A DNA stretch of 64,000 bases from Ilumatobacteraceae bacterium (GCA_031370825.1 JANMRB010000157.1:14556-78555), one strand, 5' to 3'; numbered from the stretch's first letter, positions 1 through 64,000 are shown. Translations and numbers: made by a program. The notes: a model not told the origin generated them from the letters alone.

Positions 1-319
1 ACGTCAATCTGTCGTCGCGTTGCTGCGCTGCGCTGACGGCCAGCACCATCGTCAGGGAGCTCATCAGCAGTACGAAGCTGGAAACCGAGGTCAGCGGAAT
101 GTCCCAGAGCTGTGCCGGGCCCGGTGAGCCGGTGTGCCGGCCGCGGTACAGCATGTAGGTCGAGATCAAGCCGCCGAACAGCAGGCATTCGCTGCCGAGG
201 AACAGCCACATCGCCAGCTTGTTGTTGCTCAGGCCGGTCGACGTGACCATGTGCGCGCCGTGATCATCGTGAGCGGGATGGTCGTCGGCCGGAACCTCGA
301 CGAGAGTTGCCTCAGACAC
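1..319 (-). CDS. ctaE: cytochrome c oxidase subunit III, N-terminal part (3' end lies beyond the window start)
   Basis: Hand translation of the minus strand from GTG at 319-317 gives VSEATLVEVPADDHPAHDDHGAHMVTSTGLSNNKLAMWLFLGSECLLFGGLISTYMLYRGRHTG... NNKLxMWLFLxSE..LFG is the conserved start of HCO subunit III. The GTG overlaps the ctaD stop by 8 nt. It is absent from the ORF track because there is no stop in the window. Confidence 0.7.
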   Translation of the reverse strand, partial: MSEATLVEVPADDHPAHDDHGAHMVTSTGLSNNKLAMWLFLGSECLLFGGLISTYMLYRGRHTGSPGPAQLWDIPLTSVSSFVLLMSSLTMVLAVSAAQQRDDRLT

Positions 320-2321
320 TGGCAAGCTCCTTTGTGGGTTCGCCGCCCTGAGGCGGCGGGTCGTAGTCACTCTCGTCGGCAACCGAAGGCTCGAGGGCCC
401 ACGCGAAGATTCCCATCAACAGGATTGCCCCGCCGATAACGGTCAGCACGAGCGAGAAGATGACCCCGTAGGCCATGATCGGCAGAGCAATGGCCACAAT
501 CATCGGCCAGTACGACGCAGAAGGCATGTGGATGTTCTTGTCGGCGTTGGCCTCTTGCTCGGCGTGCAGCTCTTCTGCCGTTCGCACCTTGACAAGACGG
601 GGCCCTGCGTCGGTGTCGACCTCTTCGTATTTGAGGTGGAAGTACTCGTCGAGAGCGTGCACATGGGGAATGACGTCGAAGTTGTGCACCTTGGGCGGGT
701 TGTTTGTCAGCCATTCGAGGCTGCGCGCATCCCACGGGTCAAGCGGCGCTTTAGCGCCCTTTCGGGTCGTATGCCAGACGTTGACCAGGAACACGAAGAT
801 GCTGGCGGCGAGAATGAACGAGCCGACGGTGGCGACGGTGTTCCAGAAGTGGAGGTTGAAGAACCCCTCGCCTGTCAGCTTCTCGGGGTACACCACCATG
901 CGCCGTGGCTGGCCCTGCAGACCGAGGATGTGCATAGGGCCGAACGTCAGGTTCATGCCGATGACCATCAGCCAGAAGTTCCACTTGCCGAGCCTCTCGT
1001 CGAGCATCTTGCCGAAGATCTTCGGCCACCAGTAGTAGAAGCCGGAGAAGATCCCGAACACCGCACCGCCGAACAGCACGTAGTGGAAGTGGGCGACGAT
1101 GTAGTACGTGTCGGTCTGTTGGGTGTCTGATGGTGACACGGAGTGGGTGACACCCGAGAGTCCACCGATGGTGAACTCGACGATCAGACCGATGGCGAAC
1201 AACATCGCCGTGGTGAAACGGATCTTGCCGCCCCACATGGTGAGCGTCCAGTTGACGATCTTCACCCCGGTGGGGATGGCGATCAACATCGTGCTGACCG
1301 AGAACACCGCAACGCTGACGGGGCCGAGGCCGCTGGCGAACATGTGGTGAGCCCACACCCCCCATCCGATGAAGCCGATGGCTGCGCCGGAGAACACGAC
1401 GAACTTGTATCCGAACAACGGCTTGCGGCTGAACACCGGCAGCACCTCGCTGACGATGCCGAAACTGGGTAAGACGAGGATGTACACCTCGGGATGGCCG
1501 AATATCCAGAACAGGTGTTGCCAGAGCAACGGGTCTGCGCCCGCATCGACGTTGAAGAACTTGGCTCCGAAGACCCGCTGGAACATCAGCAGGAACAGGG
1601 CAACGGTGATGACCGGGATGGCGAACACCAGTAGGAACTGCACCACGAGGATCATCCACGTGAAGATGGGCATCTTCATCAGGGTCATGCCAGGAGCGCG
1701 CATGTTGAGGATCGTGACGATGAGGTTGAGCGCACCCGTCAACGAAGCGATACCGGTGATCTGCAGACCGAGCGACCAGAAGTCGACGCCATGCGTCGGT
1801 GAGAAGAGCGCGTTTGCATTGGGCTGGTACATGAACCAGCCGCCATCTGCGGCCCCACCGAGGAACCACGACGTGTTGAGGAAGATGCCGCCGAAGAGGA
1901 AGCACCAGAAGCCGAAGGCGTTGAGCCGGGGGAAGGCGACGTCGCGCGCGCCGATCTGCAGTGGCACGAAGTAGTTGGCCCACCCTGCCGCCATCGGCAT
2001 CACGAACAAGAAGATCACGGTCGTGGCATGCATGGTGAACATCTGGTTGTAGAGGCTGGCGCTGAGCACGGTGTTGTCGGGGGCGGCGAGCTGCGTGCGA
2101 ATCAGCAGCGCCTCGATGCCGCCGACGAGGAAGAAGAACACCGCCGCAGTGCCGTACATGATGCCGATCTTCTTGTGGTCGACGGTGAACAGCCACGACC
2201 GCCAGCCCGTGGTCGTGACCGGGCGGCGGAACACGCCGTACGACGAGGCGGGAGTGACGAATTGCGGCAGGTCGCCGCCCGGTAGGGCTGGAACTGTTGA
2301 GGGTCGTTCGATGATGGCCAT
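312..2321 (-). CDS. ctaD: cytochrome c oxidase subunit I (aa3/caa3 type) with a C-terminal two-helix extension
   Basis: 669-aa ORF. The N-terminus has TVDHKKIG. All six metal-ligand His are visible: FTMHATTVIF, WIFGHPEVYILVLP, WAHHMF, VAHFHYVLFGG. About 110 extra C-terminal residues contain HMPSASYWPMIVAIALPIMAYGVIF... Confidence 0.95.
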   Translation of the reverse strand: MAIIERPSTVPALPGGDLPQFVTPASSYGVFRRPVTTTGWRSWLFTVDHKKIGIMYGTAAVFFFLVGGIEALLIRTQLAAPDNTVLSASLYNQMFTMHATTVIFLFVMPMAAGWANYFVPLQIGARDVAFPRLNAFGFWCFLFGGIFLNTSWFLGGAADGGWFMYQPNANALFSPTHGVDFWSLGLQITGIASLTGALNLIVTILNMRAPGMTLMKMPIFTWMILVVQFLLVFAIPVITVALFLLMFQRVFGAKFFNVDAGADPLLWQHLFWIFGHPEVYILVLPSFGIVSEVLPVFSRKPLFGYKFVVFSGAAIGFIGWGVWAHHMFASGLGPVSVAVFSVSTMLIAIPTGVKIVNWTLTMWGGKIRFTTAMLFAIGLIVEFTIGGLSGVTHSVSPSDTQQTDTYYIVAHFHYVLFGGAVFGIFSGFYYWWPKIFGKMLDERLGKWNFWLMVIGMNLTFGPMHILGLQGQPRRMVVYPEKLTGEGFFNLHFWNTVATVGSFILAASIFVFLVNVWHTTRKGAKAPLDPWDARSLEWLTNNPPKVHNFDVIPHVHALDEYFHLKYEEVDTDAGPRLVKVRTAEELHAEQEANADKNIHMPSASYWPMIVAIALPIMAYGVIFSLVLTVIGGAILLMGIFAWALEPSVADESDYDPPPQGGEPTKELASV

Positions 2322-2333
2322 CTGGGATCAGCC

Positions 2334-3584
2334 TTACTTCCGCTCGAGCAGGTAGGCGACGATCTGATCGATCTGATCGTCGGTGAGTTTCAGGTTTGGC
2401 ATGCCACGGTACTTCCCGCCGTTCTCGTCCTTCTGCGCCTCGCTGGAGTACATCGGCTTCTTCGCCGGCGCATTGCGAACCCACTCACGCAGTTCGGCTT
2501 CGTTGAAACAGTCCGGTGTGACGCCCTTCAGGTACAACGCGCCGAACTCCTCAGGGCTGGCATCATGCAGCGCCTTGCGGCAGGAATCGGTCAGCAGGTC
2601 GAACGTTGCTCCGGCGAACGTGGTGCGAGACATCAGGTGGGTCAGGTTCGGCGCGTTTCCGGCAATGACATAGAGATCGGGGAAGGCGATGACGGGCTTC
2701 GTGGAGTTGGTCCCGTCTGGGTTCTCGTCCATCAAACCGTTGACCTGATGACAACGAGAGCACTGCGTGCGGAACACGTCTTCGCCCTGCAGCGCAAGCG
2801 GATCGGTCGGCTTCGCAGCGGGTTCCAACTGGTTGGCGACCCACGTCGAGAAGTCGGCGGAGTTGAGGCCGACCGCGTCCATCCGCATCCGGGCATGGCT
2901 GAGACCGCAGAACTCCGTGCATTGACCCGCAAAGATGCCGGGATGATCCGCTTCCATGCGCAGCGGATGGATTCGACCGGGCACTGCGTCGCGCTTGCCG
3001 TTGAGCTTGGGGATCCAGAAGGAGTGGATGACGTCGTTGCTGGTGATGCGCAGCAGCACGTGGACTTTGGTCGGCAAGACCAGCTCGCCACTGGTCACGA
3101 GTGGCTCGGCGATTTCGACGCCACCGCAGTTCTGCACCGGGTACTCGTATTCCCACCACCACTGTTGACCCGTGACGTTGACGACACACTGCGTGTCGCT
3201 GGTCTTGGCAAGCGAGAACACCGTGCTGACCGTGGGAATCCCGACGGCGATGAGGATCACAGCGGGAAGGATCGTCAGACCGATCTCGAGGGTTGGATTG
3301 CCGTGGGTCTGCCGCGGCATCTCTTGCCCGTGATCACGGAACCGGATGACGACGTAGATGATCGCACCGAACACGATGAGGCCGACGATCCCGGCGACCA
3401 GAAATACCGGCCACTGCAGGTTCTGAATCTTCTGAGCGTTCTCGCCTTCCGGCTTGAACGTGTCTTGTGGGGCGTTACGGGCGCAGCCGCCGAGCACTGC
3501 TGCCGCAGCGATCACGGCCATGACAACGGCCGATCGCTGTTTCACACGTCGCACGGTACTCACTGGTTGTTCGACTCCGCTCAT
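2334..3584 (-). CDS. ctaC: cytochrome c oxidase subunit II fused to a cytochrome c domain (caa3-type)
   Basis: 416-aa ORF with a lipoprotein-like signal (AAVLGGCA) and two TM helices. CuA site: VIHSFWIP ... CTEFCGLSHARM. C-terminal haem c motif: CSRCH. Confidence 0.9.
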   Translation of the reverse strand: MSGVEQPVSTVRRVKQRSAVVMAVIAAAAVLGGCARNAPQDTFKPEGENAQKIQNLQWPVFLVAGIVGLIVFGAIIYVVIRFRDHGQEMPRQTHGNPTLEIGLTILPAVILIAVGIPTVSTVFSLAKTSDTQCVVNVTGQQWWWEYEYPVQNCGGVEIAEPLVTSGELVLPTKVHVLLRITSNDVIHSFWIPKLNGKRDAVPGRIHPLRMEADHPGIFAGQCTEFCGLSHARMRMDAVGLNSADFSTWVANQLEPAAKPTDPLALQGEDVFRTQCSRCHQVNGLMDENPDGTNSTKPVIAFPDLYVIAGNAPNLTHLMSRTTFAGATFDLLTDSCRKALHDASPEEFGALYLKGVTPDCFNEAELREWVRNAPAKKPMYSSEAQKDENGGKYRGMPNLKLTDDQIDQIVAYLLERK

Positions 3585-3586
3585 CG

Positions 3587-4750
3587 CTATGGGACCATGA
3601 TTTCGATGGGCTCCAAGCCTTCTACACCCGGCGCGGTGAAGGTGTACGGCTGGGAGCTGGCGATCGATGGCTTGGGCAGCACGAAGGAGAGGAACTGGCT
3701 GCCGCCGGGATGCACGAGGGTCGTGCAGTTCTTCGGTCGCTCCTTGACCACGGTTCCGTTGATGTCCTTCTCGAACTCGCCCATGTTGATGGTCAGCCGC
3801 CGAGGCACCGAATCGCGATTCTTGTAGATCACGTTGACTACGTTGCCGCGCGAGACTGTGACCGGGTCCTGATTTCCAGGGATCCCCAGCTCATGGGCAG
3901 TGAGCTTGCCGTTTTCCAAGGTCACGGTGATCCCGATCGCAGCCTTGGACGCAACGGCCTGCGATCCCTTGTCGTCGATCTCGGCCTGTTCGCCAGGGCC
4001 CTCTTCGGCGAGGTCACACACGGCCCCGTTGTCGGATCCTGTCGTCGGGTGAGCCGGGATCGTGCGCTGGCCATCGACCGCCATCACTGCGCCGGTGCTG
4101 ACGAGACCGAGCATTGCTATCGCGCAAACGCCGGTGATGACGCCCTTCTTGAGGCTCGGTCTCGATGCGAACAGGAACCCGCCGAACAGGACCAGCGCAC
4201 CGGCGATGATGAACACGACCGGACCGCCGCTCTTGTCGATCCACAACATGATGCGTGAGAACGAGTAGATGATCGCAGCGAGCCCTGCTGCGGCAAGCAC
4301 AGGAAACTCGATGGGGTGAAGCATTCGCTTGCGGAGGTCGGCGTTGTATGCAGCGTCTGTCGAAGCCCGTTCGCTCCAGCCGTGCACCATCCACTCGACG
4401 GCAGCCGCCAGCAACAGCACGACACCGGCCTTGAACACGATCGGCTTCGAGACTGCACCGACGGCGATTGCTCCCACGGCAACTGCGCAGAGAGCCGGCC
4501 ACATGCTGCGTTCGACCGGAGGTTGCGCTGCCGGGGACGCAGTCGTGGCGTCGTCGGACATCGCCGACACGTTGCCGTCGCGGACCATGTAGTTGACGTA
4601 GAACAGGAAAGCGAACACGAGCGCCGCGGTGAGCAAACCCATGACGCCGAGCCAACCGTCGGCACCTCCCTTGGACAGGCCGAAGATGACTGCAGCGACG
4701 ACCGCCAACACGGTGGCCCCGAGGAAGAGTTTGGATCCTGTGGTGAACAT
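3587..4750 (-). CDS. hypothetical polytopic membrane protein (about 7 TM) with a C-terminal beta-rich, cupredoxin-like soluble domain
   Basis: 387-aa ORF with a GAGGGG Shine-Dalgarno just upstream. Seven hydrophobic segments are followed by about 150 aa (ITVTLENGKLTAHELG..VTVSRGNVVNVIYKNRDSVPRRLTINM..NCTTLVHPGGSQFLSF). Its stop lies 2 nt from the ctaC start. The function is not recognised. Confidence 0.65.
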   Translation of the reverse strand: MFTTGSKLFLGATVLAVVAAVIFGLSKGGADGWLGVMGLLTAALVFAFLFYVNYMVRDGNVSAMSDDATTASPAAQPPVERSMWPALCAVAVGAIAVGAVSKPIVFKAGVVLLLAAAVEWMVHGWSERASTDAAYNADLRKRMLHPIEFPVLAAAGLAAIIYSFSRIMLWIDKSGGPVVFIIAGALVLFGGFLFASRPSLKKGVITGVCAIAMLGLVSTGAVMAVDGQRTIPAHPTTGSDNGAVCDLAEEGPGEQAEIDDKGSQAVASKAAIGITVTLENGKLTAHELGIPGNQDPVTVSRGNVVNVIYKNRDSVPRRLTINMGEFEKDINGTVVKERPKNCTTLVHPGGSQFLSFVLPKPSIASSQPYTFTAPGVEGLEPIEIMVP

Positions 4751-4763
4751 TCGTGCCCCTCGC

Positions 4764-5354
4764 CTACTTCGTCACGTACACCACGAACCACAGTGCGAAG
4801 AACAACGCACCGAGGAAGTACCAATACAGAGCATGCGCTGACACGATCTCGCGATCCGACGTTCGACCACCCATGTAGCGAAACGCCGTGATCACGCTGA
4901 AGCCGATACCGATGATCAACAGCAACATGAACGTGCCGGTGATCGCATAGAACATCGAGTTGTACGCCGTCGGCGTCTTGCCGGCGATCGGCAGCTTCAT
5001 GCGGACGTAGATGAACGCCTGTGCATTGACGATCGCTGCGCCGATCACCGCGACGAGCGTCAGTCCGAGCGCCGCCTGGCTGCGGGCGTCGCGCCGTGCA
5101 GCATGCACCGTCCACTGGGCGAAGACGAAGATGAGGACGAACGCCAACAACATCGTGTTGGCCGGCACCATCGGGACCTTGGTGCCCTTGGGAATCCAGC
5201 GACCGCCTGGAACGTCGATGGCGTTGGTTCGAAAGCGCATCCACAGCGCCAACATCGCCCCGATCAGCGAGCCGGCGGCCACGCACCCCAGAGCGGTGCC
5301 GACGAAGACCTGGCGTCGCGGGGCCGGCGGCGCAGCAGAGGGCAGAGCGAGCAT
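4764..5354 (-). CDS. haem-copper oxidase subunit III-like membrane protein
   Basis: The ORF track gives 237 aa. The likely start is the internal ATG at 5354 (MLALPSAAPP...), which overlaps the upstream stop as TGATG. It has five hydrophobic helices and a C-terminus HALYWYFLGALFFALWFVVYVTK typical of subunit III. Confidence 0.7.
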   Translation of the reverse strand: MLALPSAAPPAPRRQVFVGTALGCVAAGSLIGAMLALWMRFRTNAIDVPGGRWIPKGTKVPMVPANTMLLAFVLIFVFAQWTVHAARRDARSQAALGLTLVAVIGAAIVNAQAFIYVRMKLPIAGKTPTAYNSMFYAITGTFMLLLIIGIGFSVITAFRYMGGRTSDREIVSAHALYWYFLGALFFALWFVVYVTK

Positions 5355-6973
5355 CAGCCATCCCTCCGTGGCTTCAAGTCGAGCAGCGGTTCGGCGGACG
5401 CCACGGTGTGCACATCGCCGAAGTTTGCATATGGCGCGGGTGACGACGTAGCCCACTCGAGCGTCTGACCGTCCCACGGGTCGTCACCCGAAGCGTCTCC
5501 CCGGCTGAACGAGCGCGCCGCGAGTGCGACGAAGGCGACGACCGTGACGAGCATCAGCACATGACCGGCGGCCGCAAGACCGTTCCACAGGTTCTGCGGG
5601 CCTGAGTAGTCGAACTCGGTGGCGTTGCCGGGCTGCTTCGCAAATCCGGCGATGAGGTAGGGCAACGAGGCGAGCACGGTGGCGATGAAGCCCAGCGCGG
5701 CGAGTGGCATGACGAGCTTGTCGGGGATCAGTCGACCCCACAGCTTGGGACCCCAATAGGTGATGGCTCCGAGGCCGCTGAGCACAGCGCCGTAGACGAT
5801 GTAGACCCAGACACCTTCCTCGAACACCGTTCCTGCTAGTTGGGCGTCGCCTACCTGGTAGATGGCGTTGGCGAGGATGCCGACGAAGACCATCAGCGCT
5901 CCGAGCAGGCCGAACAGCAGCGGCGCAATGATCCGAGGCCTGGCGCCGCGCATCGAGAGTGCGCCGAGAGAGACGACGATGAAACCGCCGAGAATCGGCA
6001 ACAGGTTGAAGAGCGCATATGGCACGATGTCGCTGAGCCACGGGCCCAAGGACGCGTGGCTGATGTCGCGAGACAGTGCTACAGGTTGTTGCAGCACGGC
6101 ACCCAAGGCGGCGCTGATGCCGACCAGAGCGATGCCGGTGAACACGACGCCCCGCATCGCGAGCTTGCGTCCACTGGCCACGGCAATCACTTCGGCGGCG
6201 AACCCGAACACTGGAACCGCGTAGACGAACGTTGCCGGCTGGGTGAACCCGAAACCGATCCAATCATTGATCGCCTGATTCCCTCCGAAGCCGACGCGGC
6301 TGTAGCGGTAGTCGAGGTAGGTGAAGATCGAGGCGCCCACGACCGCGGGAAGCACCAGCAGCAGGCCGAGCGAGCCAACGAGCGCTGACCAGCTGAAGAC
6401 CGGAACGCGTCGCATGTTCATTCCCGGAGCCCTGGTCGTGAGCACGGAGGTTGCCAGCGAACCTGCAGCTGCTGCCAAACCGAGCAGCAGAACGATGTGG
6501 CTGACCAGGAACAGGCCGACGAACTTGGGATCGCCACCACCGGGGCCGCCGTTGGCTGCGATCGAGATCACTACCAGTACAGCGCCGACGAACCACGTCC
6601 AGAATCCGGCGGCCGCGAGCCGGGGGAAGGTCAACGACCGCGCCCCGAGCTGAAGCGGGACGATGGCGATGGCGACACCGAGCAACAGCGGCACCAAGAC
6701 GATGCACGTGAGGCCGATCCTGTAGAGCGAGAACAGCTGCGGAATCGCGTTGGAATCGAGCATCGAACCCTTGGCGTCGATGCGTTCGATCCCGAGCAGC
6801 GCTGCTATCACGATCAGGCCGAGCAGGCCGACGAGCGAGACGGCGATGAACAGTCGGCCGATGCGTTTGTGATCGGTCGTCGTCAACCAATCGCCCACCG
6901 ACGACACGCGAGCGCTGGGCGATGCTGTAACGCCCCCTGCGGCGCCGGCGGCGTGCGTATCGATGGTGGTCAT
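5354..6973 (-). CDS. haem-copper oxidase subunit I paralogue lacking all metal-ligand histidines
   Basis: 539-aa ORF with clear CoxI N- and C-terminal signatures: DWLTTTDHKRIGRLFI, VPLQLGARSLTFPRLAAAGFW, TYWGPKLWG, DPWDGQTLEWATSSPAPYANFGDV. The segments aligned to the CtaD ligand motifs contain no His: LYRIGLTCIVLVP, TQPATFVYAVPVFG, GAVLQQPV, EEGVWVYIVYGAV. Confidence 0.8.
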   Translation of the reverse strand: MTTIDTHAAGAAGGVTASPSARVSSVGDWLTTTDHKRIGRLFIAVSLVGLLGLIVIAALLGIERIDAKGSMLDSNAIPQLFSLYRIGLTCIVLVPLLLGVAIAIVPLQLGARSLTFPRLAAAGFWTWFVGAVLVVISIAANGGPGGGDPKFVGLFLVSHIVLLLGLAAAAGSLATSVLTTRAPGMNMRRVPVFSWSALVGSLGLLLVLPAVVGASIFTYLDYRYSRVGFGGNQAINDWIGFGFTQPATFVYAVPVFGFAAEVIAVASGRKLAMRGVVFTGIALVGISAALGAVLQQPVALSRDISHASLGPWLSDIVPYALFNLLPILGGFIVVSLGALSMRGARPRIIAPLLFGLLGALMVFVGILANAIYQVGDAQLAGTVFEEGVWVYIVYGAVLSGLGAITYWGPKLWGRLIPDKLVMPLAALGFIATVLASLPYLIAGFAKQPGNATEFDYSGPQNLWNGLAAAGHVLMLVTVVAFVALAARSFSRGDASGDDPWDGQTLEWATSSPAPYANFGDVHTVASAEPLLDLKPRRDG

Positions 6974-6995
6974 AGGCAGCGAACTCTTTTCGTTT

Positions 6996-7017
6996 CGGGC
7001 GCGCTGGCGCGCGCCCG
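6996..7017 (-). other. GC-rich stem-loop between ctaB and the oxidase operon
   Basis: CGGGCGCGC-tggc-GCGCGCCCG forms a perfect 9-bp stem. It lies 79 nt downstream of the ctaB stop and 23 nt upstream of the subunit-I-like start. There is no U-tract on the minus-strand transcript, so it is not a canonical intrinsic terminator. Confidence 0.3.
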
Positions 7018-7095
7018 ATTCAGTGCTCGATCGGTTACGGACGATTGGGTTACACCTGCGAGATTACCCATAGGCCGGCGCGCGGGCGGAAATCC

Positions 7096-8058
7096 TCAGA
7101 CGCCCGAGCGCACCAGAATGTCGATCGTCATCGCGGCGAACAACAACGTGACGTAGGTGATGCTGAACCCGAACACGCGCATCGACCGTTGCGGCGTCGG
7201 GTTTTTGCCGAGATCGACCGTGCTCCACAGGAACAGGCCTCCGGCGATGACGGCGGTGGCTATGTAGATCACGCCGAGATGGGCCACCGGGATCAGCACC
7301 AGTGTGAACGCGACCATCAGCACGGTGTACCCCACCATCTTGCGCACCGTGACCTCGGCCGACTTCACCGCCGGCAACATCGGGACATTCGCTGCCCGGT
7401 AATCGTCGGCGTAGCGAATGGCCAGAGCCCAGAAGTGTGGGGGCGTCCACAGGAACATCACGACGAACAGCACCACAGGTGACCACGCGACGTCGTTTCG
7501 CACCGCGGCCCACCCGACCAGCACGGGCACAGCACCCGCTGCACCCCCGATGACGATGTTCTGGGTGCTCGTTCGCTTCAACCACAACGTGTAGACGAAG
7601 ACGTAGAACAGCGTCGCCGACAGCGCCAGGACAGCCGACAACAGGTTGGCACCAGCCCACAGCACACCGAACGCGATGGCTTCCAGGGCGAGCGCGAAGA
7701 TCAGGGCATTGCGCGGTTGGATGAGGCCAGTGACGAGGGGTCGCCCCTGCGTGCGCGGCATCAGCTTGTCGATGTCGCGGTCGACGACCATGTTGATGGC
7801 ATTGGCGCCGCCGGCAGCCAGGGTTCCGCCGACCAGAGTGATCGCAACCAGCGACCAGGACGGCCAACCACGCTGCGCAAGCACCATGGTGGGCACCGTC
7901 GTGATCAGCAGCAGCTCGATGATCCGCGGCTTGGTCAGTGCGACGTAACCGCCGAAGGCGGTGGTCGGCGTGCGACGAGCGCCGTGGGCTATGCCGTCTC
8001 GACCGAGCCGAGAAGGGGCGAGCCGCGACGGCACAAGAGGACGAGCACCGACGGCCAT
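7096..8058 (-). CDS. ctaB: protohaem IX farnesyltransferase (haem O synthase)
   Basis: [23 protein letters not shown] plus a polytopic UbiA-type body. The ORF track extends to 8214, but that would overlap clpS. I chose the ATG at 8058 (MAVGARPL...). The start is uncertain. Confidence 0.85.
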
Positions 8059-8110
8059 TGCACCATGGTACGGGCGCGACAAGACGCCGGCCAAGCGGCA
8101 GAATGGGAAC

Positions 8111-8407
8111 ATGGCCTCCATGCCCGCTCCTGTCGAAGTCGGCGAGATCGATGTCGACGACGAAATCGTGCCCGACCGGCCATGGATCGTGCTGGTTTGG
8201 AACGACCCGATCAATCTGATGAGCTACGTCACGTTCGTGTTTCAGAAGGTCTTCGGCTACAGCCTCGAAAAAGCCACGTCGTTGATGCTCGACGTGCACG
8301 AGAAGGGCCGCGCGGTGGTGTCGAGCGGTGCCCGAGAGAAGGCTGAGATCGACGTGTTCAGATTGCACGAGCACGGCTTGTGGGCCACGATGCAGCAAGA
8401 CGACTGA
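8111..8407 (+). CDS. clpS: ATP-dependent Clp protease adaptor ClpS
   Basis: [47 protein letters not shown] is the ClpS core. I chose the internal ATG at 8111 ([10 protein letters not shown]), which gives about 98 aa. Confidence 0.9.
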
Positions 8408-8904
8408 TGGCTCGCAAACGTGCCTTCATCCCACCGATCGAACGCGTTCGAGGCGGCTTTGCGTTCAACATCGGCGAGGATGAACGACAGCTGGTCTCGA
8501 GATTGCTCACCGAGCTCAGCCAACTCCTGATGGGTGAATCCGGTGACCCGCGGTTGGTCCGCATCTTCCCGCCTGCGTACCACCTTGCCGACGATGCCGA
8601 GGCCGACGCCGAGTACCAGCGACTGATGCGTGAAGACCTCGTGGCCTCGAGGCTGTCGGGAATCACCACGGTCACCGAAGCCCTGCAAGCACCGGGACCC
8701 GTCGGCGAAGAGGCGATGATCGCATTCGTCCAGGCCATCAACGGCTTGCGTCTCGTACTCGGGACGATGCTGGACGTCGACGAGGATCACGACCCCGACG
8801 ACATCGACGACACCGACCCGCTCGTCGGCGAGCATCACCTCTACAACTTCTTGAGCTGGCTGCTCGATTGGGCGGTACGCGCGTTGGGCGAGCCGATCAA
8901 GTAG
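8407..8904 (+). CDS. DUF2017-type protein, the usual ClpS partner in actinobacteria
   Basis: The start ATG overlaps the clpS TGA as TGATG. The protein is acidic, about 165 aa ([30 protein letters not shown]...). The position after clpS is the conserved actinobacterial arrangement. Confidence 0.65.
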   Translation: MARKRAFIPPIERVRGGFAFNIGEDERQLVSRLLTELSQLLMGESGDPRLVRIFPPAYHLADDAEADAEYQRLMREDLVASRLSGITTVTEALQAPGPVGEEAMIAFVQAINGLRLVLGTMLDVDEDHDPDDIDDTDPLVGEHHLYNFLSWLLDWAVRALGEPIK

Positions 8905-8910
8905 CCCGAT

Positions 8911-9726
8911 TCAAGTAGCAGGGAACATGAAACAACCAACGGTGCCCGCACCGGCATACACACCGACGCTCGGCCCGATTCGGTATCGAACGACTTCGAC
9001 CACGTTTGCCGATTTGCCGAGTGCATCGGCGAGGACCTGCGTGAACTGTTGGACGGTTCGATCGCTCTGACCCACTGCGACGTTCAGCCGAGGGCCCCAT
9101 CCGAGGGCAGTGGTCGCCATCGCCTTGACGGCCTCGACGGGGGTGCTGGCGTTGGCTACCACGTCGAGCCGCCCCGCGTGAATGGCCATGACCGCGACAC
9201 CGGTGGTTGTGCTGACCTTGCCGGAACGGATGAACTCCGACTGTCCCACCACCATCACAGCACCGATGTTCGGGGCGAGCGACTCGGCAACTTGAACCGC
9301 TTCGTTGAGCTTGGCTCCGCGAGCCACTGCCTCGCCCGCTGCCCAGACGCAGCAGCTCACGCCGAACCCCGCTGTGCCCGAGTCCACCAGTCGAACCGGT
9401 ACCGGTAGCGAACGTGCAGCCAAGCGCGCCGAGTTGAGCGTTCCCGACGCGGTTGCCGTGACATGGATCGACAGGATCTCGTCGCAGCCGCGATGCAACA
9501 GCGACTCGTATGCAGCAGCAAACTGGCCAGGGCTCGGTTGGCTGGTGCTGACAGCCGGCGAGGGTTCCGCGCTCAACATCGCGTAAAACCGATCGGCGTC
9601 GAGATCGACACCTTCGAGGTAATCGTGCTCGTCGACAGTCACCGTCACCGGGACCACCTCGACGTCATACCGTTCGATGAGCATGGCGGGCAACTGCGAG
9701 TTGGAGTCGGTACAGATGCCGATCAT
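8911..9726 (-). CDS. DegV family fatty-acid-binding protein
   Basis: MIGICTDSNSQLPAMLIERYDVEVVPVTVTVDEHDYLEGVDLDADRFY is a typical DegV N-terminus. Length is 271 aa. Confidence 0.85.
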   Translation of the reverse strand: MIGICTDSNSQLPAMLIERYDVEVVPVTVTVDEHDYLEGVDLDADRFYAMLSAEPSPAVSTSQPSPGQFAAAYESLLHRGCDEILSIHVTATASGTLNSARLAARSLPVPVRLVDSGTAGFGVSCCVWAAGEAVARGAKLNEAVQVAESLAPNIGAVMVVGQSEFIRSGKVSTTTGVAVMAIHAGRLDVVANASTPVEAVKAMATTALGWGPRLNVAVGQSDRTVQQFTQVLADALGKSANVVEVVRYRIGPSVGVYAGAGTVGCFMFPAT

Positions 9727-9824
9727 GGGCGCGATCCGGCTAGGGCATCGAGTCGCATGTGGGCACGATAAGCCAAACTTCCACCCATATCGATGGCGCC
9801 TGGTGAAAATGCGTCAAGGGTTCG

Positions 9825-10259
9825 TCAAGAACCGAGTGCCACCAACCACGCCGGCAACCGCGTGGGTCGACCAGTTGCGGTGACGCATCCGTGGACGGTC
9901 ACCGCTGTGGCCCTGGCCTGGTCGTCCACTGTCAGCAGGTACGCCATCTGGAACGCCGTGCGCGTCGGCGATGCCAGTCGCAGATGGACGTCGACCTGCT
10001 CGTCGAAGCGCAACGGCTGCCTGTACTGCACGAAGCATTCGAGAACCGTGTAGTCCAGGCCATCTGCACGCATCTCGGAGTAGGGGTGGCCCAGGTCTCG
10101 AAGATAGGCAACGCGGGTCTCCTCCAGGTATGGCAGATACCGACTGTGATGAACGATTCCCATGGCGTCCGTTTCGGCGAACCGGACCCGGATGCGGTGA
10201 TGAAACGGATACGCAGTCGCGTCGAGCGACGGCTCCACGGAGAGACGCACGGACCGCAC
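9825..10259 (-). CDS. acyl-CoA thioesterase, 4HBT/YbgC-like hotdog fold
   Basis: HRIRVRFAETDAMGIVHHSRYLPYLEETRVAYLRDLG matches the hotdog thioesterase catalytic region. Length is 144 aa. Confidence 0.8.
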   Translation of the reverse strand: MRSVRLSVEPSLDATAYPFHHRIRVRFAETDAMGIVHHSRYLPYLEETRVAYLRDLGHPYSEMRADGLDYTVLECFVQYRQPLRFDEQVDVHLRLASPTRTAFQMAYLLTVDDQARATAVTVHGCVTATGRPTRLPAWLVALGS

Positions 10260-10358
10260 GGTAGCTCCCCGCAGCCCCCTACCAGCTGGAATCGGCTGGC
10301 GCGATTCGCAAGACCTGCTGATAGTGTTGCGACGCTCTCAACCGGAAGAAGTTCCCTA

Positions 10359-10431
10359 GCCCCCATCGTCTAGTGGCCTAGGACACCACCCTTTCAAGGT
10401 GGCGGCACGGGTTCGAATCCCGTTGGGGGTG
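10359..10431 (+). tRNA. tRNA-Glu (anticodon UUC)
   Basis: Hand-folded cloverleaf. Acceptor GCCCCCA/TGGGGGT has a G1-U72 pair, which as I recall also occurs in mycobacterial tRNA-Glu. Anticodon arm CCACC-CTTTCAA-GGTGG. T arm ACGGG-TTCGAAT-CCCGT. CCA is not encoded. Confidence 0.9.
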
Positions 10432-10453
10432 CTGGTCAGATTGGTTTCAATCT

Positions 10454-10527
10454 GGTCCCGTGGTGAAGCTGGAGTTCACGCCGGCCTGTCAAGCCGGAGG
10501 TCGCGGGTTCGAGTCCCGTCGGGACCG
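10454..10527 (+). tRNA. tRNA-Asp (anticodon GUC)
   Basis: Acceptor GGTCCCG/CGGGACC. The anticodon loop CTGTCAA is flanked by GCCGG/CCGGA... T arm GCGGG-TTCGAGT-CCCGT. Confidence 0.9.
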
Positions 10528-10565
10528 CTCATAATCAGTAATCAAGTAGGTCGGTTTCAAAATAC

Positions 10566-10638
10566 GGTCGAGTAGCTCAGTCGGCAGAGCACACGCCTGA
10601 AAAGCGTGGGGTCACCGGATCGACGCCGGTCTCGACCA
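10566..10638 (+). tRNA. tRNA-Phe (anticodon GAA) with an unusual A54 in the T-loop
   Basis: Acceptor GGTCGAG/CTCGACC. D arm GCTC-AGTCGGCA-GAGC. Anticodon arm CACGC-CTGAAAA-GCGTG. T arm ACCGG-ATCGACG-CCGGT. Confidence 0.85.
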
Positions 10639-10770
10639 CAGCACGGCTAACAAGCGCAGGCATCGCAGTGGGCACATACGGCCCACCACGGTGCCTGCGT
10701 CGCGTGTGCGCCAGTATCCTCGCCGCGTGGCAATCAGCCCGACGGCCAGCGTTCCAAGCGCGCGACGATC

Positions 10771-12924
10771 ATGAGCGAGCGCGAGCGCGCGTCTCTCGAA
10801 CGCCAGCTCGTCGAGGCACTGGAAGGGCTCGATGACTCTGGCATCGCATCCAGCCGATCGATCGAACTCGCAGATCACGCGCTCGATCTGACGCACCTCT
10901 ATGACGTGCAACTGGCCAGCCGCCATTGCGACCTCGCCGCGCGCTGGCTGCGATCGCGGGGCAAGGGCTACTACACGATCGGTTCCGCCGGGCACGAGAG
11001 CAATGCCGTTCTGGCCATGACGACACGACCGACCGACCCGGCTCTGTTGCACTACCGCAGCGGCGGCTTCTACCTCGGCCGCGCCGGCCTCACCGGGGTC
11101 AGCGACATCCTTTCGGGGGTCGTCGCTGCGACCAGCGAGCCCATCTCGGGCGGACGGCACAAGGTCTTCGGCCGACACGATCTGGCCATCATCCCGCAGA
11201 CATCGACCATCGCTTCGCATCTGCCGCGTGCCGTGGGAGTGGCCTTCGCCATCGATCGCGCCGCCAAGCTCAAGGTCGAATCCCCTTGGCCGTCCGATGC
11301 GATCACCGTGTGCAGCTTCGGCGACGCGTCGACCAACCATTCGGTGGCGGCCGGCTCGTTCAATGCTGCCGCCTACTGCTCGTACCAAGGCCTGCCCTTG
11401 CCGTTGCTCTTCGTGTGCGAGGACAACGGTCTCGGCATCAGCGTGCGCACACCCGTTGGTTGGATCGAAACGGCGTTCGGCTCGCGGCCGCATCTTCGCT
11501 ACGCCGCGGTCGACGGCGCCGACACGCTCGCCGTCGCTGAGGTAGCCGGCGACCTCGCTGATTGGGTCAGGCTCAAGCGCAAGCCAGCCTTCTTACATCT
11601 CCGCACGGTTCGGTACGGCGGGCACGCTGGAACCGATGTCGAGTCCGCGTATCGCAGCGCGCACGAGATCCGCGCAGACGCAGACCGCGACCCGATCATC
11701 GGCACTGCGAGAGCGTTGTTGGCCGAGGGTTGGACGACGTCCGACCTTCTGCGACGGCACGACGAGATCGCCGACATGGTGCAGAAGATCGCCGCGGAAC
11801 TCGCCGATGCCGAGCAGTTGACGACCGCCGAAGAGGTCGTGCGACCGCTCGCGATCCGCCGCCCCGGCGAGGTCGAGCGACTCGCCAGGCGGTTGACCCC
11901 GACGGAACCGGGCGAACCGCTGACGTTCGCCCAAGCGGTCAACACCACGTTGGCGTCGGTGCTGAAGCGTCAACCCAACGTCTTGGTCTTCGGTGAGGAC
12001 GTCGCGGTCAAAGGTGGCGTGTACGGCGTGACGAAGGGGCTGATGGCGAAGGCGGGCGGTGGACGTGTCTTCGACACGCTGCTCGACGAAACCTCCATCC
12101 TCGGCCTGGCCAACGGGAGCGCCATCAGTGGCTTCGTGCCGATCCCGGAGATCGAATACCTGGCCTACCTCCACAACGCCGAGGACCAACTGCGCGGCGA
12201 GGCCGCAACGCTGTCGTTCTTCTCCAACGGTCAATACCGCAATGGACTCGTGGTGCGCGTCGCCGGCTACGGGTACCAGGAGGGCTTCGGCGGGCATTTT
12301 CACAACGATGACGCGATCGCCGTGCTGCGCGACATCCCTGGCCTGGTCCTTGCTTCTCCCTCGCGACCCGATGATGCCGCGGCGATGCTGACCACCTGTG
12401 TTGCCGCTGCCCAAGTCGACGGCACCGTGTCGGTGTTTCTCGAGCCGATCGCTCGCTACCACACCCAGGACCTGTTCGACACCGGCGATCGAGAGTGGAT
12501 GGCGGCGATCAACACCGACGAGCACGTCCCCATCGGCTCGGCCAGGACCTACGGCGACGGCCTCGATCTGACCATCGTCACCTGTGGGAACGGTGTGCTC
12601 CTGAGCCTGAGGGTCGCCCGACGGCTCGCCGGTCGCGGTGTCGGCGTGCGCGTGGTCGATCTCCGCTGGCTCGCACCGTTGCCGATCGAGGACCTCATCC
12701 GGGAGGCGCACGCCACCAAGGCCGTGCTGGTCGCTGACGAAACCCGTGCGAGCGGCGGATGGAGCGAAGGTGTCGTGACTGCACTCATCGAGGCAGGAAT
12801 CACCACTCGCGTCGGCAGGGTCACGAGCAAAGACAGCTTCATTCCACTCGGCGACGCAGCCAAGCTCATGCTTCTCAGTGAGGACGAGGTCGAGGCGGCG
12901 GCCTACGGACTGCTGCACAGCTGA
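10771..12924 (+). CDS. thiamine-diphosphate-dependent 2-oxoacid dehydrogenase E1 component, fused alpha and beta subunits
   Basis: 717-aa ORF. The N-terminal half is E1-alpha-like (YYTIGSAGHESN..., CSFGDASTNHS, LLFVCEDNGLGISV). The C-terminal half is E1-beta/transketolase-like (NVLVFGEDVAVKGGVYGVTKGL, VFDTLLDETSILGLANG). Confidence 0.8.
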   Translation: MSERERASLERQLVEALEGLDDSGIASSRSIELADHALDLTHLYDVQLASRHCDLAARWLRSRGKGYYTIGSAGHESNAVLAMTTRPTDPALLHYRSGGFYLGRAGLTGVSDILSGVVAATSEPISGGRHKVFGRHDLAIIPQTSTIASHLPRAVGVAFAIDRAAKLKVESPWPSDAITVCSFGDASTNHSVAAGSFNAAAYCSYQGLPLPLLFVCEDNGLGISVRTPVGWIETAFGSRPHLRYAAVDGADTLAVAEVAGDLADWVRLKRKPAFLHLRTVRYGGHAGTDVESAYRSAHEIRADADRDPIIGTARALLAEGWTTSDLLRRHDEIADMVQKIAAELADAEQLTTAEEVVRPLAIRRPGEVERLARRLTPTEPGEPLTFAQAVNTTLASVLKRQPNVLVFGEDVAVKGGVYGVTKGLMAKAGGGRVFDTLLDETSILGLANGSAISGFVPIPEIEYLAYLHNAEDQLRGEAATLSFFSNGQYRNGLVVRVAGYGYQEGFGGHFHNDDAIAVLRDIPGLVLASPSRPDDAAAMLTTCVAAAQVDGTVSVFLEPIARYHTQDLFDTGDREWMAAINTDEHVPIGSARTYGDGLDLTIVTCGNGVLLSLRVARRLAGRGVGVRVVDLRWLAPLPIEDLIREAHATKAVLVADETRASGGWSEGVVTALIEAGITTRVGRVTSKDSFIPLGDAAKLMLLSEDEVEAAAYGLLHS

Positions 12925-12983
12925 ACCTCCAAGTCCTGTGCCGACCGAAGTACCGTTGATCAACGAATGAGCGAGGTGACGGA

Positions 12984-13994
12984 ATGGACAAGCGGCTGAT
13001 CGTGTCTGCATCTCTTTCCGTTGCGTTGGTCTTGGCATCGTGCGGAGGCGACAGCAAAGTCGCGACCAAGGATGCCTTCAGCGATCAATTGGCCAGCGTC
13101 TGTCGAACCATCGGACGCGGGATCGGCAATCTCGACGCGGCGACGTCGCTCGAAGAGGTTCGCAGCAATGCCACCAACGCCTCGGCGCTCTACGAGGATG
13201 GGCTCAATGAGCTCAAGAAGCTGAAGATCCCGACGAGCGACAAGGATTTCGAGGCTGACGTGACCGACCTCATCGCTAGCTATGAGGATCAGCTCGACAC
13301 GCTCGATGCAATTGCCAAGGCTGCCAAGGAGAGCGACCAGGAGGCCGTCGACAGCAGGATCGGCAAGCTCACCGACCAGGCGGCGGGCAGCAACGAGCTG
13401 GCAGACAACCTCAACGTCAGCCGGTGTCAACTCGACCCCGTGTTCGAGTCTGCTCCGGCAACGACCGAGCCGACGCCTGCGCTGACCCTGCCAATCGCCA
13501 CGCTGCCGCCCAGGACGATCCCCGTCGACACCGTTCCGCTCGACACAACTCCGTTCGGCAACAAGGTGGTCCTGTCCTCGAACGCGCTCGTTCCGCTCGG
13601 CGATTACACGTTTGCGGACGCACCCGATGACACGATCAAGGGCTTCCATGCATTGCTCGACCTGTCGCCGCTCATGGCCGCTCAGTCGGGTCAGATCAGC
13701 GGGATCGACGTGATCGGTTCGGACGGCCAGCCGATGGGTCGCGTGTTCGCATTCGAATCCGACACGGACCCTCTGACGCCCGGCTCCCTGGAGGAAGACA
13801 CTCCCTTCCTCACTAGCGACGTACCCACAACACCATTGACGGTGGGCACCCAGGAGGGTATGACCTGGAGCGACCCGGACGGCACCACGTACTTCCTTCT
13901 CGGAGTCAGCAACGTGCTGCTCTGGGCATTGTCACCATCCGCTGACCTCCTGCAGCCGACGTTGCAGGCTTGGGGCGAAAGCGTCTCCCAGTAG
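12984..13994 (+). CDS. hypothetical lipoprotein
   Basis: Signal peptide with lipobox: MDKRLIVSASLSVALVLASCGGDS. SD GAGGTG lies upstream. No recognisable catalytic motif. Confidence 0.7.
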   Translation: MDKRLIVSASLSVALVLASCGGDSKVATKDAFSDQLASVCRTIGRGIGNLDAATSLEEVRSNATNASALYEDGLNELKKLKIPTSDKDFEADVTDLIASYEDQLDTLDAIAKAAKESDQEAVDSRIGKLTDQAAGSNELADNLNVSRCQLDPVFESAPATTEPTPALTLPIATLPPRTIPVDTVPLDTTPFGNKVVLSSNALVPLGDYTFADAPDDTIKGFHALLDLSPLMAAQSGQISGIDVIGSDGQPMGRVFAFESDTDPLTPGSLEEDTPFLTSDVPTTPLTVGTQEGMTWSDPDGTTYFLLGVSNVLLWALSPSADLLQPTLQAWGESVSQ

Positions 13995-13997
13995 CCC

Positions 13998-14576
13998 GTG
14001 CCGCTCCAACTGACCTTCGTCACCTCCGCCAAGCGCCACGTCGACCTCCCCGACTCACCTGGGGAAGTCGCCATCGTCGGTCGTTCGAACGTCGGCAAAT
14101 CCTCGCTGATCAACGCACTGGCCAACCGCCGCCAACTCGCCAAGGTCTCGAAAACGCCGGGACGCACCCAACTGATCAACATGTTCGTGCTGCCGAACGA
14201 GGCCACGGTCGTCGACCTGCCGGGCTACGGATACGCGGCGGTGCCCGGTCGCGAGCGGGCTACCTGGCAGGCGATGATCGAGGGCTACCTCTTGGAGCGC
14301 GAGCCGTTGGTGCTGGTGTTCGTGCTGGTCGATGGCGAGATCGGCCCGACGAAGCTCGACCTGCAGATGCTGGCCTGGTTGCAGGGCAACGGCGTGCCGT
14401 ACCAGATTGTGGCGACAAAGCTCGATAAGGTGAAGCCATCGAAGTTGGCCGGCCGGCGACAACAACTCGCCCGTGACTGCCTGCTCGACGAGGGTGATGT
14501 GATGTGGGTGAGCGCCAGCAAGGGCACGGGAATCGACCGTCTACAGGCCCACGTCAATGCGATGCTGACCGTATGA
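13998..14576 (+). CDS. engB: ribosome biogenesis GTP-binding protein YsxC/EngB
   Basis: G1 motif VAIVGRSNVGKSSLINAL, G2 region PGRTQ, G3 VVDLPGYGYA, G4 ATKLDK. GTG start lies 3 nt after the upstream stop. Confidence 0.9.
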   Translation: MPLQLTFVTSAKRHVDLPDSPGEVAIVGRSNVGKSSLINALANRRQLAKVSKTPGRTQLINMFVLPNEATVVDLPGYGYAAVPGRERATWQAMIEGYLLEREPLVLVFVLVDGEIGPTKLDLQMLAWLQGNGVPYQIVATKLDKVKPSKLAGRRQQLARDCLLDEGDVMWVSASKGTGIDRLQAHVNAMLTV

Positions 14577-14648
14577 TGTCTGTTCCTTGAGAGTTCCACC
14601 GGAACTACCCGTTGCGGCAAGACCACCACGTGGAGTAGTGTTTGCTCC

Positions 14649-17246
14649 GTGGCAGGACGGGACCCCCGAACGACCGGACAACTGATGACACGACTGGGTT
14701 ATCGGGCCGAAGTCTCGCGCTCTGAGCAGGTGCGATGGCTCGTTTCACGTTGTGAGCCGCTGTTGCTCGTGACCTTGTCGATCCACTACCTGCTGCGCAC
14801 CCCGGTGTGGCCCGTGTCGATTCCAGTTCTGATCGCGGCCGTCGCCGGCTTGGCGCTCGGGCTGTTCGGCACTGTTTATCCGACCAACTCTCGGCTGAGC
14901 CTCGTTCGGGCGACGGTTGCGACCGCCTTGCTGATGGCGATGTCGCTGGTGCTGTCGCATCACCTGGTCGACCTCGTGCCCTGGTTCTCGATCCTCGGAA
15001 TCAGCTATCCGCTCGTCTTCGGTCTGCGCCGCGCATACCCATTCGTGATCGCAAACTCGATCGGCGTCGGTGTGGCAGCGACGTCGGTCTTCGGCGTCAC
15101 GTCCGGCCTGATGCGTGTTCCCATCGTGCTGATCGGCGGCGTGCTGGCCGGACTGGTGGCCGACGCACTCGAACAGGCAACGACAGCTGCGACAACGGCC
15201 ACGCGCGACGCGGCACGAGCACGCACGAGTGAGAACTACCTGCGAACGGTGCTGAACACCGCACCGATCGGAATCCTGGTGATCGGCGCCGAGCTCGAGA
15301 ACTCGTTCATGAACGCCCGCATCTCCCAGTTCCTCGATTCTGCGCCAGTGCTCAACGACCTCGAGGCACTGCGCGCGTACCTCGACCCCGATGACCGTCA
15401 CATCTTCGACAAGTTGCGTGCGAAGGTCGCCGATGGTGAGACGGCGACATACAGCTGCCGCTTGGACCTGCCTAACATCGGCCGGCGCAACGTGCAGATC
15501 GTTGCCGCACCCGCAATCGACGACCACGGCCAGCACACGGGCACCGTCGTGATCGTTCGCGACATGAACGACGAGGTCGGGCGCAGGCGTGAGATGGAGC
15601 GCTTCCGCGCTGTCGCCGACGCGACGACCGATCTGGTCGCGATCGCATCGTTCGGAGATGGCACCAACTACCTCAACCCGGCGGGCGAACGATTCTTCGG
15701 AGCCAACCCGCTGAACCGCAACGACACCTTGAAGTTCATACCAGAGGAGTATCGCGAGACGATGTTCGCCGAGATCGGCGAAGCGATCCGCGACGGTGGC
15801 ACGTGGAGCGGCGAGATCGAGATGGTCGATCAGGACGGCGAACGCCATCCCATGTCGGGCGTCGCCGTTGGGATCCGCGACGAGCAAGGTCACCTCGAAG
15901 GCTTCGCGGTGACCTACCGCGACCTGTCAGATCGCAAGCGACTCGAGGCCCGTCTGGCACACGACGCCGGCCACGACGCATTGACCGGCCTCCCGAACCG
16001 GCAGCAGCTCTTCAACCTTCTGACCAACACGATCGGCGACCGCGAGCGCATGGCCGTGATGTTCTGCGACCTCGACGACTTCAAGGTCGTCAACGACAGC
16101 CTCGGCCACTCTGTCGGTGACCGCCTGCTGCAGGTGGTCGCCGACCGTTTGCAGACTGCGACGCGCGGCGGCGACATCGTCGGCCGGCTTGGTGGCGACG
16201 AGTTCCTCGTGGTGTGCCGCAACATCGGCACCGATCTCGAGGTCGCTGCCATCGCTGACCGCCTGCTCAGCGCGGTCAAAGCTCCGATCAGCCTCGATGG
16301 TCGCGAGCACGTGGTCTCGATGAGCGTCGGCGTTGCCTTCGGCATCGGCTCCGACCCGGCCAACGAGATCGTTCAACGCGCCGACCTGGCGATGTACGCG
16401 GCCAAGCAGGCGGGCCGCCGACGCGTCGCCTTGTTCGATCAGACGATGCGGCGCCAGGTCGACGACAGGCTCGACATGGAACGCGAGCTCCGCGCCGCCT
16501 TCCGCGACAATCAGCTGTCGCTGCACTACCAACCCATCGTCAACACCGGCACTCGCGAGGTGCTCGGCTTCGAGGCGTTGGTCCGGTGGCAGCACCCGAC
16601 ACGAGGTCTGATCCTGCCCGGCAAGTTCATGCCGATCATCGAAACGGCCGGCTTCTCGATACAACTCGGCGAGTTCGTGCTCAACGAGGCCACGCGCGCC
16701 GCATCGTTGCTGCGCCTGCGTGCCCCGAACCTCAGCATGTCGATCAACCTGTCCGCGGCCGAGCTAAACGACGGCAATCTGGTCGAAAACGTGGCGAAGG
16801 CGATCACTCGCGCCGGCATCGGCGCGTCGGCTCTCACCGTGGAGATCACCGAAGACATCGTGATGGCCGACATAGTCGCCGCCAAGCCGCAACTTGACGA
16901 GCTGCACGGCCTCGGCGTTCGCATTGCCATCGACGACTTCGGGACTGGGTACTCCAACCTGGCCCTGCTGCGGCAGTTCGCCGCCGACTTCGTCAAGATC
17001 GATCGCAGCCTCATCAGCGGTCTCGATACCGAGCGCGGTGGCAGCGAGTTCGTCAGGTTGATCCTGTCGCTGGCCCACGAGCTCGGGTATGCGCCGATCG
17101 CCGAAGGCGTCGAGACCGAGGCCCAGCTCGACGAGCTGCGCCGGTTGGAATGCAAGATGGCGCAGGGATTCCTGTTTGCCAAGCCGATGACGTTGGCCGA
17201 TGCATTGGCGTTTGCCAGCAGCGGTGCGTACGGACAGCGGGTCTGA
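14649..17246 (+). CDS. membrane-anchored PAS-GGDEF-EAL c-di-GMP signalling protein
   Basis: The N-terminus has about 5-6 TM helices, followed by PAS-like regions. GGDEF domain has an I-site (RGGDIVGRLGGDEFLV) and GLPNRQ. EAL domain motifs appear intact (FEALVRW, SINLS, DDFGTGYSNL, KIDRSLI, EGVETE). The exact start is uncertain (GTG 14649 or ATG 14685). Confidence 0.9.
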   Translation: MAGRDPRTTGQLMTRLGYRAEVSRSEQVRWLVSRCEPLLLVTLSIHYLLRTPVWPVSIPVLIAAVAGLALGLFGTVYPTNSRLSLVRATVATALLMAMSLVLSHHLVDLVPWFSILGISYPLVFGLRRAYPFVIANSIGVGVAATSVFGVTSGLMRVPIVLIGGVLAGLVADALEQATTAATTATRDAARARTSENYLRTVLNTAPIGILVIGAELENSFMNARISQFLDSAPVLNDLEALRAYLDPDDRHIFDKLRAKVADGETATYSCRLDLPNIGRRNVQIVAAPAIDDHGQHTGTVVIVRDMNDEVGRRREMERFRAVADATTDLVAIASFGDGTNYLNPAGERFFGANPLNRNDTLKFIPEEYRETMFAEIGEAIRDGGTWSGEIEMVDQDGERHPMSGVAVGIRDEQGHLEGFAVTYRDLSDRKRLEARLAHDAGHDALTGLPNRQQLFNLLTNTIGDRERMAVMFCDLDDFKVVNDSLGHSVGDRLLQVVADRLQTATRGGDIVGRLGGDEFLVVCRNIGTDLEVAAIADRLLSAVKAPISLDGREHVVSMSVGVAFGIGSDPANEIVQRADLAMYAAKQAGRRRVALFDQTMRRQVDDRLDMERELRAAFRDNQLSLHYQPIVNTGTREVLGFEALVRWQHPTRGLILPGKFMPIIETAGFSIQLGEFVLNEATRAASLLRLRAPNLSMSINLSAAELNDGNLVENVAKAITRAGIGASALTVEITEDIVMADIVAAKPQLDELHGLGVRIAIDDFGTGYSNLALLRQFAADFVKIDRSLISGLDTERGGSEFVRLILSLAHELGYAPIAEGVETEAQLDELRRLECKMAQGFLFAKPMTLADALAFASSGAYGQRV

Positions 17247-17307
17247 TCCGCCTGTAGTATCGAATCGGCAAACGTCGCCGAAAACATAGGCCATCGAGGT
17301 AGGCGGC

Positions 17308-20300
17308 ATGGGACAGTTGCAGAAGGTGAGTTGGCGAACGGTTGGCTATGCCGCGCTCGGCACCGTCGTCGCTGCCGCCTCTGTCGTCGCCATCATCAAC
17401 AGCGACGGTGTGCGCCCGACGTCGCTCACCTCCAACGCAGCCACCAGATGGCTGGTGGACCAACTCAACAACCAAGTCGTTCTCGTTGACGGGTTGGCCG
17501 GCCACGTTGTCGCCAAGGTCACGCTCGATACCGAGACAGGATCCAACGACGACGTGGCGGTTCAGGGCCCGGGCGGCGCTTTCCTGGTTGCCCCTTCACA
17601 GGGCTCGGTTCGCACGATCTCCACAGCGAAGCTGCAACTCGGCACGGCGCAGACCGTCGGGTTGTTGTCGGAAGCCGGCGCCAAGTTCCGGGTCGGCACC
17701 AGCGGTCTGACGATCCTCAGTCCGCACACGAAGGAAGCCACTGTCGTTGCGGTGGACGATGTCACCCAGCCGATGGCTGTGCCGGAATCGGACTCCGCGT
17801 ATCTGGCCGCGGACGGCAGCATGTGGCTGCTCTCGAAATCACAAGCGACCCACGTCAACGTCGACGACTCGCGCACGACCGTGCTGCTCCGCAGCAGTTC
17901 GAACGGCAAGACGACCACGATCGGTTCGCGTGCAGTCACGTTCGACGCCGCTGATCAAGTGATGCATTGGCTCGGCGGTAGCAATGTCGCTGTCACTTCC
18001 CTCCCGAACCCCAGCGAAGCCGTCATGCAGGAGCCGGGCGACGATGCTCCCTGCGTATGGATAGGTTCCGGCGACACGTTGTTGTGCGTCGGCAAGACGG
18101 GCATTGATCACACGCTCACCATTCGCGGCATGGGCATCGGTTCGACCGACAGGCTGGCGATCGCCGGGCCTGCTGCAGTCGTCGTGCGAAACAGCAACAG
18201 GATCGACCGGATCGATCTCGAGGGCGAAAAGATGGCCAATGATCAGGCCCCGACAACTCCTTCGTCGACGCCGTCAATAACCGCATCGGGAAACCTGATC
18301 TGGCTCGACGAGCCCTCGGGCACGCACGCGTGGGTGGTCCACCGGTTCGGGATCAACCCGATCACGAAAGATGACGTGAACGCGCTGACCTTCGATGCAC
18401 AGGGCCAGGTTCAGGACGCAGGCAATGGTGGAGACGCGCCGTCGCCGGCCGGAGGCAACGGAGGAGCCGACGAGACGAGCCATCTCGACCTCAATGGTCG
18501 CGAGGATCCACCAACCGCCGTCGACGACTCGGTCACGGCCCGCGCAGACACAACCATCACGATTCCTGTGACAGGCAATGACTGGGATCCCGATGGGGAC
18601 CCGATTGCGGTCGATTCGGCCGGTATCGGCAAGCAAGCGACCCACGGCACCGTTGACGTGCTCAACGGGACATCAGTGTCCTACAAGCCGGACCCTGGCT
18701 ACAGCGGATTGGACTCGTTCGAATACACCATTGTCGACCCGTCCGGCGAGGGCGACACGGCAACCGTCAACGTGCAGTTGTTCCCGCCGGGCAGTCCCAA
18801 CCAGCCTCCGATTGCCCGAGCCGACAAGGGATTCAAGACGAGGATCGGCCGAGCGATAACCATCGACGTCCTGGCCAACGACATCGACCCCGAACGCGAC
18901 GTCCTGAGGATCGCGACGTTCACCCCGAACGGCTCGGCCACGATCAGCGAGACGAAGGGTCCGACAGGACTGCCGGCGCTGCGTTATCAGCCGCCGTCCA
19001 CGGCGGGCATCTACACGTTCACCTACCAGGCCGCCGATCCGCAAGGAGGCACCAGTCCGAAGACGCAAGTGACGGTCGAGGTGTCCGGCGCCGACGCCGC
19101 CAACGGTCCGCCGGTGGCCAACCCTGATGCTATTCGGCTTCCCGTCGGTGTGCCCGTCCCCCTCGATGTGAAGGCCAACGACACTGACCCCGATGGCGAC
19201 GAGTTGACCATCTCACTCTCGAGCATCGGAACCGACGCGATCGATGTGTCGCTGCAGGCTCAGCAGTTGAGCATCACCGTGCGACCAGGCGCAAAGGATC
19301 GTTCGCTGGTCTTCTACACCTTGTCCGATGGAATCAAGGAGCACGACAAGAGGGGCGAGGTTCTCGTGCTGAGAATCGGCGACACGGCCGAGAACCGAGC
19401 GCCGGTGGCCAACCCTGACGCCGAGCGGGTCGTGATCGGTGAGTCGGTCAAGATCCCGGTGACCGCCAACGACATCGATCCAGACCACGACATCATCCGC
19501 CTGCTGACGGCCGGCACACCGACGGGAGGGGCCGGAACCACAATCGTCGAGGGCAACGCCGTCCGATTCACGCCGAACCTCCCCGACATCAAAGAACCCA
19601 CCCCGGTCACGTTCACGTACACCATCACGGACGGAAACGGCCATGAGGCCACCGGTAATGTCACGGTCACCGTGCTGCTCGAAGCGTTGCCACGCGCTCC
19701 GTTCGCGCGCGACGACTTCGCCGATACCGAAGTCGACAAACCCGTCAACATCGACGTGTTGGCCAACGACGGCGACCCGTCGGGTGGCGGGCAACCGAGC
19801 CTGACCGGCAACCCGACATGTCCAAATGGCGGAACCGCCTCGAGAACACCGGATGAGCGGATCACGTATGTTCCCCCCTCTGGTCAACCCGGCACTTTCC
19901 GTTGCAAGTACACGGTCATCAACCGCCAAGGCCTGGTTGCCGAGGCGTCCATCATCGTCACGGTCAATCCAGCGCTACCTGGCAATCACGACCCGCAGAT
20001 AAATGCGACCAACACTCTGCCGACCGTCGACCTCGGCACGACCCTGTCAATCTTCGCCGCGGACATCGCCACCGACGCCGACAACGACCACCTGGTCTTC
20101 GTCTCGGTCGACAACCCGCTCAACGGCAAGGCCGAGATCAGACAGAACGGCGACAGCATCCTCTACACGGCACCGGCAATCGCCTCTGCCGAGAAGACCC
20201 CCACAGCAGTGAATGTCAGCTTCACGATCAGCGACGGCAACGACGGCAACGTCAGCGGCAGCGTTTCGGTCAAGATCAATGATCCCTCCGCGACGACCAG

Positions 20301-21999
20301 CACAACTCCCACCGGCACGGCGCCGGCGACGCATGACATCGCCAAGAACGCCACGGTCGGCGACTTGGTCCAGGTCGATGTCTTGTTCGAGCTGCGCGAA
20401 TCGAACCCGTCGACGCTGACGGTCGGTCCGGTGAACCTCGATTCTGGCCCCGGATCTGCCCTGCAGGTCAGCCCCAGCGGCGTCGTCAGCGTGATAGTGA
20501 CCGGGCCGGGAAACGTGGTGATCGGCTACACCGTGACCAACAGCGACAACCTTCTCAGCAGCACAGGCAAGATCAAGATCACCGTCAACGAAGCGCAGAC
20601 AAGCGGCAGCCCGCCGGTCGCCAACGACGACGAGATGATCGTGGCCAGCGGCGGGTCCGGCAGGATCGATCTTCTCGCAAACGACAGTGGCTACTCCGAT
20701 CCCGGCGACGTGTTGGACATCAAGTTGATCCTGCGACCGCCCGCCGACTTCGGATCGGTCACTCTCATCGGGAGTCAGCTCACGTTCGTCGCCGCTGGCA
20801 ACACCTCGGGAGACACCAACCTGACATATGAGCTGAGCGACGGCTCCGGCGTTTCGGTAGGCCACGTCAAGATCACGCTCAAGGCATGTGTGGACAGTCC
20901 GCCCGCGACAACCGGGGCACAGCTTTTCACGCCCTATCAGACGCCGATCAGCATCGACCTGAACCAGTACGTCGTGTCGGGCAGCATCCGTAGCGTCATC
21001 GGCGCCGGCCTGACTGGGGCGACCGGTGTCTACACACCGCCTGCCGGCTTCAACGGCGTAGAAACCGTCACCTACACCGTTGCCAACGGATGTGGTCAAA
21101 CTGTCGAGGGCACCGTGACCATCGACGTCAACCGAATCCCAGTCGGGGACGACATCACGCGCGCCCTGGCACATGGTGACCAACTTTTGTTGCATGTCAA
21201 CGAGCTCGCTTCCGACGACGAACCGCTGAAGATCACGGTCCTCAATGGCAATCCGGGTTGGGTCAGCTGGGACGAGACCACCGTCAGCGCTACGCCGCCT
21301 GCCAGCGCCAGCGGTGACTACACGTTCACCGCCACAGTCGTGGATCCGGGAGGATTGACGGCGACAGCCTCGATCACGCTGAGGGTCACCAACCTTGCGC
21401 CGACGGCCTTTGCCGACCAGTTCACGACCGACGATTCAACGTTTTCATTCGACCCCACGGAAAATGACTTCGATCCCGAAGGTGGCCTGCTGTGCGTACA
21501 GCCAGTGAACGTCGATCCTCCAAACGGCAGTGCCATCGTCGGGCCGAACCCCGCGCCCACGTGCCTGAAATCCATCACCATCTCCTTGGTCCACGGCGTC
21601 ACGCACTTGACGTACACGGTCCGCGACGAGGGCGGGCTTACGGCGAGCTCGACCATCACGATCACATCGAACCGGCCGCCCACAGTTCCCGACGCAACGG
21701 GAGCGACCAATGGATTCCCGAGCGTGGACATCCCACTACTACCGACCGAGCCCGATGGCGACGACGTTTCGGTCACCTGCAACACACCGGTAGATGGGGA
21801 CGGGCCCAACGCGAACTTCGACGTCGGGATTTCCCCCAATCTCAATGCCGGAGACAACCCGAAAATACATCCGAGGTACAAGCTCAGCGTGTCGGTCCAA
21901 CAGCCGTTCCAACCGGGGGTTGACGATCAGTTCCACTGCACGGTGACGGACAGCTTCGGCAGGGCGGCAGTCGCGACTGTCACCATCACGAACAGTTAG
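17308..21999 (+). CDS. giant N-terminally membrane-anchored surface protein with tandem cadherin-like repeats
   Basis: 1563-aa ORF with SD GAGGTAGG upstream. It has a single N-terminal TM (VGYAALGTVVAAASVVAII) and a non-repeat region of about 330 aa. About 12 repeats follow, carrying PPVANPDA..V.IPV.ANDxDPDGD motifs. No LPXTG motif or C-terminal anchor. Confidence 0.9.
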   Translation: MGQLQKVSWRTVGYAALGTVVAAASVVAIINSDGVRPTSLTSNAATRWLVDQLNNQVVLVDGLAGHVVAKVTLDTETGSNDDVAVQGPGGAFLVAPSQGSVRTISTAKLQLGTAQTVGLLSEAGAKFRVGTSGLTILSPHTKEATVVAVDDVTQPMAVPESDSAYLAADGSMWLLSKSQATHVNVDDSRTTVLLRSSSNGKTTTIGSRAVTFDAADQVMHWLGGSNVAVTSLPNPSEAVMQEPGDDAPCVWIGSGDTLLCVGKTGIDHTLTIRGMGIGSTDRLAIAGPAAVVVRNSNRIDRIDLEGEKMANDQAPTTPSSTPSITASGNLIWLDEPSGTHAWVVHRFGINPITKDDVNALTFDAQGQVQDAGNGGDAPSPAGGNGGADETSHLDLNGREDPPTAVDDSVTARADTTITIPVTGNDWDPDGDPIAVDSAGIGKQATHGTVDVLNGTSVSYKPDPGYSGLDSFEYTIVDPSGEGDTATVNVQLFPPGSPNQPPIARADKGFKTRIGRAITIDVLANDIDPERDVLRIATFTPNGSATISETKGPTGLPALRYQPPSTAGIYTFTYQAADPQGGTSPKTQVTVEVSGADAANGPPVANPDAIRLPVGVPVPLDVKANDTDPDGDELTISLSSIGTDAIDVSLQAQQLSITVRPGAKDRSLVFYTLSDGIKEHDKRGEVLVLRIGDTAENRAPVANPDAERVVIGESVKIPVTANDIDPDHDIIRLLTAGTPTGGAGTTIVEGNAVRFTPNLPDIKEPTPVTFTYTITDGNGHEATGNVTVTVLLEALPRAPFARDDFADTEVDKPVNIDVLANDGDPSGGGQPSLTGNPTCPNGGTASRTPDERITYVPPSGQPGTFRCKYTVINRQGLVAEASIIVTVNPALPGNHDPQINATNTLPTVDLGTTLSIFAADIATDADNDHLVFVSVDNPLNGKAEIRQNGDSILYTAPAIASAEKTPTAVNVSFTISDGNDGNVSGSVSVKINDPSATTSTTPTGTAPATHDIAKNATVGDLVQVDVLFELRESNPSTLTVGPVNLDSGPGSALQVSPSGVVSVIVTGPGNVVIGYTVTNSDNLLSSTGKIKITVNEAQTSGSPPVANDDEMIVASGGSGRIDLLANDSGYSDPGDVLDIKLILRPPADFGSVTLIGSQLTFVAAGNTSGDTNLTYELSDGSGVSVGHVKITLKACVDSPPATTGAQLFTPYQTPISIDLNQYVVSGSIRSVIGAGLTGATGVYTPPAGFNGVETVTYTVANGCGQTVEGTVTIDVNRIPVGDDITRALAHGDQLLLHVNELASDDEPLKITVLNGNPGWVSWDETTVSATPPASASGDYTFTATVVDPGGLTATASITLRVTNLAPTAFADQFTTDDSTFSFDPTENDFDPEGGLLCVQPVNVDPPNGSAIVGPNPAPTCLKSITISLVHGVTHLTYTVRDEGGLTASSTITITSNRPPTVPDATGATNGFPSVDIPLLPTEPDGDDVSVTCNTPVDGDGPNANFDVGISPNLNAGDNPKIHPRYKLSVSVQQPFQPGVDDQFHCTVTDSFGRAAVATVTITNS
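18508..21996 (+). repeat. about 12 tandem 95-100-aa cadherin-like / Big-type repeats (coding)
   Basis: Repeat starts were read from the protein: PPTAVDDSV, NQPPIARADK, NGPPVANPDA, NRAPVANPDA, PRAPFARDDF, NHDPQINATN, TAPATHDIAK, GSPPVANDDE, DSPPATTGAQ, NRIPVGDDIT, NLAPTAFADQ, NRPPTVPDAT. The acidic NDxDPDGD motif is clear in the early repeats and decays in the later ones. Confidence 0.75.
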
Positions 22000-22037
22000 C
22001 AGTGATCAGTTCGACACGGCGTCCGAGCGCGGCTCGC

Positions 22038-24134
22038 TCAGCGCAGGGGTGACTGTGTGCGGCGGCGTAGCGAACGCGTGCTGAGCCACCACTTCCACCG
22101 CCACCATCGAGACGACGAGTTGCGAATGCTCGACTCGACGAGGTGCAACTGATCGACGGCATCGTCGGCACGCTCCGGATCACACGTTGCCGTGGCAAAT
22201 GTGACCGCGTCGGCGTGCCGCTGCAGCCGGCCGAGTGGCGGACCGGCACCTGGTTGGGTTTGGACGCCGGCTTCGACGAGCTGGGCGTTGGTGTGGCTCG
22301 TTCGAAGGTTCGCGCCCGCGTCCACAAGCGCGTCTGTTGCCAGAGTCCATGCCGTGCTGACCCGGCGCGCCGGGTCCGCGGCCTTCAACCCTTTACGCCG
22401 GCGCAGCTTCTTCCAGGTGACGATGACCGCGAACACCACCGCCGGCCACAGCAACAGACCGGTGAACACGCCGCCGCGGAGCACCCAGATGCGAGCCGAG
22501 GCCCAGCGGGAGGCCTTTGCGGGGGGCAACGGTGGCTCGACCGGCTCGTTGGGCTTCGGTTGATCCACCTGCGGCGGATCAAGCGGCTGCGCGGCCTGGG
22601 GAGTCGCGGACTCGCCCGCTTGCTGATTGCTGGGAAGAGGCGCGTCCGATACGTCGGGCAGGAGCTCGACGGACACCCATTGGCCGCCAACACTCACTTC
22701 CGGCCAAGCGGTAGCTGTCTGCGTTGTGATGGTGTCGGACTGTCCGGTGCTGTCAAGCCGGTAACCGGTCGCAATTCGGGCGTCTACACCAAGGCTGCGG
22801 GCGAGGAGCACGAACCCGGTGACGAACTGCTCGAGGTTGCCGACTTTGCCCGTGCGCAGAAAGTTGTCGATGAGGTGATCCTGTACTCCACCGGGCGTGG
22901 TGGGGTTGAGTTGATAGTTGTCGTGCAGGTTTGCCGCCAGCTCAGCGACCCTCTCGGCGACTGTGCCGCTGGGGGCCATGATCGCGGCCAGTGATGCGTA
23001 CGAGTTCTCGATGTCGGTGGGTTGCACCGTGGCCAAAAGGTTGGCGGATTGCGGATCGAAGGTGCCGACTGGCTCGACGGTGAAAACGGTGACTGCCGGT
23101 CGCTTGGTGCCGATGATGCTGACCACCCGCCGCTCGGCGTCGGTCTCGACCGGGTTCGTGCTGCGCAGCAAGCGGCCCGGCGACACCCACAGCGCAGTGT
23201 CGGCGCGCGTTGCGGTGACCTTGACCGTGACCTGCGACGCACCCGTCGGTTGACCGAGTCGGTTTCCGACCGGAGTCAGCCTGCCACTGGTCGACCAGGA
23301 CTCGCCGTTGTAGACATCGAGGGATGCTGTGCGCCACAGGTGCAGCTTGCTGAGCGCCGGCGACTGGACCTCGTACAGCACATCGGGCGGATCGGCATTC
23401 TGTTGGGCGACGACATCGGCAAGCGGGTCGAGCAGCGAGAGCTGGCTGTCGGCGGGCTCGCCGTGACGGGGGTTGGCACGATCGGCGACAGCAACCCCCA
23501 CCCCGAGCGTTGCGGCCAACGCCGCGAAGGCCGAGACCACCGCGACCAGCGAGCCGGAGCGCACGCTGGCGACACGATCATCGAGGCCGATCCACAACAA
23601 CACGAACGCCGAGATTGCGGCGCATGCGACTGGCTGCCATTGCGGACCGTCCGGAGCGCCGACCGCGATCATCGCGACCATCGCAACAACGAGGGGAGCG
23701 ATGGCGAGGGCCCTCCAGCGCACACGCATGGCCAGATCGATCGACACCGCCGTGGCGACGAAGATCAGCGCGGCCAGTGCAACGAAGATCGTCGAGAAAC
23801 GGGGGCTCGGCCATGAGGTGGTGATGACCTGCCGTGGGCCATCGAGCAGGCCACGAGAGAACGAGTCCGCCGTTCCGTCGGCCGTGTAGGCGACGAGGAT
23901 GCCCGAAACGACGAACGTGATCGTCAGCGCGGCCACCCGGGCCACGAGGTGCAGACGCGAAACGAGCCACCCGACCACCACGGCGAGGACCGCCGGGACC
24001 ATCAGGATCGGCTCGAACCGCGTGCCGACGACACGTGCTCCGCTGAGCGCCAAGCCGCCTGCAAAGACAAACACCGCAAGCGCACGGACGACGCCGCGAC
24101 CGTTGGTGAGGGGAGAGCTGGCGCTCAGTTCCAT
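22038..24134 (-). CDS. TgpA-like polytopic transglutaminase-family protein with a C-terminal DUF4129-like region; catalytic triad apparently substituted
   Basis: The likely start ATG at 24134 (MELSASSPLT) overlaps the DUF58 stop by 10 nt. The Arg-rich ORF extension to 24629 was rejected. It has an N-terminal multi-TM block. The core FLRTGKVGNLEQFVTGFVLLARSLGVDARIATGY...TATAWPEVSVGGQWVSVELLP aligns with GxCExxA...ARxVxGY...HAWxEV...DP, but the Cys, His and Asp positions read Leu, Thr and Glu. Confidence 0.75.
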   Translation of the reverse strand: MELSASSPLTNGRGVVRALAVFVFAGGLALSGARVVGTRFEPILMVPAVLAVVVGWLVSRLHLVARVAALTITFVVSGILVAYTADGTADSFSRGLLDGPRQVITTSWPSPRFSTIFVALAALIFVATAVSIDLAMRVRWRALAIAPLVVAMVAMIAVGAPDGPQWQPVACAAISAFVLLWIGLDDRVASVRSGSLVAVVSAFAALAATLGVGVAVADRANPRHGEPADSQLSLLDPLADVVAQQNADPPDVLYEVQSPALSKLHLWRTASLDVYNGESWSTSGRLTPVGNRLGQPTGASQVTVKVTATRADTALWVSPGRLLRSTNPVETDAERRVVSIIGTKRPAVTVFTVEPVGTFDPQSANLLATVQPTDIENSYASLAAIMAPSGTVAERVAELAANLHDNYQLNPTTPGGVQDHLIDNFLRTGKVGNLEQFVTGFVLLARSLGVDARIATGYRLDSTGQSDTITTQTATAWPEVSVGGQWVSVELLPDVSDAPLPSNQQAGESATPQAAQPLDPPQVDQPKPNEPVEPPLPPAKASRWASARIWVLRGGVFTGLLLWPAVVFAVIVTWKKLRRRKGLKAADPARRVSTAWTLATDALVDAGANLRTSHTNAQLVEAGVQTQPGAGPPLGRLQRHADAVTFATATCDPERADDAVDQLHLVESSIRNSSSRWWRWKWWLSTRSLRRRTQSPLR

Positions 24135-25240
24135 CGCGCCCACCTCTCTGCGAACTGACCGGCATCGTTGGCCGCGATGGCCGCGCAGGCGAGACCTGCG
24201 GTCTCGGCGCCGACGCCGATCCTGGCGACACTGATCTGGTCTCCGTGCGAAAAGACCGTCGACGGACCCCGGGGCCCGGTCACGACCAGCACCGCAACTC
24301 CACCGAGGCCGCCTGTGAAGAGGCTGGCGACCGAGAGCACATCGGTGCCGCTGCCCTGCTCGAGCGGCGTCAACAGGTCGAGCATCTCGGATTGGTCGAC
24401 CAGTGGATACGGCCGACCTGCCCGCACGCGCGATGTCGTACGAACGACCACGTCGAGGCCTGAACGGAGTGCGAACGCGGCGACACTGGCGCCTGCGTCG
24501 ACGATCTCCTCGAAGTCGTCGGGTGAGGCAGCGTCGGTCGAGGTATCGATGACGACCGTGAACTCGTGGCGTCGCAGGTCGACGAATTCGCGGATCATCA
24601 ACGTGGCAGCACGAGCCGAGGTCGGCCAATGGATCAATCTGGTGTCGTCGCCGTACTGGTACTCGCGCAGCGACTGGAACCCTGACTGCGGGTCGCCTGA
24701 TGGCCGCCGCAGCACGGCATCGTTGGTGATCACACGTACGGCGCCCGATGCCGTGATGAGCGGATACACGCGGGGATGCACTACGACTGCACCCATCTGA
24801 CCCAGAGGACGGCTAGCCGAGGCCAGCCCAAGTTGGTCCGTCCGCTCGAACGACAATGGACCGATCGGGAAGATCCCCCGACGGCGGGTCGCGAACTGGG
24901 CCTCGACCTCATGCCGGGTCATGCGCGGCAGAGTCGGCACCTCGAACGATTGGTGAAGGCCTTGGAACTCGTCGGTCAGGCGAGTCGAGCCAAGCCTGTG
25001 TTGAGTCTGATTGAAGATCTGGTAGCGAACGTGAACCATCTCACCACGTGCGACTCGCGCTGTGACCAGCCGCCGTCGAGCAGTGTGCCGAGTCGGTCGC
25101 CGAGACGTGTACAGGGCAAGGCCAACCGCGATCGCGCCCGCGGCCGCGAGCGCGAGTAGCTCTTCGTACCGCCAGAACAGACCGAAGAACGTGCAGATCG
25201 CTGTTCCAATCAACACTCCGAGCCCGGTGCGAGTCAGCAC
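24125..25240 (-). CDS. DUF58 (vWA-like) protein, MoxR partner
   Basis: Two N-terminal TM helices. Signature EYQYGDDTRLIHWPTSARAATLMIREF. MIDAS-like VVIDTSTD. Confidence 0.85.
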   Translation of the reverse strand: MLTRTGLGVLIGTAICTFFGLFWRYEELLALAAAGAIAVGLALYTSRRPTRHTARRRLVTARVARGEMVHVRYQIFNQTQHRLGSTRLTDEFQGLHQSFEVPTLPRMTRHEVEAQFATRRRGIFPIGPLSFERTDQLGLASASRPLGQMGAVVVHPRVYPLITASGAVRVITNDAVLRRPSGDPQSGFQSLREYQYGDDTRLIHWPTSARAATLMIREFVDLRRHEFTVVIDTSTDAASPDDFEEIVDAGASVAAFALRSGLDVVVRTTSRVRAGRPYPLVDQSEMLDLLTPLEQGSGTDVLSVASLFTGGLGGVAVLVVTGPRGPSTVFSHGDQISVARIGVGAETAGLACAAIAANDAGQFAERWARWN

Positions 25241-25244
25241 GCCA

Positions 25245-26195
25245 TCAACCCTCGCGGTGACGGGGTACTGCGATGTCGTCGACGATCTCGGCCAACACCT
25301 GCTCGCTGCGCACGCCGCGAAGCTCGGCTTCGGAGCTCAACGAGATGCGGTGACCGAACACCGGCTCGATGAGAGTTTTGATGTCGTCAGGTGTCACGTA
25401 ACCGCGTTGCTCGCTGGCGGCATATGCCTTGGCGACGCGCATCAGCGACAACGTGCCACGCGTCGATACGCCGAGGCGCAGGTCGGGATGGCCTCGAGTG
25501 GCATTGGCGAGACGGACGATGTAGTCGTTGATGCTGTGCACGACCTCGATCTGCTCGATCGCAGCGATCAGTTGCTCGAGTTGCGTCGCGTTGGTGACGG
25601 CAGGAACCCCGCGGTCACGGTTCTCGCGCCGGTACGCCTCGAGAACCACGACCTCGGTGGCTTGGTCTGCGTACCCGAGCGACAACTTCATCGCGAATCG
25701 GTCCAGCTGCACATCGGGCAGAGGAAAGGTGCCGTGGAAATCGCGCGGGTTCTGGGTGGCGATGACGAAGAAGGGTCGCGGCACGAGGTGCGGGACACCG
25801 TCGGCAGTGACCTGACGCTCCTCCATCACCTCGAGCAGCGCTGACTGCGTCTTCGGGCTTGCCCGGTTGATCTCGTCTCCGATCAGAACGTTGGTGAAGA
25901 CCGGGCCCTGGCGAAACGAGAAGGACGAGGTGCGCTGGTCGAAGACCATGACCCCGGTGACGTCACTGGGCAACAGGTCGGGAGTGAACTGCACACGCTT
26001 CCACGATCCGGCGATCGAACCGGCGATGGCCTTGGCCATGGACGTCTTACCCGTGCCCGGCACATCGTCGATCAGTAGATGACCCTCCGTGAGCAGGCAG
26101 CACAGAGCCAGCCGAATCGCTTCGGCTTTTCCACGCACGATGCTTTCGACGTTGTCGATCAACGCGTGGAATACGCTGGCTACCTGGTCCGCCAT
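25245..26195 (-). CDS. MoxR-family AAA+ ATPase
   Basis: Walker A HLLIDDVPGTGKTSMAKAIA. Walker B VLIGDEINRASPKTQSALLEVMEE. Length is 316 aa. Confidence 0.9.
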   Translation of the reverse strand: MADQVASVFHALIDNVESIVRGKAEAIRLALCCLLTEGHLLIDDVPGTGKTSMAKAIAGSIAGSWKRVQFTPDLLPSDVTGVMVFDQRTSSFSFRQGPVFTNVLIGDEINRASPKTQSALLEVMEERQVTADGVPHLVPRPFFVIATQNPRDFHGTFPLPDVQLDRFAMKLSLGYADQATEVVVLEAYRRENRDRGVPAVTNATQLEQLIAAIEQIEVVHSINDYIVRLANATRGHPDLRLGVSTRGTLSLMRVAKAYAASEQRGYVTPDDIKTLIEPVFGHRISLSSEAELRGVRSEQVLAEIVDDIAVPRHREG

Positions 26196-26374
26196 GGCCG
26201 GTGATGCTATCGCTCATCTATCCTGGCCGGGGGTACCGCCACTTTGCGAAAGTCAGAACTTGACGTTGTCTTGAATTTTGAGGTTATCTCGTGGACCAGT
26301 CATACCGATAACAAGATCATGAGGCCCGTGTACGTTCTCGAGCCCCTCGGACACCTACCGTCGCGCCCGCACCC

Positions 26375-29300
26375 ATGGATCTGATCATTTCGACACCGCA
26401 AGGCGAGGCCGAGATCTCGATCAATGCCGTCCACGAGTCGGTGACCATCGGTGACCTGCTGGGCCGCGTGCTCAGTTCAACACCTCCGACGCTGGTCTAC
26501 ATCGACGCTCGACCGACGCCGACCGGAACCTTGATCAGTGCGGCGGGGCTCGTCACTGGGTCCCTCATCGAGCTCGTCGCCCCGCTGGAGCGGGCCGGAG
26601 ACGGGGAGATCACCCTGGTGCAGGCGGCCGGCGAAGGTGCGGGCAATCGTCGCCCGCTGCAACCCGGCCGTTATTCGCTCGGGACCGCTCGCCGAGCCAA
26701 CGTCAGCCCGCTGACGTTCAACCAGGTTCTGGTACCCCGCTGCGAGATCGTCGTCGAGAACTCCAACCAGGTCACCGTTGCTGCCGACCAGGGTGATCTC
26801 GACGGGTATCCGGCGACCAACCCTTCCCGGTGGGACGAACAGCGTCTGCGCATCGGCCATCGGGTCTTCAGACTCGACGGCCCGGACAACGATCGAGCCG
26901 CGTCGCTGACGCCGACCGCGCTCGGTCAGCTCAACTTGGTTCGCGCATCTCGCGACGAGCAGCCGTCGGAACCCGAGCCAGATGGTCGCAGCCGCCGCCG
27001 TAGCCGGCGCGGCGCCCGGGCCGAAGTGACCCCGCCACCTCCGGTCGTCCCCGCGGACCCCGCACGAGTCGCCTACGAGACCGAGCTCGACAGCATCCGC
27101 CGGACACATCTCGACCTGGGCGAGGTCGTGCGGCGGGCAACGAAGCTCTCCGAACGCCTCTGGGAACGCCGGCCCGCTGACGACGACGCGTTCGTGTTCA
27201 GTGTCGGGCTCGCCGACCAGAGATGGATGCCTGAGGACGGCGTGGGGGGCGATCGCCGCGACCTGGCGATCCTGCCGTCGGCACCCGTGCTGGTGGATCT
27301 CGTCAACCAGCGCGGCGTCGGCTTTGCCAGCACTCCTCCGCAGGCCCGCGCCGCCGCACGAGCGCTCGTGATGCAGGCCTGTGTCGCACACAGCCCTGCG
27401 GACCTCGACGTCGTCGTGCTGGCAACGCCTGCCGGCGCGGCGCGTTGGGAATGGATCAAGTGGCTGCCCCATGCGCGGGGATCGCATGGCGTGCAACTGC
27501 TGTGCGACGAGGAGGCGATCACCGACTGGGTCAACTCCCAGCGGACTCTCACCACAGTTGTCGCCAGCATCCAATCACTCGGCCGGCCGATCACACCGAG
27601 CCGATTGACACTTGCGGTGGTCGATGACCCGGCACTGTGGCGCGGGCGGGCCGCGATGTTGAGAGGTTTGTTCGCCGAGGCACAACTTCCCGTTCGCTTC
27701 GTGGCCATCACCGACCGGGCCGACGATGTGCCCGCCGTCTGCACGACTGTCGTCCGAATCGAGGCAAACGGTGCCGCAGAGGTCGATTACCCGATCAGCG
27801 GGCCGACGATCGTCGACGTCGTGCCATTCGTTCTCGAACACGACGTCGCGGTCGCCGCGGCGCGACGGCTCAGCCCCCTCGAAGATCACACCGTGCTGCA
27901 GTCCGCCAAGCCAGTGCTGCCGCCGATGGTGTCGTTGGCGTCGCTGATCGATCCAGACGGATTCGACGCCAGCCGCATCGCAGATCGATGGGATGCCAGC
28001 CGCAAGAGTCGGCGATTGCGAGTGGCGGTGGGTTGTGGTGAATCCGGGCCAGTCGAGCTCGACCTCGCCGACGATGGTCCCCATGTGCTGATCGTTGGTG
28101 CGGCGCGGTCCGGCAAGACCGACCTCATGCGAACGATCGTCTCGTCGCTGATCGCCGCCAACGACCCATCGGCTGTCAACATCATCTGCGTCGAGCCGGA
28201 CGACGGCGCCTCGTTCGGCGCCTTCGCCGATGTCGACCATCTCGTCGGTTTCGTCGACCACTTCGACGAGCACGCCGGCGTTCGACTGCTGCGTGCTCTG
28301 CAATCCGAGGTCAATCGACGGGCCCGTGCTCTCGCCGACCATCACGGTTCCAATATTGCCGACAACGACTCACCGCCGATCCCCCGTCTGGTCATCATGC
28401 TCGACGACGCCGACGATGTCGTCACACGTCATGCCGCGTTCCTGCCACAACTCATCGAGATCGCCGATCGCTCGCGTCATCTCGGGCTCCATCTGGTCGT
28501 CGCCGCCGGTCAGCTCTCACGATCGATCGAACACACGTTGAAGTCGTTTGCCAACATCCGCATCGGCCTTCGCATGAACGACCCGACCGAGGCAATCGCG
28601 CTGATGGGCAATCGCGAGCCGGTCCAGATCTCGTTGCACACGCCGGGTCGTGGCGCGGTTCGCATCGGAGACGTTGCTTCGGTGCCGGTCCAGTTCGCTT
28701 CGGCTGCCGCAACGTCGGGTGATCTCATGGAGATCACACCGTTCATCCTCGCTCGCGACCTCAACGCCGCTGAACGCAAAGTCACTGCGCGACCAGCCGA
28801 TCCCGGTGCCGAATCGTGGCGCGAGGGTGGGGTGCGACAGCTCGTAGATGTGATTGGAAAAGCAGCCGCCAAACGCCAGGGTCGGGTACGGCTACCGATC
28901 CTGTGTCCCGAACTGCCAACGGATCTGCCGTACGAGCTGATCTCATCGCCGCAAGCCAGCACCTCGGACGCCGACGGTGCGGCGTTCGGTCTCAGCGACC
29001 TTCCCGACGATCACACCCAGAACGCCCGACGATGGAACCCAGCGCACGATGGGAACCTGCTGCTCATCGGTGGCACCCCGGCCGAACGCTCGAGTGCATT
29101 GGCGACGTTGTTCGTCGCATCCACCGACCGCATGCCGCCCGATCGCCTGCACGGCTATGTCATCGACTGCGCAACTGGCCCGCTGACCCGGTTGGGAGTG
29201 CTCGAATCGCTTCCTGCCTGTGGTGGCGTTGCCTCGATCGACGACCCCGATCGCATCATGCGGGTGCTGGCGCGCCTTGCCGACGAGCTCGACCATCGCG

Positions 29301-30430
29301 CCGGGCGCGATCACGCCTCGTCCGAAGGTCACATCATGCTGGTGATCAACGACGTCGCGGCACTGCTGCGCACCCTCGAACTTGGCGGCGAGTTCGAACA
29401 AGGTCGCGACCTGCTCGAGCGCATCGTCAGCAACGGTCCGATGCACGGCATCAGCACGTTGATGAGCGCTGCAGTTGAAAACGCCGCACCGGCGCGCATG
29501 GTCGGCCAGTTCCAGCAGCGCATCATCTTGCACCTCGACGATCGCAGCGCCTACCGGGCGATGGGAATCGAGCCGGGTCGGATCCCTGTTCAAGCTCACG
29601 GAAGAGCCGTCACACTTCCGGACCTAGTCGAGATCCAGATCGGGATGATCGCTGATCTGGCGGAGGCGGTCGCCGACCGGCGCGACCGGGCGGGGGCTGC
29701 ACACGGTCCACAGCCTGTGGCCCGCACACCCGTCCACGTCTCACTGCCGGAGTTCGCCGGTGCAACCGAGTTCCGAGATGATCGCTGGCGGCTACCGATC
29801 GGTCTCGACGCGCGTACCTTGCAGCCGGCGGCATTGCACCTACAACTGCCGGGCGGGGCCTTGGTCCTCGGCGATGCCGGTACCGGCAAGTCCACCGTGC
29901 TGGCCAACATCGCCCGATGCGCGCTCGGTGCCGAAGCGGCAGTCGACATCCACGCCATCGCGTCGACGTGGAGCCCACTCCTGTTGTTGCCGCGGCTGGC
30001 CAGCTCCACGACCTTGGCAGGCATCGACAAATGGGCTGCCGAGTTTTTCAATCAAAGTGGCAGCGCCCGCCTGGTGCTCATCGACGACGCCGACCGACTC
30101 GAGGGCGAGGTCTTCGAACGGCTCGTCGCGTTGGACGACCCACGACTCGTCGTGATTGCCGCGGGGCGCACACGCGATCTCGAGGTTCCAGGGCACTGGA
30201 CCGTCCCGTTGCGCCGGTCTCGATCAGCTGTGATCTTGCACGCACTTGCAGGCGACGGCGCCATGTTCGGCCTGCACCTGCGCGTGACATCGTCTCACCC
30301 GGCCGTGGGGCGCGGCTTGATCATCGACGATGACAAGACGACCCCTGTGTTGCTCGGTGGACCCGCCGAGGACGTCGCCACCGCAGAGCCGGCCCGCGCC
30401 AGCTCGACGGTTTGGAACGGTGGATCATGA
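26375..30430 (+). CDS. FtsK/SpoIIIE-family multi-ATPase (EssC/EccC-like) with a ubiquitin-like plus FHA-like N-terminus and no TM segment
   Basis: 1351-aa ORF with four FtsK-like P-loop modules. D0 is degenerate (GVGFASTPPQARAAARAL...WLPHAR). D1 is canonical (LIVGAARSGKTDLMRT; LVIMLDDADD). D2 is degenerate (LLIGGTPAERSSALATL; IMLVINDVAAL). D3 is canonical (LVLGDAGTGKSTVLANI; LVLIDDADRL). I see no hydrophobic stretch long enough for a TM helix. Confidence 0.85.
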   Translation: MDLIISTPQGEAEISINAVHESVTIGDLLGRVLSSTPPTLVYIDARPTPTGTLISAAGLVTGSLIELVAPLERAGDGEITLVQAAGEGAGNRRPLQPGRYSLGTARRANVSPLTFNQVLVPRCEIVVENSNQVTVAADQGDLDGYPATNPSRWDEQRLRIGHRVFRLDGPDNDRAASLTPTALGQLNLVRASRDEQPSEPEPDGRSRRRSRRGARAEVTPPPPVVPADPARVAYETELDSIRRTHLDLGEVVRRATKLSERLWERRPADDDAFVFSVGLADQRWMPEDGVGGDRRDLAILPSAPVLVDLVNQRGVGFASTPPQARAAARALVMQACVAHSPADLDVVVLATPAGAARWEWIKWLPHARGSHGVQLLCDEEAITDWVNSQRTLTTVVASIQSLGRPITPSRLTLAVVDDPALWRGRAAMLRGLFAEAQLPVRFVAITDRADDVPAVCTTVVRIEANGAAEVDYPISGPTIVDVVPFVLEHDVAVAAARRLSPLEDHTVLQSAKPVLPPMVSLASLIDPDGFDASRIADRWDASRKSRRLRVAVGCGESGPVELDLADDGPHVLIVGAARSGKTDLMRTIVSSLIAANDPSAVNIICVEPDDGASFGAFADVDHLVGFVDHFDEHAGVRLLRALQSEVNRRARALADHHGSNIADNDSPPIPRLVIMLDDADDVVTRHAAFLPQLIEIADRSRHLGLHLVVAAGQLSRSIEHTLKSFANIRIGLRMNDPTEAIALMGNREPVQISLHTPGRGAVRIGDVASVPVQFASAAATSGDLMEITPFILARDLNAAERKVTARPADPGAESWREGGVRQLVDVIGKAAAKRQGRVRLPILCPELPTDLPYELISSPQASTSDADGAAFGLSDLPDDHTQNARRWNPAHDGNLLLIGGTPAERSSALATLFVASTDRMPPDRLHGYVIDCATGPLTRLGVLESLPACGGVASIDDPDRIMRVLARLADELDHRAGRDHASSEGHIMLVINDVAALLRTLELGGEFEQGRDLLERIVSNGPMHGISTLMSAAVENAAPARMVGQFQQRIILHLDDRSAYRAMGIEPGRIPVQAHGRAVTLPDLVEIQIGMIADLAEAVADRRDRAGAAHGPQPVARTPVHVSLPEFAGATEFRDDRWRLPIGLDARTLQPAALHLQLPGGALVLGDAGTGKSTVLANIARCALGAEAAVDIHAIASTWSPLLLLPRLASSTTLAGIDKWAAEFFNQSGSARLVLIDDADRLEGEVFERLVALDDPRLVVIAAGRTRDLEVPGHWTVPLRRSRSAVILHALAGDGAMFGLHLRVTSSHPAVGRGLIIDDDKTTPVLLGGPAEDVATAEPARASSTVWNGGS

Positions 30431-31377
30431 TGCGCCGGGGAGACGGGATCGGCATCGAGGTCCTGCCGGATGCGCTCCGCGGAGTGCGGCTGCAACAAGA
30501 TGCCCCCGGCCGAGTCGCCAAAGTTGCCGGCGTCGCCTGCGACACCAACAACGATCTGCTGCTCCTCGACGGATTGACCCGCCTGCGCAGCCTGCTCGAT
30601 GAGGCTGGTCAGCCGACGCGAGTGTGCATGTGGAGACCTGACTCCTACATCCAGTCGCTCGACGTCACGGGCTGGAGCACCACGGAGCTCAACTTGCACC
30701 GTTCCAGGCTGATCGACGTCTCGGCAACGATCGAGATCTCGTCGAGCGCACGAAGGCTTCTCGCCCATCTGCGTACCGACATGATCCGCCACCGGCGGGT
30801 CGAGCGCTTCGTTCGCCAGGCCGGTTTCGACCTCGAATCGATCGAGCCGACTCCGATGGCGATCGCCCGGCTGGTTCCCTCGTACACCATGAGGCTGATC
30901 GGCAATCGCGGCGACGCCGAGCCGTGGGTCGCCGTTGTGCACGACCATGTTGTCCTGGCAGCCGCGCCGGCCACTGATGGCCGAACGGAAGCACATCGCA
31001 GCGAACTGCTGGCCACGAGCTGGTCGGCGTCGATCGAGGACCTTCGCGAGCGGTTGCTGGACCCGGCGCAACTCTCGGCCACCGTCAACGAACCTGCCGG
31101 CATCGGCGTGTCGGTCGGGTTGAGCCTCGTCGGAGACGCTTATCCCGAATTTCCGGACACTCATCCGGCATGGGGTCCCCGTCTTGCCGGAGCTTTGGGT
31201 GCAGCACTCGCCGCAGCGGGACTTGCCGGACGGGTGCACGAGGTGCAACCGCTGGTCGCCCCACACGCCTTCAGTGACGACGGCGGGGTTTGGGTGATCG
31301 AGCGGATCGGCGACGTAGCGCCGAGCGCGCAGTTGTCTGCCCCGCGCAAGAAATGGCTGCGACCAGCCGGTCGTTGA
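30427..31377 (+). CDS. hypothetical protein, possibly a PilM/FtsA-like actin-fold N-domain with a C-terminal hydrophobic segment
   Basis: The ATG overlaps the upstream TGA as ATGA, suggesting translational coupling. IGIEVLPDALRGVRL ... RFVRQAGFDLESIEPTPMAIARL resembles the PilM pattern. An Ala/Gly-rich hydrophobic stretch PRLAGALGAALAAAGLAG lies near the C-terminus. The functional call is weak. Confidence 0.5.
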   Translation: MMRRGDGIGIEVLPDALRGVRLQQDAPGRVAKVAGVACDTNNDLLLLDGLTRLRSLLDEAGQPTRVCMWRPDSYIQSLDVTGWSTTELNLHRSRLIDVSATIEISSSARRLLAHLRTDMIRHRRVERFVRQAGFDLESIEPTPMAIARLVPSYTMRLIGNRGDAEPWVAVVHDHVVLAAAPATDGRTEAHRSELLATSWSASIEDLRERLLDPAQLSATVNEPAGIGVSVGLSLVGDAYPEFPDTHPAWGPRLAGALGAALAAAGLAGRVHEVQPLVAPHAFSDDGGVWVIERIGDVAPSAQLSAPRKKWLRPAGR

Positions 31378-31389
31378 GCTGACCCGCCG

Positions 31390-33174
31390 CTAACTGGCGT
31401 TGCTGACCGTATCGGCGACGATCTCGTGGACGAGGTCGCCGGCCAGTTCGTCGTACTGGCACAACGCGTCGGCAACTGCCAACAGCGCAGTGCGATGCTC
31501 CAGCAGCATGCACGATGACCTGTCGGCCGCAGTGTTGAGCATCTCATCGGCCTGCACCCTCGACCGCTCGTCGGCGAACACCTTCGCCGCCATGTTGCCG
31601 GCCATGTGCATCTGTGCCGCCTCCAGGCTCAACAAGCTGTCGCCTGCCCCGACCAGACCGATCAGCTGAGCAGCGATGTCGGTGGCGGCGGCCAGATCCG
31701 AGGCGATGCCGGTCGAGGCCTCACCGAATTCCTGGATCTCTGCAGCCCGGCCACCCAGGGCCACGACGATGAGATCGCGCAGCTCCGACGGCGTGCGCAG
31801 GTGGCGCTCTTCGCCATCGTCATGGGCAACGAGACCGAGCGAGCTCGACCGACGAAGAATCGACGCAACGCGAACTTCGCGGCCGACGAGCACGGCGATC
31901 ACGGCGTGCCCGGCTTCGTGAATCGCGATCCGGCGACGCTCGTCGGGGTGGTAGCCGACGTCTTGAGCCAGACCGACCTCGGTGATCAACTGTGCCTCGA
32001 CGAGGTCTTCGACGGTGAGGGCCTTGCGCCCGTCGCGCAGGGCGATGATCAGCGCCTCGTCGAGCAACCGCTCGATCCGGACCGGGCTGTAGCCGGCGGT
32101 GCGATCGGCGATGCCGACTGCGCTGACAGAAGGATCGTGCGACTTCTTGTTGAGGTAGTAGTCGGCGATGGCGATGCGATCAGTGCGCGGCGGCAGATCG
32201 AAATGGATCGTGCGGTCGAACCGGCCCGGACGCATGAGTGCCGGGTCGAGACCGTCTGCCCGGTTGGTGGCCGCAAAGACCAACACGTTGGCGGCCTTCA
32301 ACTTCGGTCGGGGGATGGCTTTGGCGGGCGGAAGCAGGAGGTTGACCCGATCGATCATCTTGTTCTTGAACTTGCCCCATCCGGTCGGAAGATCGAAGCT
32401 CTGCATCTGCACGAGCAGTTCGTTGACGATGCCCGCTGCACCCTCGCGCATGCCGCTGCCCATGCCCGACCGAGCCATGCCGATCGCGTCGAACTCTTCG
32501 ATGAACCCGATGGCGCCGCCTTCGGCTCGTGCCGCCTGGCGCAGGGCCTTGAAGAACTGGCGGATCTTGCGGTTCGTCATGCCGAAGAAATGCGACTGGA
32601 ACTCACTGGCCGACACGAACAGGAACGGAACCTCGGCTTCGGCAGCGATCGCCTTGGCGAGATACGTCTTGCCTGTCCCCGGCGCACCTTCGAACAGCAC
32701 GCCACGACGAGGTGAACCACCCATCTCATCGGCGAACGTCTCGTGATTGAGAAAGAGGTTCAATGTGTCGATGGCCTCACGACGGGTGGCGTCGGCGCCG
32801 ACCACATCGGCCAGGCGAATGGTGGAATCAGAAGGCCGCAACACCGTGTGCGGCGACTTCCCCGACGACATCAGCGGAATCATCATCATGCCGGTGATCA
32901 GCAGCAGCATCAGCCCCAGCAACGCCAGCTCCGGGCTGTCCCGGATGATCGGCGGGATCCCGGGGCGCAGCGGGTGGCCACTCAATTCTCGATACCAGAA
33001 CCATGCCAACGGCACGCCGAGCACGATGACCAGGCGCGTCAAGCGGTTCTGCCGCTTGCGCTCACGATTGGCGCTGGCATTGACCTGGCGGCCACGGAGT
33101 ATGGATCCGTGCTGCATTTGGGTGATATCCATGGATTCGACTCCCGTGTGTCGGTCAAGCGGCATGGCGGTCAC
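31390..33174 (-). CDS. FtsH-family AAA+ zinc metalloprotease paralogue with a minimal extracytoplasmic loop
   Basis: Two N-terminal TM helices are separated by only about 20 aa. Walker A GAPGTGKTYLAKAIAAE, Walker B GFIEEFDAIG, SRH region ATNRADGLDPALMRPGRFDR, zinc site IAIHEAGHAV. Confidence 0.85.
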   Translation of the reverse strand: MTAMPLDRHTGVESMDITQMQHGSILRGRQVNASANRERKRQNRLTRLVIVLGVPLAWFWYRELSGHPLRPGIPPIIRDSPELALLGLMLLLITGMMMIPLMSSGKSPHTVLRPSDSTIRLADVVGADATRREAIDTLNLFLNHETFADEMGGSPRRGVLFEGAPGTGKTYLAKAIAAEAEVPFLFVSASEFQSHFFGMTNRKIRQFFKALRQAARAEGGAIGFIEEFDAIGMARSGMGSGMREGAAGIVNELLVQMQSFDLPTGWGKFKNKMIDRVNLLLPPAKAIPRPKLKAANVLVFAATNRADGLDPALMRPGRFDRTIHFDLPPRTDRIAIADYYLNKKSHDPSVSAVGIADRTAGYSPVRIERLLDEALIIALRDGRKALTVEDLVEAQLITEVGLAQDVGYHPDERRRIAIHEAGHAVIAVLVGREVRVASILRRSSSLGLVAHDDGEERHLRTPSELRDLIVVALGGRAAEIQEFGEASTGIASDLAAATDIAAQLIGLVGAGDSLLSLEAAQMHMAGNMAAKVFADERSRVQADEMLNTAADRSSCMLLEHRTALLAVADALCQYDELAGDLVHEIVADTVSNAS

Positions 33175-33299
33175 AGTAAACGTTTAACGCAGAGTGTGCA
33201 ACTGATTCACTGACAGTGGTCAACCGTTGTACGAGGGGCATTACTCATTGACGACTTCTTGAGCTTCGCGCGTGCCCATAAATGGGTGATGAGCTGGGA

Positions 33300-33722
33300 T
33301 CATTCCTCGGCAGCGGGGCGTTGCCGGGCCTGCTTGCGCTCGGCGACCCGCCGCTTGGCGGCCAGCCGCTTACGAATCGCCGAAGCCGATGGACGCGTCG
33401 CCCGCCGCGCTGGAGGTGGCGGCTTGGCTGCTTCGTCGAGACGTTCCAATACAGCGGCCCAGGCCGTTGCCCGATTGCGGAACTGCGAGCGCGAACCGGC
33501 AGATGACGCAGTGATCGTCGGGCCCGCGGCGGCAACCACCCTGTCGCGGACGGTCGCTGCGAGCCCGGCCCGATCGACATCGATCGTGATCGTCACCGCT
33601 GTGTCGGATGTGTTGGCGTGCTGACCGCCGGGACCGCCCGAGCGGGTCGCCAGCCACGACACGGCGTCGGCCGCTATTCGCAGGCCGCGAGGAGTTGTGT
33701 ACGCGCCGTCGACTGGTTCCAC
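33300..33722 (-). CDS. arfB: alternative ribosome-rescue factor ArfB (peptidyl-tRNA hydrolase, GGQ family)
   Basis: SGGPGGQHANTSDTAV GGQ motif plus a basic C-terminal tail (RKRLAAKRRVAERKQARQR). Length is 140 aa. Confidence 0.85.
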   Translation of the reverse strand: MEPVDGAYTTPRGLRIAADAVSWLATRSGGPGGQHANTSDTAVTITIDVDRAGLAATVRDRVVAAAGPTITASSAGSRSQFRNRATAWAAVLERLDEAAKPPPPARRATRPSASAIRKRLAAKRRVAERKQARQRPAAEE

Positions 33723-33788
33723 CGTTCACATTCTGGTCGCGTTTACCGAGGTGTGGCAGAGATGTGCGACCGGGATTAGCGTGGGCCG

Positions 33789-35048
33789 GTGAACCCATGG
33801 GAACAGCTCCTCGAAGGAATCGATCTTCCCTTCCACCCCGACCTTGCCATACCAGCCCTCACCGAGGTTGCGCTGGCGCTCCCTCAGCCCGATCCCGTCG
33901 ATGACGTTGAAGCCGAGGCTCACCGGCAGGTCGTCGGGCGGCTGGCCGGCTCGGTCTCCAGCGGAATGACCATTGCCGTAGGTGCGGGCAGCCGCGGGAT
34001 CGTCAAGCGCGTCGAACTGCTGCGCGGCGCAATCAGCGGGTTGCGCGAGCTAGGTGCGCAACCGTTCGTCGTGCCTGCGATGGGAAGCCACGGTGGTGCC
34101 ACGGCAGAAGGACAACGATCGATGCTGGAGTCGCTGGGGATGACCGAGCAGGCCATCGATTGCGAGATCAGAGCAACGATGGAGACCGTCGAGGTTGCAC
34201 GCACCGCCGACGGCATGCCGCTGTACCTCGACCGCCACGCCGCTGGCGCCGACCGGATCATGCCGGTCAACCGGATCAAGCCGCACACCTGTTTCAAGGG
34301 CCCGGTCGAGAGCGGCCTCACCAAGATGGCGGTGGTCGGCTTCGGCAAGCAGCCCGGCGCAGCGCAGATCCACGCATGCGGCCCGGTGGAGATGCGCAAC
34401 CGGTTGCTCAACGGCATCGACGCCTTGAAGAAGACCGGTCGGCTGCTCGGTGGCGTGGGATCGCTCGAGTCCGCAGACGGTCAGGTCGTCAATGTGCGCG
34501 CGCTCACGGCCGAAGAGGTCGGCAGCGATGCCGAGATCACGCTGACAGACGATGCCCGTGAACTGGTACCGCCGCTGCCGTTTCCCGTGATCGACGTGTT
34601 GATCATCGAGCAGGGCGGCAAGGACATCAGCGGCACAACGATGGATCCGAACGTCACCGGCCGGTTCTGGGTTCACGGTCTCGCCGACTTGGAGGCACCG
34701 CGTGTCAGCACCATCGTCCTGCTCGGCATCACCGACGTCTCCGGCGGAAACGTGCTGGGGATCGGCTTTGCCGACTTCATCCCGTCCTCGGTCGCGGCCG
34801 GCATCAACTGGCAGAAGACCTATGTCAACTGCTTCACCGCGGGCCCGTCCGGAGTCCGGCGGAGCCGGATGCCGATGGTGCTGCCCACCGAGGACGACTG
34901 CATCAAGGCCGCCCTCAGCATGTGCGGAAAGGCCGTCGACGAGCCCAAGAGCGTGGTGCGAATCCGCAGCACTCTGCACCTCACCCGCTGCTGGGTCAGT
35001 GAGCCCCTGCTGTCTCAGCTCCCGGCGGGGGCTGAGATCATCTCCTGA
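33789..35048 (+). CDS. conserved uncharacterised protein (possibly LarA-N/DUF2088-like)
   Basis: 419-aa ORF with coding-type composition. Motifs GAGSRGI and VVPAMGSHGGATAEGQRSMLESLG. I cannot place the family with confidence from sequence alone. Confidence 0.5.
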   Translation: MNPWEQLLEGIDLPFHPDLAIPALTEVALALPQPDPVDDVEAEAHRQVVGRLAGSVSSGMTIAVGAGSRGIVKRVELLRGAISGLRELGAQPFVVPAMGSHGGATAEGQRSMLESLGMTEQAIDCEIRATMETVEVARTADGMPLYLDRHAAGADRIMPVNRIKPHTCFKGPVESGLTKMAVVGFGKQPGAAQIHACGPVEMRNRLLNGIDALKKTGRLLGGVGSLESADGQVVNVRALTAEEVGSDAEITLTDDARELVPPLPFPVIDVLIIEQGGKDISGTTMDPNVTGRFWVHGLADLEAPRVSTIVLLGITDVSGGNVLGIGFADFIPSSVAAGINWQKTYVNCFTAGPSGVRRSRMPMVLPTEDDCIKAALSMCGKAVDEPKSVVRIRSTLHLTRCWVSEPLLSQLPAGAEIIS

Positions 35049-35051
35049 TCT

Positions 35052-35609
35052 TCAGGTGGTGGCTGCCTCGGCCGCGTCCAGTTGGGCTCGGGTCAACAGG
35101 GCCGACATCGTCAGACCTTGCTCGGCCAGCGCTGCGCCGTGATCGGGGCTGCGATCGATCACGCAGACCACATGCTCGACGATCGCGCCGAGCGCCCGGA
35201 GTTGTTGCGTGGAGATCACAACCTGCCCACCTGTGGTGATGACATCTTCGATCACAGTGACCCGCTTGCCGCTGATGTCGGCTCCCTCGGCAAGCTGGGC
35301 TGTGCCATACGACTTGGCCTCCTTGCGCACGAAAGCTGCCGGCAGGCCGGTGCGCAGCGAGAGCGCCGTGGCAATCGGGACGCCGCCCAACTCCAGCCCG
35401 GCCAAGACCTCGGTGCCGTGTGGCAGCAGCGGAACGAGCGCAGATGCGATGTCGGCGAGCAGAACGGGGTCGGCCTCGAACCGGTACTTGTCGAAGTACT
35501 CCGTGGCGACCTGACCTGATCGAAGGGTGAACGTGCCCGTCAGCCGAGCGATCGAGTTGACCCGTTGAGCGAGTGAATCATGAGGCATGAGGGCCAGTCT
35601 GTTCATCAC
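35052..35609 (-). CDS. pyrE: orotate phosphoribosyltransferase
   Basis: FTLRSGQVATEYFDKYRF and PRPP loop VTVIEDVITTGGQV. The start may be a downstream Met, because the annotated start overlaps tesB by 32 nt. Confidence 0.85.
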   Translation of the reverse strand: MMNRLALMPHDSLAQRVNSIARLTGTFTLRSGQVATEYFDKYRFEADPVLLADIASALVPLLPHGTEVLAGLELGGVPIATALSLRTGLPAAFVRKEAKSYGTAQLAEGADISGKRVTVIEDVITTGGQVVISTQQLRALGAIVEHVVCVIDRSPDHGAALAEQGLTMSALLTRAQLDAAEAATT

Positions 35610-36411
35610 GACGGCCGCGCATCAACACCTCTTGGGCGACAGTGGCGACATGCACGCCATCCGCGGAGAACACGTGACCGATCGCCAGGCCACGACCGCC
35701 GACGAAGGTGTGGCACGTGAAATCGTGCAGATGCCAGTTGTCGGCATGCACCGGACGGTGGAACCACATCGTGTGATCCAAGCTGGCCGCATATCGGCCC
35801 TCGACATCGAGACCGATCGCGGCTCGCACCGAGTCGGTCGGGAGATCGTCGGAGAGGTATGCCAACCAACAGCGGTGCAACAGCTGATCATCCCCCAAGG
35901 CGGCATTGACCTTCATCCATGCCAACGTGCGGCCAGCCCCGAGTCGACCCGCCGACGACGGTGACGATGCAACCCAATCGGCCGGCACGAAGCGTCGCTC
36001 AAAAGACGGTGTCCACGACTCGGGGGTCAGCGACTCCGGGCCGGGAATGCCTGCATCCATGGCGACCGTCTCCCGATCGATCGATGGTTCGGGACGCTGG
36101 AAGGATGCTTCGAGGTTGAGGATCGCGCCGACTGCCTGACGGGCGATGACCCGACGCGTCGAGAAGCTGCGGCCGTTGCGAATGCGGTCCACCTCGAAGC
36201 GGATCGGCTCGGTGTGGTCCCCACGGCGGATGAAATACGAGCGCAGCGAATGAACTTCCAGATCTCTGTCGACGGTGCTTGCCGCAGCACGTAAAGCCTG
36301 AGCCACGATCTGGCCGCCATACAATCCGCCCCACGGATACTGCGGCCCAATTCCGACGAAGGTGTCGGCTCCGTGAGGTTCGAGATCGAAAAGTCGGCTG
36401 AGATCCATCAA
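35578..36411 (-). CDS. tesB: acyl-CoA thioesterase II
   Basis: LFDLEPHGADTFVGIGPQYPWGGLYGGQIVAQALRAA and a double-hotdog length of 277 aa. Confidence 0.8.
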   Translation of the reverse strand: MMDLSRLFDLEPHGADTFVGIGPQYPWGGLYGGQIVAQALRAAASTVDRDLEVHSLRSYFIRRGDHTEPIRFEVDRIRNGRSFSTRRVIARQAVGAILNLEASFQRPEPSIDRETVAMDAGIPGPESLTPESWTPSFERRFVPADWVASSPSSAGRLGAGRTLAWMKVNAALGDDQLLHRCWLAYLSDDLPTDSVRAAIGLDVEGRYAASLDHTMWFHRPVHADNWHLHDFTCHTFVGGRGLAIGHVFSADGVHVATVAQEVLMRGRRDEQTGPHAS

Positions 36412-36428
36412 GATCAGCGTAACTATTG

Positions 36429-36448
36429 AGTTTCATGATTATGAAACT
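36429..36448. promoter_or_regulatory. perfect 8-bp-arm inverted repeat abutting the start of the basic 141-aa ORF
   Basis: AGTTTCAT-gatt-ATGAAACT sits in the AT-rich 37-bp divergent intergenic region between tesB and the ORF at 36449. Confidence 0.4.
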
Positions 36449-36874
36449 ATGATGTGCGCCATGGCGAAAAGAGGGCCCAAAGGGCCGATGACGGATGAGC
36501 ACAAGGCTGCGCTCGCAATGGGCCGTAACGAGGGTAATGCAGTTCGCAATTATCTGGAGGCGTTGCGAAGCAACAAGCCGAAGCGTGGCCGGCGACGCAC
36601 ACGGGAGTCGATCGCCGCCCGTTTGAGCGCAATAGACGACGAGTTGGCCAGTGCCGATCCGATGAACGAGTTGCGGCTTCGCCAGGAACGGCGCGATCTG
36701 CAGGCTGAAATGACGTCTCTCGGCGCCAAGGTCGACATCAGTGCCCTGGAGAACGGGTTCATTGCAGTTGGCAAGTCGTACAGCGCCCGGCAGGGCATTT
36801 CCTATGCCACGTGGCGCGAGATCGGTGTGGATGCTGCCGTGTTGAAGCGTGCCGGCATCTCCCGCACCGAGTGA
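36449..36874 (+). CDS. hypothetical basic protein
   Basis: MAKRGPKGPMTDEHKAALAMGRNEGNAVRNYLEALRSNKPKRGRRRTRESIAARL... is a Lys/Arg-rich N-terminal half followed by a predicted helical C-terminal half. There are three in-frame ATGs (36449, 36452, 36461), so the start is uncertain. Confidence 0.6.
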   Translation: MMCAMAKRGPKGPMTDEHKAALAMGRNEGNAVRNYLEALRSNKPKRGRRRTRESIAARLSAIDDELASADPMNELRLRQERRDLQAEMTSLGAKVDISALENGFIAVGKSYSARQGISYATWREIGVDAAVLKRAGISRTE

Positions 36875-36900
36875 TCCTGCCGGGGTTTCGCGCCGTCGAG

Positions 36901-38202
36901 TCAGAGCTTGTCGAGCGCGTTGAACACCGATTCGCTGTGCTGTAACGAACGCTGCAGATCGAACGCCTCGTCGAGCAATTCGGGCTTCACCGAAACGCGT
37001 TGATCAGCATCGAGCAAGTCGCGGAAGGATCGCTTGTCGCGCCACGCCCGCGCAGCATTTTCTTGGACAATGCGATATGCCTCGTCGCGATCGAGCCCAC
37101 CTTGTACCAATGCCAGCAGCACCGGCTGGCTGAACACCAATCCGAAGCTCGACTCGAGGTTTGCCGACATGCGATCCGGAAAAACCTGCAACCCGGCCAG
37201 CAATCGCTGCATCCGGCGCAACGTGTAATAGGCCAAGAGCGAACTATCGGGGAGGATGATTCGTTCTACGGAGCTGTGGGAGATATCCCGTTCGTGCCAC
37301 AGCGCGATGTCCTGCATTCCTGCCTGGAGGTTGCCTCGCAACACCCGGGACAATCCACTGATGGTTTCTGCGCTGATCGGATTGCGCTTGTGAGGCATCG
37401 CGCTCGAACCTTTTTGACCGGGCTTGAAGCCCTCCTGCACCTCGCCGACTTCGGTGCGTTGAAGATGACGCAACTCGACCGCGATCATCTCCATCGTCGT
37501 TCCGACAGCTGCGCATGCCCAGAGGTATTCGGCGTGCCGATCCCGGGCTATCACCTGCGTGGCCGGCACCGGCGTGAGACCGAGACGTTCACCGACGAAC
37601 GACTCGACCGATGGATCGATGTTGGAGTACGTGCCCACCGCGCCGCTGAGCTTGCACACCGCTATTGCATGCCGGGCGGTGCGCAGTCGCTCGCGATCGC
37701 GATCGATTTGCAGTGCCCACAGTGCGACCTTGGCACCGAAGGTGGTCGGCTCAGCGTGGATCCCGTGCGTTCGCCCGATCATCACGGTTCGGCGATGAGC
37801 TCTGGCGAGTTCGATCACCGTTGTCAGCAACGAGGACGATGCATCGATCAACAGATCCGCAGCATCGCGCAACGCCCAGCACCACGCAGTGTCGACGATG
37901 TCGCTGGACGTGAGCCCGTAGTGGATCCACGCCGCAGCCGGCTGACCGATCGCTGCCTGCATCACATCGACGAACGCTGCGACATCGTGGTCGGTGACGG
38001 CCTCGCGTTCACTGACCGCCTGCACGAAGGCCTCGTCGACCACCGGCGCATTGGCGCGGCACGTCGCCGCATCCTCCGCCGGCACCACGCCAAGCCGGGC
38101 CTGTGCCAGCGTGGCGAGTAGTTCGATCTCGACGTACCGACCGAATCGAGTGGTGTCGGAGAACACCGCTGCCATCTCCGGCAGCGAGTACCGATCGATC
38201 AC
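36901..38202 (-). CDS. purB: adenylosuccinate lyase
   Basis: VIDRYSLPEMAAVFSD..., fumarate-lyase signature GSSAMPHKRNP. I chose the GTG at 38202, which overlaps the purA TGA as GTGA. The Arg-rich ORF extension to 38349 was rejected. Confidence 0.9.
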   Translation of the reverse strand: MIDRYSLPEMAAVFSDTTRFGRYVEIELLATLAQARLGVVPAEDAATCRANAPVVDEAFVQAVSEREAVTDHDVAAFVDVMQAAIGQPAAAWIHYGLTSSDIVDTAWCWALRDAADLLIDASSSLLTTVIELARAHRRTVMIGRTHGIHAEPTTFGAKVALWALQIDRDRERLRTARHAIAVCKLSGAVGTYSNIDPSVESFVGERLGLTPVPATQVIARDRHAEYLWACAAVGTTMEMIAVELRHLQRTEVGEVQEGFKPGQKGSSAMPHKRNPISAETISGLSRVLRGNLQAGMQDIALWHERDISHSSVERIILPDSSLLAYYTLRRMQRLLAGLQVFPDRMSANLESSFGLVFSQPVLLALVQGGLDRDEAYRIVQENAARAWRDKRSFRDLLDADQRVSVKPELLDEAFDLQRSLQHSESVFNALDKL

Positions 38203-39422
38203 TGCCACTCCAGCACTGCATCGCGTGCAGGACCGGTGCCGACTATCCGCACTGGCACCCCGACCTCGGCCTCGACCAGAGCCACGAACTCGGCCGCTCT
38301 GGGCGGTAGGTCGCTGCGACTGCGCACCGCGGAGATGTCGCACAGCCATCCGTCGAGGACCGCGTACACCGGATGGCCATCACCGTCGTACTCGGTGCAG
38401 ACCTTCATCTCCGAGAACGTGTCGAGCACGTCGAGCTTGGTCAGGGCAATCTCCGTCAGCGAGTTGATTCGCACCGCCTTGCGCAACATCACGCAATCGA
38501 GCCAGCCGGTACGACGTCGCCGACCGGTGACGGTGCCGAACTCGTGGCCGATGTCGACCAGCCTGTCGCCGATCTCGTCGAGCAACTCGGTCGGGAACGG
38601 GCCACTGCCGACGCGCGTCGTGTACGCCTTCGTGATGCCCACGATGCGGTTGAGGTACAGCGGACCGATGCCGGTGCCGACGCACGCCCCGCCCGCGGTC
38701 GGGTTCGAGGACGTGACGTACGGATATGTGCCGTGGTCGAGATCGAGGAACGTCGCCTGCGCGCCCTCGAGCAGGAGGTGGTCGCCGGCGTCGAGGGCGT
38801 CGTGGAGCAGTTGCACAGTGTCCGTCACGTATGGCGCAAGACGCCTCCCGAAGGTGCTGAAGCGTTCGACCACATCATCGACGTCGAGTGGTTCACCACC
38901 CAGCGCGACGATCTCTGCGTTGTGACTGACCGCGCGCTCTTTGACCGCGGTGGCAAACCCATCGGGATCGAGCACCTCGCCGGCGCGCACACCTTCGCGT
39001 CGAGCCTTGTCGGCATATGCCGGACCGATGCCCTTGAGCGTGGTGCCGATCCGAGCGTCGCCTCGACCCGCTTCGTACAGCGCGTCGAGCGCCTGATGCC
39101 ACGGGAAGATGAGGTGCGCCTGACTGCTGACCATGAGCTTGGCGCAGCTCACACCTCGGCCTTCGAGCGTGTCGATCTCGTTGAACAGCGTCGGCATGTC
39201 GACCACGACGCCGTTCGCGATCACAGGGAACACATGCGGATACAACACGCCGCTCGGGACGAGCTGCAGCGCATAGCGCTCGGTACCCACGACCACCGTG
39301 TGGCCGGCGTTGTGGCCACCTTGGTAGCGCACGACGTGGGTGTGCTCGCTAGCCAGAAGGTCGATGACCTTGGCCTTGCCCTCATCCCCCCACTGGGCTC
39401 CAACGACGACGGTGACGGGCAT
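38199..39422 (-). CDS. purA: adenylosuccinate synthetase
   Basis: MPVTVVVGAQWGDEGKAKVIDLLA, GTTLKGIGPAY, TGWLD. Confidence 0.95.
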   Translation of the reverse strand: MPVTVVVGAQWGDEGKAKVIDLLASEHTHVVRYQGGHNAGHTVVVGTERYALQLVPSGVLYPHVFPVIANGVVVDMPTLFNEIDTLEGRGVSCAKLMVSSQAHLIFPWHQALDALYEAGRGDARIGTTLKGIGPAYADKARREGVRAGEVLDPDGFATAVKERAVSHNAEIVALGGEPLDVDDVVERFSTFGRRLAPYVTDTVQLLHDALDAGDHLLLEGAQATFLDLDHGTYPYVTSSNPTAGGACVGTGIGPLYLNRIVGITKAYTTRVGSGPFPTELLDEIGDRLVDIGHEFGTVTGRRRRTGWLDCVMLRKAVRINSLTEIALTKLDVLDTFSEMKVCTEYDGDGHPVYAVLDGWLCDISAVRSRSDLPPRAAEFVALVEAEVGVPVRIVGTGPARDAVLEWQ

Positions 39423-39454
39423 GGCGAGACGCTCCTAGAGGCTTCGGGCGGAAC

Positions 39455-40810
39455 GTGGGTGAATCCTACCCGATACCCTCGTCGCTCATGTCGGTGCTGC
39501 GCACGATGACCTGGTCGGCGATGGACGAGGGGGCGCGGCAGGCGCTGTGCGCACGCGGGTTGAAGGCCATCTTCGACCCGGATCTGAAGGCCGCGATCCA
39601 ACGCATCATCGACGACGTCCGCGCCAATGGCGACGAGGCCGTCTGCCGGGCGTTGAGCGAATTCGATCACGTCTCGATCGAACCGGACAAACTCCGCGCG
39701 ACGGTCGACGAGATAGAGGCCGCCGAAGTATCAGCCGATGTCGACAAGGCCATCGACGACGCAATTGCTCACCTGCGAGCCTTCAACGAACAAGTCATGA
39801 CGCGATCCGCGAACTGGAGCTTCCAGAGCGAGCCCGGCCTGTGGGTGGGCGAGAAGATCACACCGATCAGTTCTGCGGGGCTCTTCGTGCCGAGTGGAAA
39901 GGCCAGCTATCCAAGCGTCGTTTATCAGCTCGGCGTGCCGGCGACAGTCGCTGCTGTGCCCGAGCTCGCCCTCGTCGTGCCGCCGGTTCCGAACGGAGGA
40001 GGGCGCATCGATCCCGCGGTACTTGTCGTCTGTCGCAAGCTCGGCATCGGCAACATCTTCAGGGTCAACGGGCCGGCCGGTGTAGCCGCGCTCGGCTTCG
40101 GAACCGCGACGATCCCCAAGGTCCGCAAGATCGTCGGTCCGGGAAGTCCACCTGTCGCGTGCGCGCAGGTCGAGATGCAGCGTTACGGCGTCTCCACCAT
40201 GATGATCCTCGGTCCAACCGAAAGCCTGGTGATCGCCGACGATTCCGCCGACCCTCGTTATGTTGCTGCAGACCTATTGAACGAGGCCGAACACGGCACC
40301 GACTCGACGGTGATCCTTGTGACGACGTCGAAGAGCTTGCTGGCGGCGGTCGAGACAGCGTTGTCGGAGCAATTGGTCGAGCTGCCCGCGGCACGAGCCG
40401 AGGCCGCACGGGCCGCTCTCGGCATCAACGGCGGCTGCGTCATCGTCTCCGATCTCGGCGAGGCGGCAGAGGTCGCCAATCGATGGGCGCCCGAGCACCT
40501 TCAAGTCGCGGTGGAGCCCGCAGCCGAGACCGAACTGCTCGACCGCTTGGTCAACGCCGGTGAGATCCTCGTCGGCCAGGACACGTTGTTCGCCGCCGCC
40601 AACTTCGTGATCGGCTGCCCAGCCAGCTTGCCGACCGGGGGTTTCGCCCACGTGTCGAGTGGCATCACTGCCGATGCCTTCCTCAAGCGGACCGCGGTCG
40701 CCCGCGCCGACGCGACCGCGCGCCGGCGCATGACCTCGACGATCGTCTCGATGAGCAACCAAGAAGGATTTGACGCTCACGCCAACTCGGCGCTGGTCCG
40801 ACGCGACTGA
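39455..40810 (+). CDS. histidinol dehydrogenase family protein (divergent, not in a his operon)
   Basis: HisD-like layout: RANGDEAVCRALSEFD, KIVGPGSPPV, LGPTESLVIAD, LLNEAEHGTDS, WAPEHLQV, EGFDAHANS. Several canonical positions differ (see findings). The start is uncertain (GTG 39455 or ATG near 39488). Confidence 0.7.
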   Translation: MGESYPIPSSLMSVLRTMTWSAMDEGARQALCARGLKAIFDPDLKAAIQRIIDDVRANGDEAVCRALSEFDHVSIEPDKLRATVDEIEAAEVSADVDKAIDDAIAHLRAFNEQVMTRSANWSFQSEPGLWVGEKITPISSAGLFVPSGKASYPSVVYQLGVPATVAAVPELALVVPPVPNGGGRIDPAVLVVCRKLGIGNIFRVNGPAGVAALGFGTATIPKVRKIVGPGSPPVACAQVEMQRYGVSTMMILGPTESLVIADDSADPRYVAADLLNEAEHGTDSTVILVTTSKSLLAAVETALSEQLVELPAARAEAARAALGINGGCVIVSDLGEAAEVANRWAPEHLQVAVEPAAETELLDRLVNAGEILVGQDTLFAAANFVIGCPASLPTGGFAHVSSGITADAFLKRTAVARADATARRRMTSTIVSMSNQEGFDAHANSALVRRD

Positions 40811-40861
40811 GGCTGTCCCGGCAATCTTGACGAGAACTTGACAATTCGCTCGGGAGTCATT

Positions 40862-40881
40862 TGCATATATGCATATGTGCA
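40862..40881. promoter_or_regulatory. 20-bp near-perfect AT-rich palindrome upstream of the ParA-like gene (candidate operator or centromere-like site)
   Basis: TGCATATATGCATATGTGCA. The first 12 nt (TGCATATATGCA) are a perfect palindrome, and the full 20-mer matches its reverse complement at 18 of 20 positions. A TTGACA hexamer lies at 40838-40843. Confidence 0.45.
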
Positions 40882-40948
40882 CTCAGCGGACCGTCATCAA
40901 CGCGTGAGCTTCCTCCCCCCGCCTCAGCCCCACCTCCCGCTCGGTGAG

Positions 40949-41755
40949 GTGATTACGGTCGCCCACACCAAAGGCGGCGCGGGCAAGACGTCGCTGACGT
41001 TCAACCTTGCGTACGCGCTATCGACCTGCGGTGCGCGAGTTCTCGTGGTCGACCTCGACCAGCAGACCGGTCAATCCGTCTTCCTCGGCGACGCAGCACC
41101 GCGACGTATGCCAGGCGCGCGCGACGTCCCCGACGTCGGCGCCGTGCTACTCGGACGCGCCAAACTCGAAGAGGCGTTGGTACGAGGTGTGCACCCGAAC
41201 CTCGACGTGCTTCCCGCAAATGATGTCTCGATGGGGAATGCCGGCCGACAGCTCACCGATCCGTGGGTCCGCAGCCGCCTGATCGACCTGCTCGACGCGG
41301 CGCGCGAAGAGTGGGACGTCGTTCTCGTCGACACGCCCGGTCATCAGTCGGGCGTCGTGGTCGCGGCGCTCAGCGGATCATCCGGTGCGATCGTTCCGAT
41401 GGTGCCCGAGGCGGGGCCGGTCGCCGAGCTGCCCACCATCCTCAACACCATTCGCGCCACCGCCGATGTCAATGCCCACCCGGAGGTGTACGGCATCATC
41501 AAGATGCGCATCTGGGGCAGCAGCAACTACCGACGCGACGCCGAAGAACAGATCCGGGTGATCGCCGAGAAGCACGAAGTCCCACTCTTCCGCAACAAGA
41601 TCCCCGAGGATGCGAAGTTCGGCGAGGCCCACCTCGTCGGCCTGCCAGTCGGGGCGTACCACCACAGCGCCCGGTCCGCGACGGCTTACCGCCACGTCGC
41701 CTACGAACTGATCCAACGGCGGGGTTGGCGCTTCCCCGTCCCGGAGTTGGTGTAG
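40949..41755 (+). CDS. ParA/Soj-family P-loop ATPase
   Basis: VITVAHTKGGAGKTSLTFNLAYAL (deviant Walker A) and VLVVDLDQQ. I chose the GTG at 40949, because ParA proteins start only a few residues before KGG.GKT. The ORF-track TTG at 40838 would run through the palindrome. Confidence 0.8.
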   Translation: MITVAHTKGGAGKTSLTFNLAYALSTCGARVLVVDLDQQTGQSVFLGDAAPRRMPGARDVPDVGAVLLGRAKLEEALVRGVHPNLDVLPANDVSMGNAGRQLTDPWVRSRLIDLLDAAREEWDVVLVDTPGHQSGVVVAALSGSSGAIVPMVPEAGPVAELPTILNTIRATADVNAHPEVYGIIKMRIWGSSNYRRDAEEQIRVIAEKHEVPLFRNKIPEDAKFGEAHLVGLPVGAYHHSARSATAYRHVAYELIQRRGWRFPVPELV

Positions 41756-41757
41756 CG

Positions 41758-42198
41758 ATGGACGCAGTACAGGGGCCTCGACGTGCTTCGCCGAACCATC
41801 CCTCGCAGGGTCGCGGCACATCGCTCGGGCGAGGTGCGGCCGGAGGGCGACTGCGCGGCCACCTCGTCCCCCACTCGTTGCACGCCGACGCTCGTCGCCT
41901 CAAGTTGTCACAGCAGGCCCGTCGAGGTCATCGAATAACGTGGGACGACGTCGCCATCGAAGCAGTCGAGCTCCTGTTGGCGCAACGCGACGAAGTTGCC
42001 AGACGACTGACCGACGTTCGCCGACTGGCGGACCAGGCCACCGTCGGACCTCGACTCGTGCAAGCAACGATCCCGATCGACCTCGATCACGCGCTGGGTG
42101 AACTTCGGCTCGACCTTGCCGACGAGTTCGGCCGCGACGTCTCATACGAGCAACTCTGGTCGGCGGCGCTGCTGATCTGGCTTCGCGCCCACCGATGA
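41758..42198 (+). CDS. small DNA-binding-type protein with two ribbon-helix-helix-like segments (ParG/CopG-like partner of ParA)
   Basis: The ATG lies 3 nt after the parA stop. Two segments show a beta-alpha-alpha pattern: LVPHSLHADARRLKLSQQARRGHRITWDDVAIEAVELLLAQ and VQATIPIDLDHALGELRLDLADEFGRDVSYEQLWSAALLIWL. Only the 3' part of the 311-aa track ORF (41263..42198) is used. Confidence 0.55.
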   Translation: MDAVQGPRRASPNHPSQGRGTSLGRGAAGGRLRGHLVPHSLHADARRLKLSQQARRGHRITWDDVAIEAVELLLAQRDEVARRLTDVRRLADQATVGPRLVQATIPIDLDHALGELRLDLADEFGRDVSYEQLWSAALLIWLRAHR

Positions 42199-43391
42199 CG
42201 TCGCGTCCGATGAGCGACGACACCGAACGCCACGCCACCAACCTCGAGCTGTTCCTCGATCTCGTCTTTGTCTTCGCCGTCACCCAGATCGCTTCACTCC
42301 TCAGCCATGATCTGACACTGAGAGGCACGGCGCGAGCCCTGCTGATCGCCGGGTTGGTGTGGTGGCAGTGGTCGCAGTTCACGTGGGCCGGTTCGGCAGC
42401 TGATCTTCAGCAACGTTCGGTGACCCGCGTGCTGGTGCTGTGCACGATCCCGGCGACCCTGACCATGGCGGTCTCGATCCCAAACGCGTTCCACGATGCG
42501 TCCCATGGCTCCGGGCCGCGAGATTCAGGTGCGTGGTTCGGAGTCGCCTACATGGCCGTGCAGTTGCTCGTGCTCGGCATGCAGGGCAACGAGGCAATGC
42601 ACGAGCCGGCAACCCGCAAGGCGTTCATCAACTTCGCCTCGTTCGCGTCGATCGCGCCCGTGCTCGTACTCGGCGGGGGCTTTGCCCATGGCGGGTTGCG
42701 AACCGGGTTGTGGATCGCGGCGGGTCTGATCAATGTTGGCGGAGCCATGCGCGGCGCATCCGGTGAATGGGTGATCAACCCGGTGCACTTCGCCGAACGA
42801 CACACCTTGTTCGTCATCATCTCCCTCGGTGAGGCGTTGGTGGCGATCGGCGCCACTACGTCGGATCTCGGGCTGTCGTTCAGAATCCTGGTCGGCCTGG
42901 TCTCGGCAACCGCGGTCGCCTGTGTGACTTGGTGGGTGTACTTCGCATTCATCCCCAGCGTCGCGGAATACACGCTCGAGAACACCCGCAGTACTAAGCG
43001 CGGCAAGGCGGCACGCGATCTGTTCACCTTCGGTCACTTCCCGATCGTGACTGGGATCCTGGCCTACGCGGTTGTGGCCAAGCACATGGTCGCAGAGCCC
43101 GCCCACACGCTGCCCATCGCGTATCGCTGGCTGCTGATCAGCGCATTCGCCATGTTGATCGGTGGGTGTCTCCACATTCAATGGCGCGTTGTACACCGTC
43201 TCGCTGTCGAACGCTTCGTCGCAGTCGCTGGCATCACCGTGTGGGTGCTCGCCGGCAGGTCACTTTCCGGATGGGCTGTGGTCGGCGGGATTGCCGTGAT
43301 CCTCGCAGTCATGCAAGCGATCACGTGGCGACGGTTTCGAAAGGGTGCTCTAGCCGATTTGAGTTCCGGTCTGTCGAGCCATCCTCAATAG
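42195..43391 (+). CDS. ltrA: low-temperature-requirement LtrA-family membrane protein
   Basis: ATNLELFLDLVFVFAVTQIA N-terminal signature and a polytopic body of 398 aa. The ATG overlaps the upstream TGA as ATGA. Confidence 0.8.
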   Translation: MTSRPMSDDTERHATNLELFLDLVFVFAVTQIASLLSHDLTLRGTARALLIAGLVWWQWSQFTWAGSAADLQQRSVTRVLVLCTIPATLTMAVSIPNAFHDASHGSGPRDSGAWFGVAYMAVQLLVLGMQGNEAMHEPATRKAFINFASFASIAPVLVLGGGFAHGGLRTGLWIAAGLINVGGAMRGASGEWVINPVHFAERHTLFVIISLGEALVAIGATTSDLGLSFRILVGLVSATAVACVTWWVYFAFIPSVAEYTLENTRSTKRGKAARDLFTFGHFPIVTGILAYAVVAKHMVAEPAHTLPIAYRWLLISAFAMLIGGCLHIQWRVVHRLAVERFVAVAGITVWVLAGRSLSGWAVVGGIAVILAVMQAITWRRFRKGALADLSSGLSSHPQ

Positions 43392-44528
43392 CAAGAGGTC
43401 ATAGATCGCCTTCAACGAACCGGCGATGATCAATGGCCAGCCGAACGTCGAGTGATCGAGCATCCAACCCGCGGCGATCGGTGGCAGCGCCGATGCCAAG
43501 CTGCGCGGCACGTTGGTCACGCTCGCCGCAGCAGCCCGTTCGGCCGGAGTGACGACCGACATCACATAGGCGTTGCGCACCGGCACATCCATGCTCGAGA
43601 GCAGGCTGCGGGCAACAAGGCAGGCCACGGCCAGAGGAGCGTTGGGCATCAGCGCGGCGGAGATGAGCAGGATCTGACCAGGGAGGTGGGTGAAGGCCAT
43701 GGTGCGCAACGGCCCGAGACGCCGTTCGATCCGAACAGCGATGAAGCCCGACGCTGCGGACAGGATCTGCATCACTGCCAACACGGCGCCCGCTTTGCCG
43801 ACGGAGAAGTGGTGGCGCCGCAAGAGCCAAAGCACCAGGAGCGACTGAACTGCGAAACCTCCGCCGAACGAGTCGAGGGTGAAGAGCGCAGCGAGGCGAT
43901 AGACGACTCGCTTCGAGGGTCCGAGTGGCGTCGGCGGTACGGCCTGTGCGGCTGCCTCGACGTTCGGAGACATCGTCGCGTACACGGCCAGCATCGCAAC
44001 ACCCGCCAGCGCATACACGAAGAACACCGAGTTCGCTCTCCAATGAAGACGCGCCGGTAACCCGGCCGAGAGAGCACCGAGCGAGGCGAGTGCTCCACCG
44101 AAGAAGGTGTAACGGGCGAACACATGCGACCGTTGATCGTCGCTCGTCGTCAGTGGCAACAGCGACTGCTCGATCGGTTGGACCACGCTGACATCGCTGC
44201 CGCTCGGGTTCATGGTTCCGATCACACCGAGGGCCAACAACACGATGAAAGTCGTCGAGGTTGCGTAGACCAACCCGGTGATGACCATCAGCAGAGCGCC
44301 CGCGCGCAGCAGCAATCGGCGTTCGAACCTCCACCCCCAGGTGCCGGTGAACATGGTCAGCACTGCAGATCCCAGCAACATGCCGGTCACGATCACGCCG
44401 ATCCGCGTCGCGCTGTAGCCCAGCTGGTCGCCGAGGTATCCGGCCAGAGACGCAGCGACCAACCCGTCGGCGTAGCCACGAAGCCCACGCGTTGCAATCA
44501 AACGTGTGCCGTCGCCGGTGATCATCAC
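43350..44528 (-). CDS. MFS transporter
   Basis: 392 aa with about 12 hydrophobic helices. N-terminal GLRGYADGLVAASLAGYL... Confidence 0.75.
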   Translation of the reverse strand: MMITGDGTRLIATRGLRGYADGLVAASLAGYLGDQLGYSATRIGVIVTGMLLGSAVLTMFTGTWGWRFERRLLLRAGALLMVITGLVYATSTTFIVLLALGVIGTMNPSGSDVSVVQPIEQSLLPLTTSDDQRSHVFARYTFFGGALASLGALSAGLPARLHWRANSVFFVYALAGVAMLAVYATMSPNVEAAAQAVPPTPLGPSKRVVYRLAALFTLDSFGGGFAVQSLLVLWLLRRHHFSVGKAGAVLAVMQILSAASGFIAVRIERRLGPLRTMAFTHLPGQILLISAALMPNAPLAVACLVARSLLSSMDVPVRNAYVMSVVTPAERAAAASVTNVPRSLASALPPIAAGWMLDHSTFGWPLIIAGSLKAIYDLLLLRMARQTGTQIG

Positions 44529-44551
44529 ACCTCTTTACTTCATGGTGGACC

Positions 44552-47035
44552 TCAGACGTTGACGGTGATGCGGCCGTCGACCGAATCGACGGTCACCGTG
44601 TCGCCCTCGACCGCCTTGCCCTCCAGGATGAGGAGCGCGGCAGGGTCGCTGATCTCACGCTGGATCACACGCTTCAGGGGCCTGGCACCGAACGAGGGGT
44701 CGTAGCCGTCGTGAGCGAGTTGCGCCAGTGCAGCATCAGTGACGTTGAGCGTCAGTCGCCGTTCGGCCATTCGCTTGCGGAGATGCCCCAACTGAATCGT
44801 GACGATGCGAGACAGGTCCTCCTCGGTCAGCGATCGGAAACGGATGATGTCGTCGACGCGGTTGATGAACTCCGGCTTGAAGAACGACGAGGGATCACCC
44901 TGCAGGTTGCTGGTCATAACCAACACGACGTTGGTGAAGTCGACCGTGCGGCCCTGACCATCGGTCAGCCGGCCGTCGTCGAGCACCTGCAACAGAACGT
45001 TGAACACGTCGGGGTGGGCCTTCTCGATCTCGTCGAGCAGCACAACGCTGTACGGCCGCCGACGAACCGCTTCGGTCAGTTGCCCGCCTTCGTCATAGCC
45101 GACGTATCCGGGAGGAGCCCCGATCAACCGGCTCACGGAGAACTTCTCCATGTACTCCCCCATGTCGATGCGGACCATCGCGTGGTCGTCGTCGAAGAGG
45201 TACTCGGCGACTGCTCGGGCGAGCTCGGTCTTGCCGACACCGGTGGGTCCGAGGAACATGAACGAACCGATCGGACGGTTGGGATCACTGAGGCCGGCCC
45301 GCGATCGTCTGATTGCATTTGCAACAGCAGTCACTGCGTTGTCCTGACCAATGACCCTCTGGTGCAGAAGCTCTTCGAGCTGCACCAGCTTGGCCATCTC
45401 GCCTTCCATCAAACGGCTCACCGGCACGCCCGTCCACTTGCTGACGACTTCGGCAATGTCTTCGGCGTCGACCTCTTCTTTCAGCATCCTGGTGCCGGAC
45501 TGCAACTCATCGAGGTGCTCTGTCGCCTCGGCGATGCGTCGCTCCAGCTCGGGCATCCGTCCGTAACGAATCTCTGCGGCGACCGCCAGATCCGTCTCGC
45601 GTTCGAGCTGTTGGCCGAGCTGACCCAGCTCCTCTTTCAGCGAACGGATGGCGTCGATCGCCTGCTTCTCACCTTCCCAGTGCTCCTTCATCGCGTGCAC
45701 CTGGGTGTTGAGCGAAGCAAGCTCGTCGACCAGGGCATCGCGACGCTCCTTCGATGCTGCGTCGGATTCCTTCTCCAGGGCCACCTGCTCGATCTCGAGT
45801 TGCAGGATGCGGCGCTGTACAACGTCGATCTCGGTGGGCAATGAATCGATTTCGATGCGCAGCTTGCTTGCGGCCTCGTCCATCAGGTCGATGGCCTTGT
45901 CGGGCAGGAACCGATTCGTCAGGTATCGGTTCGACAGCACCGCAGCGCTGACGAGCGCCGAGTCCTGGATGCGCACACCGTGGTGCACCTCGTACCGTTC
46001 CTTCAGGCCACGAAGGATCCCGATGGTGTCTTCGACGCTGGGCTCGCCGACGTAGACCTGCTGGAAGCGACGCTCGAGCGCGGCGTCCTTCTCGACGTGC
46101 TTGCGGTACTCGTCGAGCGTCGTCGCGCCGATCATTCGCAGCTCCCCGCGGGCGAGCATCGGCTTGATCATGTTGCCGGCATCCATCGCCCCTTCGGCGG
46201 CACCGGCGCCGACGATCGTGTGCAACTCGTCGACGAAAGTGATCACTTCACCGGCAGCGTCGGTGATCTCTTTCAGCACCGCCTGCAAACGCTCCTCGAA
46301 CTCGCCACGGTACTTCGCTCCGGCCAACAACGAACCGATGTCGAGTGAGATCAGCCGCTTGCTCTTCAGGCCTTCGGGCACATCGCCGTCGGCGATTCTG
46401 CGGGCCAGACCCTCGACGATCGCCGTCTTGCCGACACCGGGCTCACCGATCAGGACAGGATTGTTCTTGGTGCGCCGGCTGAGCACTTGGATGACACGGC
46501 GGATCTCGTCGTCGCGACCGATGACAGGGTCGATCTTGCCGTCCCGTGCGCGCTGGGTGAGGTCCTGGCCGTACTTCTCCAGTGCGGCGAAGCTCTCCTC
46601 CGGTGTCTGGCTGGTGATGCGGTGGCTGCCGCGCACCTCTTTCAAGGCCTGGAGCAACTCTTCGCTACCGATGCCGAGTCGTTGGTTCATGGCCAGCAGG
46701 AGATGCTCGACCGACAAGAAGTCGTCCTTGAGGTCTTTCTGGTACTGCTCGGCGTTCTGGACGACGTTGTTGAGCTCGCGGTTCATGCGCGGATCATCGG
46801 TGCCGTATGCCTTCGGCAATCGCTGCACCGCTTCGTCGGCCTTGTTGCGCACCATGAGAGGCGCCAATCCGAGCTTGGCCAACACGGCCGGGACGATGGT
46901 GTCGTCTTGGCGCGTCATCGCGGCCATCAGGTGGTCGGGGGTCAGCTCGGGGTTGCTGAGCGCCTTCGCCTGATCAATGGCCGCGGCAAAGGCTTCATTC
47001 GTCCTCAGTGTCCACTTCTTGGGATCGAGTGCCAC
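44552..47035 (-). CDS. clpB: ATP-dependent chaperone ClpB
   Basis: Two AAA modules ([15 protein letters not shown]; [17 protein letters not shown]) with a long coiled-coil middle domain and a Clp-N domain at the N-terminus. Confidence 0.95.
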
Positions 47036-47077
47036 GACGTCCTCTCACAGCTGGTCCGCTGGCCGGGTAGGAGAAAT

Positions 47078-47098
47078 GTTGAGTCAGAGTGTATCAAC
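47078..47098 (-). promoter_or_regulatory. imperfect HspR-type inverted repeat (HAIR-like) upstream of clpB
   Basis: Gene-sense sequence GTTGATA-cactctg-ACTCAAC, compared with consensus CTTGAGT-N7-ACTCAAG, matches 10 of 14 positions. It lies 43-63 nt upstream of the clpB ATG. Confidence 0.4.
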
Positions 47099-47135
47099 TT
47101 CGCGACAGGTGGCAACCGTGGTCCAGGTCCCCGAG

Positions 47136-48173
47136 TCAGCGGGGGCACGACCAAGCCGCCAGCTCGGCACCGGTCAGGTCGCGTATCGATCCGCCTTTGG
47201 TGTTCGCTGTCGTGCGGCGGATGAACAGCTCGAAGGGGGCGGCTCCGGTCATCTCCACGACTCCGTCGACGCGAACCTCACCACGAGACCGCGGATCGCG
47301 CGATCCGTCTGCCGCGAACGAGACCCCGAACTCCAGCAGCACAGCGGTTGCAGCCTCGGGATTGCCGTCGGGGGCTATTGCCACCAGCCTGTAGTAGACG
47401 TCCAACGTGTCGTCGCTGAAGGTTGCCGACACGACGAGGTCGGCAACACCGTCGCCGATGAGATCGACCAGTACGGCACTTCCGCGCTGCGGCGGTGGCG
47501 CAGGCTGGACCCCGTTGCTGGCCGTGATGAGTTGCACGACGGCAAGCACGGCAGGATCGGTGAGCGGGACGGGTGTGGCCGTTGCTGGTTGGAGCTGCCA
47601 CGTTGGTGCCTCGACCCACAAACCCAGCGGCTGGGCGTCGTCCAAGGCACGCGGCTGCACTGCGATCGGGCAGGTGGCCGAGATCTCGAGCGGGTCGAGC
47701 GCCCGCACCTGGGCGCTGAACTGGGAGCCGACGAAGTTGACCACGGACCACATCTGCACCGGGCCCTGTCGGAGCTGCGAGACGGCATCTCCCTGGTAGG
47801 CAGCGAAGCCGGCCGCCGAGATGTGGCCGAGCGGATACCCGTCGCCGAAGACCATGTGGTCGCCCGTGACCGGGGCCGCTGTCGTCGTCGTGGCAGCCAG
47901 CGTGGTCGTCGTCGAGGTCGTCGGTGCGATGGTGGTGGTTGTCGTGGACGTGATGGACGAGGTCGTCGTCAGCGCCGTGGTAGGAGCCCCTGTGGGTGCG
48001 GCCGAGGCGTCTCCGCGCGCGTCCTGCCATTGGGCCACCACATATGACGCTGCGCCGCCGGCGACGAGTGCCGTCAGCACGAGTAGGACGATGCCGACGC
48101 TGCGGTTCGAACGACCGGCGTGACGATCATTGCGCTCGTGGTCCGGACCGGGAGGATCCCACTGATGCGACAT
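47136..48173 (-). CDS. hypothetical membrane-anchored extracytoplasmic protein with a poly-Thr linker
   Basis: MSHQWDPPG..., TM VGIVLLVLTALVAGGAASYVV, then TTALTTTSSITSTTTTTIAPTTSTTTTLAATTTTAAP, and a C-terminal domain with an FG-GAP-like DLIGDGVADLVV. I chose the start at 48173 rather than 48215. Confidence 0.65.
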   Translation of the reverse strand: MSHQWDPPGPDHERNDRHAGRSNRSVGIVLLVLTALVAGGAASYVVAQWQDARGDASAAPTGAPTTALTTTSSITSTTTTTIAPTTSTTTTLAATTTTAAPVTGDHMVFGDGYPLGHISAAGFAAYQGDAVSQLRQGPVQMWSVVNFVGSQFSAQVRALDPLEISATCPIAVQPRALDDAQPLGLWVEAPTWQLQPATATPVPLTDPAVLAVVQLITASNGVQPAPPPQRGSAVLVDLIGDGVADLVVSATFSDDTLDVYYRLVAIAPDGNPEAATAVLLEFGVSFAADGSRDPRSRGEVRVDGVVEMTGAAPFELFIRRTTANTKGGSIRDLTGAELAAWSCPR

Positions 48174-48237
48174 GTCGTCACAGTCTTGCGCACGACAACG
48201 CCGGAACCGACGCACACCCCACTCCTACACTCGAACT

Positions 48238-51162
48238 GTGCCCATTCGTCCCAACGTCGCGCCGTCGCCAGGCTTGCAGCTGACCTGGCTCGATGGCGAG
48301 GTGGTGGCCTGGCAGCCTGGCCGCGGGGTGTACGGCGGAAACCTGCAGGCAGCGGTCACCTCGACGTTCCGACGCCCTCCCACGTCACAGAGCGGTTCGA
48401 TGCGCGTGGTGCGCATGGCCCTGCCAGGCGGCGAGCAACAGGTGATGTGCCAACGCCTGACCGTCGCCTCGCTTGCCGCGCTCGGGCAGCTCGACGCACT
48501 CGGCGACGACGTGGGGCCATCCGTCGGCTGGCTCGGCGCCGCCTATTCGGTTGCCATCCGGCTTGTCACCGCTGGCCGGGTGCTGCCCCAACTCACCGAC
48601 ACAGGCCTCGGCTGGTGGGTCGCTCGATGGCGACCGCTTCGCGCCGACCTCGCCGGTCCGGTTGCCGAGCTGTCCGCCAGCCAGCCACCGGTGGTAGCAG
48701 TCGCCAGCCCGGGTTTCACCGCCGCGGAGCTGACGACCGTCATCATCGACTCGTTCGTCGATCAGACCGCCAGGCTGCTGCTCGCCGGCGCCGGTTGGCA
48801 TGCGCCGCTCACCGATACCAGACGGGCCGCTGCACGTGCCGCCCGCGTCGCCTCCCGAGCCCTCAGCGCCCCTTCAGGTGAGTTCCGCGCCGAAGGCGAG
48901 ATCGGCGAGGCGCTCGATGATCTGGCGACGATCTTCGACCAGGCCATTCGTCGTGCCGAGGGCGAGCCCGTGGTGCGGGCACGGCTCAGGCTGGCCCTGC
49001 CACAGGAGCCGCAAGGTGATTGGCCGCTGTCGCTCGAGCTCGTCGATCCCGACGATCGTGGCCGGTGGTGCACGGCCGAAGATGTAGCCGCCGGCAGTGC
49101 TGCCGCGTTGCGGCTTGCCGGCGACCAGCGGTTCCTGCCGATGCTCGGTGAAGCCATCGCGACTGCGCGTGTGGATCTCGAGATGCTCGCCCCGTGGCTC
49201 GCGAATTGGCTTGCCGATCCACGCGACGACGTCGATCTCGAAATGGCAGCGGCCACACTCGAAGCGGTCGACGCGTTGGCCACTGTCGACGTCGAGCTGC
49301 TGACACCCGAGCGGCTCACGCGTCGAACCGCCACGACCAGAGGTGTCGCCCAGCCGCAGAGCGCCGGCGGCGGCAGGTTCGGTGCCGCGGCAATCATCGA
49401 CTGGACGGTCGTTGTCGACGACACGCCGATCGACGAGGCACTGCTCGAGCGCGCCGCAGCCTCGGGAGCGGGACTGATCAACATCAACGGCAGGTGGGTG
49501 CGACTCGACCGCACCGAGGCGCGGCGTGCCCTCGCGAATCTCGCCGAACATCGCACGGAACACGGCGAGTTGTCGACGCTCGATCTGCTGAAGCTGTCCG
49601 CGGAGCTTGCTACCTCGGAAGAAGAACAGTTGACCGAGGGCCTCACGCCTCCGATCGTGGCCAGCGATTGGTTGGGTGATCTGCTGCGGGGTCTCCCAGA
49701 CGCCGCCCTCAGCGAAGGTGTCGAACCTGCCGGGTTCATGGCCACCCTTCGGCCGTACCAACGGCGCGGGCTCGGCTGGTTGCAGTTTCTCTACGGGCTC
49801 GGCCTAGGCGGCTGCCTGGCAGACGACATGGGCCTGGGCAAGACGCCGACCACGCTCGCCCACATATCCGCGCTACCAGGCCCGCACCTGGTGATCTGTC
49901 CGCTTTCCGTCGTCCGAAACTGGGAGGCCGAAGCGGCGCGGTTCACACCGATGCTGCGTGTGGCAGTTCACCACGGCACTGGTCGCAGCGGCGCTGCCTC
50001 ATTCGCAAACGTGGTGGCACAACACGACCTGATCATCACCACTTATCACGTCGCTGCACGCGACATCGAGACTCTCGGCGAAGTGCAGTGGACAACCGTG
50101 GTGTTCGACGAGGCGCAAGCTGTCAAGAACCCCGAGACCCGAACCGCGAAGGCGTTACGAACGCTGCCGGCGGCGCAGCACATCGCGCTGACCGGCACGC
50201 CCGTCGAGAACCGGCTCAGCGAACTGTGGTCGATCATGTCGATGGTCACGCCCGGCCTGCTCGGCAACCTCACCCAGTTCCGCCGCCGCTTCGCGATGCC
50301 GATCGAGCGCAACCACGACGTCGCTGCCGCCGAGGCGCTGCGCCGCCTGACATCGCCGTTCCTGCTACGCCGGACCAAGGCCGACAAGTCGCTCGTGCCC
50401 GACCTTCCCGACAAGGTCGAGCAACTGGCGTGGGCATCGCTGACCCGCGAGCAGGCCGGCATGTACCAAGGCGTCGTCGACCAACTCTTGGCTGATGCTC
50501 AACAAGCCAGCGGAATGCGACGCCGCGGGCTCGTCCTGGCTGCGCTGACGCGGCTCAAGCAGATCTGCAACCATCCCGCTCACGCGTTGGCCGATGGATC
50601 GCGACTGGGGGGCCGGTCCGGCAAGCTGACCCGGTTCGACGAGTTGGTCGCCGACCTGCTCGACGCCGAGGAGCAGGCTCTGGTGTTCACTCAGTTCCGG
50701 GAGATGGGCTTGCTGTTGCAGCGTCACCTCAACGAACGGTTCGCGCTGCCCACACCATTCCTGCACGGAGGGGTCACTCGCAAGGGCCGCGACCGCATGG
50801 TCGACGAGTTCCAAAGTGGTTCTGCATCGCCTCTGCTGCTGGTGTCCTTGCGCGCCGGTGGCACCGGCCTCAACCTCACCGCGGCGTCGCGTGTCGTGCA
50901 CTACGACCGCTGGTGGAACCCGGCCGTTGAAGACCAGGCCACGGATCGGGCCTGGCGTATCGGTCAACATCGCTCGGTCTTCGTCCACAAGTTGGTCTGC
51001 CAAGGCACGATCGAAGAGCGAGTCGACGCGATGATCAACGACAAGCGTGCACTTGCCGATGCCGTTGTGGGTACAACAGGCGAGGCGTGGCTCAGTGAGT
51101 TGTCGACCGAGGAGTTGCGCGACCTGATCGTGCTCGACCACAACGCGGTGCGTGGCGCATGA
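48238..51162 (+). CDS. SNF2-family DEAD/H helicase (HelZ-like) with a long uncharacterised N-terminal region
   Basis: Motif I LADDMGLGKTPTTLAHI, motif II VVFDEAQAVKNP, C-terminal helicase motifs LLVSLRAGGTGLNLTAASRVVHYDRWWNPAVEDQATDRAWRIGQ. The start is uncertain (GTG 48238 or ATG 48172). Confidence 0.85.
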   Translation: MPIRPNVAPSPGLQLTWLDGEVVAWQPGRGVYGGNLQAAVTSTFRRPPTSQSGSMRVVRMALPGGEQQVMCQRLTVASLAALGQLDALGDDVGPSVGWLGAAYSVAIRLVTAGRVLPQLTDTGLGWWVARWRPLRADLAGPVAELSASQPPVVAVASPGFTAAELTTVIIDSFVDQTARLLLAGAGWHAPLTDTRRAAARAARVASRALSAPSGEFRAEGEIGEALDDLATIFDQAIRRAEGEPVVRARLRLALPQEPQGDWPLSLELVDPDDRGRWCTAEDVAAGSAAALRLAGDQRFLPMLGEAIATARVDLEMLAPWLANWLADPRDDVDLEMAAATLEAVDALATVDVELLTPERLTRRTATTRGVAQPQSAGGGRFGAAAIIDWTVVVDDTPIDEALLERAAASGAGLININGRWVRLDRTEARRALANLAEHRTEHGELSTLDLLKLSAELATSEEEQLTEGLTPPIVASDWLGDLLRGLPDAALSEGVEPAGFMATLRPYQRRGLGWLQFLYGLGLGGCLADDMGLGKTPTTLAHISALPGPHLVICPLSVVRNWEAEAARFTPMLRVAVHHGTGRSGAASFANVVAQHDLIITTYHVAARDIETLGEVQWTTVVFDEAQAVKNPETRTAKALRTLPAAQHIALTGTPVENRLSELWSIMSMVTPGLLGNLTQFRRRFAMPIERNHDVAAAEALRRLTSPFLLRRTKADKSLVPDLPDKVEQLAWASLTREQAGMYQGVVDQLLADAQQASGMRRRGLVLAALTRLKQICNHPAHALADGSRLGGRSGKLTRFDELVADLLDAEEQALVFTQFREMGLLLQRHLNERFALPTPFLHGGVTRKGRDRMVDEFQSGSASPLLLVSLRAGGTGLNLTAASRVVHYDRWWNPAVEDQATDRAWRIGQHRSVFVHKLVCQGTIEERVDAMINDKRALADAVVGTTGEAWLSELSTEELRDLIVLDHNAVRGA

Positions 51163-51881
51163 GCATCGTCATCACACCGGGCCCGTCATCGCGCTTGCGG
51201 CAGGAGGCGACTCCCGCGGGCCGACTCGCCGCATCGCTGCTCTCGGTCACCGTCGCCGGCATGGCCGACCCCCAACGGTTTCGACGTGGCAAGGCATACC
51301 TCGCCGACCACGCCATCACCCGCCTCGAAGTCTCCGAAGGGGTGCTGCTGGCAACTGTCCTCGGCGGTCGCCCTGATCCGTACCACGTCACCGTCACCGT
51401 CGAGACGGTTGCTCGTCCCGACGACCTCGGTCAGATACCCGAACGTGCGCACGTTGCCCGCCTCATCCCACGCGGCGACGACTTGCTGACGTCGTGCACC
51501 TGCCCCGATTGGGACGATCCGTGCAAACACGGCGTTGCGGCGCTGCTGGCGCTCGCCGCAGAGTTCGCCGGTCGCCCAGAGCTCCTGGTGGCGTGGCGGT
51601 GCGGCGAGATCGACAGCCGAGCCCGGACCAAGGTCGGTTCGAGGGCACGTTCCGACCGTCACTTGCGACTCGTGCCGCCCTCGCCACCAGCGTCTCCGTT
51701 CGACACGCAGGAATGGCACGAGTTCGCCGGCGACGACCTCACCATCCCACGATGCGCAGTAACGATGGAGCCGCTGTCGCTGCCTGCTATGAACCTCGAC
51801 CGCACCGACGTTGCAGACGTGATCCAATCCGCGTGGCAGGCGCTGAGCCGGTTCCGGCCGGAGCACGAGTCATCCCTTTGA
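51159..51881 (+). CDS. SWIM zinc-finger protein
   Basis: CTCPDWDDPCKHGVAAL fits the CxCxnCxH SWIM motif. The ATG overlaps the SNF2 TGA as ATGA. Confidence 0.8.
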   Translation: MSIVITPGPSSRLRQEATPAGRLAASLLSVTVAGMADPQRFRRGKAYLADHAITRLEVSEGVLLATVLGGRPDPYHVTVTVETVARPDDLGQIPERAHVARLIPRGDDLLTSCTCPDWDDPCKHGVAALLALAAEFAGRPELLVAWRCGEIDSRARTKVGSRARSDRHLRLVPPSPPASPFDTQEWHEFAGDDLTIPRCAVTMEPLSLPAMNLDRTDVADVIQSAWQALSRFRPEHESSL

Positions 51882-51895
51882 ACCAAAACGCGGCT

Positions 51896-51923
51896 CGAGC
51901 CCAACCCGACTGGGCTGGGCTCG
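51896..51923. terminator. candidate bidirectional stem-loop between convergent genes
   Basis: CGAGCCC ... GGGCTCG arms with an inner AGCCCA/TGGGCT alternative pairing, followed by a short TTT. It lies between the SWIM stop (51881) and the PepSY-gene stop (51949). Confidence 0.3.
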
Positions 51924-51948
51924 AACCGTTTCCGGGGGCTGGGAGGGA

Positions 51949-52671
51949 TCAGCCTGTCGTGGAAGCTGTCTGATCCGCCGGAGGCTGTGCGGGACCTTGG
52001 TGGGGGCCACCAGCCGGCATGTCTTCCGTGGCCGTCACCGCGAAGCTCGCGTCGACCTTGACGACGACCTGGGTGCCGTCGGCCTTGGTCACGTGGGCTT
52101 CGTACGGCGAGCCGTCACTGTCGGTCTCGACGCGGATGATCGTGCCGTCGGGAACAGCTGCTTGGGCCGCAGCTGTCACGCTTGCCGCGGTGTCGCCCGT
52201 CAGTGCGGTCTCGCCATTGCCTGGCCCGTTGCCGGGACCACCACGGCCGCCCTGCGGCTGGTCAACCGTTGCGGTGACCACGTAGTCGGCTCCGACCTGG
52301 ACGATGACCTGCGTGCCGTCGGCTTTGGTCACGTGGGCCTCGTAGACGCCGTCGTTGTCGGTTTCGACACGAACAACCGTGCCGTCGGGCACCGCTGCCT
52401 GCGCGGCGGCGGTGACCTGTGCAGCGGCGTCACCGGTCAGCGGGGTCTCCGGTGTGGCCGCTGTAGCCGATGATGCTGTGGTCGAGTCGCTGCTCGTCGA
52501 GTCGCTGCTCGTCGAGCTGGCGGTGGTGTCGACTGTGGCTGCGACAGCAGTGACGCTGCTCGAGGCCGCCGACGTGACGCCGGGCGAGCCCAGCACGGAG
52601 CCGGCTAGGACTCCGCCGGTGAGGGCAAGTCCGAAGACCGCCGCTCCTATTTTCATGTTTTTGCCAATCAT
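51949..52671 (-). CDS. secreted protein with two PepSY-like domains and a Ser/Thr-rich linker
   Basis: Signal MIGKNMKIGAAVFGLALTGGVLAGSVLG, with an AAAGGAAA-type SD before the ATG at 52671. LTGD.A..VTAAAQAAVPDGT..RVETD.DG.YEAHVTKADGTQV.V.V occurs twice. Confidence 0.75.
   Translation of the reverse strand: MIGKNMKIGAAVFGLALTGGVLAGSVLGSPGVTSAASSSVTAVAATVDTTASSTSSDSTSSDSTTASSATAATPETPLTGDAAAQVTAAAQAAVPDGTVVRVETDNDGVYEAHVTKADGTQVIVQVGADYVVTATVDQPQGGRGGPGNGPGNGETALTGDTAASVTAAAQAAVPDGTIIRVETDSDGSPYEAHVTKADGTQVVVKVDASFAVTATEDMPAGGPHQGPAQPPADQTASTTG
52066..52452 (-). repeat. internal 240-bp-period duplication encoding the two PepSY-like modules
   Basis: The unit at 52066-52212 is closely similar to the unit at 52306-52452 (gacctg.gtgccgtcggc.ttggtcacgtgggc.tcgta...). 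The offset is exactly 240 nt, or 80 codons. Confidence 0.8.
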
Positions 52672-52691
52672 CACAATTTCCTTTCGGGGGG

Positions 52692-53297
52692 TTGGGGGGT
52701 GATGTGAGACGAACGATCGCATCGCAACCTGGGACGATCCTCAGAGACCTCGGGGACATTCCGCAGACTTCGTCTTGCCTGACGTCAGCGGTGACGGCGA
52801 TGCGGCCGCGCCGAAAACGCGAAACAGTCGATCTCGCCGTGTTGGCGGCCGACGCATGCAGCGATGCGGTGGCCGCCGACCCCGATCGGCGGGTCACGCT
52901 CGACGCGCCGGAATCGGTGATCGTGGAGGGAGCCCAGGATCATTTGCGTCAGGCTGTCGCGAACCTCGTCGCCAACGCGCTGACCCACACGCCTGCGGGT
53001 ACACCGATCGAGGTGTCGGCGCGAGCCGCTGGCCGGCGAGCCGAGCTCATGGTCCGCGACCATGGCCCGGGGTTGTCGCCGGAAGCTCTGCAGCATGCCT
53101 TCGACCGCTTCTGGCGAGCTGATTCATCGCGGGTCGGCCCGAAGGCCGGGCTCGGGCTCTCGATCGTCGCGGCCATTGCCGACGAGCACGACGGAACAGC
53201 GACTGCGCGCAATCACCCCGACGGCGGGGCTATCTTCACACTGGACTTGCCGTTGGCTGTGGCAGTATCCGGATCAGCTCGACCGACCGAGGCGTGA
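52692..53297 (+). pseudogene. 5'-truncated sensor histidine kinase remnant (HATPase_c part only)
   Basis: RETVDLAVLAADACSDAV...LRQAVANLVANALTHTP (N box), VRDHGPGLSPEALQHAFDRFWRAD (G1/F), GLGLSIVAAIADEHDG (G2). No TM, HAMP or H-box/DHp region is present, and no response regulator is adjacent. The ORF opens with a TTG. The first in-frame ATG is at 52800. Confidence 0.6.
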
Positions 53298-53669
53298 CCC
53301 GCCGAAGACCGATACTTCCTGGTGAAGCGGCACGAGGTCACGCCGTGGCGGACGGCGATCCGCCTCGGCAAGTGCCGAAGTAGCGACCTGTTTCAGATCG
53401 GCATTCTCAGCGCGGAGCTGCTCGTTCTCCGCTTCGAGTTGCATCACGCGGCGGATGCCCTCGAGGTTCATGCCCGACGCGGCAAGCTCGCTGATTCGGC
53501 GCAGGCATTCGATGTCGACGTCGCTGTATCGACGATTGCCCCCTTGGGTCCGTGCAGGCTGCACGAGCCCACGTCGTTCGTAGATGCGCAGGGTCTGTGG
53601 ATGCATGCCGGCCAGCTCGGCGGCGACCGAGATTACGTAGACCGCGTGATGTTGGGATCGCATGTTCAT
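53274..53669 (-). CDS. hspR: MerR-family heat-shock repressor HspR
   Basis: VYVISVAAELAGMHPQTLRIYERRGLVQPARTQGGNRRYSDVDIECL. It is the last gene of the dnaK operon, and its ATG overlaps the dnaJ TGA. Confidence 0.9.
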   Translation of the reverse strand: MNMRSQHHAVYVISVAAELAGMHPQTLRIYERRGLVQPARTQGGNRRYSDVDIECLRRISELAASGMNLEGIRRVMQLEAENEQLRAENADLKQVATSALAEADRRPPRRDLVPLHQEVSVFGGSRLGRSS

Positions 53670-54790
53670 GACTCCAATCGAGTCCGTGGTGAAACGGTAG
53701 TCGCGGCAACGAGGGCCTCGACGGCTGTTCGTTGTTCATCGGTGAGATTTCTGGGCACATCGACCTCGACAGTGACGATGAGGTCCCCAGTTGCTTTCTT
53801 CGTGGCGATGCCTTTGCCCCTGACGCGGTGCCGTGATCCGGACGGCGTGCCCGGCTTCAGGCGCAGCATCACGCGTTCGCCGTCGAGCGTCGGAACGTCG
53901 ATGTCTCCACCAAGGGCGACCTCGGCAAACGTGACCGGCACCCTGACGGTGAGGTTGTTGCCGTCGCGACCGAACAGCCGGTGACCCGACACATGGCATT
54001 CGACGATGAGGTCTCCCGGTGGGCCGCCATTGCGGCCGGGAGCACCGCGCCCTTTGAGGCGAATCTTCTGGCCGTCGGCAACGCCCGCCGGTATGCGCGC
54101 CTGCACTTCGCGTGGGCGCCGCTCGGTGCCCGTTCCGTGACATGTCGGGCATGCGTCGGTGACGATGACCCCTCGGCCGCCGCAGACCCGGCACGGAGAC
54201 GAGAAGGAGAACAATCCTTGGTTCTCATCGACGACGCCACGCCCGCCGCAATTCGAACAGACCTTCGGTTGCGTCCCGGGTTTGGCGCCGCTGCCGTGGC
54301 ATGTGCTGCACTGCGCGTCGCTCGTGAGGTAGAGCGTGGTGGTGAGGCCTGTGGCCGCGTCGGCGAAATCGAGGTTGAGCGTGGCCTCGACATCGGCGCC
54401 GCGCTGCGGGCCCGCGGCCGCTGATGGGCCGCCACCGCGTCGGCCACGGCCGAACATCTGGCCGAGCATGTCGCCGAGGCCGTCGCTGCCGACGTTGAAG
54501 TTGAATCCACCGCCGGGCCCACCCGGGCCACCGCCCTGGAACCCGCCGAGCGGGCCGAGCTTGCGGACCTCGTCGTATTCCTTGCGCTTGGCTTCGTCGC
54601 CCAAGACGTCGTACGCCGCGCTGACTTCCTTGAACCGCTCTTCGGCGGCATCGTCGCCGGGGTGCGTGTCGGGATGGCTACCTCGGGCCAGCTTGCGGTA
54701 CGCCTTGGTGATGTCTTTGGGGCTCGCGTCCTCGCCGACGCCGAGGATCTTGTAGTAGTCCTTCTCGTACCACTCACGTTGCGCCGCCAT
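53666..54790 (-). CDS. dnaJ: molecular chaperone DnaJ
   Basis: J domain KDYYKILGV...HPD, G-rich linker, and four CxxCxGxG zinc-finger repeats (CSTCHGSG, CSNCGGRG, CRVCGGRG, CPTCHGTG). Confidence 0.95.
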   Translation of the reverse strand: MAAQREWYEKDYYKILGVGEDASPKDITKAYRKLARGSHPDTHPGDDAAEERFKEVSAAYDVLGDEAKRKEYDEVRKLGPLGGFQGGGPGGPGGGFNFNVGSDGLGDMLGQMFGRGRRGGGPSAAAGPQRGADVEATLNLDFADAATGLTTTLYLTSDAQCSTCHGSGAKPGTQPKVCSNCGGRGVVDENQGLFSFSSPCRVCGGRGVIVTDACPTCHGTGTERRPREVQARIPAGVADGQKIRLKGRGAPGRNGGPPGDLIVECHVSGHRLFGRDGNNLTVRVPVTFAEVALGGDIDVPTLDGERVMLRLKPGTPSGSRHRVRGKGIATKKATGDLIVTVEVDVPRNLTDEQRTAVEALVAATTVSPRTRLES

Positions 54791-54856
54791 AGATCATCAC
54801 CTCCCTCCGTTCTCGTTCACTTGCGATTCTCGATCACAGACCTCAGTGGGCCCGCT

Positions 54857-55410
54857 TCAGCCGCGGACCTTGACCATCGCCGGCCGCAGGACCTTGCCAT
54901 TCCATGTGTAACCGGATCGCAAGACCTCGCTGACAACGGGCTCCCCCTCGCCCGGCTCGTGCAGGACGGCATCGGCAAGGTGTGGATCGAATGGCTGCTC
55001 GTGCAGGTTCATCGACTCGAGGCCCTGCTTCTTCAACTCGCTGAGCATCAGGTTGAACAACGGCTCGATCTCGGCTGGATGCTGCAAGAACGCAGCCTCA
55101 CAAGCGTCGAGCACCGGCAGCAGAGCCTCGGCCAGCCGCCCAGTAGCGCGGTCGATGTCGTCGTTGCGCTGCGTAGCCAGTCGTCGCCGATAGTTCTCGT
55201 AATCAGCAGCAATCCGCTGAGCGCGCGCCATCCACTCGTCGCGGTCAGACGTGAGAACCTCGACCTCGGTCGGCTCTGTCAGTTCAGCCTCATCCTCAGA
55301 AACGTCAGACAATTCGCCGACGTAGTCGTCGGAGGGTGGCGCCGTAGGCGAAGTGGGAGGATCTTCTCCGGTGACAGGACCCTCCGACGACGGGCCGGAG
55401 GTGATGTCAC

Positions 55411-55414
<4 letters not shown>
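54857..55414 (-). CDS. grpE: nucleotide exchange factor GrpE
   Basis: 185 aa with an acidic N-terminus. [15 protein letters not shown] and FDPHLADAV motifs. The ATG overlaps the dnaK stop. Confidence 0.9.
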
Positions 55415-57252
<1,838 letters not shown>

Positions 57253-57293
57253 GGGATTGCTCCTTCAATAGGGGGTTCGGTTGAGATACGGAT

Positions 57294-57314
57294 GTTGAGT
57301 GAACTTGACGCAAG
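57294..57314 (-). promoter_or_regulatory. HAIR operator, proximal imperfect copy
   Basis: Gene-sense sequence CTTGCGT-caagttc-ACTCAAC matches the consensus CTTGAGT-N7-ACTCAAG at 12 of 14 positions. It lies 42-62 nt upstream of the dnaK ATG. Confidence 0.6.
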
Positions 57315-57358
57315 TTTACGGTCCGCTTCGCGACCGATGCAACCCGGGTGGGAGGAAA

Positions 57359-57379
57359 CTTGAGTCACTGTGACTCAAG
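57359..57379 (-). promoter_or_regulatory. HAIR operator (HspR-associated inverted repeat), perfect copy
   Basis: CTTGAGT-cactgtg-ACTCAAG is an exact match to the consensus. It lies 107-127 nt upstream of dnaK, in the intergenic region shared with the divergent dioxygenase gene. Confidence 0.85.
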
Positions 57380-57456
57380 TTTTGCAGGCTCCGAGCCCAG
57401 GTCGAGACCTCTCGCCGCGGTCAGGGACAGGACCTGTGTAGCGCGAGAATGGGACG

Positions 57457-58329
57457 GTGTTGACCGAACAGCAGCTCGACTGGTTCCACACGGACGGATT
57501 CGTCCTGGTGCCAGACGTCCTGAGCGCCGACGAGGTCGAGGTTCTCCAGCGCGGCGCGTGGGAGAACGTGCCGTCCCCCGAGCAGTACTTTGCCGACCCA
57601 GGGGGATACACCCACCTGACCAACACCCCGTTTGCCGGATTGACCAACTTTCCGTGGGCGTCGGCGGAGCTGAACCGTCTTGTCGCACATCCGAGCATCC
57701 TGGCGATCGTTCGCCAGATCCTGGGTGTCGACGACATCAGGCTGTACAAGGGCGAGTTGTGGGCGAAGTACGCCGGAAACGCCGACTACGACCAGCACCA
57801 TCACCGCGACTTCGGGAACCACACACTTGTGGTGCCGAGCGTGAAGCGCCGGTGGATGCAGGTGACGACGTTCACCTATCTGTGCGACGTGGACGAGACA
57901 AACGGGGCAACGGCGGCAGTCCCGAAGCGGTACTCGGCGCACATCCCACTTGGTCAGCGACGCACCGAGCCAGGCGAGCTGCGAGATCGCGAGGTTCTGG
58001 CCTGCGGGCGGGCCGGCTCGACGCTCGTCTACTCGACCGAGGTCTTCCATCGGGGGACGTCGTTGACGTCTCCTACGGCTTCGCGTTTCACGGTCCTGGC
58101 CGATTACAAGGCCGCCGACGCCAGCTGGACCAACAAGCACGCCTTCGGCCACCTCGGGCAGCGCCGGGAGATGATCGAGTTCGTCACCAACGTCGACCCC
58201 GACACCCGAACGTTGCTCGACATCCCCGCACCGGGCCATCCCTACTGGACAGAGCAGACCATTGCCGACATGGCGGTTCGATATCCCGGCATCGACATGG
58301 GCCCCTACAAAGCCGCCCGAGGTGCCTGA
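57457..58329 (+). CDS. phytanoyl-CoA dioxygenase (PhyH) family Fe(II)/2-oxoglutarate oxygenase
   Basis: MLTEQQLDWFHTDGFVLVPDVLSADEV is a PhyH-type N-terminus. HHHRD...H pattern. Length is 290 aa. Confidence 0.75.
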   Translation: MLTEQQLDWFHTDGFVLVPDVLSADEVEVLQRGAWENVPSPEQYFADPGGYTHLTNTPFAGLTNFPWASAELNRLVAHPSILAIVRQILGVDDIRLYKGELWAKYAGNADYDQHHHRDFGNHTLVVPSVKRRWMQVTTFTYLCDVDETNGATAAVPKRYSAHIPLGQRRTEPGELRDREVLACGRAGSTLVYSTEVFHRGTSLTSPTASRFTVLADYKAADASWTNKHAFGHLGQRREMIEFVTNVDPDTRTLLDIPAPGHPYWTEQTIADMAVRYPGIDMGPYKAARGA

Positions 58330-58360
58330 CCCGTGACGATCGTCGTATCGTCGGACCCCA

Positions 58361-59596
58361 ATGGCAACACTCCAGCTCGAAGGTGATCCGAGCGACGTCG
58401 GCATGTCCGCCGAGCGACTCGCCCGCATCGATACCCACTTTCAAAAGTACGTCGACGACGGTCGGCTCCCTGGTTGGCTGATCAGCGTCAGTCGTCACGG
58501 CAAGCTCGTCCACCTGTCGACGCACGGTCAGCGCGACATCGAAGCATCGAAACCCGTCGAGACCGACACGTTGTGGCGGATCTTCTCGATGACCAAGCCG
58601 ATCACGGCCGTGCTGGCCCTGCAGCTGTGGGAGGAGGGTGCCTTCGAGCTGAACGACCCGGTGCATCGATACATCCCCGCGTTCAAGCATCAGAAGGTGT
58701 GGCGGTCGGGTAGTTCGACGGCGCCGATCCTCGATCCGGTCGTCGAGAAGATGCGTTTGTGGCACCTGTTCTCTCATACGAGCGGGCTCACCTACGGGTT
58801 CATGTTCGCTCATCCGGTCGACGAGCTCTACCGCAAGGCTGGTTTCGAGTGGGGAATGCCCCGTGATCTGGATCTCGAGGCGGTCGTGGACAGATGGGCT
58901 GCACTTCCCCTCCTGTTCCAGCCCGGCACCGAGTGGAACTATTCGGTAGGCCTCGACGTTCTGGGCCGCGTGCTGGAGGTGATCACCGGCCAGCGACTCG
59001 ACGAACTGATGCGAACCCGGCTGCTCGAACCTCTCGGCATGAACGAGACGACATGGTTTGTCGATGAAGCAAGCGCCCCTCGCCTGGCCGCCTTGTACGG
59101 AGTGCACCCGGAGACGCGCAAGGCGGCGCGCATGGAGGTGATGGACCGTGGCACGCTCCGCGAACCGAAGGCCCATGGCGGTGGTGGAGGCTTGGTCAGC
59201 ACGGCGCACGACTACCACCGATTCACGCAGATGTTGCTCCGCGGTGGCGAGCTCGACGGCGTGCGCATCCTCGCGCCCGGAACCGTGAAGTACATGGCCA
59301 GCAACCACCTTCCCAACGGTGTCGACCTCAGCGCCTTTGCCCGGCCGCTGTTCGCCGAGACGACGTTCGACGGTGTCGGCTTCGGCTTGGGTGTCAGCGT
59401 CACGATCGACCCCGTCAAGGCCCGCGTGCCCGGAAGCTCCGGCGAGTATGCGTGGGGTGGTGCGGCGAGCACGGCATTCTGGATCGACCCGGCCGAAGAC
59501 CTCACGGTGCAGTTCTTCACCCAGCTGCTCCCAAGCAGCACTCACCCCATCCGCAGCCAGCTGAAGCAGCTCGTCTACCAATCGATCCTCGCCTGA
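58361..59596 (+). CDS. serine hydrolase, class C beta-lactamase/esterase family
   Basis: SxxK motif FSMTKPITAV, YSN-like motif WNYSVGLD, C-terminal YAWGGAASTAFWIDP. Confidence 0.85.
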   Translation: MATLQLEGDPSDVGMSAERLARIDTHFQKYVDDGRLPGWLISVSRHGKLVHLSTHGQRDIEASKPVETDTLWRIFSMTKPITAVLALQLWEEGAFELNDPVHRYIPAFKHQKVWRSGSSTAPILDPVVEKMRLWHLFSHTSGLTYGFMFAHPVDELYRKAGFEWGMPRDLDLEAVVDRWAALPLLFQPGTEWNYSVGLDVLGRVLEVITGQRLDELMRTRLLEPLGMNETTWFVDEASAPRLAALYGVHPETRKAARMEVMDRGTLREPKAHGGGGGLVSTAHDYHRFTQMLLRGGELDGVRILAPGTVKYMASNHLPNGVDLSAFARPLFAETTFDGVGFGLGVSVTIDPVKARVPGSSGEYAWGGAASTAFWIDPAEDLTVQFFTQLLPSSTHPIRSQLKQLVYQSILA

Positions 59597-59597
59597 G

Positions 59598-60533
59598 ATG
59601 CAGCTTTCCGACCTGTGCATCTTCACCGAGCCCCAGCAGGGCGCCTCATACGACACGTTGCTCACGGTCACCAAGCGCGCCGAGGCACTCGGCTACGGAG
59701 GATTCTTCCGCAGCGACCACTACCTGAAGATGGGTGACGTAAGCGGCCTCCCCGGACCGACGGACGCATGGGTCACCCTTGCTGGGCTCGCCTGCGAAAC
59801 ATCGACGATCCGCCTCGGCACACTCGTCTCGCCGGTCACGTTCCGACGGCCCGGTCTGCTGGCAGTCAGCGTCTCCCAGGTCGACCAGATGAGCGGTGGG
59901 CGCATCGAGTTGGGCATCGGTGCTGGATGGTACGAACCGGAGCACAAGGCCTACGGGTTCGACTTTCCGCCGGCCGCGGCCCGCTTCGATGACCTCACCG
60001 ATCAGTTGGCGATCATCACCGGGATGTGGAGCACACCGATCGGCGAGACCTTCAGCTATGCCGGCAAGGTGCACAGCGTCACTGATTCGCCTGGTTTGCC
60101 GAAGCCGGTCCAACAACCGCTGCCGATCATCATCGGAGGTGGCGGCGCAAAACGCACGCCCGTGCTGACCGCCCAGTACGCGACGGAGTGCAACGTCGGA
60201 TTCGCGCCGGTGACGACGTTCGTCGAACGCAAAGCAAGGGTGGAGGCGGCGTGCGCCGCGATCGATCGCCAACGACCGATGCGATACTCGGTTGCGCTCG
60301 TGGTGTGCGCTGGAGGAACCGAGGCCGACGTTCGGCGTCGCGCGGCAGCCATCGGCCGCGAGCCTGCCGAGCTCCGTACGGATGGGGCGGCGGGATCTGC
60401 CGAGGAAACCGCCGCGGCAATTCGCCGATACGTGGACGCTGGTGCCGAACGGGTCTACCTGCAGGTGCTCGACCTGTCAGACCTCGATCATGTCGACTTC
60501 ATCGCCAACGAGGTCGCTCCGCTGCTCGACTGA
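59598..60533 (+). CDS. LLM-class (luciferase-like) flavin/F420-dependent oxidoreductase
   Basis: FTEPQQGASYDTLLTVTKRAEALGYGGFFRSDHY, IELGIGAGWYEPEHKAYG, IIIGGGGAKRTP. Confidence 0.8.
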   Translation: MQLSDLCIFTEPQQGASYDTLLTVTKRAEALGYGGFFRSDHYLKMGDVSGLPGPTDAWVTLAGLACETSTIRLGTLVSPVTFRRPGLLAVSVSQVDQMSGGRIELGIGAGWYEPEHKAYGFDFPPAAARFDDLTDQLAIITGMWSTPIGETFSYAGKVHSVTDSPGLPKPVQQPLPIIIGGGGAKRTPVLTAQYATECNVGFAPVTTFVERKARVEAACAAIDRQRPMRYSVALVVCAGGTEADVRRRAAAIGREPAELRTDGAAGSAEETAAAIRRYVDAGAERVYLQVLDLSDLDHVDFIANEVAPLLD

Positions 60534-61454
60534 GGTCGCGTACACAGACCACGCTCGGTTGACCTCGGTCGTCATGTCGGCATAGGTAAGTTGCGCGCCA
60601 AGGCCGAACTCGTCGAGCGCCAGCAAGCTGGCGGCGCCGCGCACCATCGCAGCCTTGGTCCACACTTCGGCCCAAGCAGCGCCTCCGGCAACCACGGTGA
60701 CGGCCACGATCTCACGTTGATGATGCGTCGGCCGTCCGGTAGCAGGATCGAGAAGGTGGTGCACGAGTTGGCCATCGTCGCAGTGCCAGCGGCGGCGAAA
60801 CGTCCCTGAGGTTGCAACGCCGCCGGCACTCATCGTCAGTTGGGCGACCTCGACCACGTCATCGTTGGGGTCGGCAACCCCGACCAGCCACCCTCCCGGT
60901 TGGGGCGCAGCGCCACGCACGCACACATCGCCGCCGATCGACACAGACGCACCGTCGGCTCCTGCGCCAAGAAGTCGGTCGACGACGAGATCCGCGGCCA
61001 GCCCTTTGCCAATTCCACCGGGATCGAGGCACAGTCCGATCGGTGCGAGGACAACACTGTCGACGTCGTCGATCACCAACTCGTCGAGGTTGCCACGAAG
61101 CGACGCCCCACTCGGCAGAGATGTGACGGCTGCCGGGTCGTGCCAGCTGGCTGCATACCCGAGACCGACCAGAGGGGCCAGCAACGTGGGGTCGAACCCT
61201 CCACCGGTCGCCCGCCAGCCATCGAGCATTGCCCGCAGCAGTACCACCGTCGCCGGGTCGACACGAAGCGGCGACCCTCCTGCGTTGTTGAGACGGCTGA
61301 TGTCGCTGTGGGGAAGGAAGCGGCTCCAGCAAAATTCGAGGTGAGCGACGTCATGCGCGGCTTGCTCGAGAAGTTCGGGCGATCCGCCGACGAGAACCAC
61401 ATCGACCGACGACCCCATGGCCCTCCACGATCCAACATGAGTCTGGGGGCTCAA
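60477..61454 (-). CDS. apbE: FAD:protein FMN transferase (ApbE family)
   Basis: AMGSSVDVVL (MGT-type motif), CLDPGGIGKGLAADLV, GGVATSGTFRR. The start is uncertain: the track ORF begins at 61541, but that overlaps the upstream gene. Candidates are TTG 61454 and ATG 61418. The 3' end overlaps the convergent LLM gene by 57 nt. Confidence 0.75.
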   Translation of the reverse strand: MSPQTHVGSWRAMGSSVDVVLVGGSPELLEQAAHDVAHLEFCWSRFLPHSDISRLNNAGGSPLRVDPATVVLLRAMLDGWRATGGGFDPTLLAPLVGLGYAASWHDPAAVTSLPSGASLRGNLDELVIDDVDSVVLAPIGLCLDPGGIGKGLAADLVVDRLLGAGADGASVSIGGDVCVRGAAPQPGGWLVGVADPNDDVVEVAQLTMSAGGVATSGTFRRRWHCDDGQLVHHLLDPATGRPTHHQREIVAVTVVAGGAAWAEVWTKAAMVRGAASLLALDEFGLGAQLTYADMTTEVNRAWSVYATSVEQRSDLVGDEVDMIEV

Positions 61455-61458
61455 CAGA

Positions 61459-61914
61459 TCAGCTCGAGGACTTGGTCGTTGCGTTGGAGGTTGCGCGGGT
61501 GGTGGTCTTCTGCGCCACCGCCTGAGGGGCCGGCACGGCAACAGGGATCGTCACTAGAACCGTGGCCACCGGAGTCGATGGGATCAGCGCCGCAACAGGT
61601 GGCGTGGTCGGCGCAGAGGTCGGGGCGACCGGCGTAGAAGCCGTGGGGACCGGCGTAGAAGTCGTGGGGACCGGCGAGACCGGCACGATCTGGACCGTGG
61701 TGTCCGCCGCCGGCAGCGTGGTGTCTGCAGGCAGCGCTGTGCTCTGAGCCGTCGTGCCGCCCCAGCCCATGGCCGCGACGAGACCGAACATGGCTGACGT
61801 GGACACGCCCGCCGTCAAGATCTTCCACGCCTTAGCGGGCTTGCCGCGATCCTTGGAAGGGGTGCGCAGCGCGGCGAGGCGCTCCGCGGCGGATGCGGGG
61901 ATCGGCTCAGTCAT
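61459..61914 (-). CDS. hypothetical membrane-anchored Thr/Pro-rich protein
   Basis: The start ATG at 61914 overlaps the upstream stop as ATGACTGA. TM ILTAGVSTSAMFGLVAAMGW is followed by PVSPVPTTSTPVPTASTPVAPTSAPTTPP. Confidence 0.6.
   Translation of the reverse strand: MTEPIPASAAERLAALRTPSKDRGKPAKAWKILTAGVSTSAMFGLVAAMGWGGTTAQSTALPADTTLPAADTTVQIVPVSPVPTTSTPVPTASTPVAPTSAPTTPPVAALIPSTPVATVLVTIPVAVPAPQAVAQKTTTRATSNATTKSSS
61628..61684 (-). repeat. 21-bp tandem repeat (2 full units plus a partial unit) encoding PTxSTPV heptads
   Basis: accggcgtagaagccgtgggg / accggcgtagaagtcgtgggg / accggcgagaccggc. It is in frame inside the Thr/Pro-rich ORF. Confidence 0.8.
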
Positions 61915-62461
61915 CGCTGCCGTCGTCGCCACCACCGTGGCGGCCGCTGTTGTCATCAACCGAGTTGCTCGTTACCGAGACGTCTTTTGACTCGACCGAG
62001 GTCGTCACGACGCCAAAGAGAAGGTTGGCGTGGAACTCGACCTCGGTGCTGCCCGACTGAAACCCGATCTCGACCGTCGAAGCGTCGTCGGCCTCGGACT
62101 TGGTGACCGTCCACCCCGCAACCGGGGTGACGTTGACGATCGTCAGAACATCACCCGAGGTGTCGAGGGTTACCGAACCGGCGTCGCCGATCGCGTACAC
62201 GGCTTGCGTCGAGGATGCCGCGACCTGGGGAATCGCCGCAGCCTTCGGGGCAGTCGTCGTAGCCACCGTTGTCGTGACCTTTGGATCCTGCGTGCCCGCT
62301 TCCGCAGTGTTCGGAGTTGACGAAGTCGGCGAGGTCTGGTCGACGGAGAATGCGGACGTCGAGGCATTTCCGGTGAGCACTTGCGCGTTGACCAGGGCAG
62401 CGGCCGAACCGGCCACCAGCACTCCGGCAATCGAGATCATCGTGGCAACTCGAGTCTTCAT
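61907..62461 (-). CDS. hypothetical secreted protein
   Basis: SD GGAAGG before the ATG at 62461. Signal MKTRVATMISIAGVLVAGSAAALVNAQV. Ser/Thr-rich linker and a beta-rich C-terminal domain. It is divergent from the two-component system. Confidence 0.65.
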   Translation of the reverse strand: MKTRVATMISIAGVLVAGSAAALVNAQVLTGNASTSAFSVDQTSPTSSTPNTAEAGTQDPKVTTTVATTTAPKAAAIPQVAASSTQAVYAIGDAGSVTLDTSGDVLTIVNVTPVAGWTVTKSEADDASTVEIGFQSGSTEVEFHANLLFGVVTTSVESKDVSVTSNSVDDNSGRHGGGDDGSDD

Positions 62462-62522
62462 CTTCTTACCTTCCGTCGTAACGATCACATCGATCGTGGA
62501 TCACAAGGTACGAGCGCGCCTC

Positions 62523-62561
62523 CCAAGGGACAGGCCGCGAATATCCAAGATTTGTCCAAGA
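62523..62561. promoter_or_regulatory. helically phased CCAAG direct repeats upstream of the response-regulator gene
   Basis: CCAAG occurs at 62523, 62545 and 62556, offsets of 22 and 11 bp. The last two form TCCAAGA-tttg-TCCAAGA. The repeats lie 39-77 nt upstream of the regulator's GTG. Confidence 0.35.
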
Positions 62562-62599
62562 AGGACCCCCGCGCCCGGCGGGCTTGTCACAATGACTGC

Positions 62600-63280
62600 G
62601 TGAAGTTGCTGCTGGTCGAGGACGACAAGGCGATCGCCGAGACCCTTGTGGAAGGTCTCACCGCAGCCGGCCACACCGTCGTCCACGTGGCCACGGGTGC
62701 GGCCGCCTTGGCCGAGCGCGGTCACGAACTCGTGCTGCTCGACCTCGGGTTGCCAGACATGGATGGTCGCGACGTGTGCCGTGAGCTGCGGCAACGGTCG
62801 GTGACAACGCCGATCATCATGCTGACGGCGCGGAGCGAGGAGTTCGACCGTGTGCTAGGTCTCGAGCTCGGTGCCGACGACTACGTGACCAAGCCATTCA
62901 GCCTTCGCGAGCTTGTCGCTCGAATTCGGGCCGTTGGCCGCCGAGCTCTCGACGGTCAGCCGAACGCCGACGATCGCGAGAGCGCGGCGCCGCAGATGAT
63001 CGGACCAATGGAGTTGGATCGGCGGACGCGACGGGTTCGAATCCGCGGTCAGGAGATCGCGCTGACCGCCAAGGAGTTCGACCTGCTGGCGTTCCTGGCA
63101 AACGATGTCGGCGCTGTGCACACACGGACCGAGATACTCGAAACGGTTTGGGACGCCCATTGGTATGGCCCGACCAAAACGGTCGACGCCCATGTCGCCT
63201 CGCTGCGCAAGAAACTCGGCGATCACGGATGGATCGAAGCCGTTCGTGGGGTCGGATTCCGGTTGGAAGCCCCCTCGTGA
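62600..63280 (+). CDS. OmpR/PhoB-family response regulator
   Basis: VKLLLVEDDKAIAETL...LVLLDLGLPDMDG (receiver domain) and LTAKEFDLLAFLANDVGAVHTRTEILETVWD...VDAHVASLRKKLG (winged helix). I chose the GTG at 62600. Confidence 0.9.
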   Translation: MKLLLVEDDKAIAETLVEGLTAAGHTVVHVATGAAALAERGHELVLLDLGLPDMDGRDVCRELRQRSVTTPIIMLTARSEEFDRVLGLELGADDYVTKPFSLRELVARIRAVGRRALDGQPNADDRESAAPQMIGPMELDRRTRRVRIRGQEIALTAKEFDLLAFLANDVGAVHTRTEILETVWDAHWYGPTKTVDAHVASLRKKLGDHGWIEAVRGVGFRLEAPS

Positions 63281-64000
63281 GATGGCGGCTGATCGCCGCG
63301 TTCGTGGGTGTGACGATCGTGATCCTTGCGGCGCAGAACATCCCGTTGGCCCAATACCTGCGCCGGGTCGAATCCGAGCGAGTCCTGGCCGGCATCGAAC
63401 GCGACGCTTTCATACTCGCCGGTGTATCAGAAGATGCGCTGTCCGGGCAGGGCACGGCGGATCCCAACGCGTTGCAATCCACCGTTGACGTGTACCCGGG
63501 CAGCACGGGCGCGCAAGTGGTGATCACCGACGCCGCTGGAATCGCGGTCGCAGTCTCCGGCGACAAGGGTCGACGCGGTACCGACTACTCGAGCCGTCCA
63601 GAGATTGCGACCGCACTAACTGGAAGCCCGACCTCGGGACGTAGGGCGTCCGAGACGACAGGCGGCGACCTCGTCTACGTCGCCGTTCCTGTCTTGTCCG
63701 GTGCATTGCCGATCGGTGTTGTGCGCCTGACCTATTCCGCCTCGACCATCGATGATCGTGCGTCCGGCAAGGTGCGCGGGATCCTCGCGGTCGGATTGAT
63801 CTCGCTGGCAACCGCAGCGTTGGCCGCCGCGTTGATGGCCACCACGATCGTGCGGCCGCTGCGACGTCTTCAACGTGCCACCGAGCACGTTGCGGCCGGC
63901 GACTTCGACAGCCGGGCGGTGATCGACGAAGGTGCACCCGAGATCCGCGGGCTTGCCGCTTCCTTCAACATCATGACCGAGCGGATCTCGACACTGGTCG
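63277..64000 (+). CDS. sensor histidine kinase, N-terminal part (TM - sensor - TM - HAMP); runs off the window
   Basis: Hand translation from GTG 63277, which overlaps the regulator's TGA as GTGA: VRWRLIAAFVGVTIVILAAQNIPLAQYL ... ILAVGLISLATAALAAALMATTIVRPLRRLQRATEHVAAGDFDSR...IRGLAASFNIMTERISTLV. It is absent from the ORF track because there is no stop in the window. Confidence 0.8.
   Translation, partial: MRWRLIAAFVGVTIVILAAQNIPLAQYLRRVESERVLAGIERDAFILAGVSEDALSGQGTADPNALQSTVDVYPGSTGAQVVITDAAGIAVAVSGDKGRRGTDYSSRPEIATALTGSPTSGRRASETTGGDLVYVAVPVLSGALPIGVVRLTYSASTIDDRASGKVRGILAVGLISLATAALAAALMATTIVRPLRRLQRATEHVAAGDFDSRAVIDEGAPEIRGLAASFNIMTERISTLV

Follow-up and report, generated by a model that had tools for sequence, protein, structure and literature searches.

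Directly upstream of a caa3-type cytochrome c oxidase operon, an Ilumatobacteraceae bacterium encodes three proteins, here termed I', III' and X, that are paralogous to the membrane core of the oxidase but redox-dead. I' is the counterpart of subunit I, and III' together with the CtaF-like N-terminus of X corresponds to the split subunit III of Actinobacteria. All haem and copper ligands have been lost from I' in the window (i.e., the whole 64,000-nucleotide stretch of DNA analysed, GCA_031370825.1 JANMRB010000157.1:14556-78555), and therefore this protein cannot reduce O2. The first-pass annotation knew of no ligand-less subunit I encoded in one operon with a functional oxidase, and full-text literature searches found no description of such a module.

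The genes lie on the minus strand in the order ctaB, I', III', X, ctaC, ctaD and ctaE (Table 1), and the gaps within the block, the ctaB-I' spacer aside, range from -1 to 13 nt. The start codon of III' is placed on the stop codon of I' (TGATG, a 1-nt overlap), as had been noted from the sequence, 13 nt containing a GAGGGG Shine-Dalgarno sequence separate III' from X, 2 nt separate X from ctaC and 12 nt ctaC from ctaD, and the ctaD and ctaE reading frames overlap. The first gene of the block, ctaB, matches NCBIfam NF003349 (398.8 bits) and TIGR01473 (324 bits) as well as PF01040 (UbiA), and its true start is probably further downstream than that of the ORF, given that the match to the family sets in only around residue 82-90. 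It is found directly upstream of I' in nearly all loci recovered, the exceptions being contigs that begin inside I' and locus L024, in which the ctaB match lies ~3.7 kb upstream. Consensus scans of the spacer between ctaB and I' revealed no promoter and Rfam searches no match, and terminator-like sites over positions 1-9000 occur at chance level (7 found versus 5.9 expected).

The neighbouring ctaC-ctaD-ctaE genes encode a caa3-type cytochrome c oxidase. The ctaC product combines a lipobox signal, two TM helices, a CuA cupredoxin domain and a fused cytochrome c domain (PF00116, PF02790 and PF00034), and its CuA motif CTEFCGLSHARM and haem c motif CSRCH identify it as a caa3-type subunit II. 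CtaD matches PF00115 with 528.5 bits and carries a CtaF-like C-terminal extension of two helices (PF12270, 28 bits at residues 577-645). The operon had been called complete, and ctaC-ctaD-ctaE do directly follow the module, but ctaE, which begins with a GTG overlapping the stop codon of ctaD, is truncated at the first position of the window and thus lies only partly within it. The gene is complete in relatives: a full-length ctaE orthologue is present in loci L019, L084 and L088, followed by a COX4_pro ctaF and by Caa3_CtaG.

Table 1. Coordinates and supporting evidence for the module and its neighbours, with the residues of I' aligned to the ligand motifs of the true CtaD
Feature	Coordinates	Strand	Evidence or remark
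ctaB, haem O synthase	7096..8214	-	first gene of the conserved block
ctaB-I' intergenic spacer, 122 nt	6974..7095	-	sole sizeable gap of the block
I', 539-aa haem-copper oxidase subunit I paralogue, 12-helix fold	5354..6973	-	PF00115, AF2, Foldseek
III', 196-aa, 5-helix CtaE-type subunit III paralogue	4764..5354	-	PF00510, PDB chains
X, whole gene	3587..4750	-	
X residues 1-125, four CtaF-like (Cyt_c_ox_IV) helices, likely homologous	4376..4750	-	PF12270, PDB profile search, hhalign
X residues 126-226, conserved cytoplasmic segment and helices 5-7	4073..4375	-	orthologue alignment
X residues 271-387, extracytoplasmic all-beta cupredoxin-like domain	3590..3940	-	AF2, Foldseek
ctaC, caa3-type subunit II	2334..3584	-	TIGR02866, 186.9 bits, above cut-off
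ctaD, true subunit I, 669 aa	312..2321	-	TIGR02891, 697.7 bits, above cut-off
ctaE, true subunit III, partial in window	1..319	-	sequence, translation
Ligand columns, CtaD FTMHATT			I' FSLYRIG
Ligand columns, CtaD GHPEVY			I' TQPATF
Ligand columns, CtaD WAHHMF			I' AVLQQP
Ligand columns, CtaD VAHFHY			I' GVWVYI

I' belongs to the haem-copper oxidase superfamily by sequence (PF00115, 102.8 bits, E 2.5e-29, model positions 1-433; gathering score 34.8) and by its 12-helix fold, yet it lacks the six His ligands. It contains every motif by which it had been recognised as a CoxI homologue (TTDHKRIG at residue 32, VPLQLGARSLTFPRL at 105, YWGPKLWG at 406 and DPWDGQTLEWATS at 498), is 27% identical to the neighbouring CtaD (E 2e-45, BLASTP), and shows full-length homology to the CtaD proteins of Acidimicrobiia (118-147 bits) and Corynebacterium glutamicum (122 bits). 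The 12-helix fold is common to I', the CtaD of the operon and actinobacterial aa3 CtaD (7q21_D, 6hwh_Q, 6adq_F); the AF2 model of I' (pLDDT 94.1, pTM 0.93) aligns in Foldseek with the actinobacterial CtaD chains 7q21_D and 6hwh_Q at TM 0.83-0.84. I' and CtaD also have in common the cytoplasmic motifs TTDHK, PLQxGA..FPR, RAPGM, YWxPK and DPW..LEW..SPP..NF.

What I' lacks, compared with CtaD, are the haem a, haem a3 and CuB ligands, the cross-link Tyr and the D- and K-pathway residues. All six His ligands are present in CtaD (MHATT at 97, GHPEVY at 275, AHHMF at 324 and AHFHY at 410), whereas BLASTP, HMMER against PDB CtaD chains and MAFFT agree that none of the six corresponding columns of I' holds a His (Table 1), just as had been claimed. 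Exactly six His (residues 7, 35, 159, 306, 471 and 522) and one Cys occur in I', all away from the former metal sites. The cross-link Tyr is replaced by F249, the D-channel Glu by A247, the D-entry Asp by S113 and the K-path Lys by a hydrophobic residue, and the haem-propionate Arg pair is missing as well. Thus, by score, cross-link Tyr and pathway residues, I' falls outside the A-family oxygen reductases (CtaD/CoxA), and it remains below every NCBIfam CtaD/CyoB/QoxB cut-off (e.g., 173.7 bits for TIGR02891, cut-off 670.75, and 153.1 for NF050116, cut-off 880).

III' is a subunit III paralogue, as proposed, but its length is 196 aa and not that of a longer, 237-aa ORF. It matches PF00510 (31.3 bits, gathering score 23.8), PDB subunit III chains (E 3.5e-7) and, below the cut-off of 190, NF050119 aa3_CtaE_Actin (E 1.4e-11, 44.9 bits), and it is 25% identical to the true CtaE of locus L019 (E 7e-10). 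Its homology extends over helices 3-7 of canonical subunit III, in agreement with the 5-helix CtaE type; unlike true CtaE, it has no FHGxH motif. In one locus (L059) I' and III' appear fused, on the strength of a single extra base in a long-read MAG that may be an assembly error.

In mycobacteria, CtaE and CtaF together are the equivalent of subunit III (PMC8361435), and the module can therefore be read as a subunit I plus a split subunit III, with extra parts. As in the split subunit III of M. smegmatis and C. glutamicum III2IV2, III' and X, which match CtaE/COX3 and CtaF, respectively, are encoded beside their subunit I partner, but here this partner is redox-dead. The first four helices of X are likely homologous to actinobacterial CtaF ('subunit IV'), the partner of CtaE in the split subunit III, since the sequence match covers almost all of CtaF and takes in the S(W/M)WP motif (SMWP conserved in X). 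X of the window scores below the PF12270 gathering score of 26.9 (15.9 bits, E 0.014), the orthologues from L019 and L073 reach E 0.002-0.003 and that from L040 exceeds the gathering score (29.9 bits); the four best PDB matches of the X profile are all CtaF (9wcx_m, 8hcr_H, 7q21_F and 6adq_H; E 6e-4 to 1e-2), and hhalign relates the X N-terminus to the C-terminal extension of true CtaD with 92.9% probability. As a whole, X is a larger protein, different from CtaF: it has three more helices, a charged cytoplasmic segment and, in the clade of the window, a cupredoxin-like ectodomain. The cytoplasmic segment follows the pattern WSERAS.D..YN..R.R.LHP.EFP, and E119, W120, R140, R142, P146, E148, P150, S165 and R166 are invariant among 25 orthologues down to 29% identity. 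Residues 126-226 have no Pfam, NCBIfam or PDB match, and hhalign comparisons with CtaC, the CtaD tail and III' were negative.

The C-terminus of X had been described as cupredoxin-like without a CuA pattern, and the predicted structure agrees: the domain is modelled with a pLDDT of ~75-84 (56 for the whole of X), and its top Foldseek PDB matches (E 2e-5) are all cupredoxin domains, from laccases, nitrite reductase and auracyanin. What the model supports is the general cupredoxin fold alone. The canonical copper His/Cys/His/Met positions are not conserved in the orthologue alignment, X contains no CuA motif (C-x-E-x-C-G-x2-H-x2-M) and its Cys and His positions are not conserved, although an invariant pair, C245 and C342, probably forms a disulfide. 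In this respect X resembles the copper-less cupredoxin domains of CyoA/QoxA and gNOR, which likewise place a ligand-free fold outside a haem-copper-type core. The X domain differs from these in that it is not detectably homologous in sequence to any subunit II (no PF00116, PF02790 or NCBIfam match), is structurally nearest to laccase, nitrite reductase and auracyanin rather than to CuA domains, is fused behind a CtaF-like 7-helix protein instead of a 2-helix anchor and is missing from part of the family, being wholly absent from its more divergent half (the short-X branch). Thus, of the proposed pairing of the three proteins with subunits I, III and II, the first two correspondences stand, but that of X to subunit II does not, given its CtaF-like N-terminus and an hhalign probability below 2% against CtaC for its middle and C-terminal parts. 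X was also considered as a Caa3_CtaG assembly factor, which likewise has seven helices, but it has no PF09678 match; relatives encode a separate Caa3_CtaG gene downstream.

The module was recovered at 86 loci, comprising 80 Acidimicrobiia (GTDB) species and six more divergent contigs. The order ctaB-I'-III'-X-ctaC-ctaD-ctaE is identical wherever the flanks are present in the loci from 80 GTDB species, and it recurs in relatives down to 32% identity. In a wider sample of 334 I' family members, many of them close relatives so that the counts are not phylogenetically independent, the CuB His triad is found in none, 191 have no ligand His at all and 85 keep the low-spin haem His pair alone. About a quarter of the sampled relatives thus retain the bis-His pair, and the label 'cofactor-free' fits the clade of the window, with no ligand His, but not the whole family. 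An Arg beside the helix 2 His column is present in 166 of the 191 ligand-free members and in none of the 85 that keep the pair, and in 142 of the 191 it is accompanied by an acidic residue where helix 10 begins. Conservation of I' is inverted relative to CtaD: the cytoplasmic half is conserved (loops 0.59, helix thirds 0.57) and the cofactor half is variable (outer loops 0.39, outer thirds 0.46), the cofactors of a real subunit I being located in the outer part. The highly conserved mid-membrane residues of the family are all Gly, Pro, Ala, Leu, Trp or Phe, a pattern that points to constraint on structure, not on catalysis.

Loss of all catalytic residues and an evolution faster than that of ctaD (52-60% versus 72-80% identity at equal phylogenetic depth) could suggest decaying duplicates on their way to becoming pseudogenes, but selection and conservation refute this reading, whose probability we regard as practically nil. 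The dN/dS of the module genes is 0.09-0.19 at dS 0.4-0.9 (I' 0.09-0.15, III' 0.13-0.17), close to that of ctaC (0.08-0.13) and far from the value near 1 named as a sign of decay, which indicates purifying selection; the ORFs are intact and the synteny fixed in 86 loci, down to 32% identity, the I' model is very confident, and Shine-Dalgarno sequences and coupled junctions are kept. A still-catalytic enzyme holding its metals on non-canonical ligands is very improbable. It has precedents in eNOR, sNOR, gNOR and nNOR, which, like I', are divergent haem-copper oxidase members discovered in genomes with altered active-site residues; these are catalytic, retain both haems as well as a metal site, and differ in no more than one or two ligands (PMC11214002). 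Moreover, Gln occupies two CuB His positions of I' fairly consistently (74/104 and 51/104). The I' family, by contrast, has lost the whole binuclear centre and the clade of the window all six ligands, the replacing residues vary across the family, the six His and one Cys lie nowhere near the sites, the haem-propionate Arg pair has gone too, and the sole CuA or haem c partner is the real CtaC.

It is rather doubtful that the subunit I scaffold has been recast as an ion or proton channel, a transporter or a sensor, acting independently or regulating the oxidase. In the clade of the window, the polar or charged residues R85, Q245, Q295, E385 and E386, inside the former cofactor region, are invariant among close relatives, position 261 (E261), where helix 6 ends on the cytoplasmic side, is acidic (D or E) in 329 of 334 members, and X has strongly conserved charged motifs; however, the D-entry Asp, D-channel Glu and K-path Lys are all replaced, no polar residue is conserved mid-membrane across the family, and the co-variation of the Arg/Glu pair with haem-ligand loss favours filling of a pocket over a pathway. 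Less improbable, though still unlikely, is an assembly factor, i.e., an I'-III'-X complex serving as chaperone or template, on which haem O/A, CtaC or CtaE would be held transiently during biogenesis of the real oxidase, and absent from the mature enzyme. The module comes right after ctaB, with ctaA nearby and Caa3_CtaG further downstream in relatives; a quarter of the sampled family members retain the His pair of the low-spin haem; and the biogenesis machinery of true CtaD might also recognise the cytoplasmic loops that I' has kept in common with it. Against this, the former sites in I' of the window contain neither His nor Cys nor Met but an Arg/Glu pair, making haem handling unlikely in its clade; the tight translational coupling to the structural genes suggests that the proteins are made in stoichiometric, not catalytic, amounts; and known assembly factors, among them Surf1, CtaG and CtaA, are small or unrelated rather than full copies of the core.

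The module most likely goes back to an ancient duplication, within the Acidimicrobiia/actinobacterial lineage, of genes for an A-family oxidase. All members have lost the binuclear centre, and the branch that includes the window subsequently lost the low-spin haem site as well; there, the former bis-His positions are taken by the helix 2 Arg and by acidic residues where helix 10 begins. In that branch, X also gained a copper-free cupredoxin-like ectodomain. Selection has kept the 12-helix fold, the helix-packing Gly, Pro and Trp residues and the cytoplasmic-side loops, and no polar pathway or cofactor site is preserved in the membrane core of I'. Presumably translated from one transcript shared with CtaC, CtaD and CtaE, I', III' and X would assemble into a cofactor-free subcomplex that may well support the caa3 oxidase structurally without taking part in catalysis, the likeliest reading, to which we give an even chance. 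CtaE and CtaF contact QcrB in mycobacterial III2IV2 supercomplexes (PMC8361435), and the subcomplex could similarly be an adaptor offering a CtaE/CtaF-like surface for higher-order contacts, or else a pseudo-dimer mate of the oxidase. In the window, the module cannot pump protons by the canonical mechanism. Since a possible low-spin haem site persists in 85 of the 334 relatives, the role may not be purely structural across the family, and the ancestral role may have involved haem.

Three paralogues of the membrane core of a haem-copper oxidase (HCO), namely I' (a subunit I paralogue), III' (a CtaE-type subunit III paralogue) and X (a third protein with a CtaF-like N-terminus), are encoded on the minus strand of the window, whose G+C content is 62-65%. 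In this clade they carry no redox ligands, evolve under purifying selection, hold a fixed position within the operon of a caa3 oxidase and are connected by coupled junctions (see table). CtaC of the downstream enzyme contains the CuA motif and the haem c site CSRCH. None of the six histidines is missing from CtaD, which scores 697.7 bits against the curated CtaD model and passes it; this enzyme is therefore a normal caa3 oxidase. Residues 577-645 of CtaD form a C-terminal two-helix extension similar to the second half of actinobacterial CtaF (PF12270, 28 bits), and relatives carry a Bacillus-type COX4_pro ctaF gene downstream. Thus, the real oxidase also has a CtaF-like piece, fused to its subunit I, besides the COX4_pro ctaF of the relatives. 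Promoter, terminator and Rfam scans over the block returned nothing above chance, and the Rfam matches in the window are three tRNAs only, all outside the block. Elsewhere in the window lie two very long ORFs with gene-like GC3 and a run of ORFs, the first of which starts, by eye, with a typical DnaK N-terminus; judging from its sequence, this run is probably a dnaK-grpE-dnaJ chaperone operon.

Features of the oxidase block and of the remaining window, with dN/dS from pairwise comparisons with the closest relatives (dS 0.4-0.9)
Feature	Position	Strand	Length	Remark	dN/dS
ctaB (haem O synthase)	7096-8214	-
ctaB-I' spacer		-	122 nt
I'	5354-6973	-	539 aa		0.09-0.15
III'	4764-5354	-	196 aa	ATG overlaps I' stop (TGATG)	0.13-0.17
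X	3587-4750	-	387 aa	starts 13 nt past III'	0.11-0.19
ctaC	2334-3584	-		gap to X 2 nt	0.08-0.13
ctaD	312-2321	-		gap to ctaC 12 nt	0.06-0.11
ctaE	1-319	-		overlaps ctaD stop; cut by window edge
ORF at place of relatives' DegV gene	8911-9726	-	271 aa
tRNA cluster	10359-10639	+		Glu-TTC, Asp-GTC, Phe-GAA
Long ORF	17290-21999	+	1569 aa
Long ORF	26312-30430	+	1372 aa
Putative chaperone operon	53666-57264	-

The first-pass annotation had described I' as a subunit I homologue devoid of metal ligands, and its motifs and counts were all correct on recheck. I' matches PF00115 over the entire model (102.8 bits) and the neighbouring CtaD by BLASTP (E 2e-45, 27% identity), and the PDB chains that it matches best are those of actinobacterial CtaD; it nevertheless fails every curated model of subunit I. 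Three independent alignment methods place residues other than His at six of the six ligand columns. Also replaced are the cross-link Tyr (F249), the D-channel Glu, i.e., the E of HPEVY (A247), the D-entry Asp (S113) and the K-path Lys, and the haem-propionate Arg pair is likewise gone. E261, a nearly invariant D/E position, aligns with the residue directly after the K-path Ser, where helix 6 ends on the cytoplasmic side; it was considered as the D-channel Glu and rejected, since the alignment puts that residue at the Glu of HPEVY. An AlphaFold2 model of I', computed from 99 family sequences, reached a pLDDT of 94.1 and a pTM of 0.93 and, when superposed on the CtaD structures from the C. glutamicum and M. 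smegmatis supercomplexes, TM-scores of 0.83-0.84; in this predicted structure the 12-helix fold is wholly kept.

What selection preserves in I' lies mainly on the cytoplasmic side. Across 99 diverse I' members, mean conservation is 0.59 in cytoplasmic loops and 0.57 in the cytoplasmic thirds of helices, as against 0.39 in outer loops and 0.46 in the outer thirds. In real oxidases, the cofactors are located in the outer part. The motifs common to I' and real subunit I (TTDHK, PLQxGA..FPR, RAPGM, YWxPK and DPW..LEW..SPP..NF) are all cytoplasmic, and the highly conserved mid-membrane residues are all Gly, Pro, Ala, Leu, Trp or Phe, a pattern that argues for structural constraint.

The loss of cofactor sites is graded within the family. 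When 334 full-length members, a set that includes close relatives and represents few independent events, were classified by ligand columns, none had the CuB triad, 191 had no His at any ligand column, and in 85 the ligands left were exactly those of the low-spin haem, a bis-His pair made up of the helix 2 His and the second His of helix 10. In a few of the 85, the high-spin haem His is kept as well. Ligand-free I' always occurs with a long X bearing the cupredoxin-like domain (69/69 loci at hand), whereas His-retaining I' occurs with a short X of 262-284 aa (7/7 loci). A divergent branch (loci L081-L088, e.g., L084 10001-13115 and L086 1445-4468), in which the low-spin haem His are kept, in P0294 together with the high-spin haem His, and the short X is without this domain, may be a single-haem intermediate form. 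Beside the helix 2 His column, 166 of the 191 ligand-free members and none of the 85 His-pair members have an Arg, which is usually accompanied by acidic residues where helix 10 starts (R85 and E385/E386 in the window I'). Close relatives likewise contribute to the locus and Arg counts, which again go back to few independent events. From these co-occurrences we infer that a charged pair of the R85 + E385/E386 type fills the former haem a pocket. The haem-propionate Arg pair was also considered as a mark of haem binding in the His-pair relatives, but its loop is poorly alignable and what commonly occurs there is one Arg alone. The series from two haems and Cu through one haem pair to none constitutes a natural experiment on how a pocket is filled after cofactor loss.

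The reading of the module as a mirror of subunits I, III and II held for I and III. III' is a 5-helix homologue of CtaE-type subunit III that scores above the PF00510 gathering threshold, matches PDB subunit III chains (E 3.5e-7) and shares 25% identity with a true Acidimicrobiia CtaE. X had been taken as the counterpart of subunit II, but the four helices within its first ~125 residues are instead probable homologues of actinobacterial CtaF. PF12270 matches several X orthologues over its whole length, passing the Pfam threshold in one; the PDB matches of a profile from 25 X orthologues are CtaF chains only; and the N-terminal part of X matches the CtaF-like two-helix tail of true CtaD with an hhalign probability of 92.9%. 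Mycobacterial CtaE and CtaF are jointly equivalent to canonical subunit III and form the main contact with complex III (PMC8361435). The module therefore most likely corresponds to subunit I plus a split subunit III. The remainder of X comprises a strongly conserved, charged cytoplasmic segment, three further helices for which no relatives were found in Pfam, NCBIfam or the PDB, and a C-terminal beta domain. The model of whole X has a pLDDT of 56, and confidence in its poorly modelled membrane part is too low, so only the C-terminal domain, its sole well-modelled part (pLDDT about 80), was interpreted structurally. As proposed earlier, this domain is cupredoxin-like, in that its top structural matches are all cupredoxin domains, and it is without conserved copper ligands; its two invariant Cys are consistent with an extracytoplasmic disulfide. 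The middle and C-terminal parts of X were also considered as a degenerate CtaC, for which hhalign was negative and sequence homology to CtaC absent, and X was considered as Caa3_CtaG, with no match. The parts of the module belong to known superfamilies or folds (COX1, COX3, CtaF-like and cupredoxin).

With each GTDB species represented by one genome, a scan yielded 283 relatives, the best 80 of which belong without exception to Acidimicrobiia (Ilumatobacteraceae, Acidimicrobiaceae and unclassified lineages) and show the order ctaB-I'-III'-X-ctaC-ctaD-ctaE wherever flanks are available. When 1.84 billion cluster representatives were searched exhaustively, about 310 clusters (50% identity) were retrieved at E <1e-30, and members down to 32% identity lie on contigs with identical gene order; on divergent contigs this order extends to COX4_pro ctaF and Caa3_CtaG, with ctaA upstream. 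Named relatives are Acidimicrobiales, save one labelled Jiangellaceae, which was rejected as proof of a wider range because its neighbourhood, ctaA-ClpS-DUF2017, is that of Acidimicrobiia. The upstream regions of distant relatives (L084 and L088) have DegV-like, G3P acyltransferase, ClpS, DUF2017 and ctaA genes in common; in the window, a 271-aa ORF occupies the place of their DegV gene. At locus L059 (8001-10211, +), from a long-read MAG, one 736-aa ORF spans both I' and III' and gives COX1 as well as COX3 Pfam matches. Compared with the related L062, this locus carries an additional base that removes the stop codon, and it may represent either a real fusion, which would resemble the I+III of Thermus caa3, or a one-base assembly error; it was accordingly counted as weak evidence for an I'-III' interaction.

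I', III' and X would be co-translated with CtaC, CtaD and CtaE, could assemble as a cofactor-free subcomplex, and could stand beside the caa3 oxidase as a structural partner or adaptor without catalytic activity, possibly by way of a CtaE/CtaF-like surface of the kind responsible for supercomplex contacts in other Actinomycetota. We give this proposal roughly even chances. That the module is instead an assembly template or chaperone would fit its position behind ctaB and the haem pair kept in relatives; such a role, hard to square with the absence of ligands and with stoichiometric coupling, appears rather unlikely.

The way conservation is distributed over I' speaks against both a conserved ion path and a novel cofactor site. 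Neofunctionalisation as a channel or regulator is improbable, and non-canonical metal binding very improbable. It is also a distinctly slim prospect that the HCO scaffold was repurposed as a redox-independent membrane device, with I', III' and X acting as a proton or ion conduit or conformational regulator physically coupled to active caa3, and the bis-His sister branch as an intermediate single-haem stage; if true, a non-redox function would be on record for the first time in an HCO-derived protein. Decay, of which dN/dS near 1 would have been the sign, is excluded by purifying selection and deserves practically no credence: the module genes evolve faster than ctaD, yet their values (0.09-0.19) indicate clear constraint.

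To our knowledge, all characterised members of the HCO superfamily are redox enzymes defined by six histidines, the very feature that I' is missing. The variant families eNOR, sNOR, gNOR and nNOR, which have one or two active-site residues changed, are still enzymes (PMC11214002), whereas I' has no histidine ligands. A search of 8 million full texts, to which most subscription journals do not belong, turned up no account of a ligand-less subunit I; this is not proof of absence. In databases these proteins are named 'cbb3-type cytochrome c oxidase subunit I', 'cytochrome o ubiquinol oxidase subunit' or 'hypothetical', labels through which terminal oxidases are overcounted when Acidimicrobiia of soil and freshwater are surveyed by metagenomics. 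A large family that has kept the fold, lost the chemistry and is locked into an oxidase operon shows that the scaffold can be under selection for a role other than catalysis. If the module is a fixed partner of caa3, it would be a clear example, from bacteria, of a respiratory complex with pseudo-enzyme subunits, and the Acidimicrobiia oxidase would have to be purified, modelled and counted differently.
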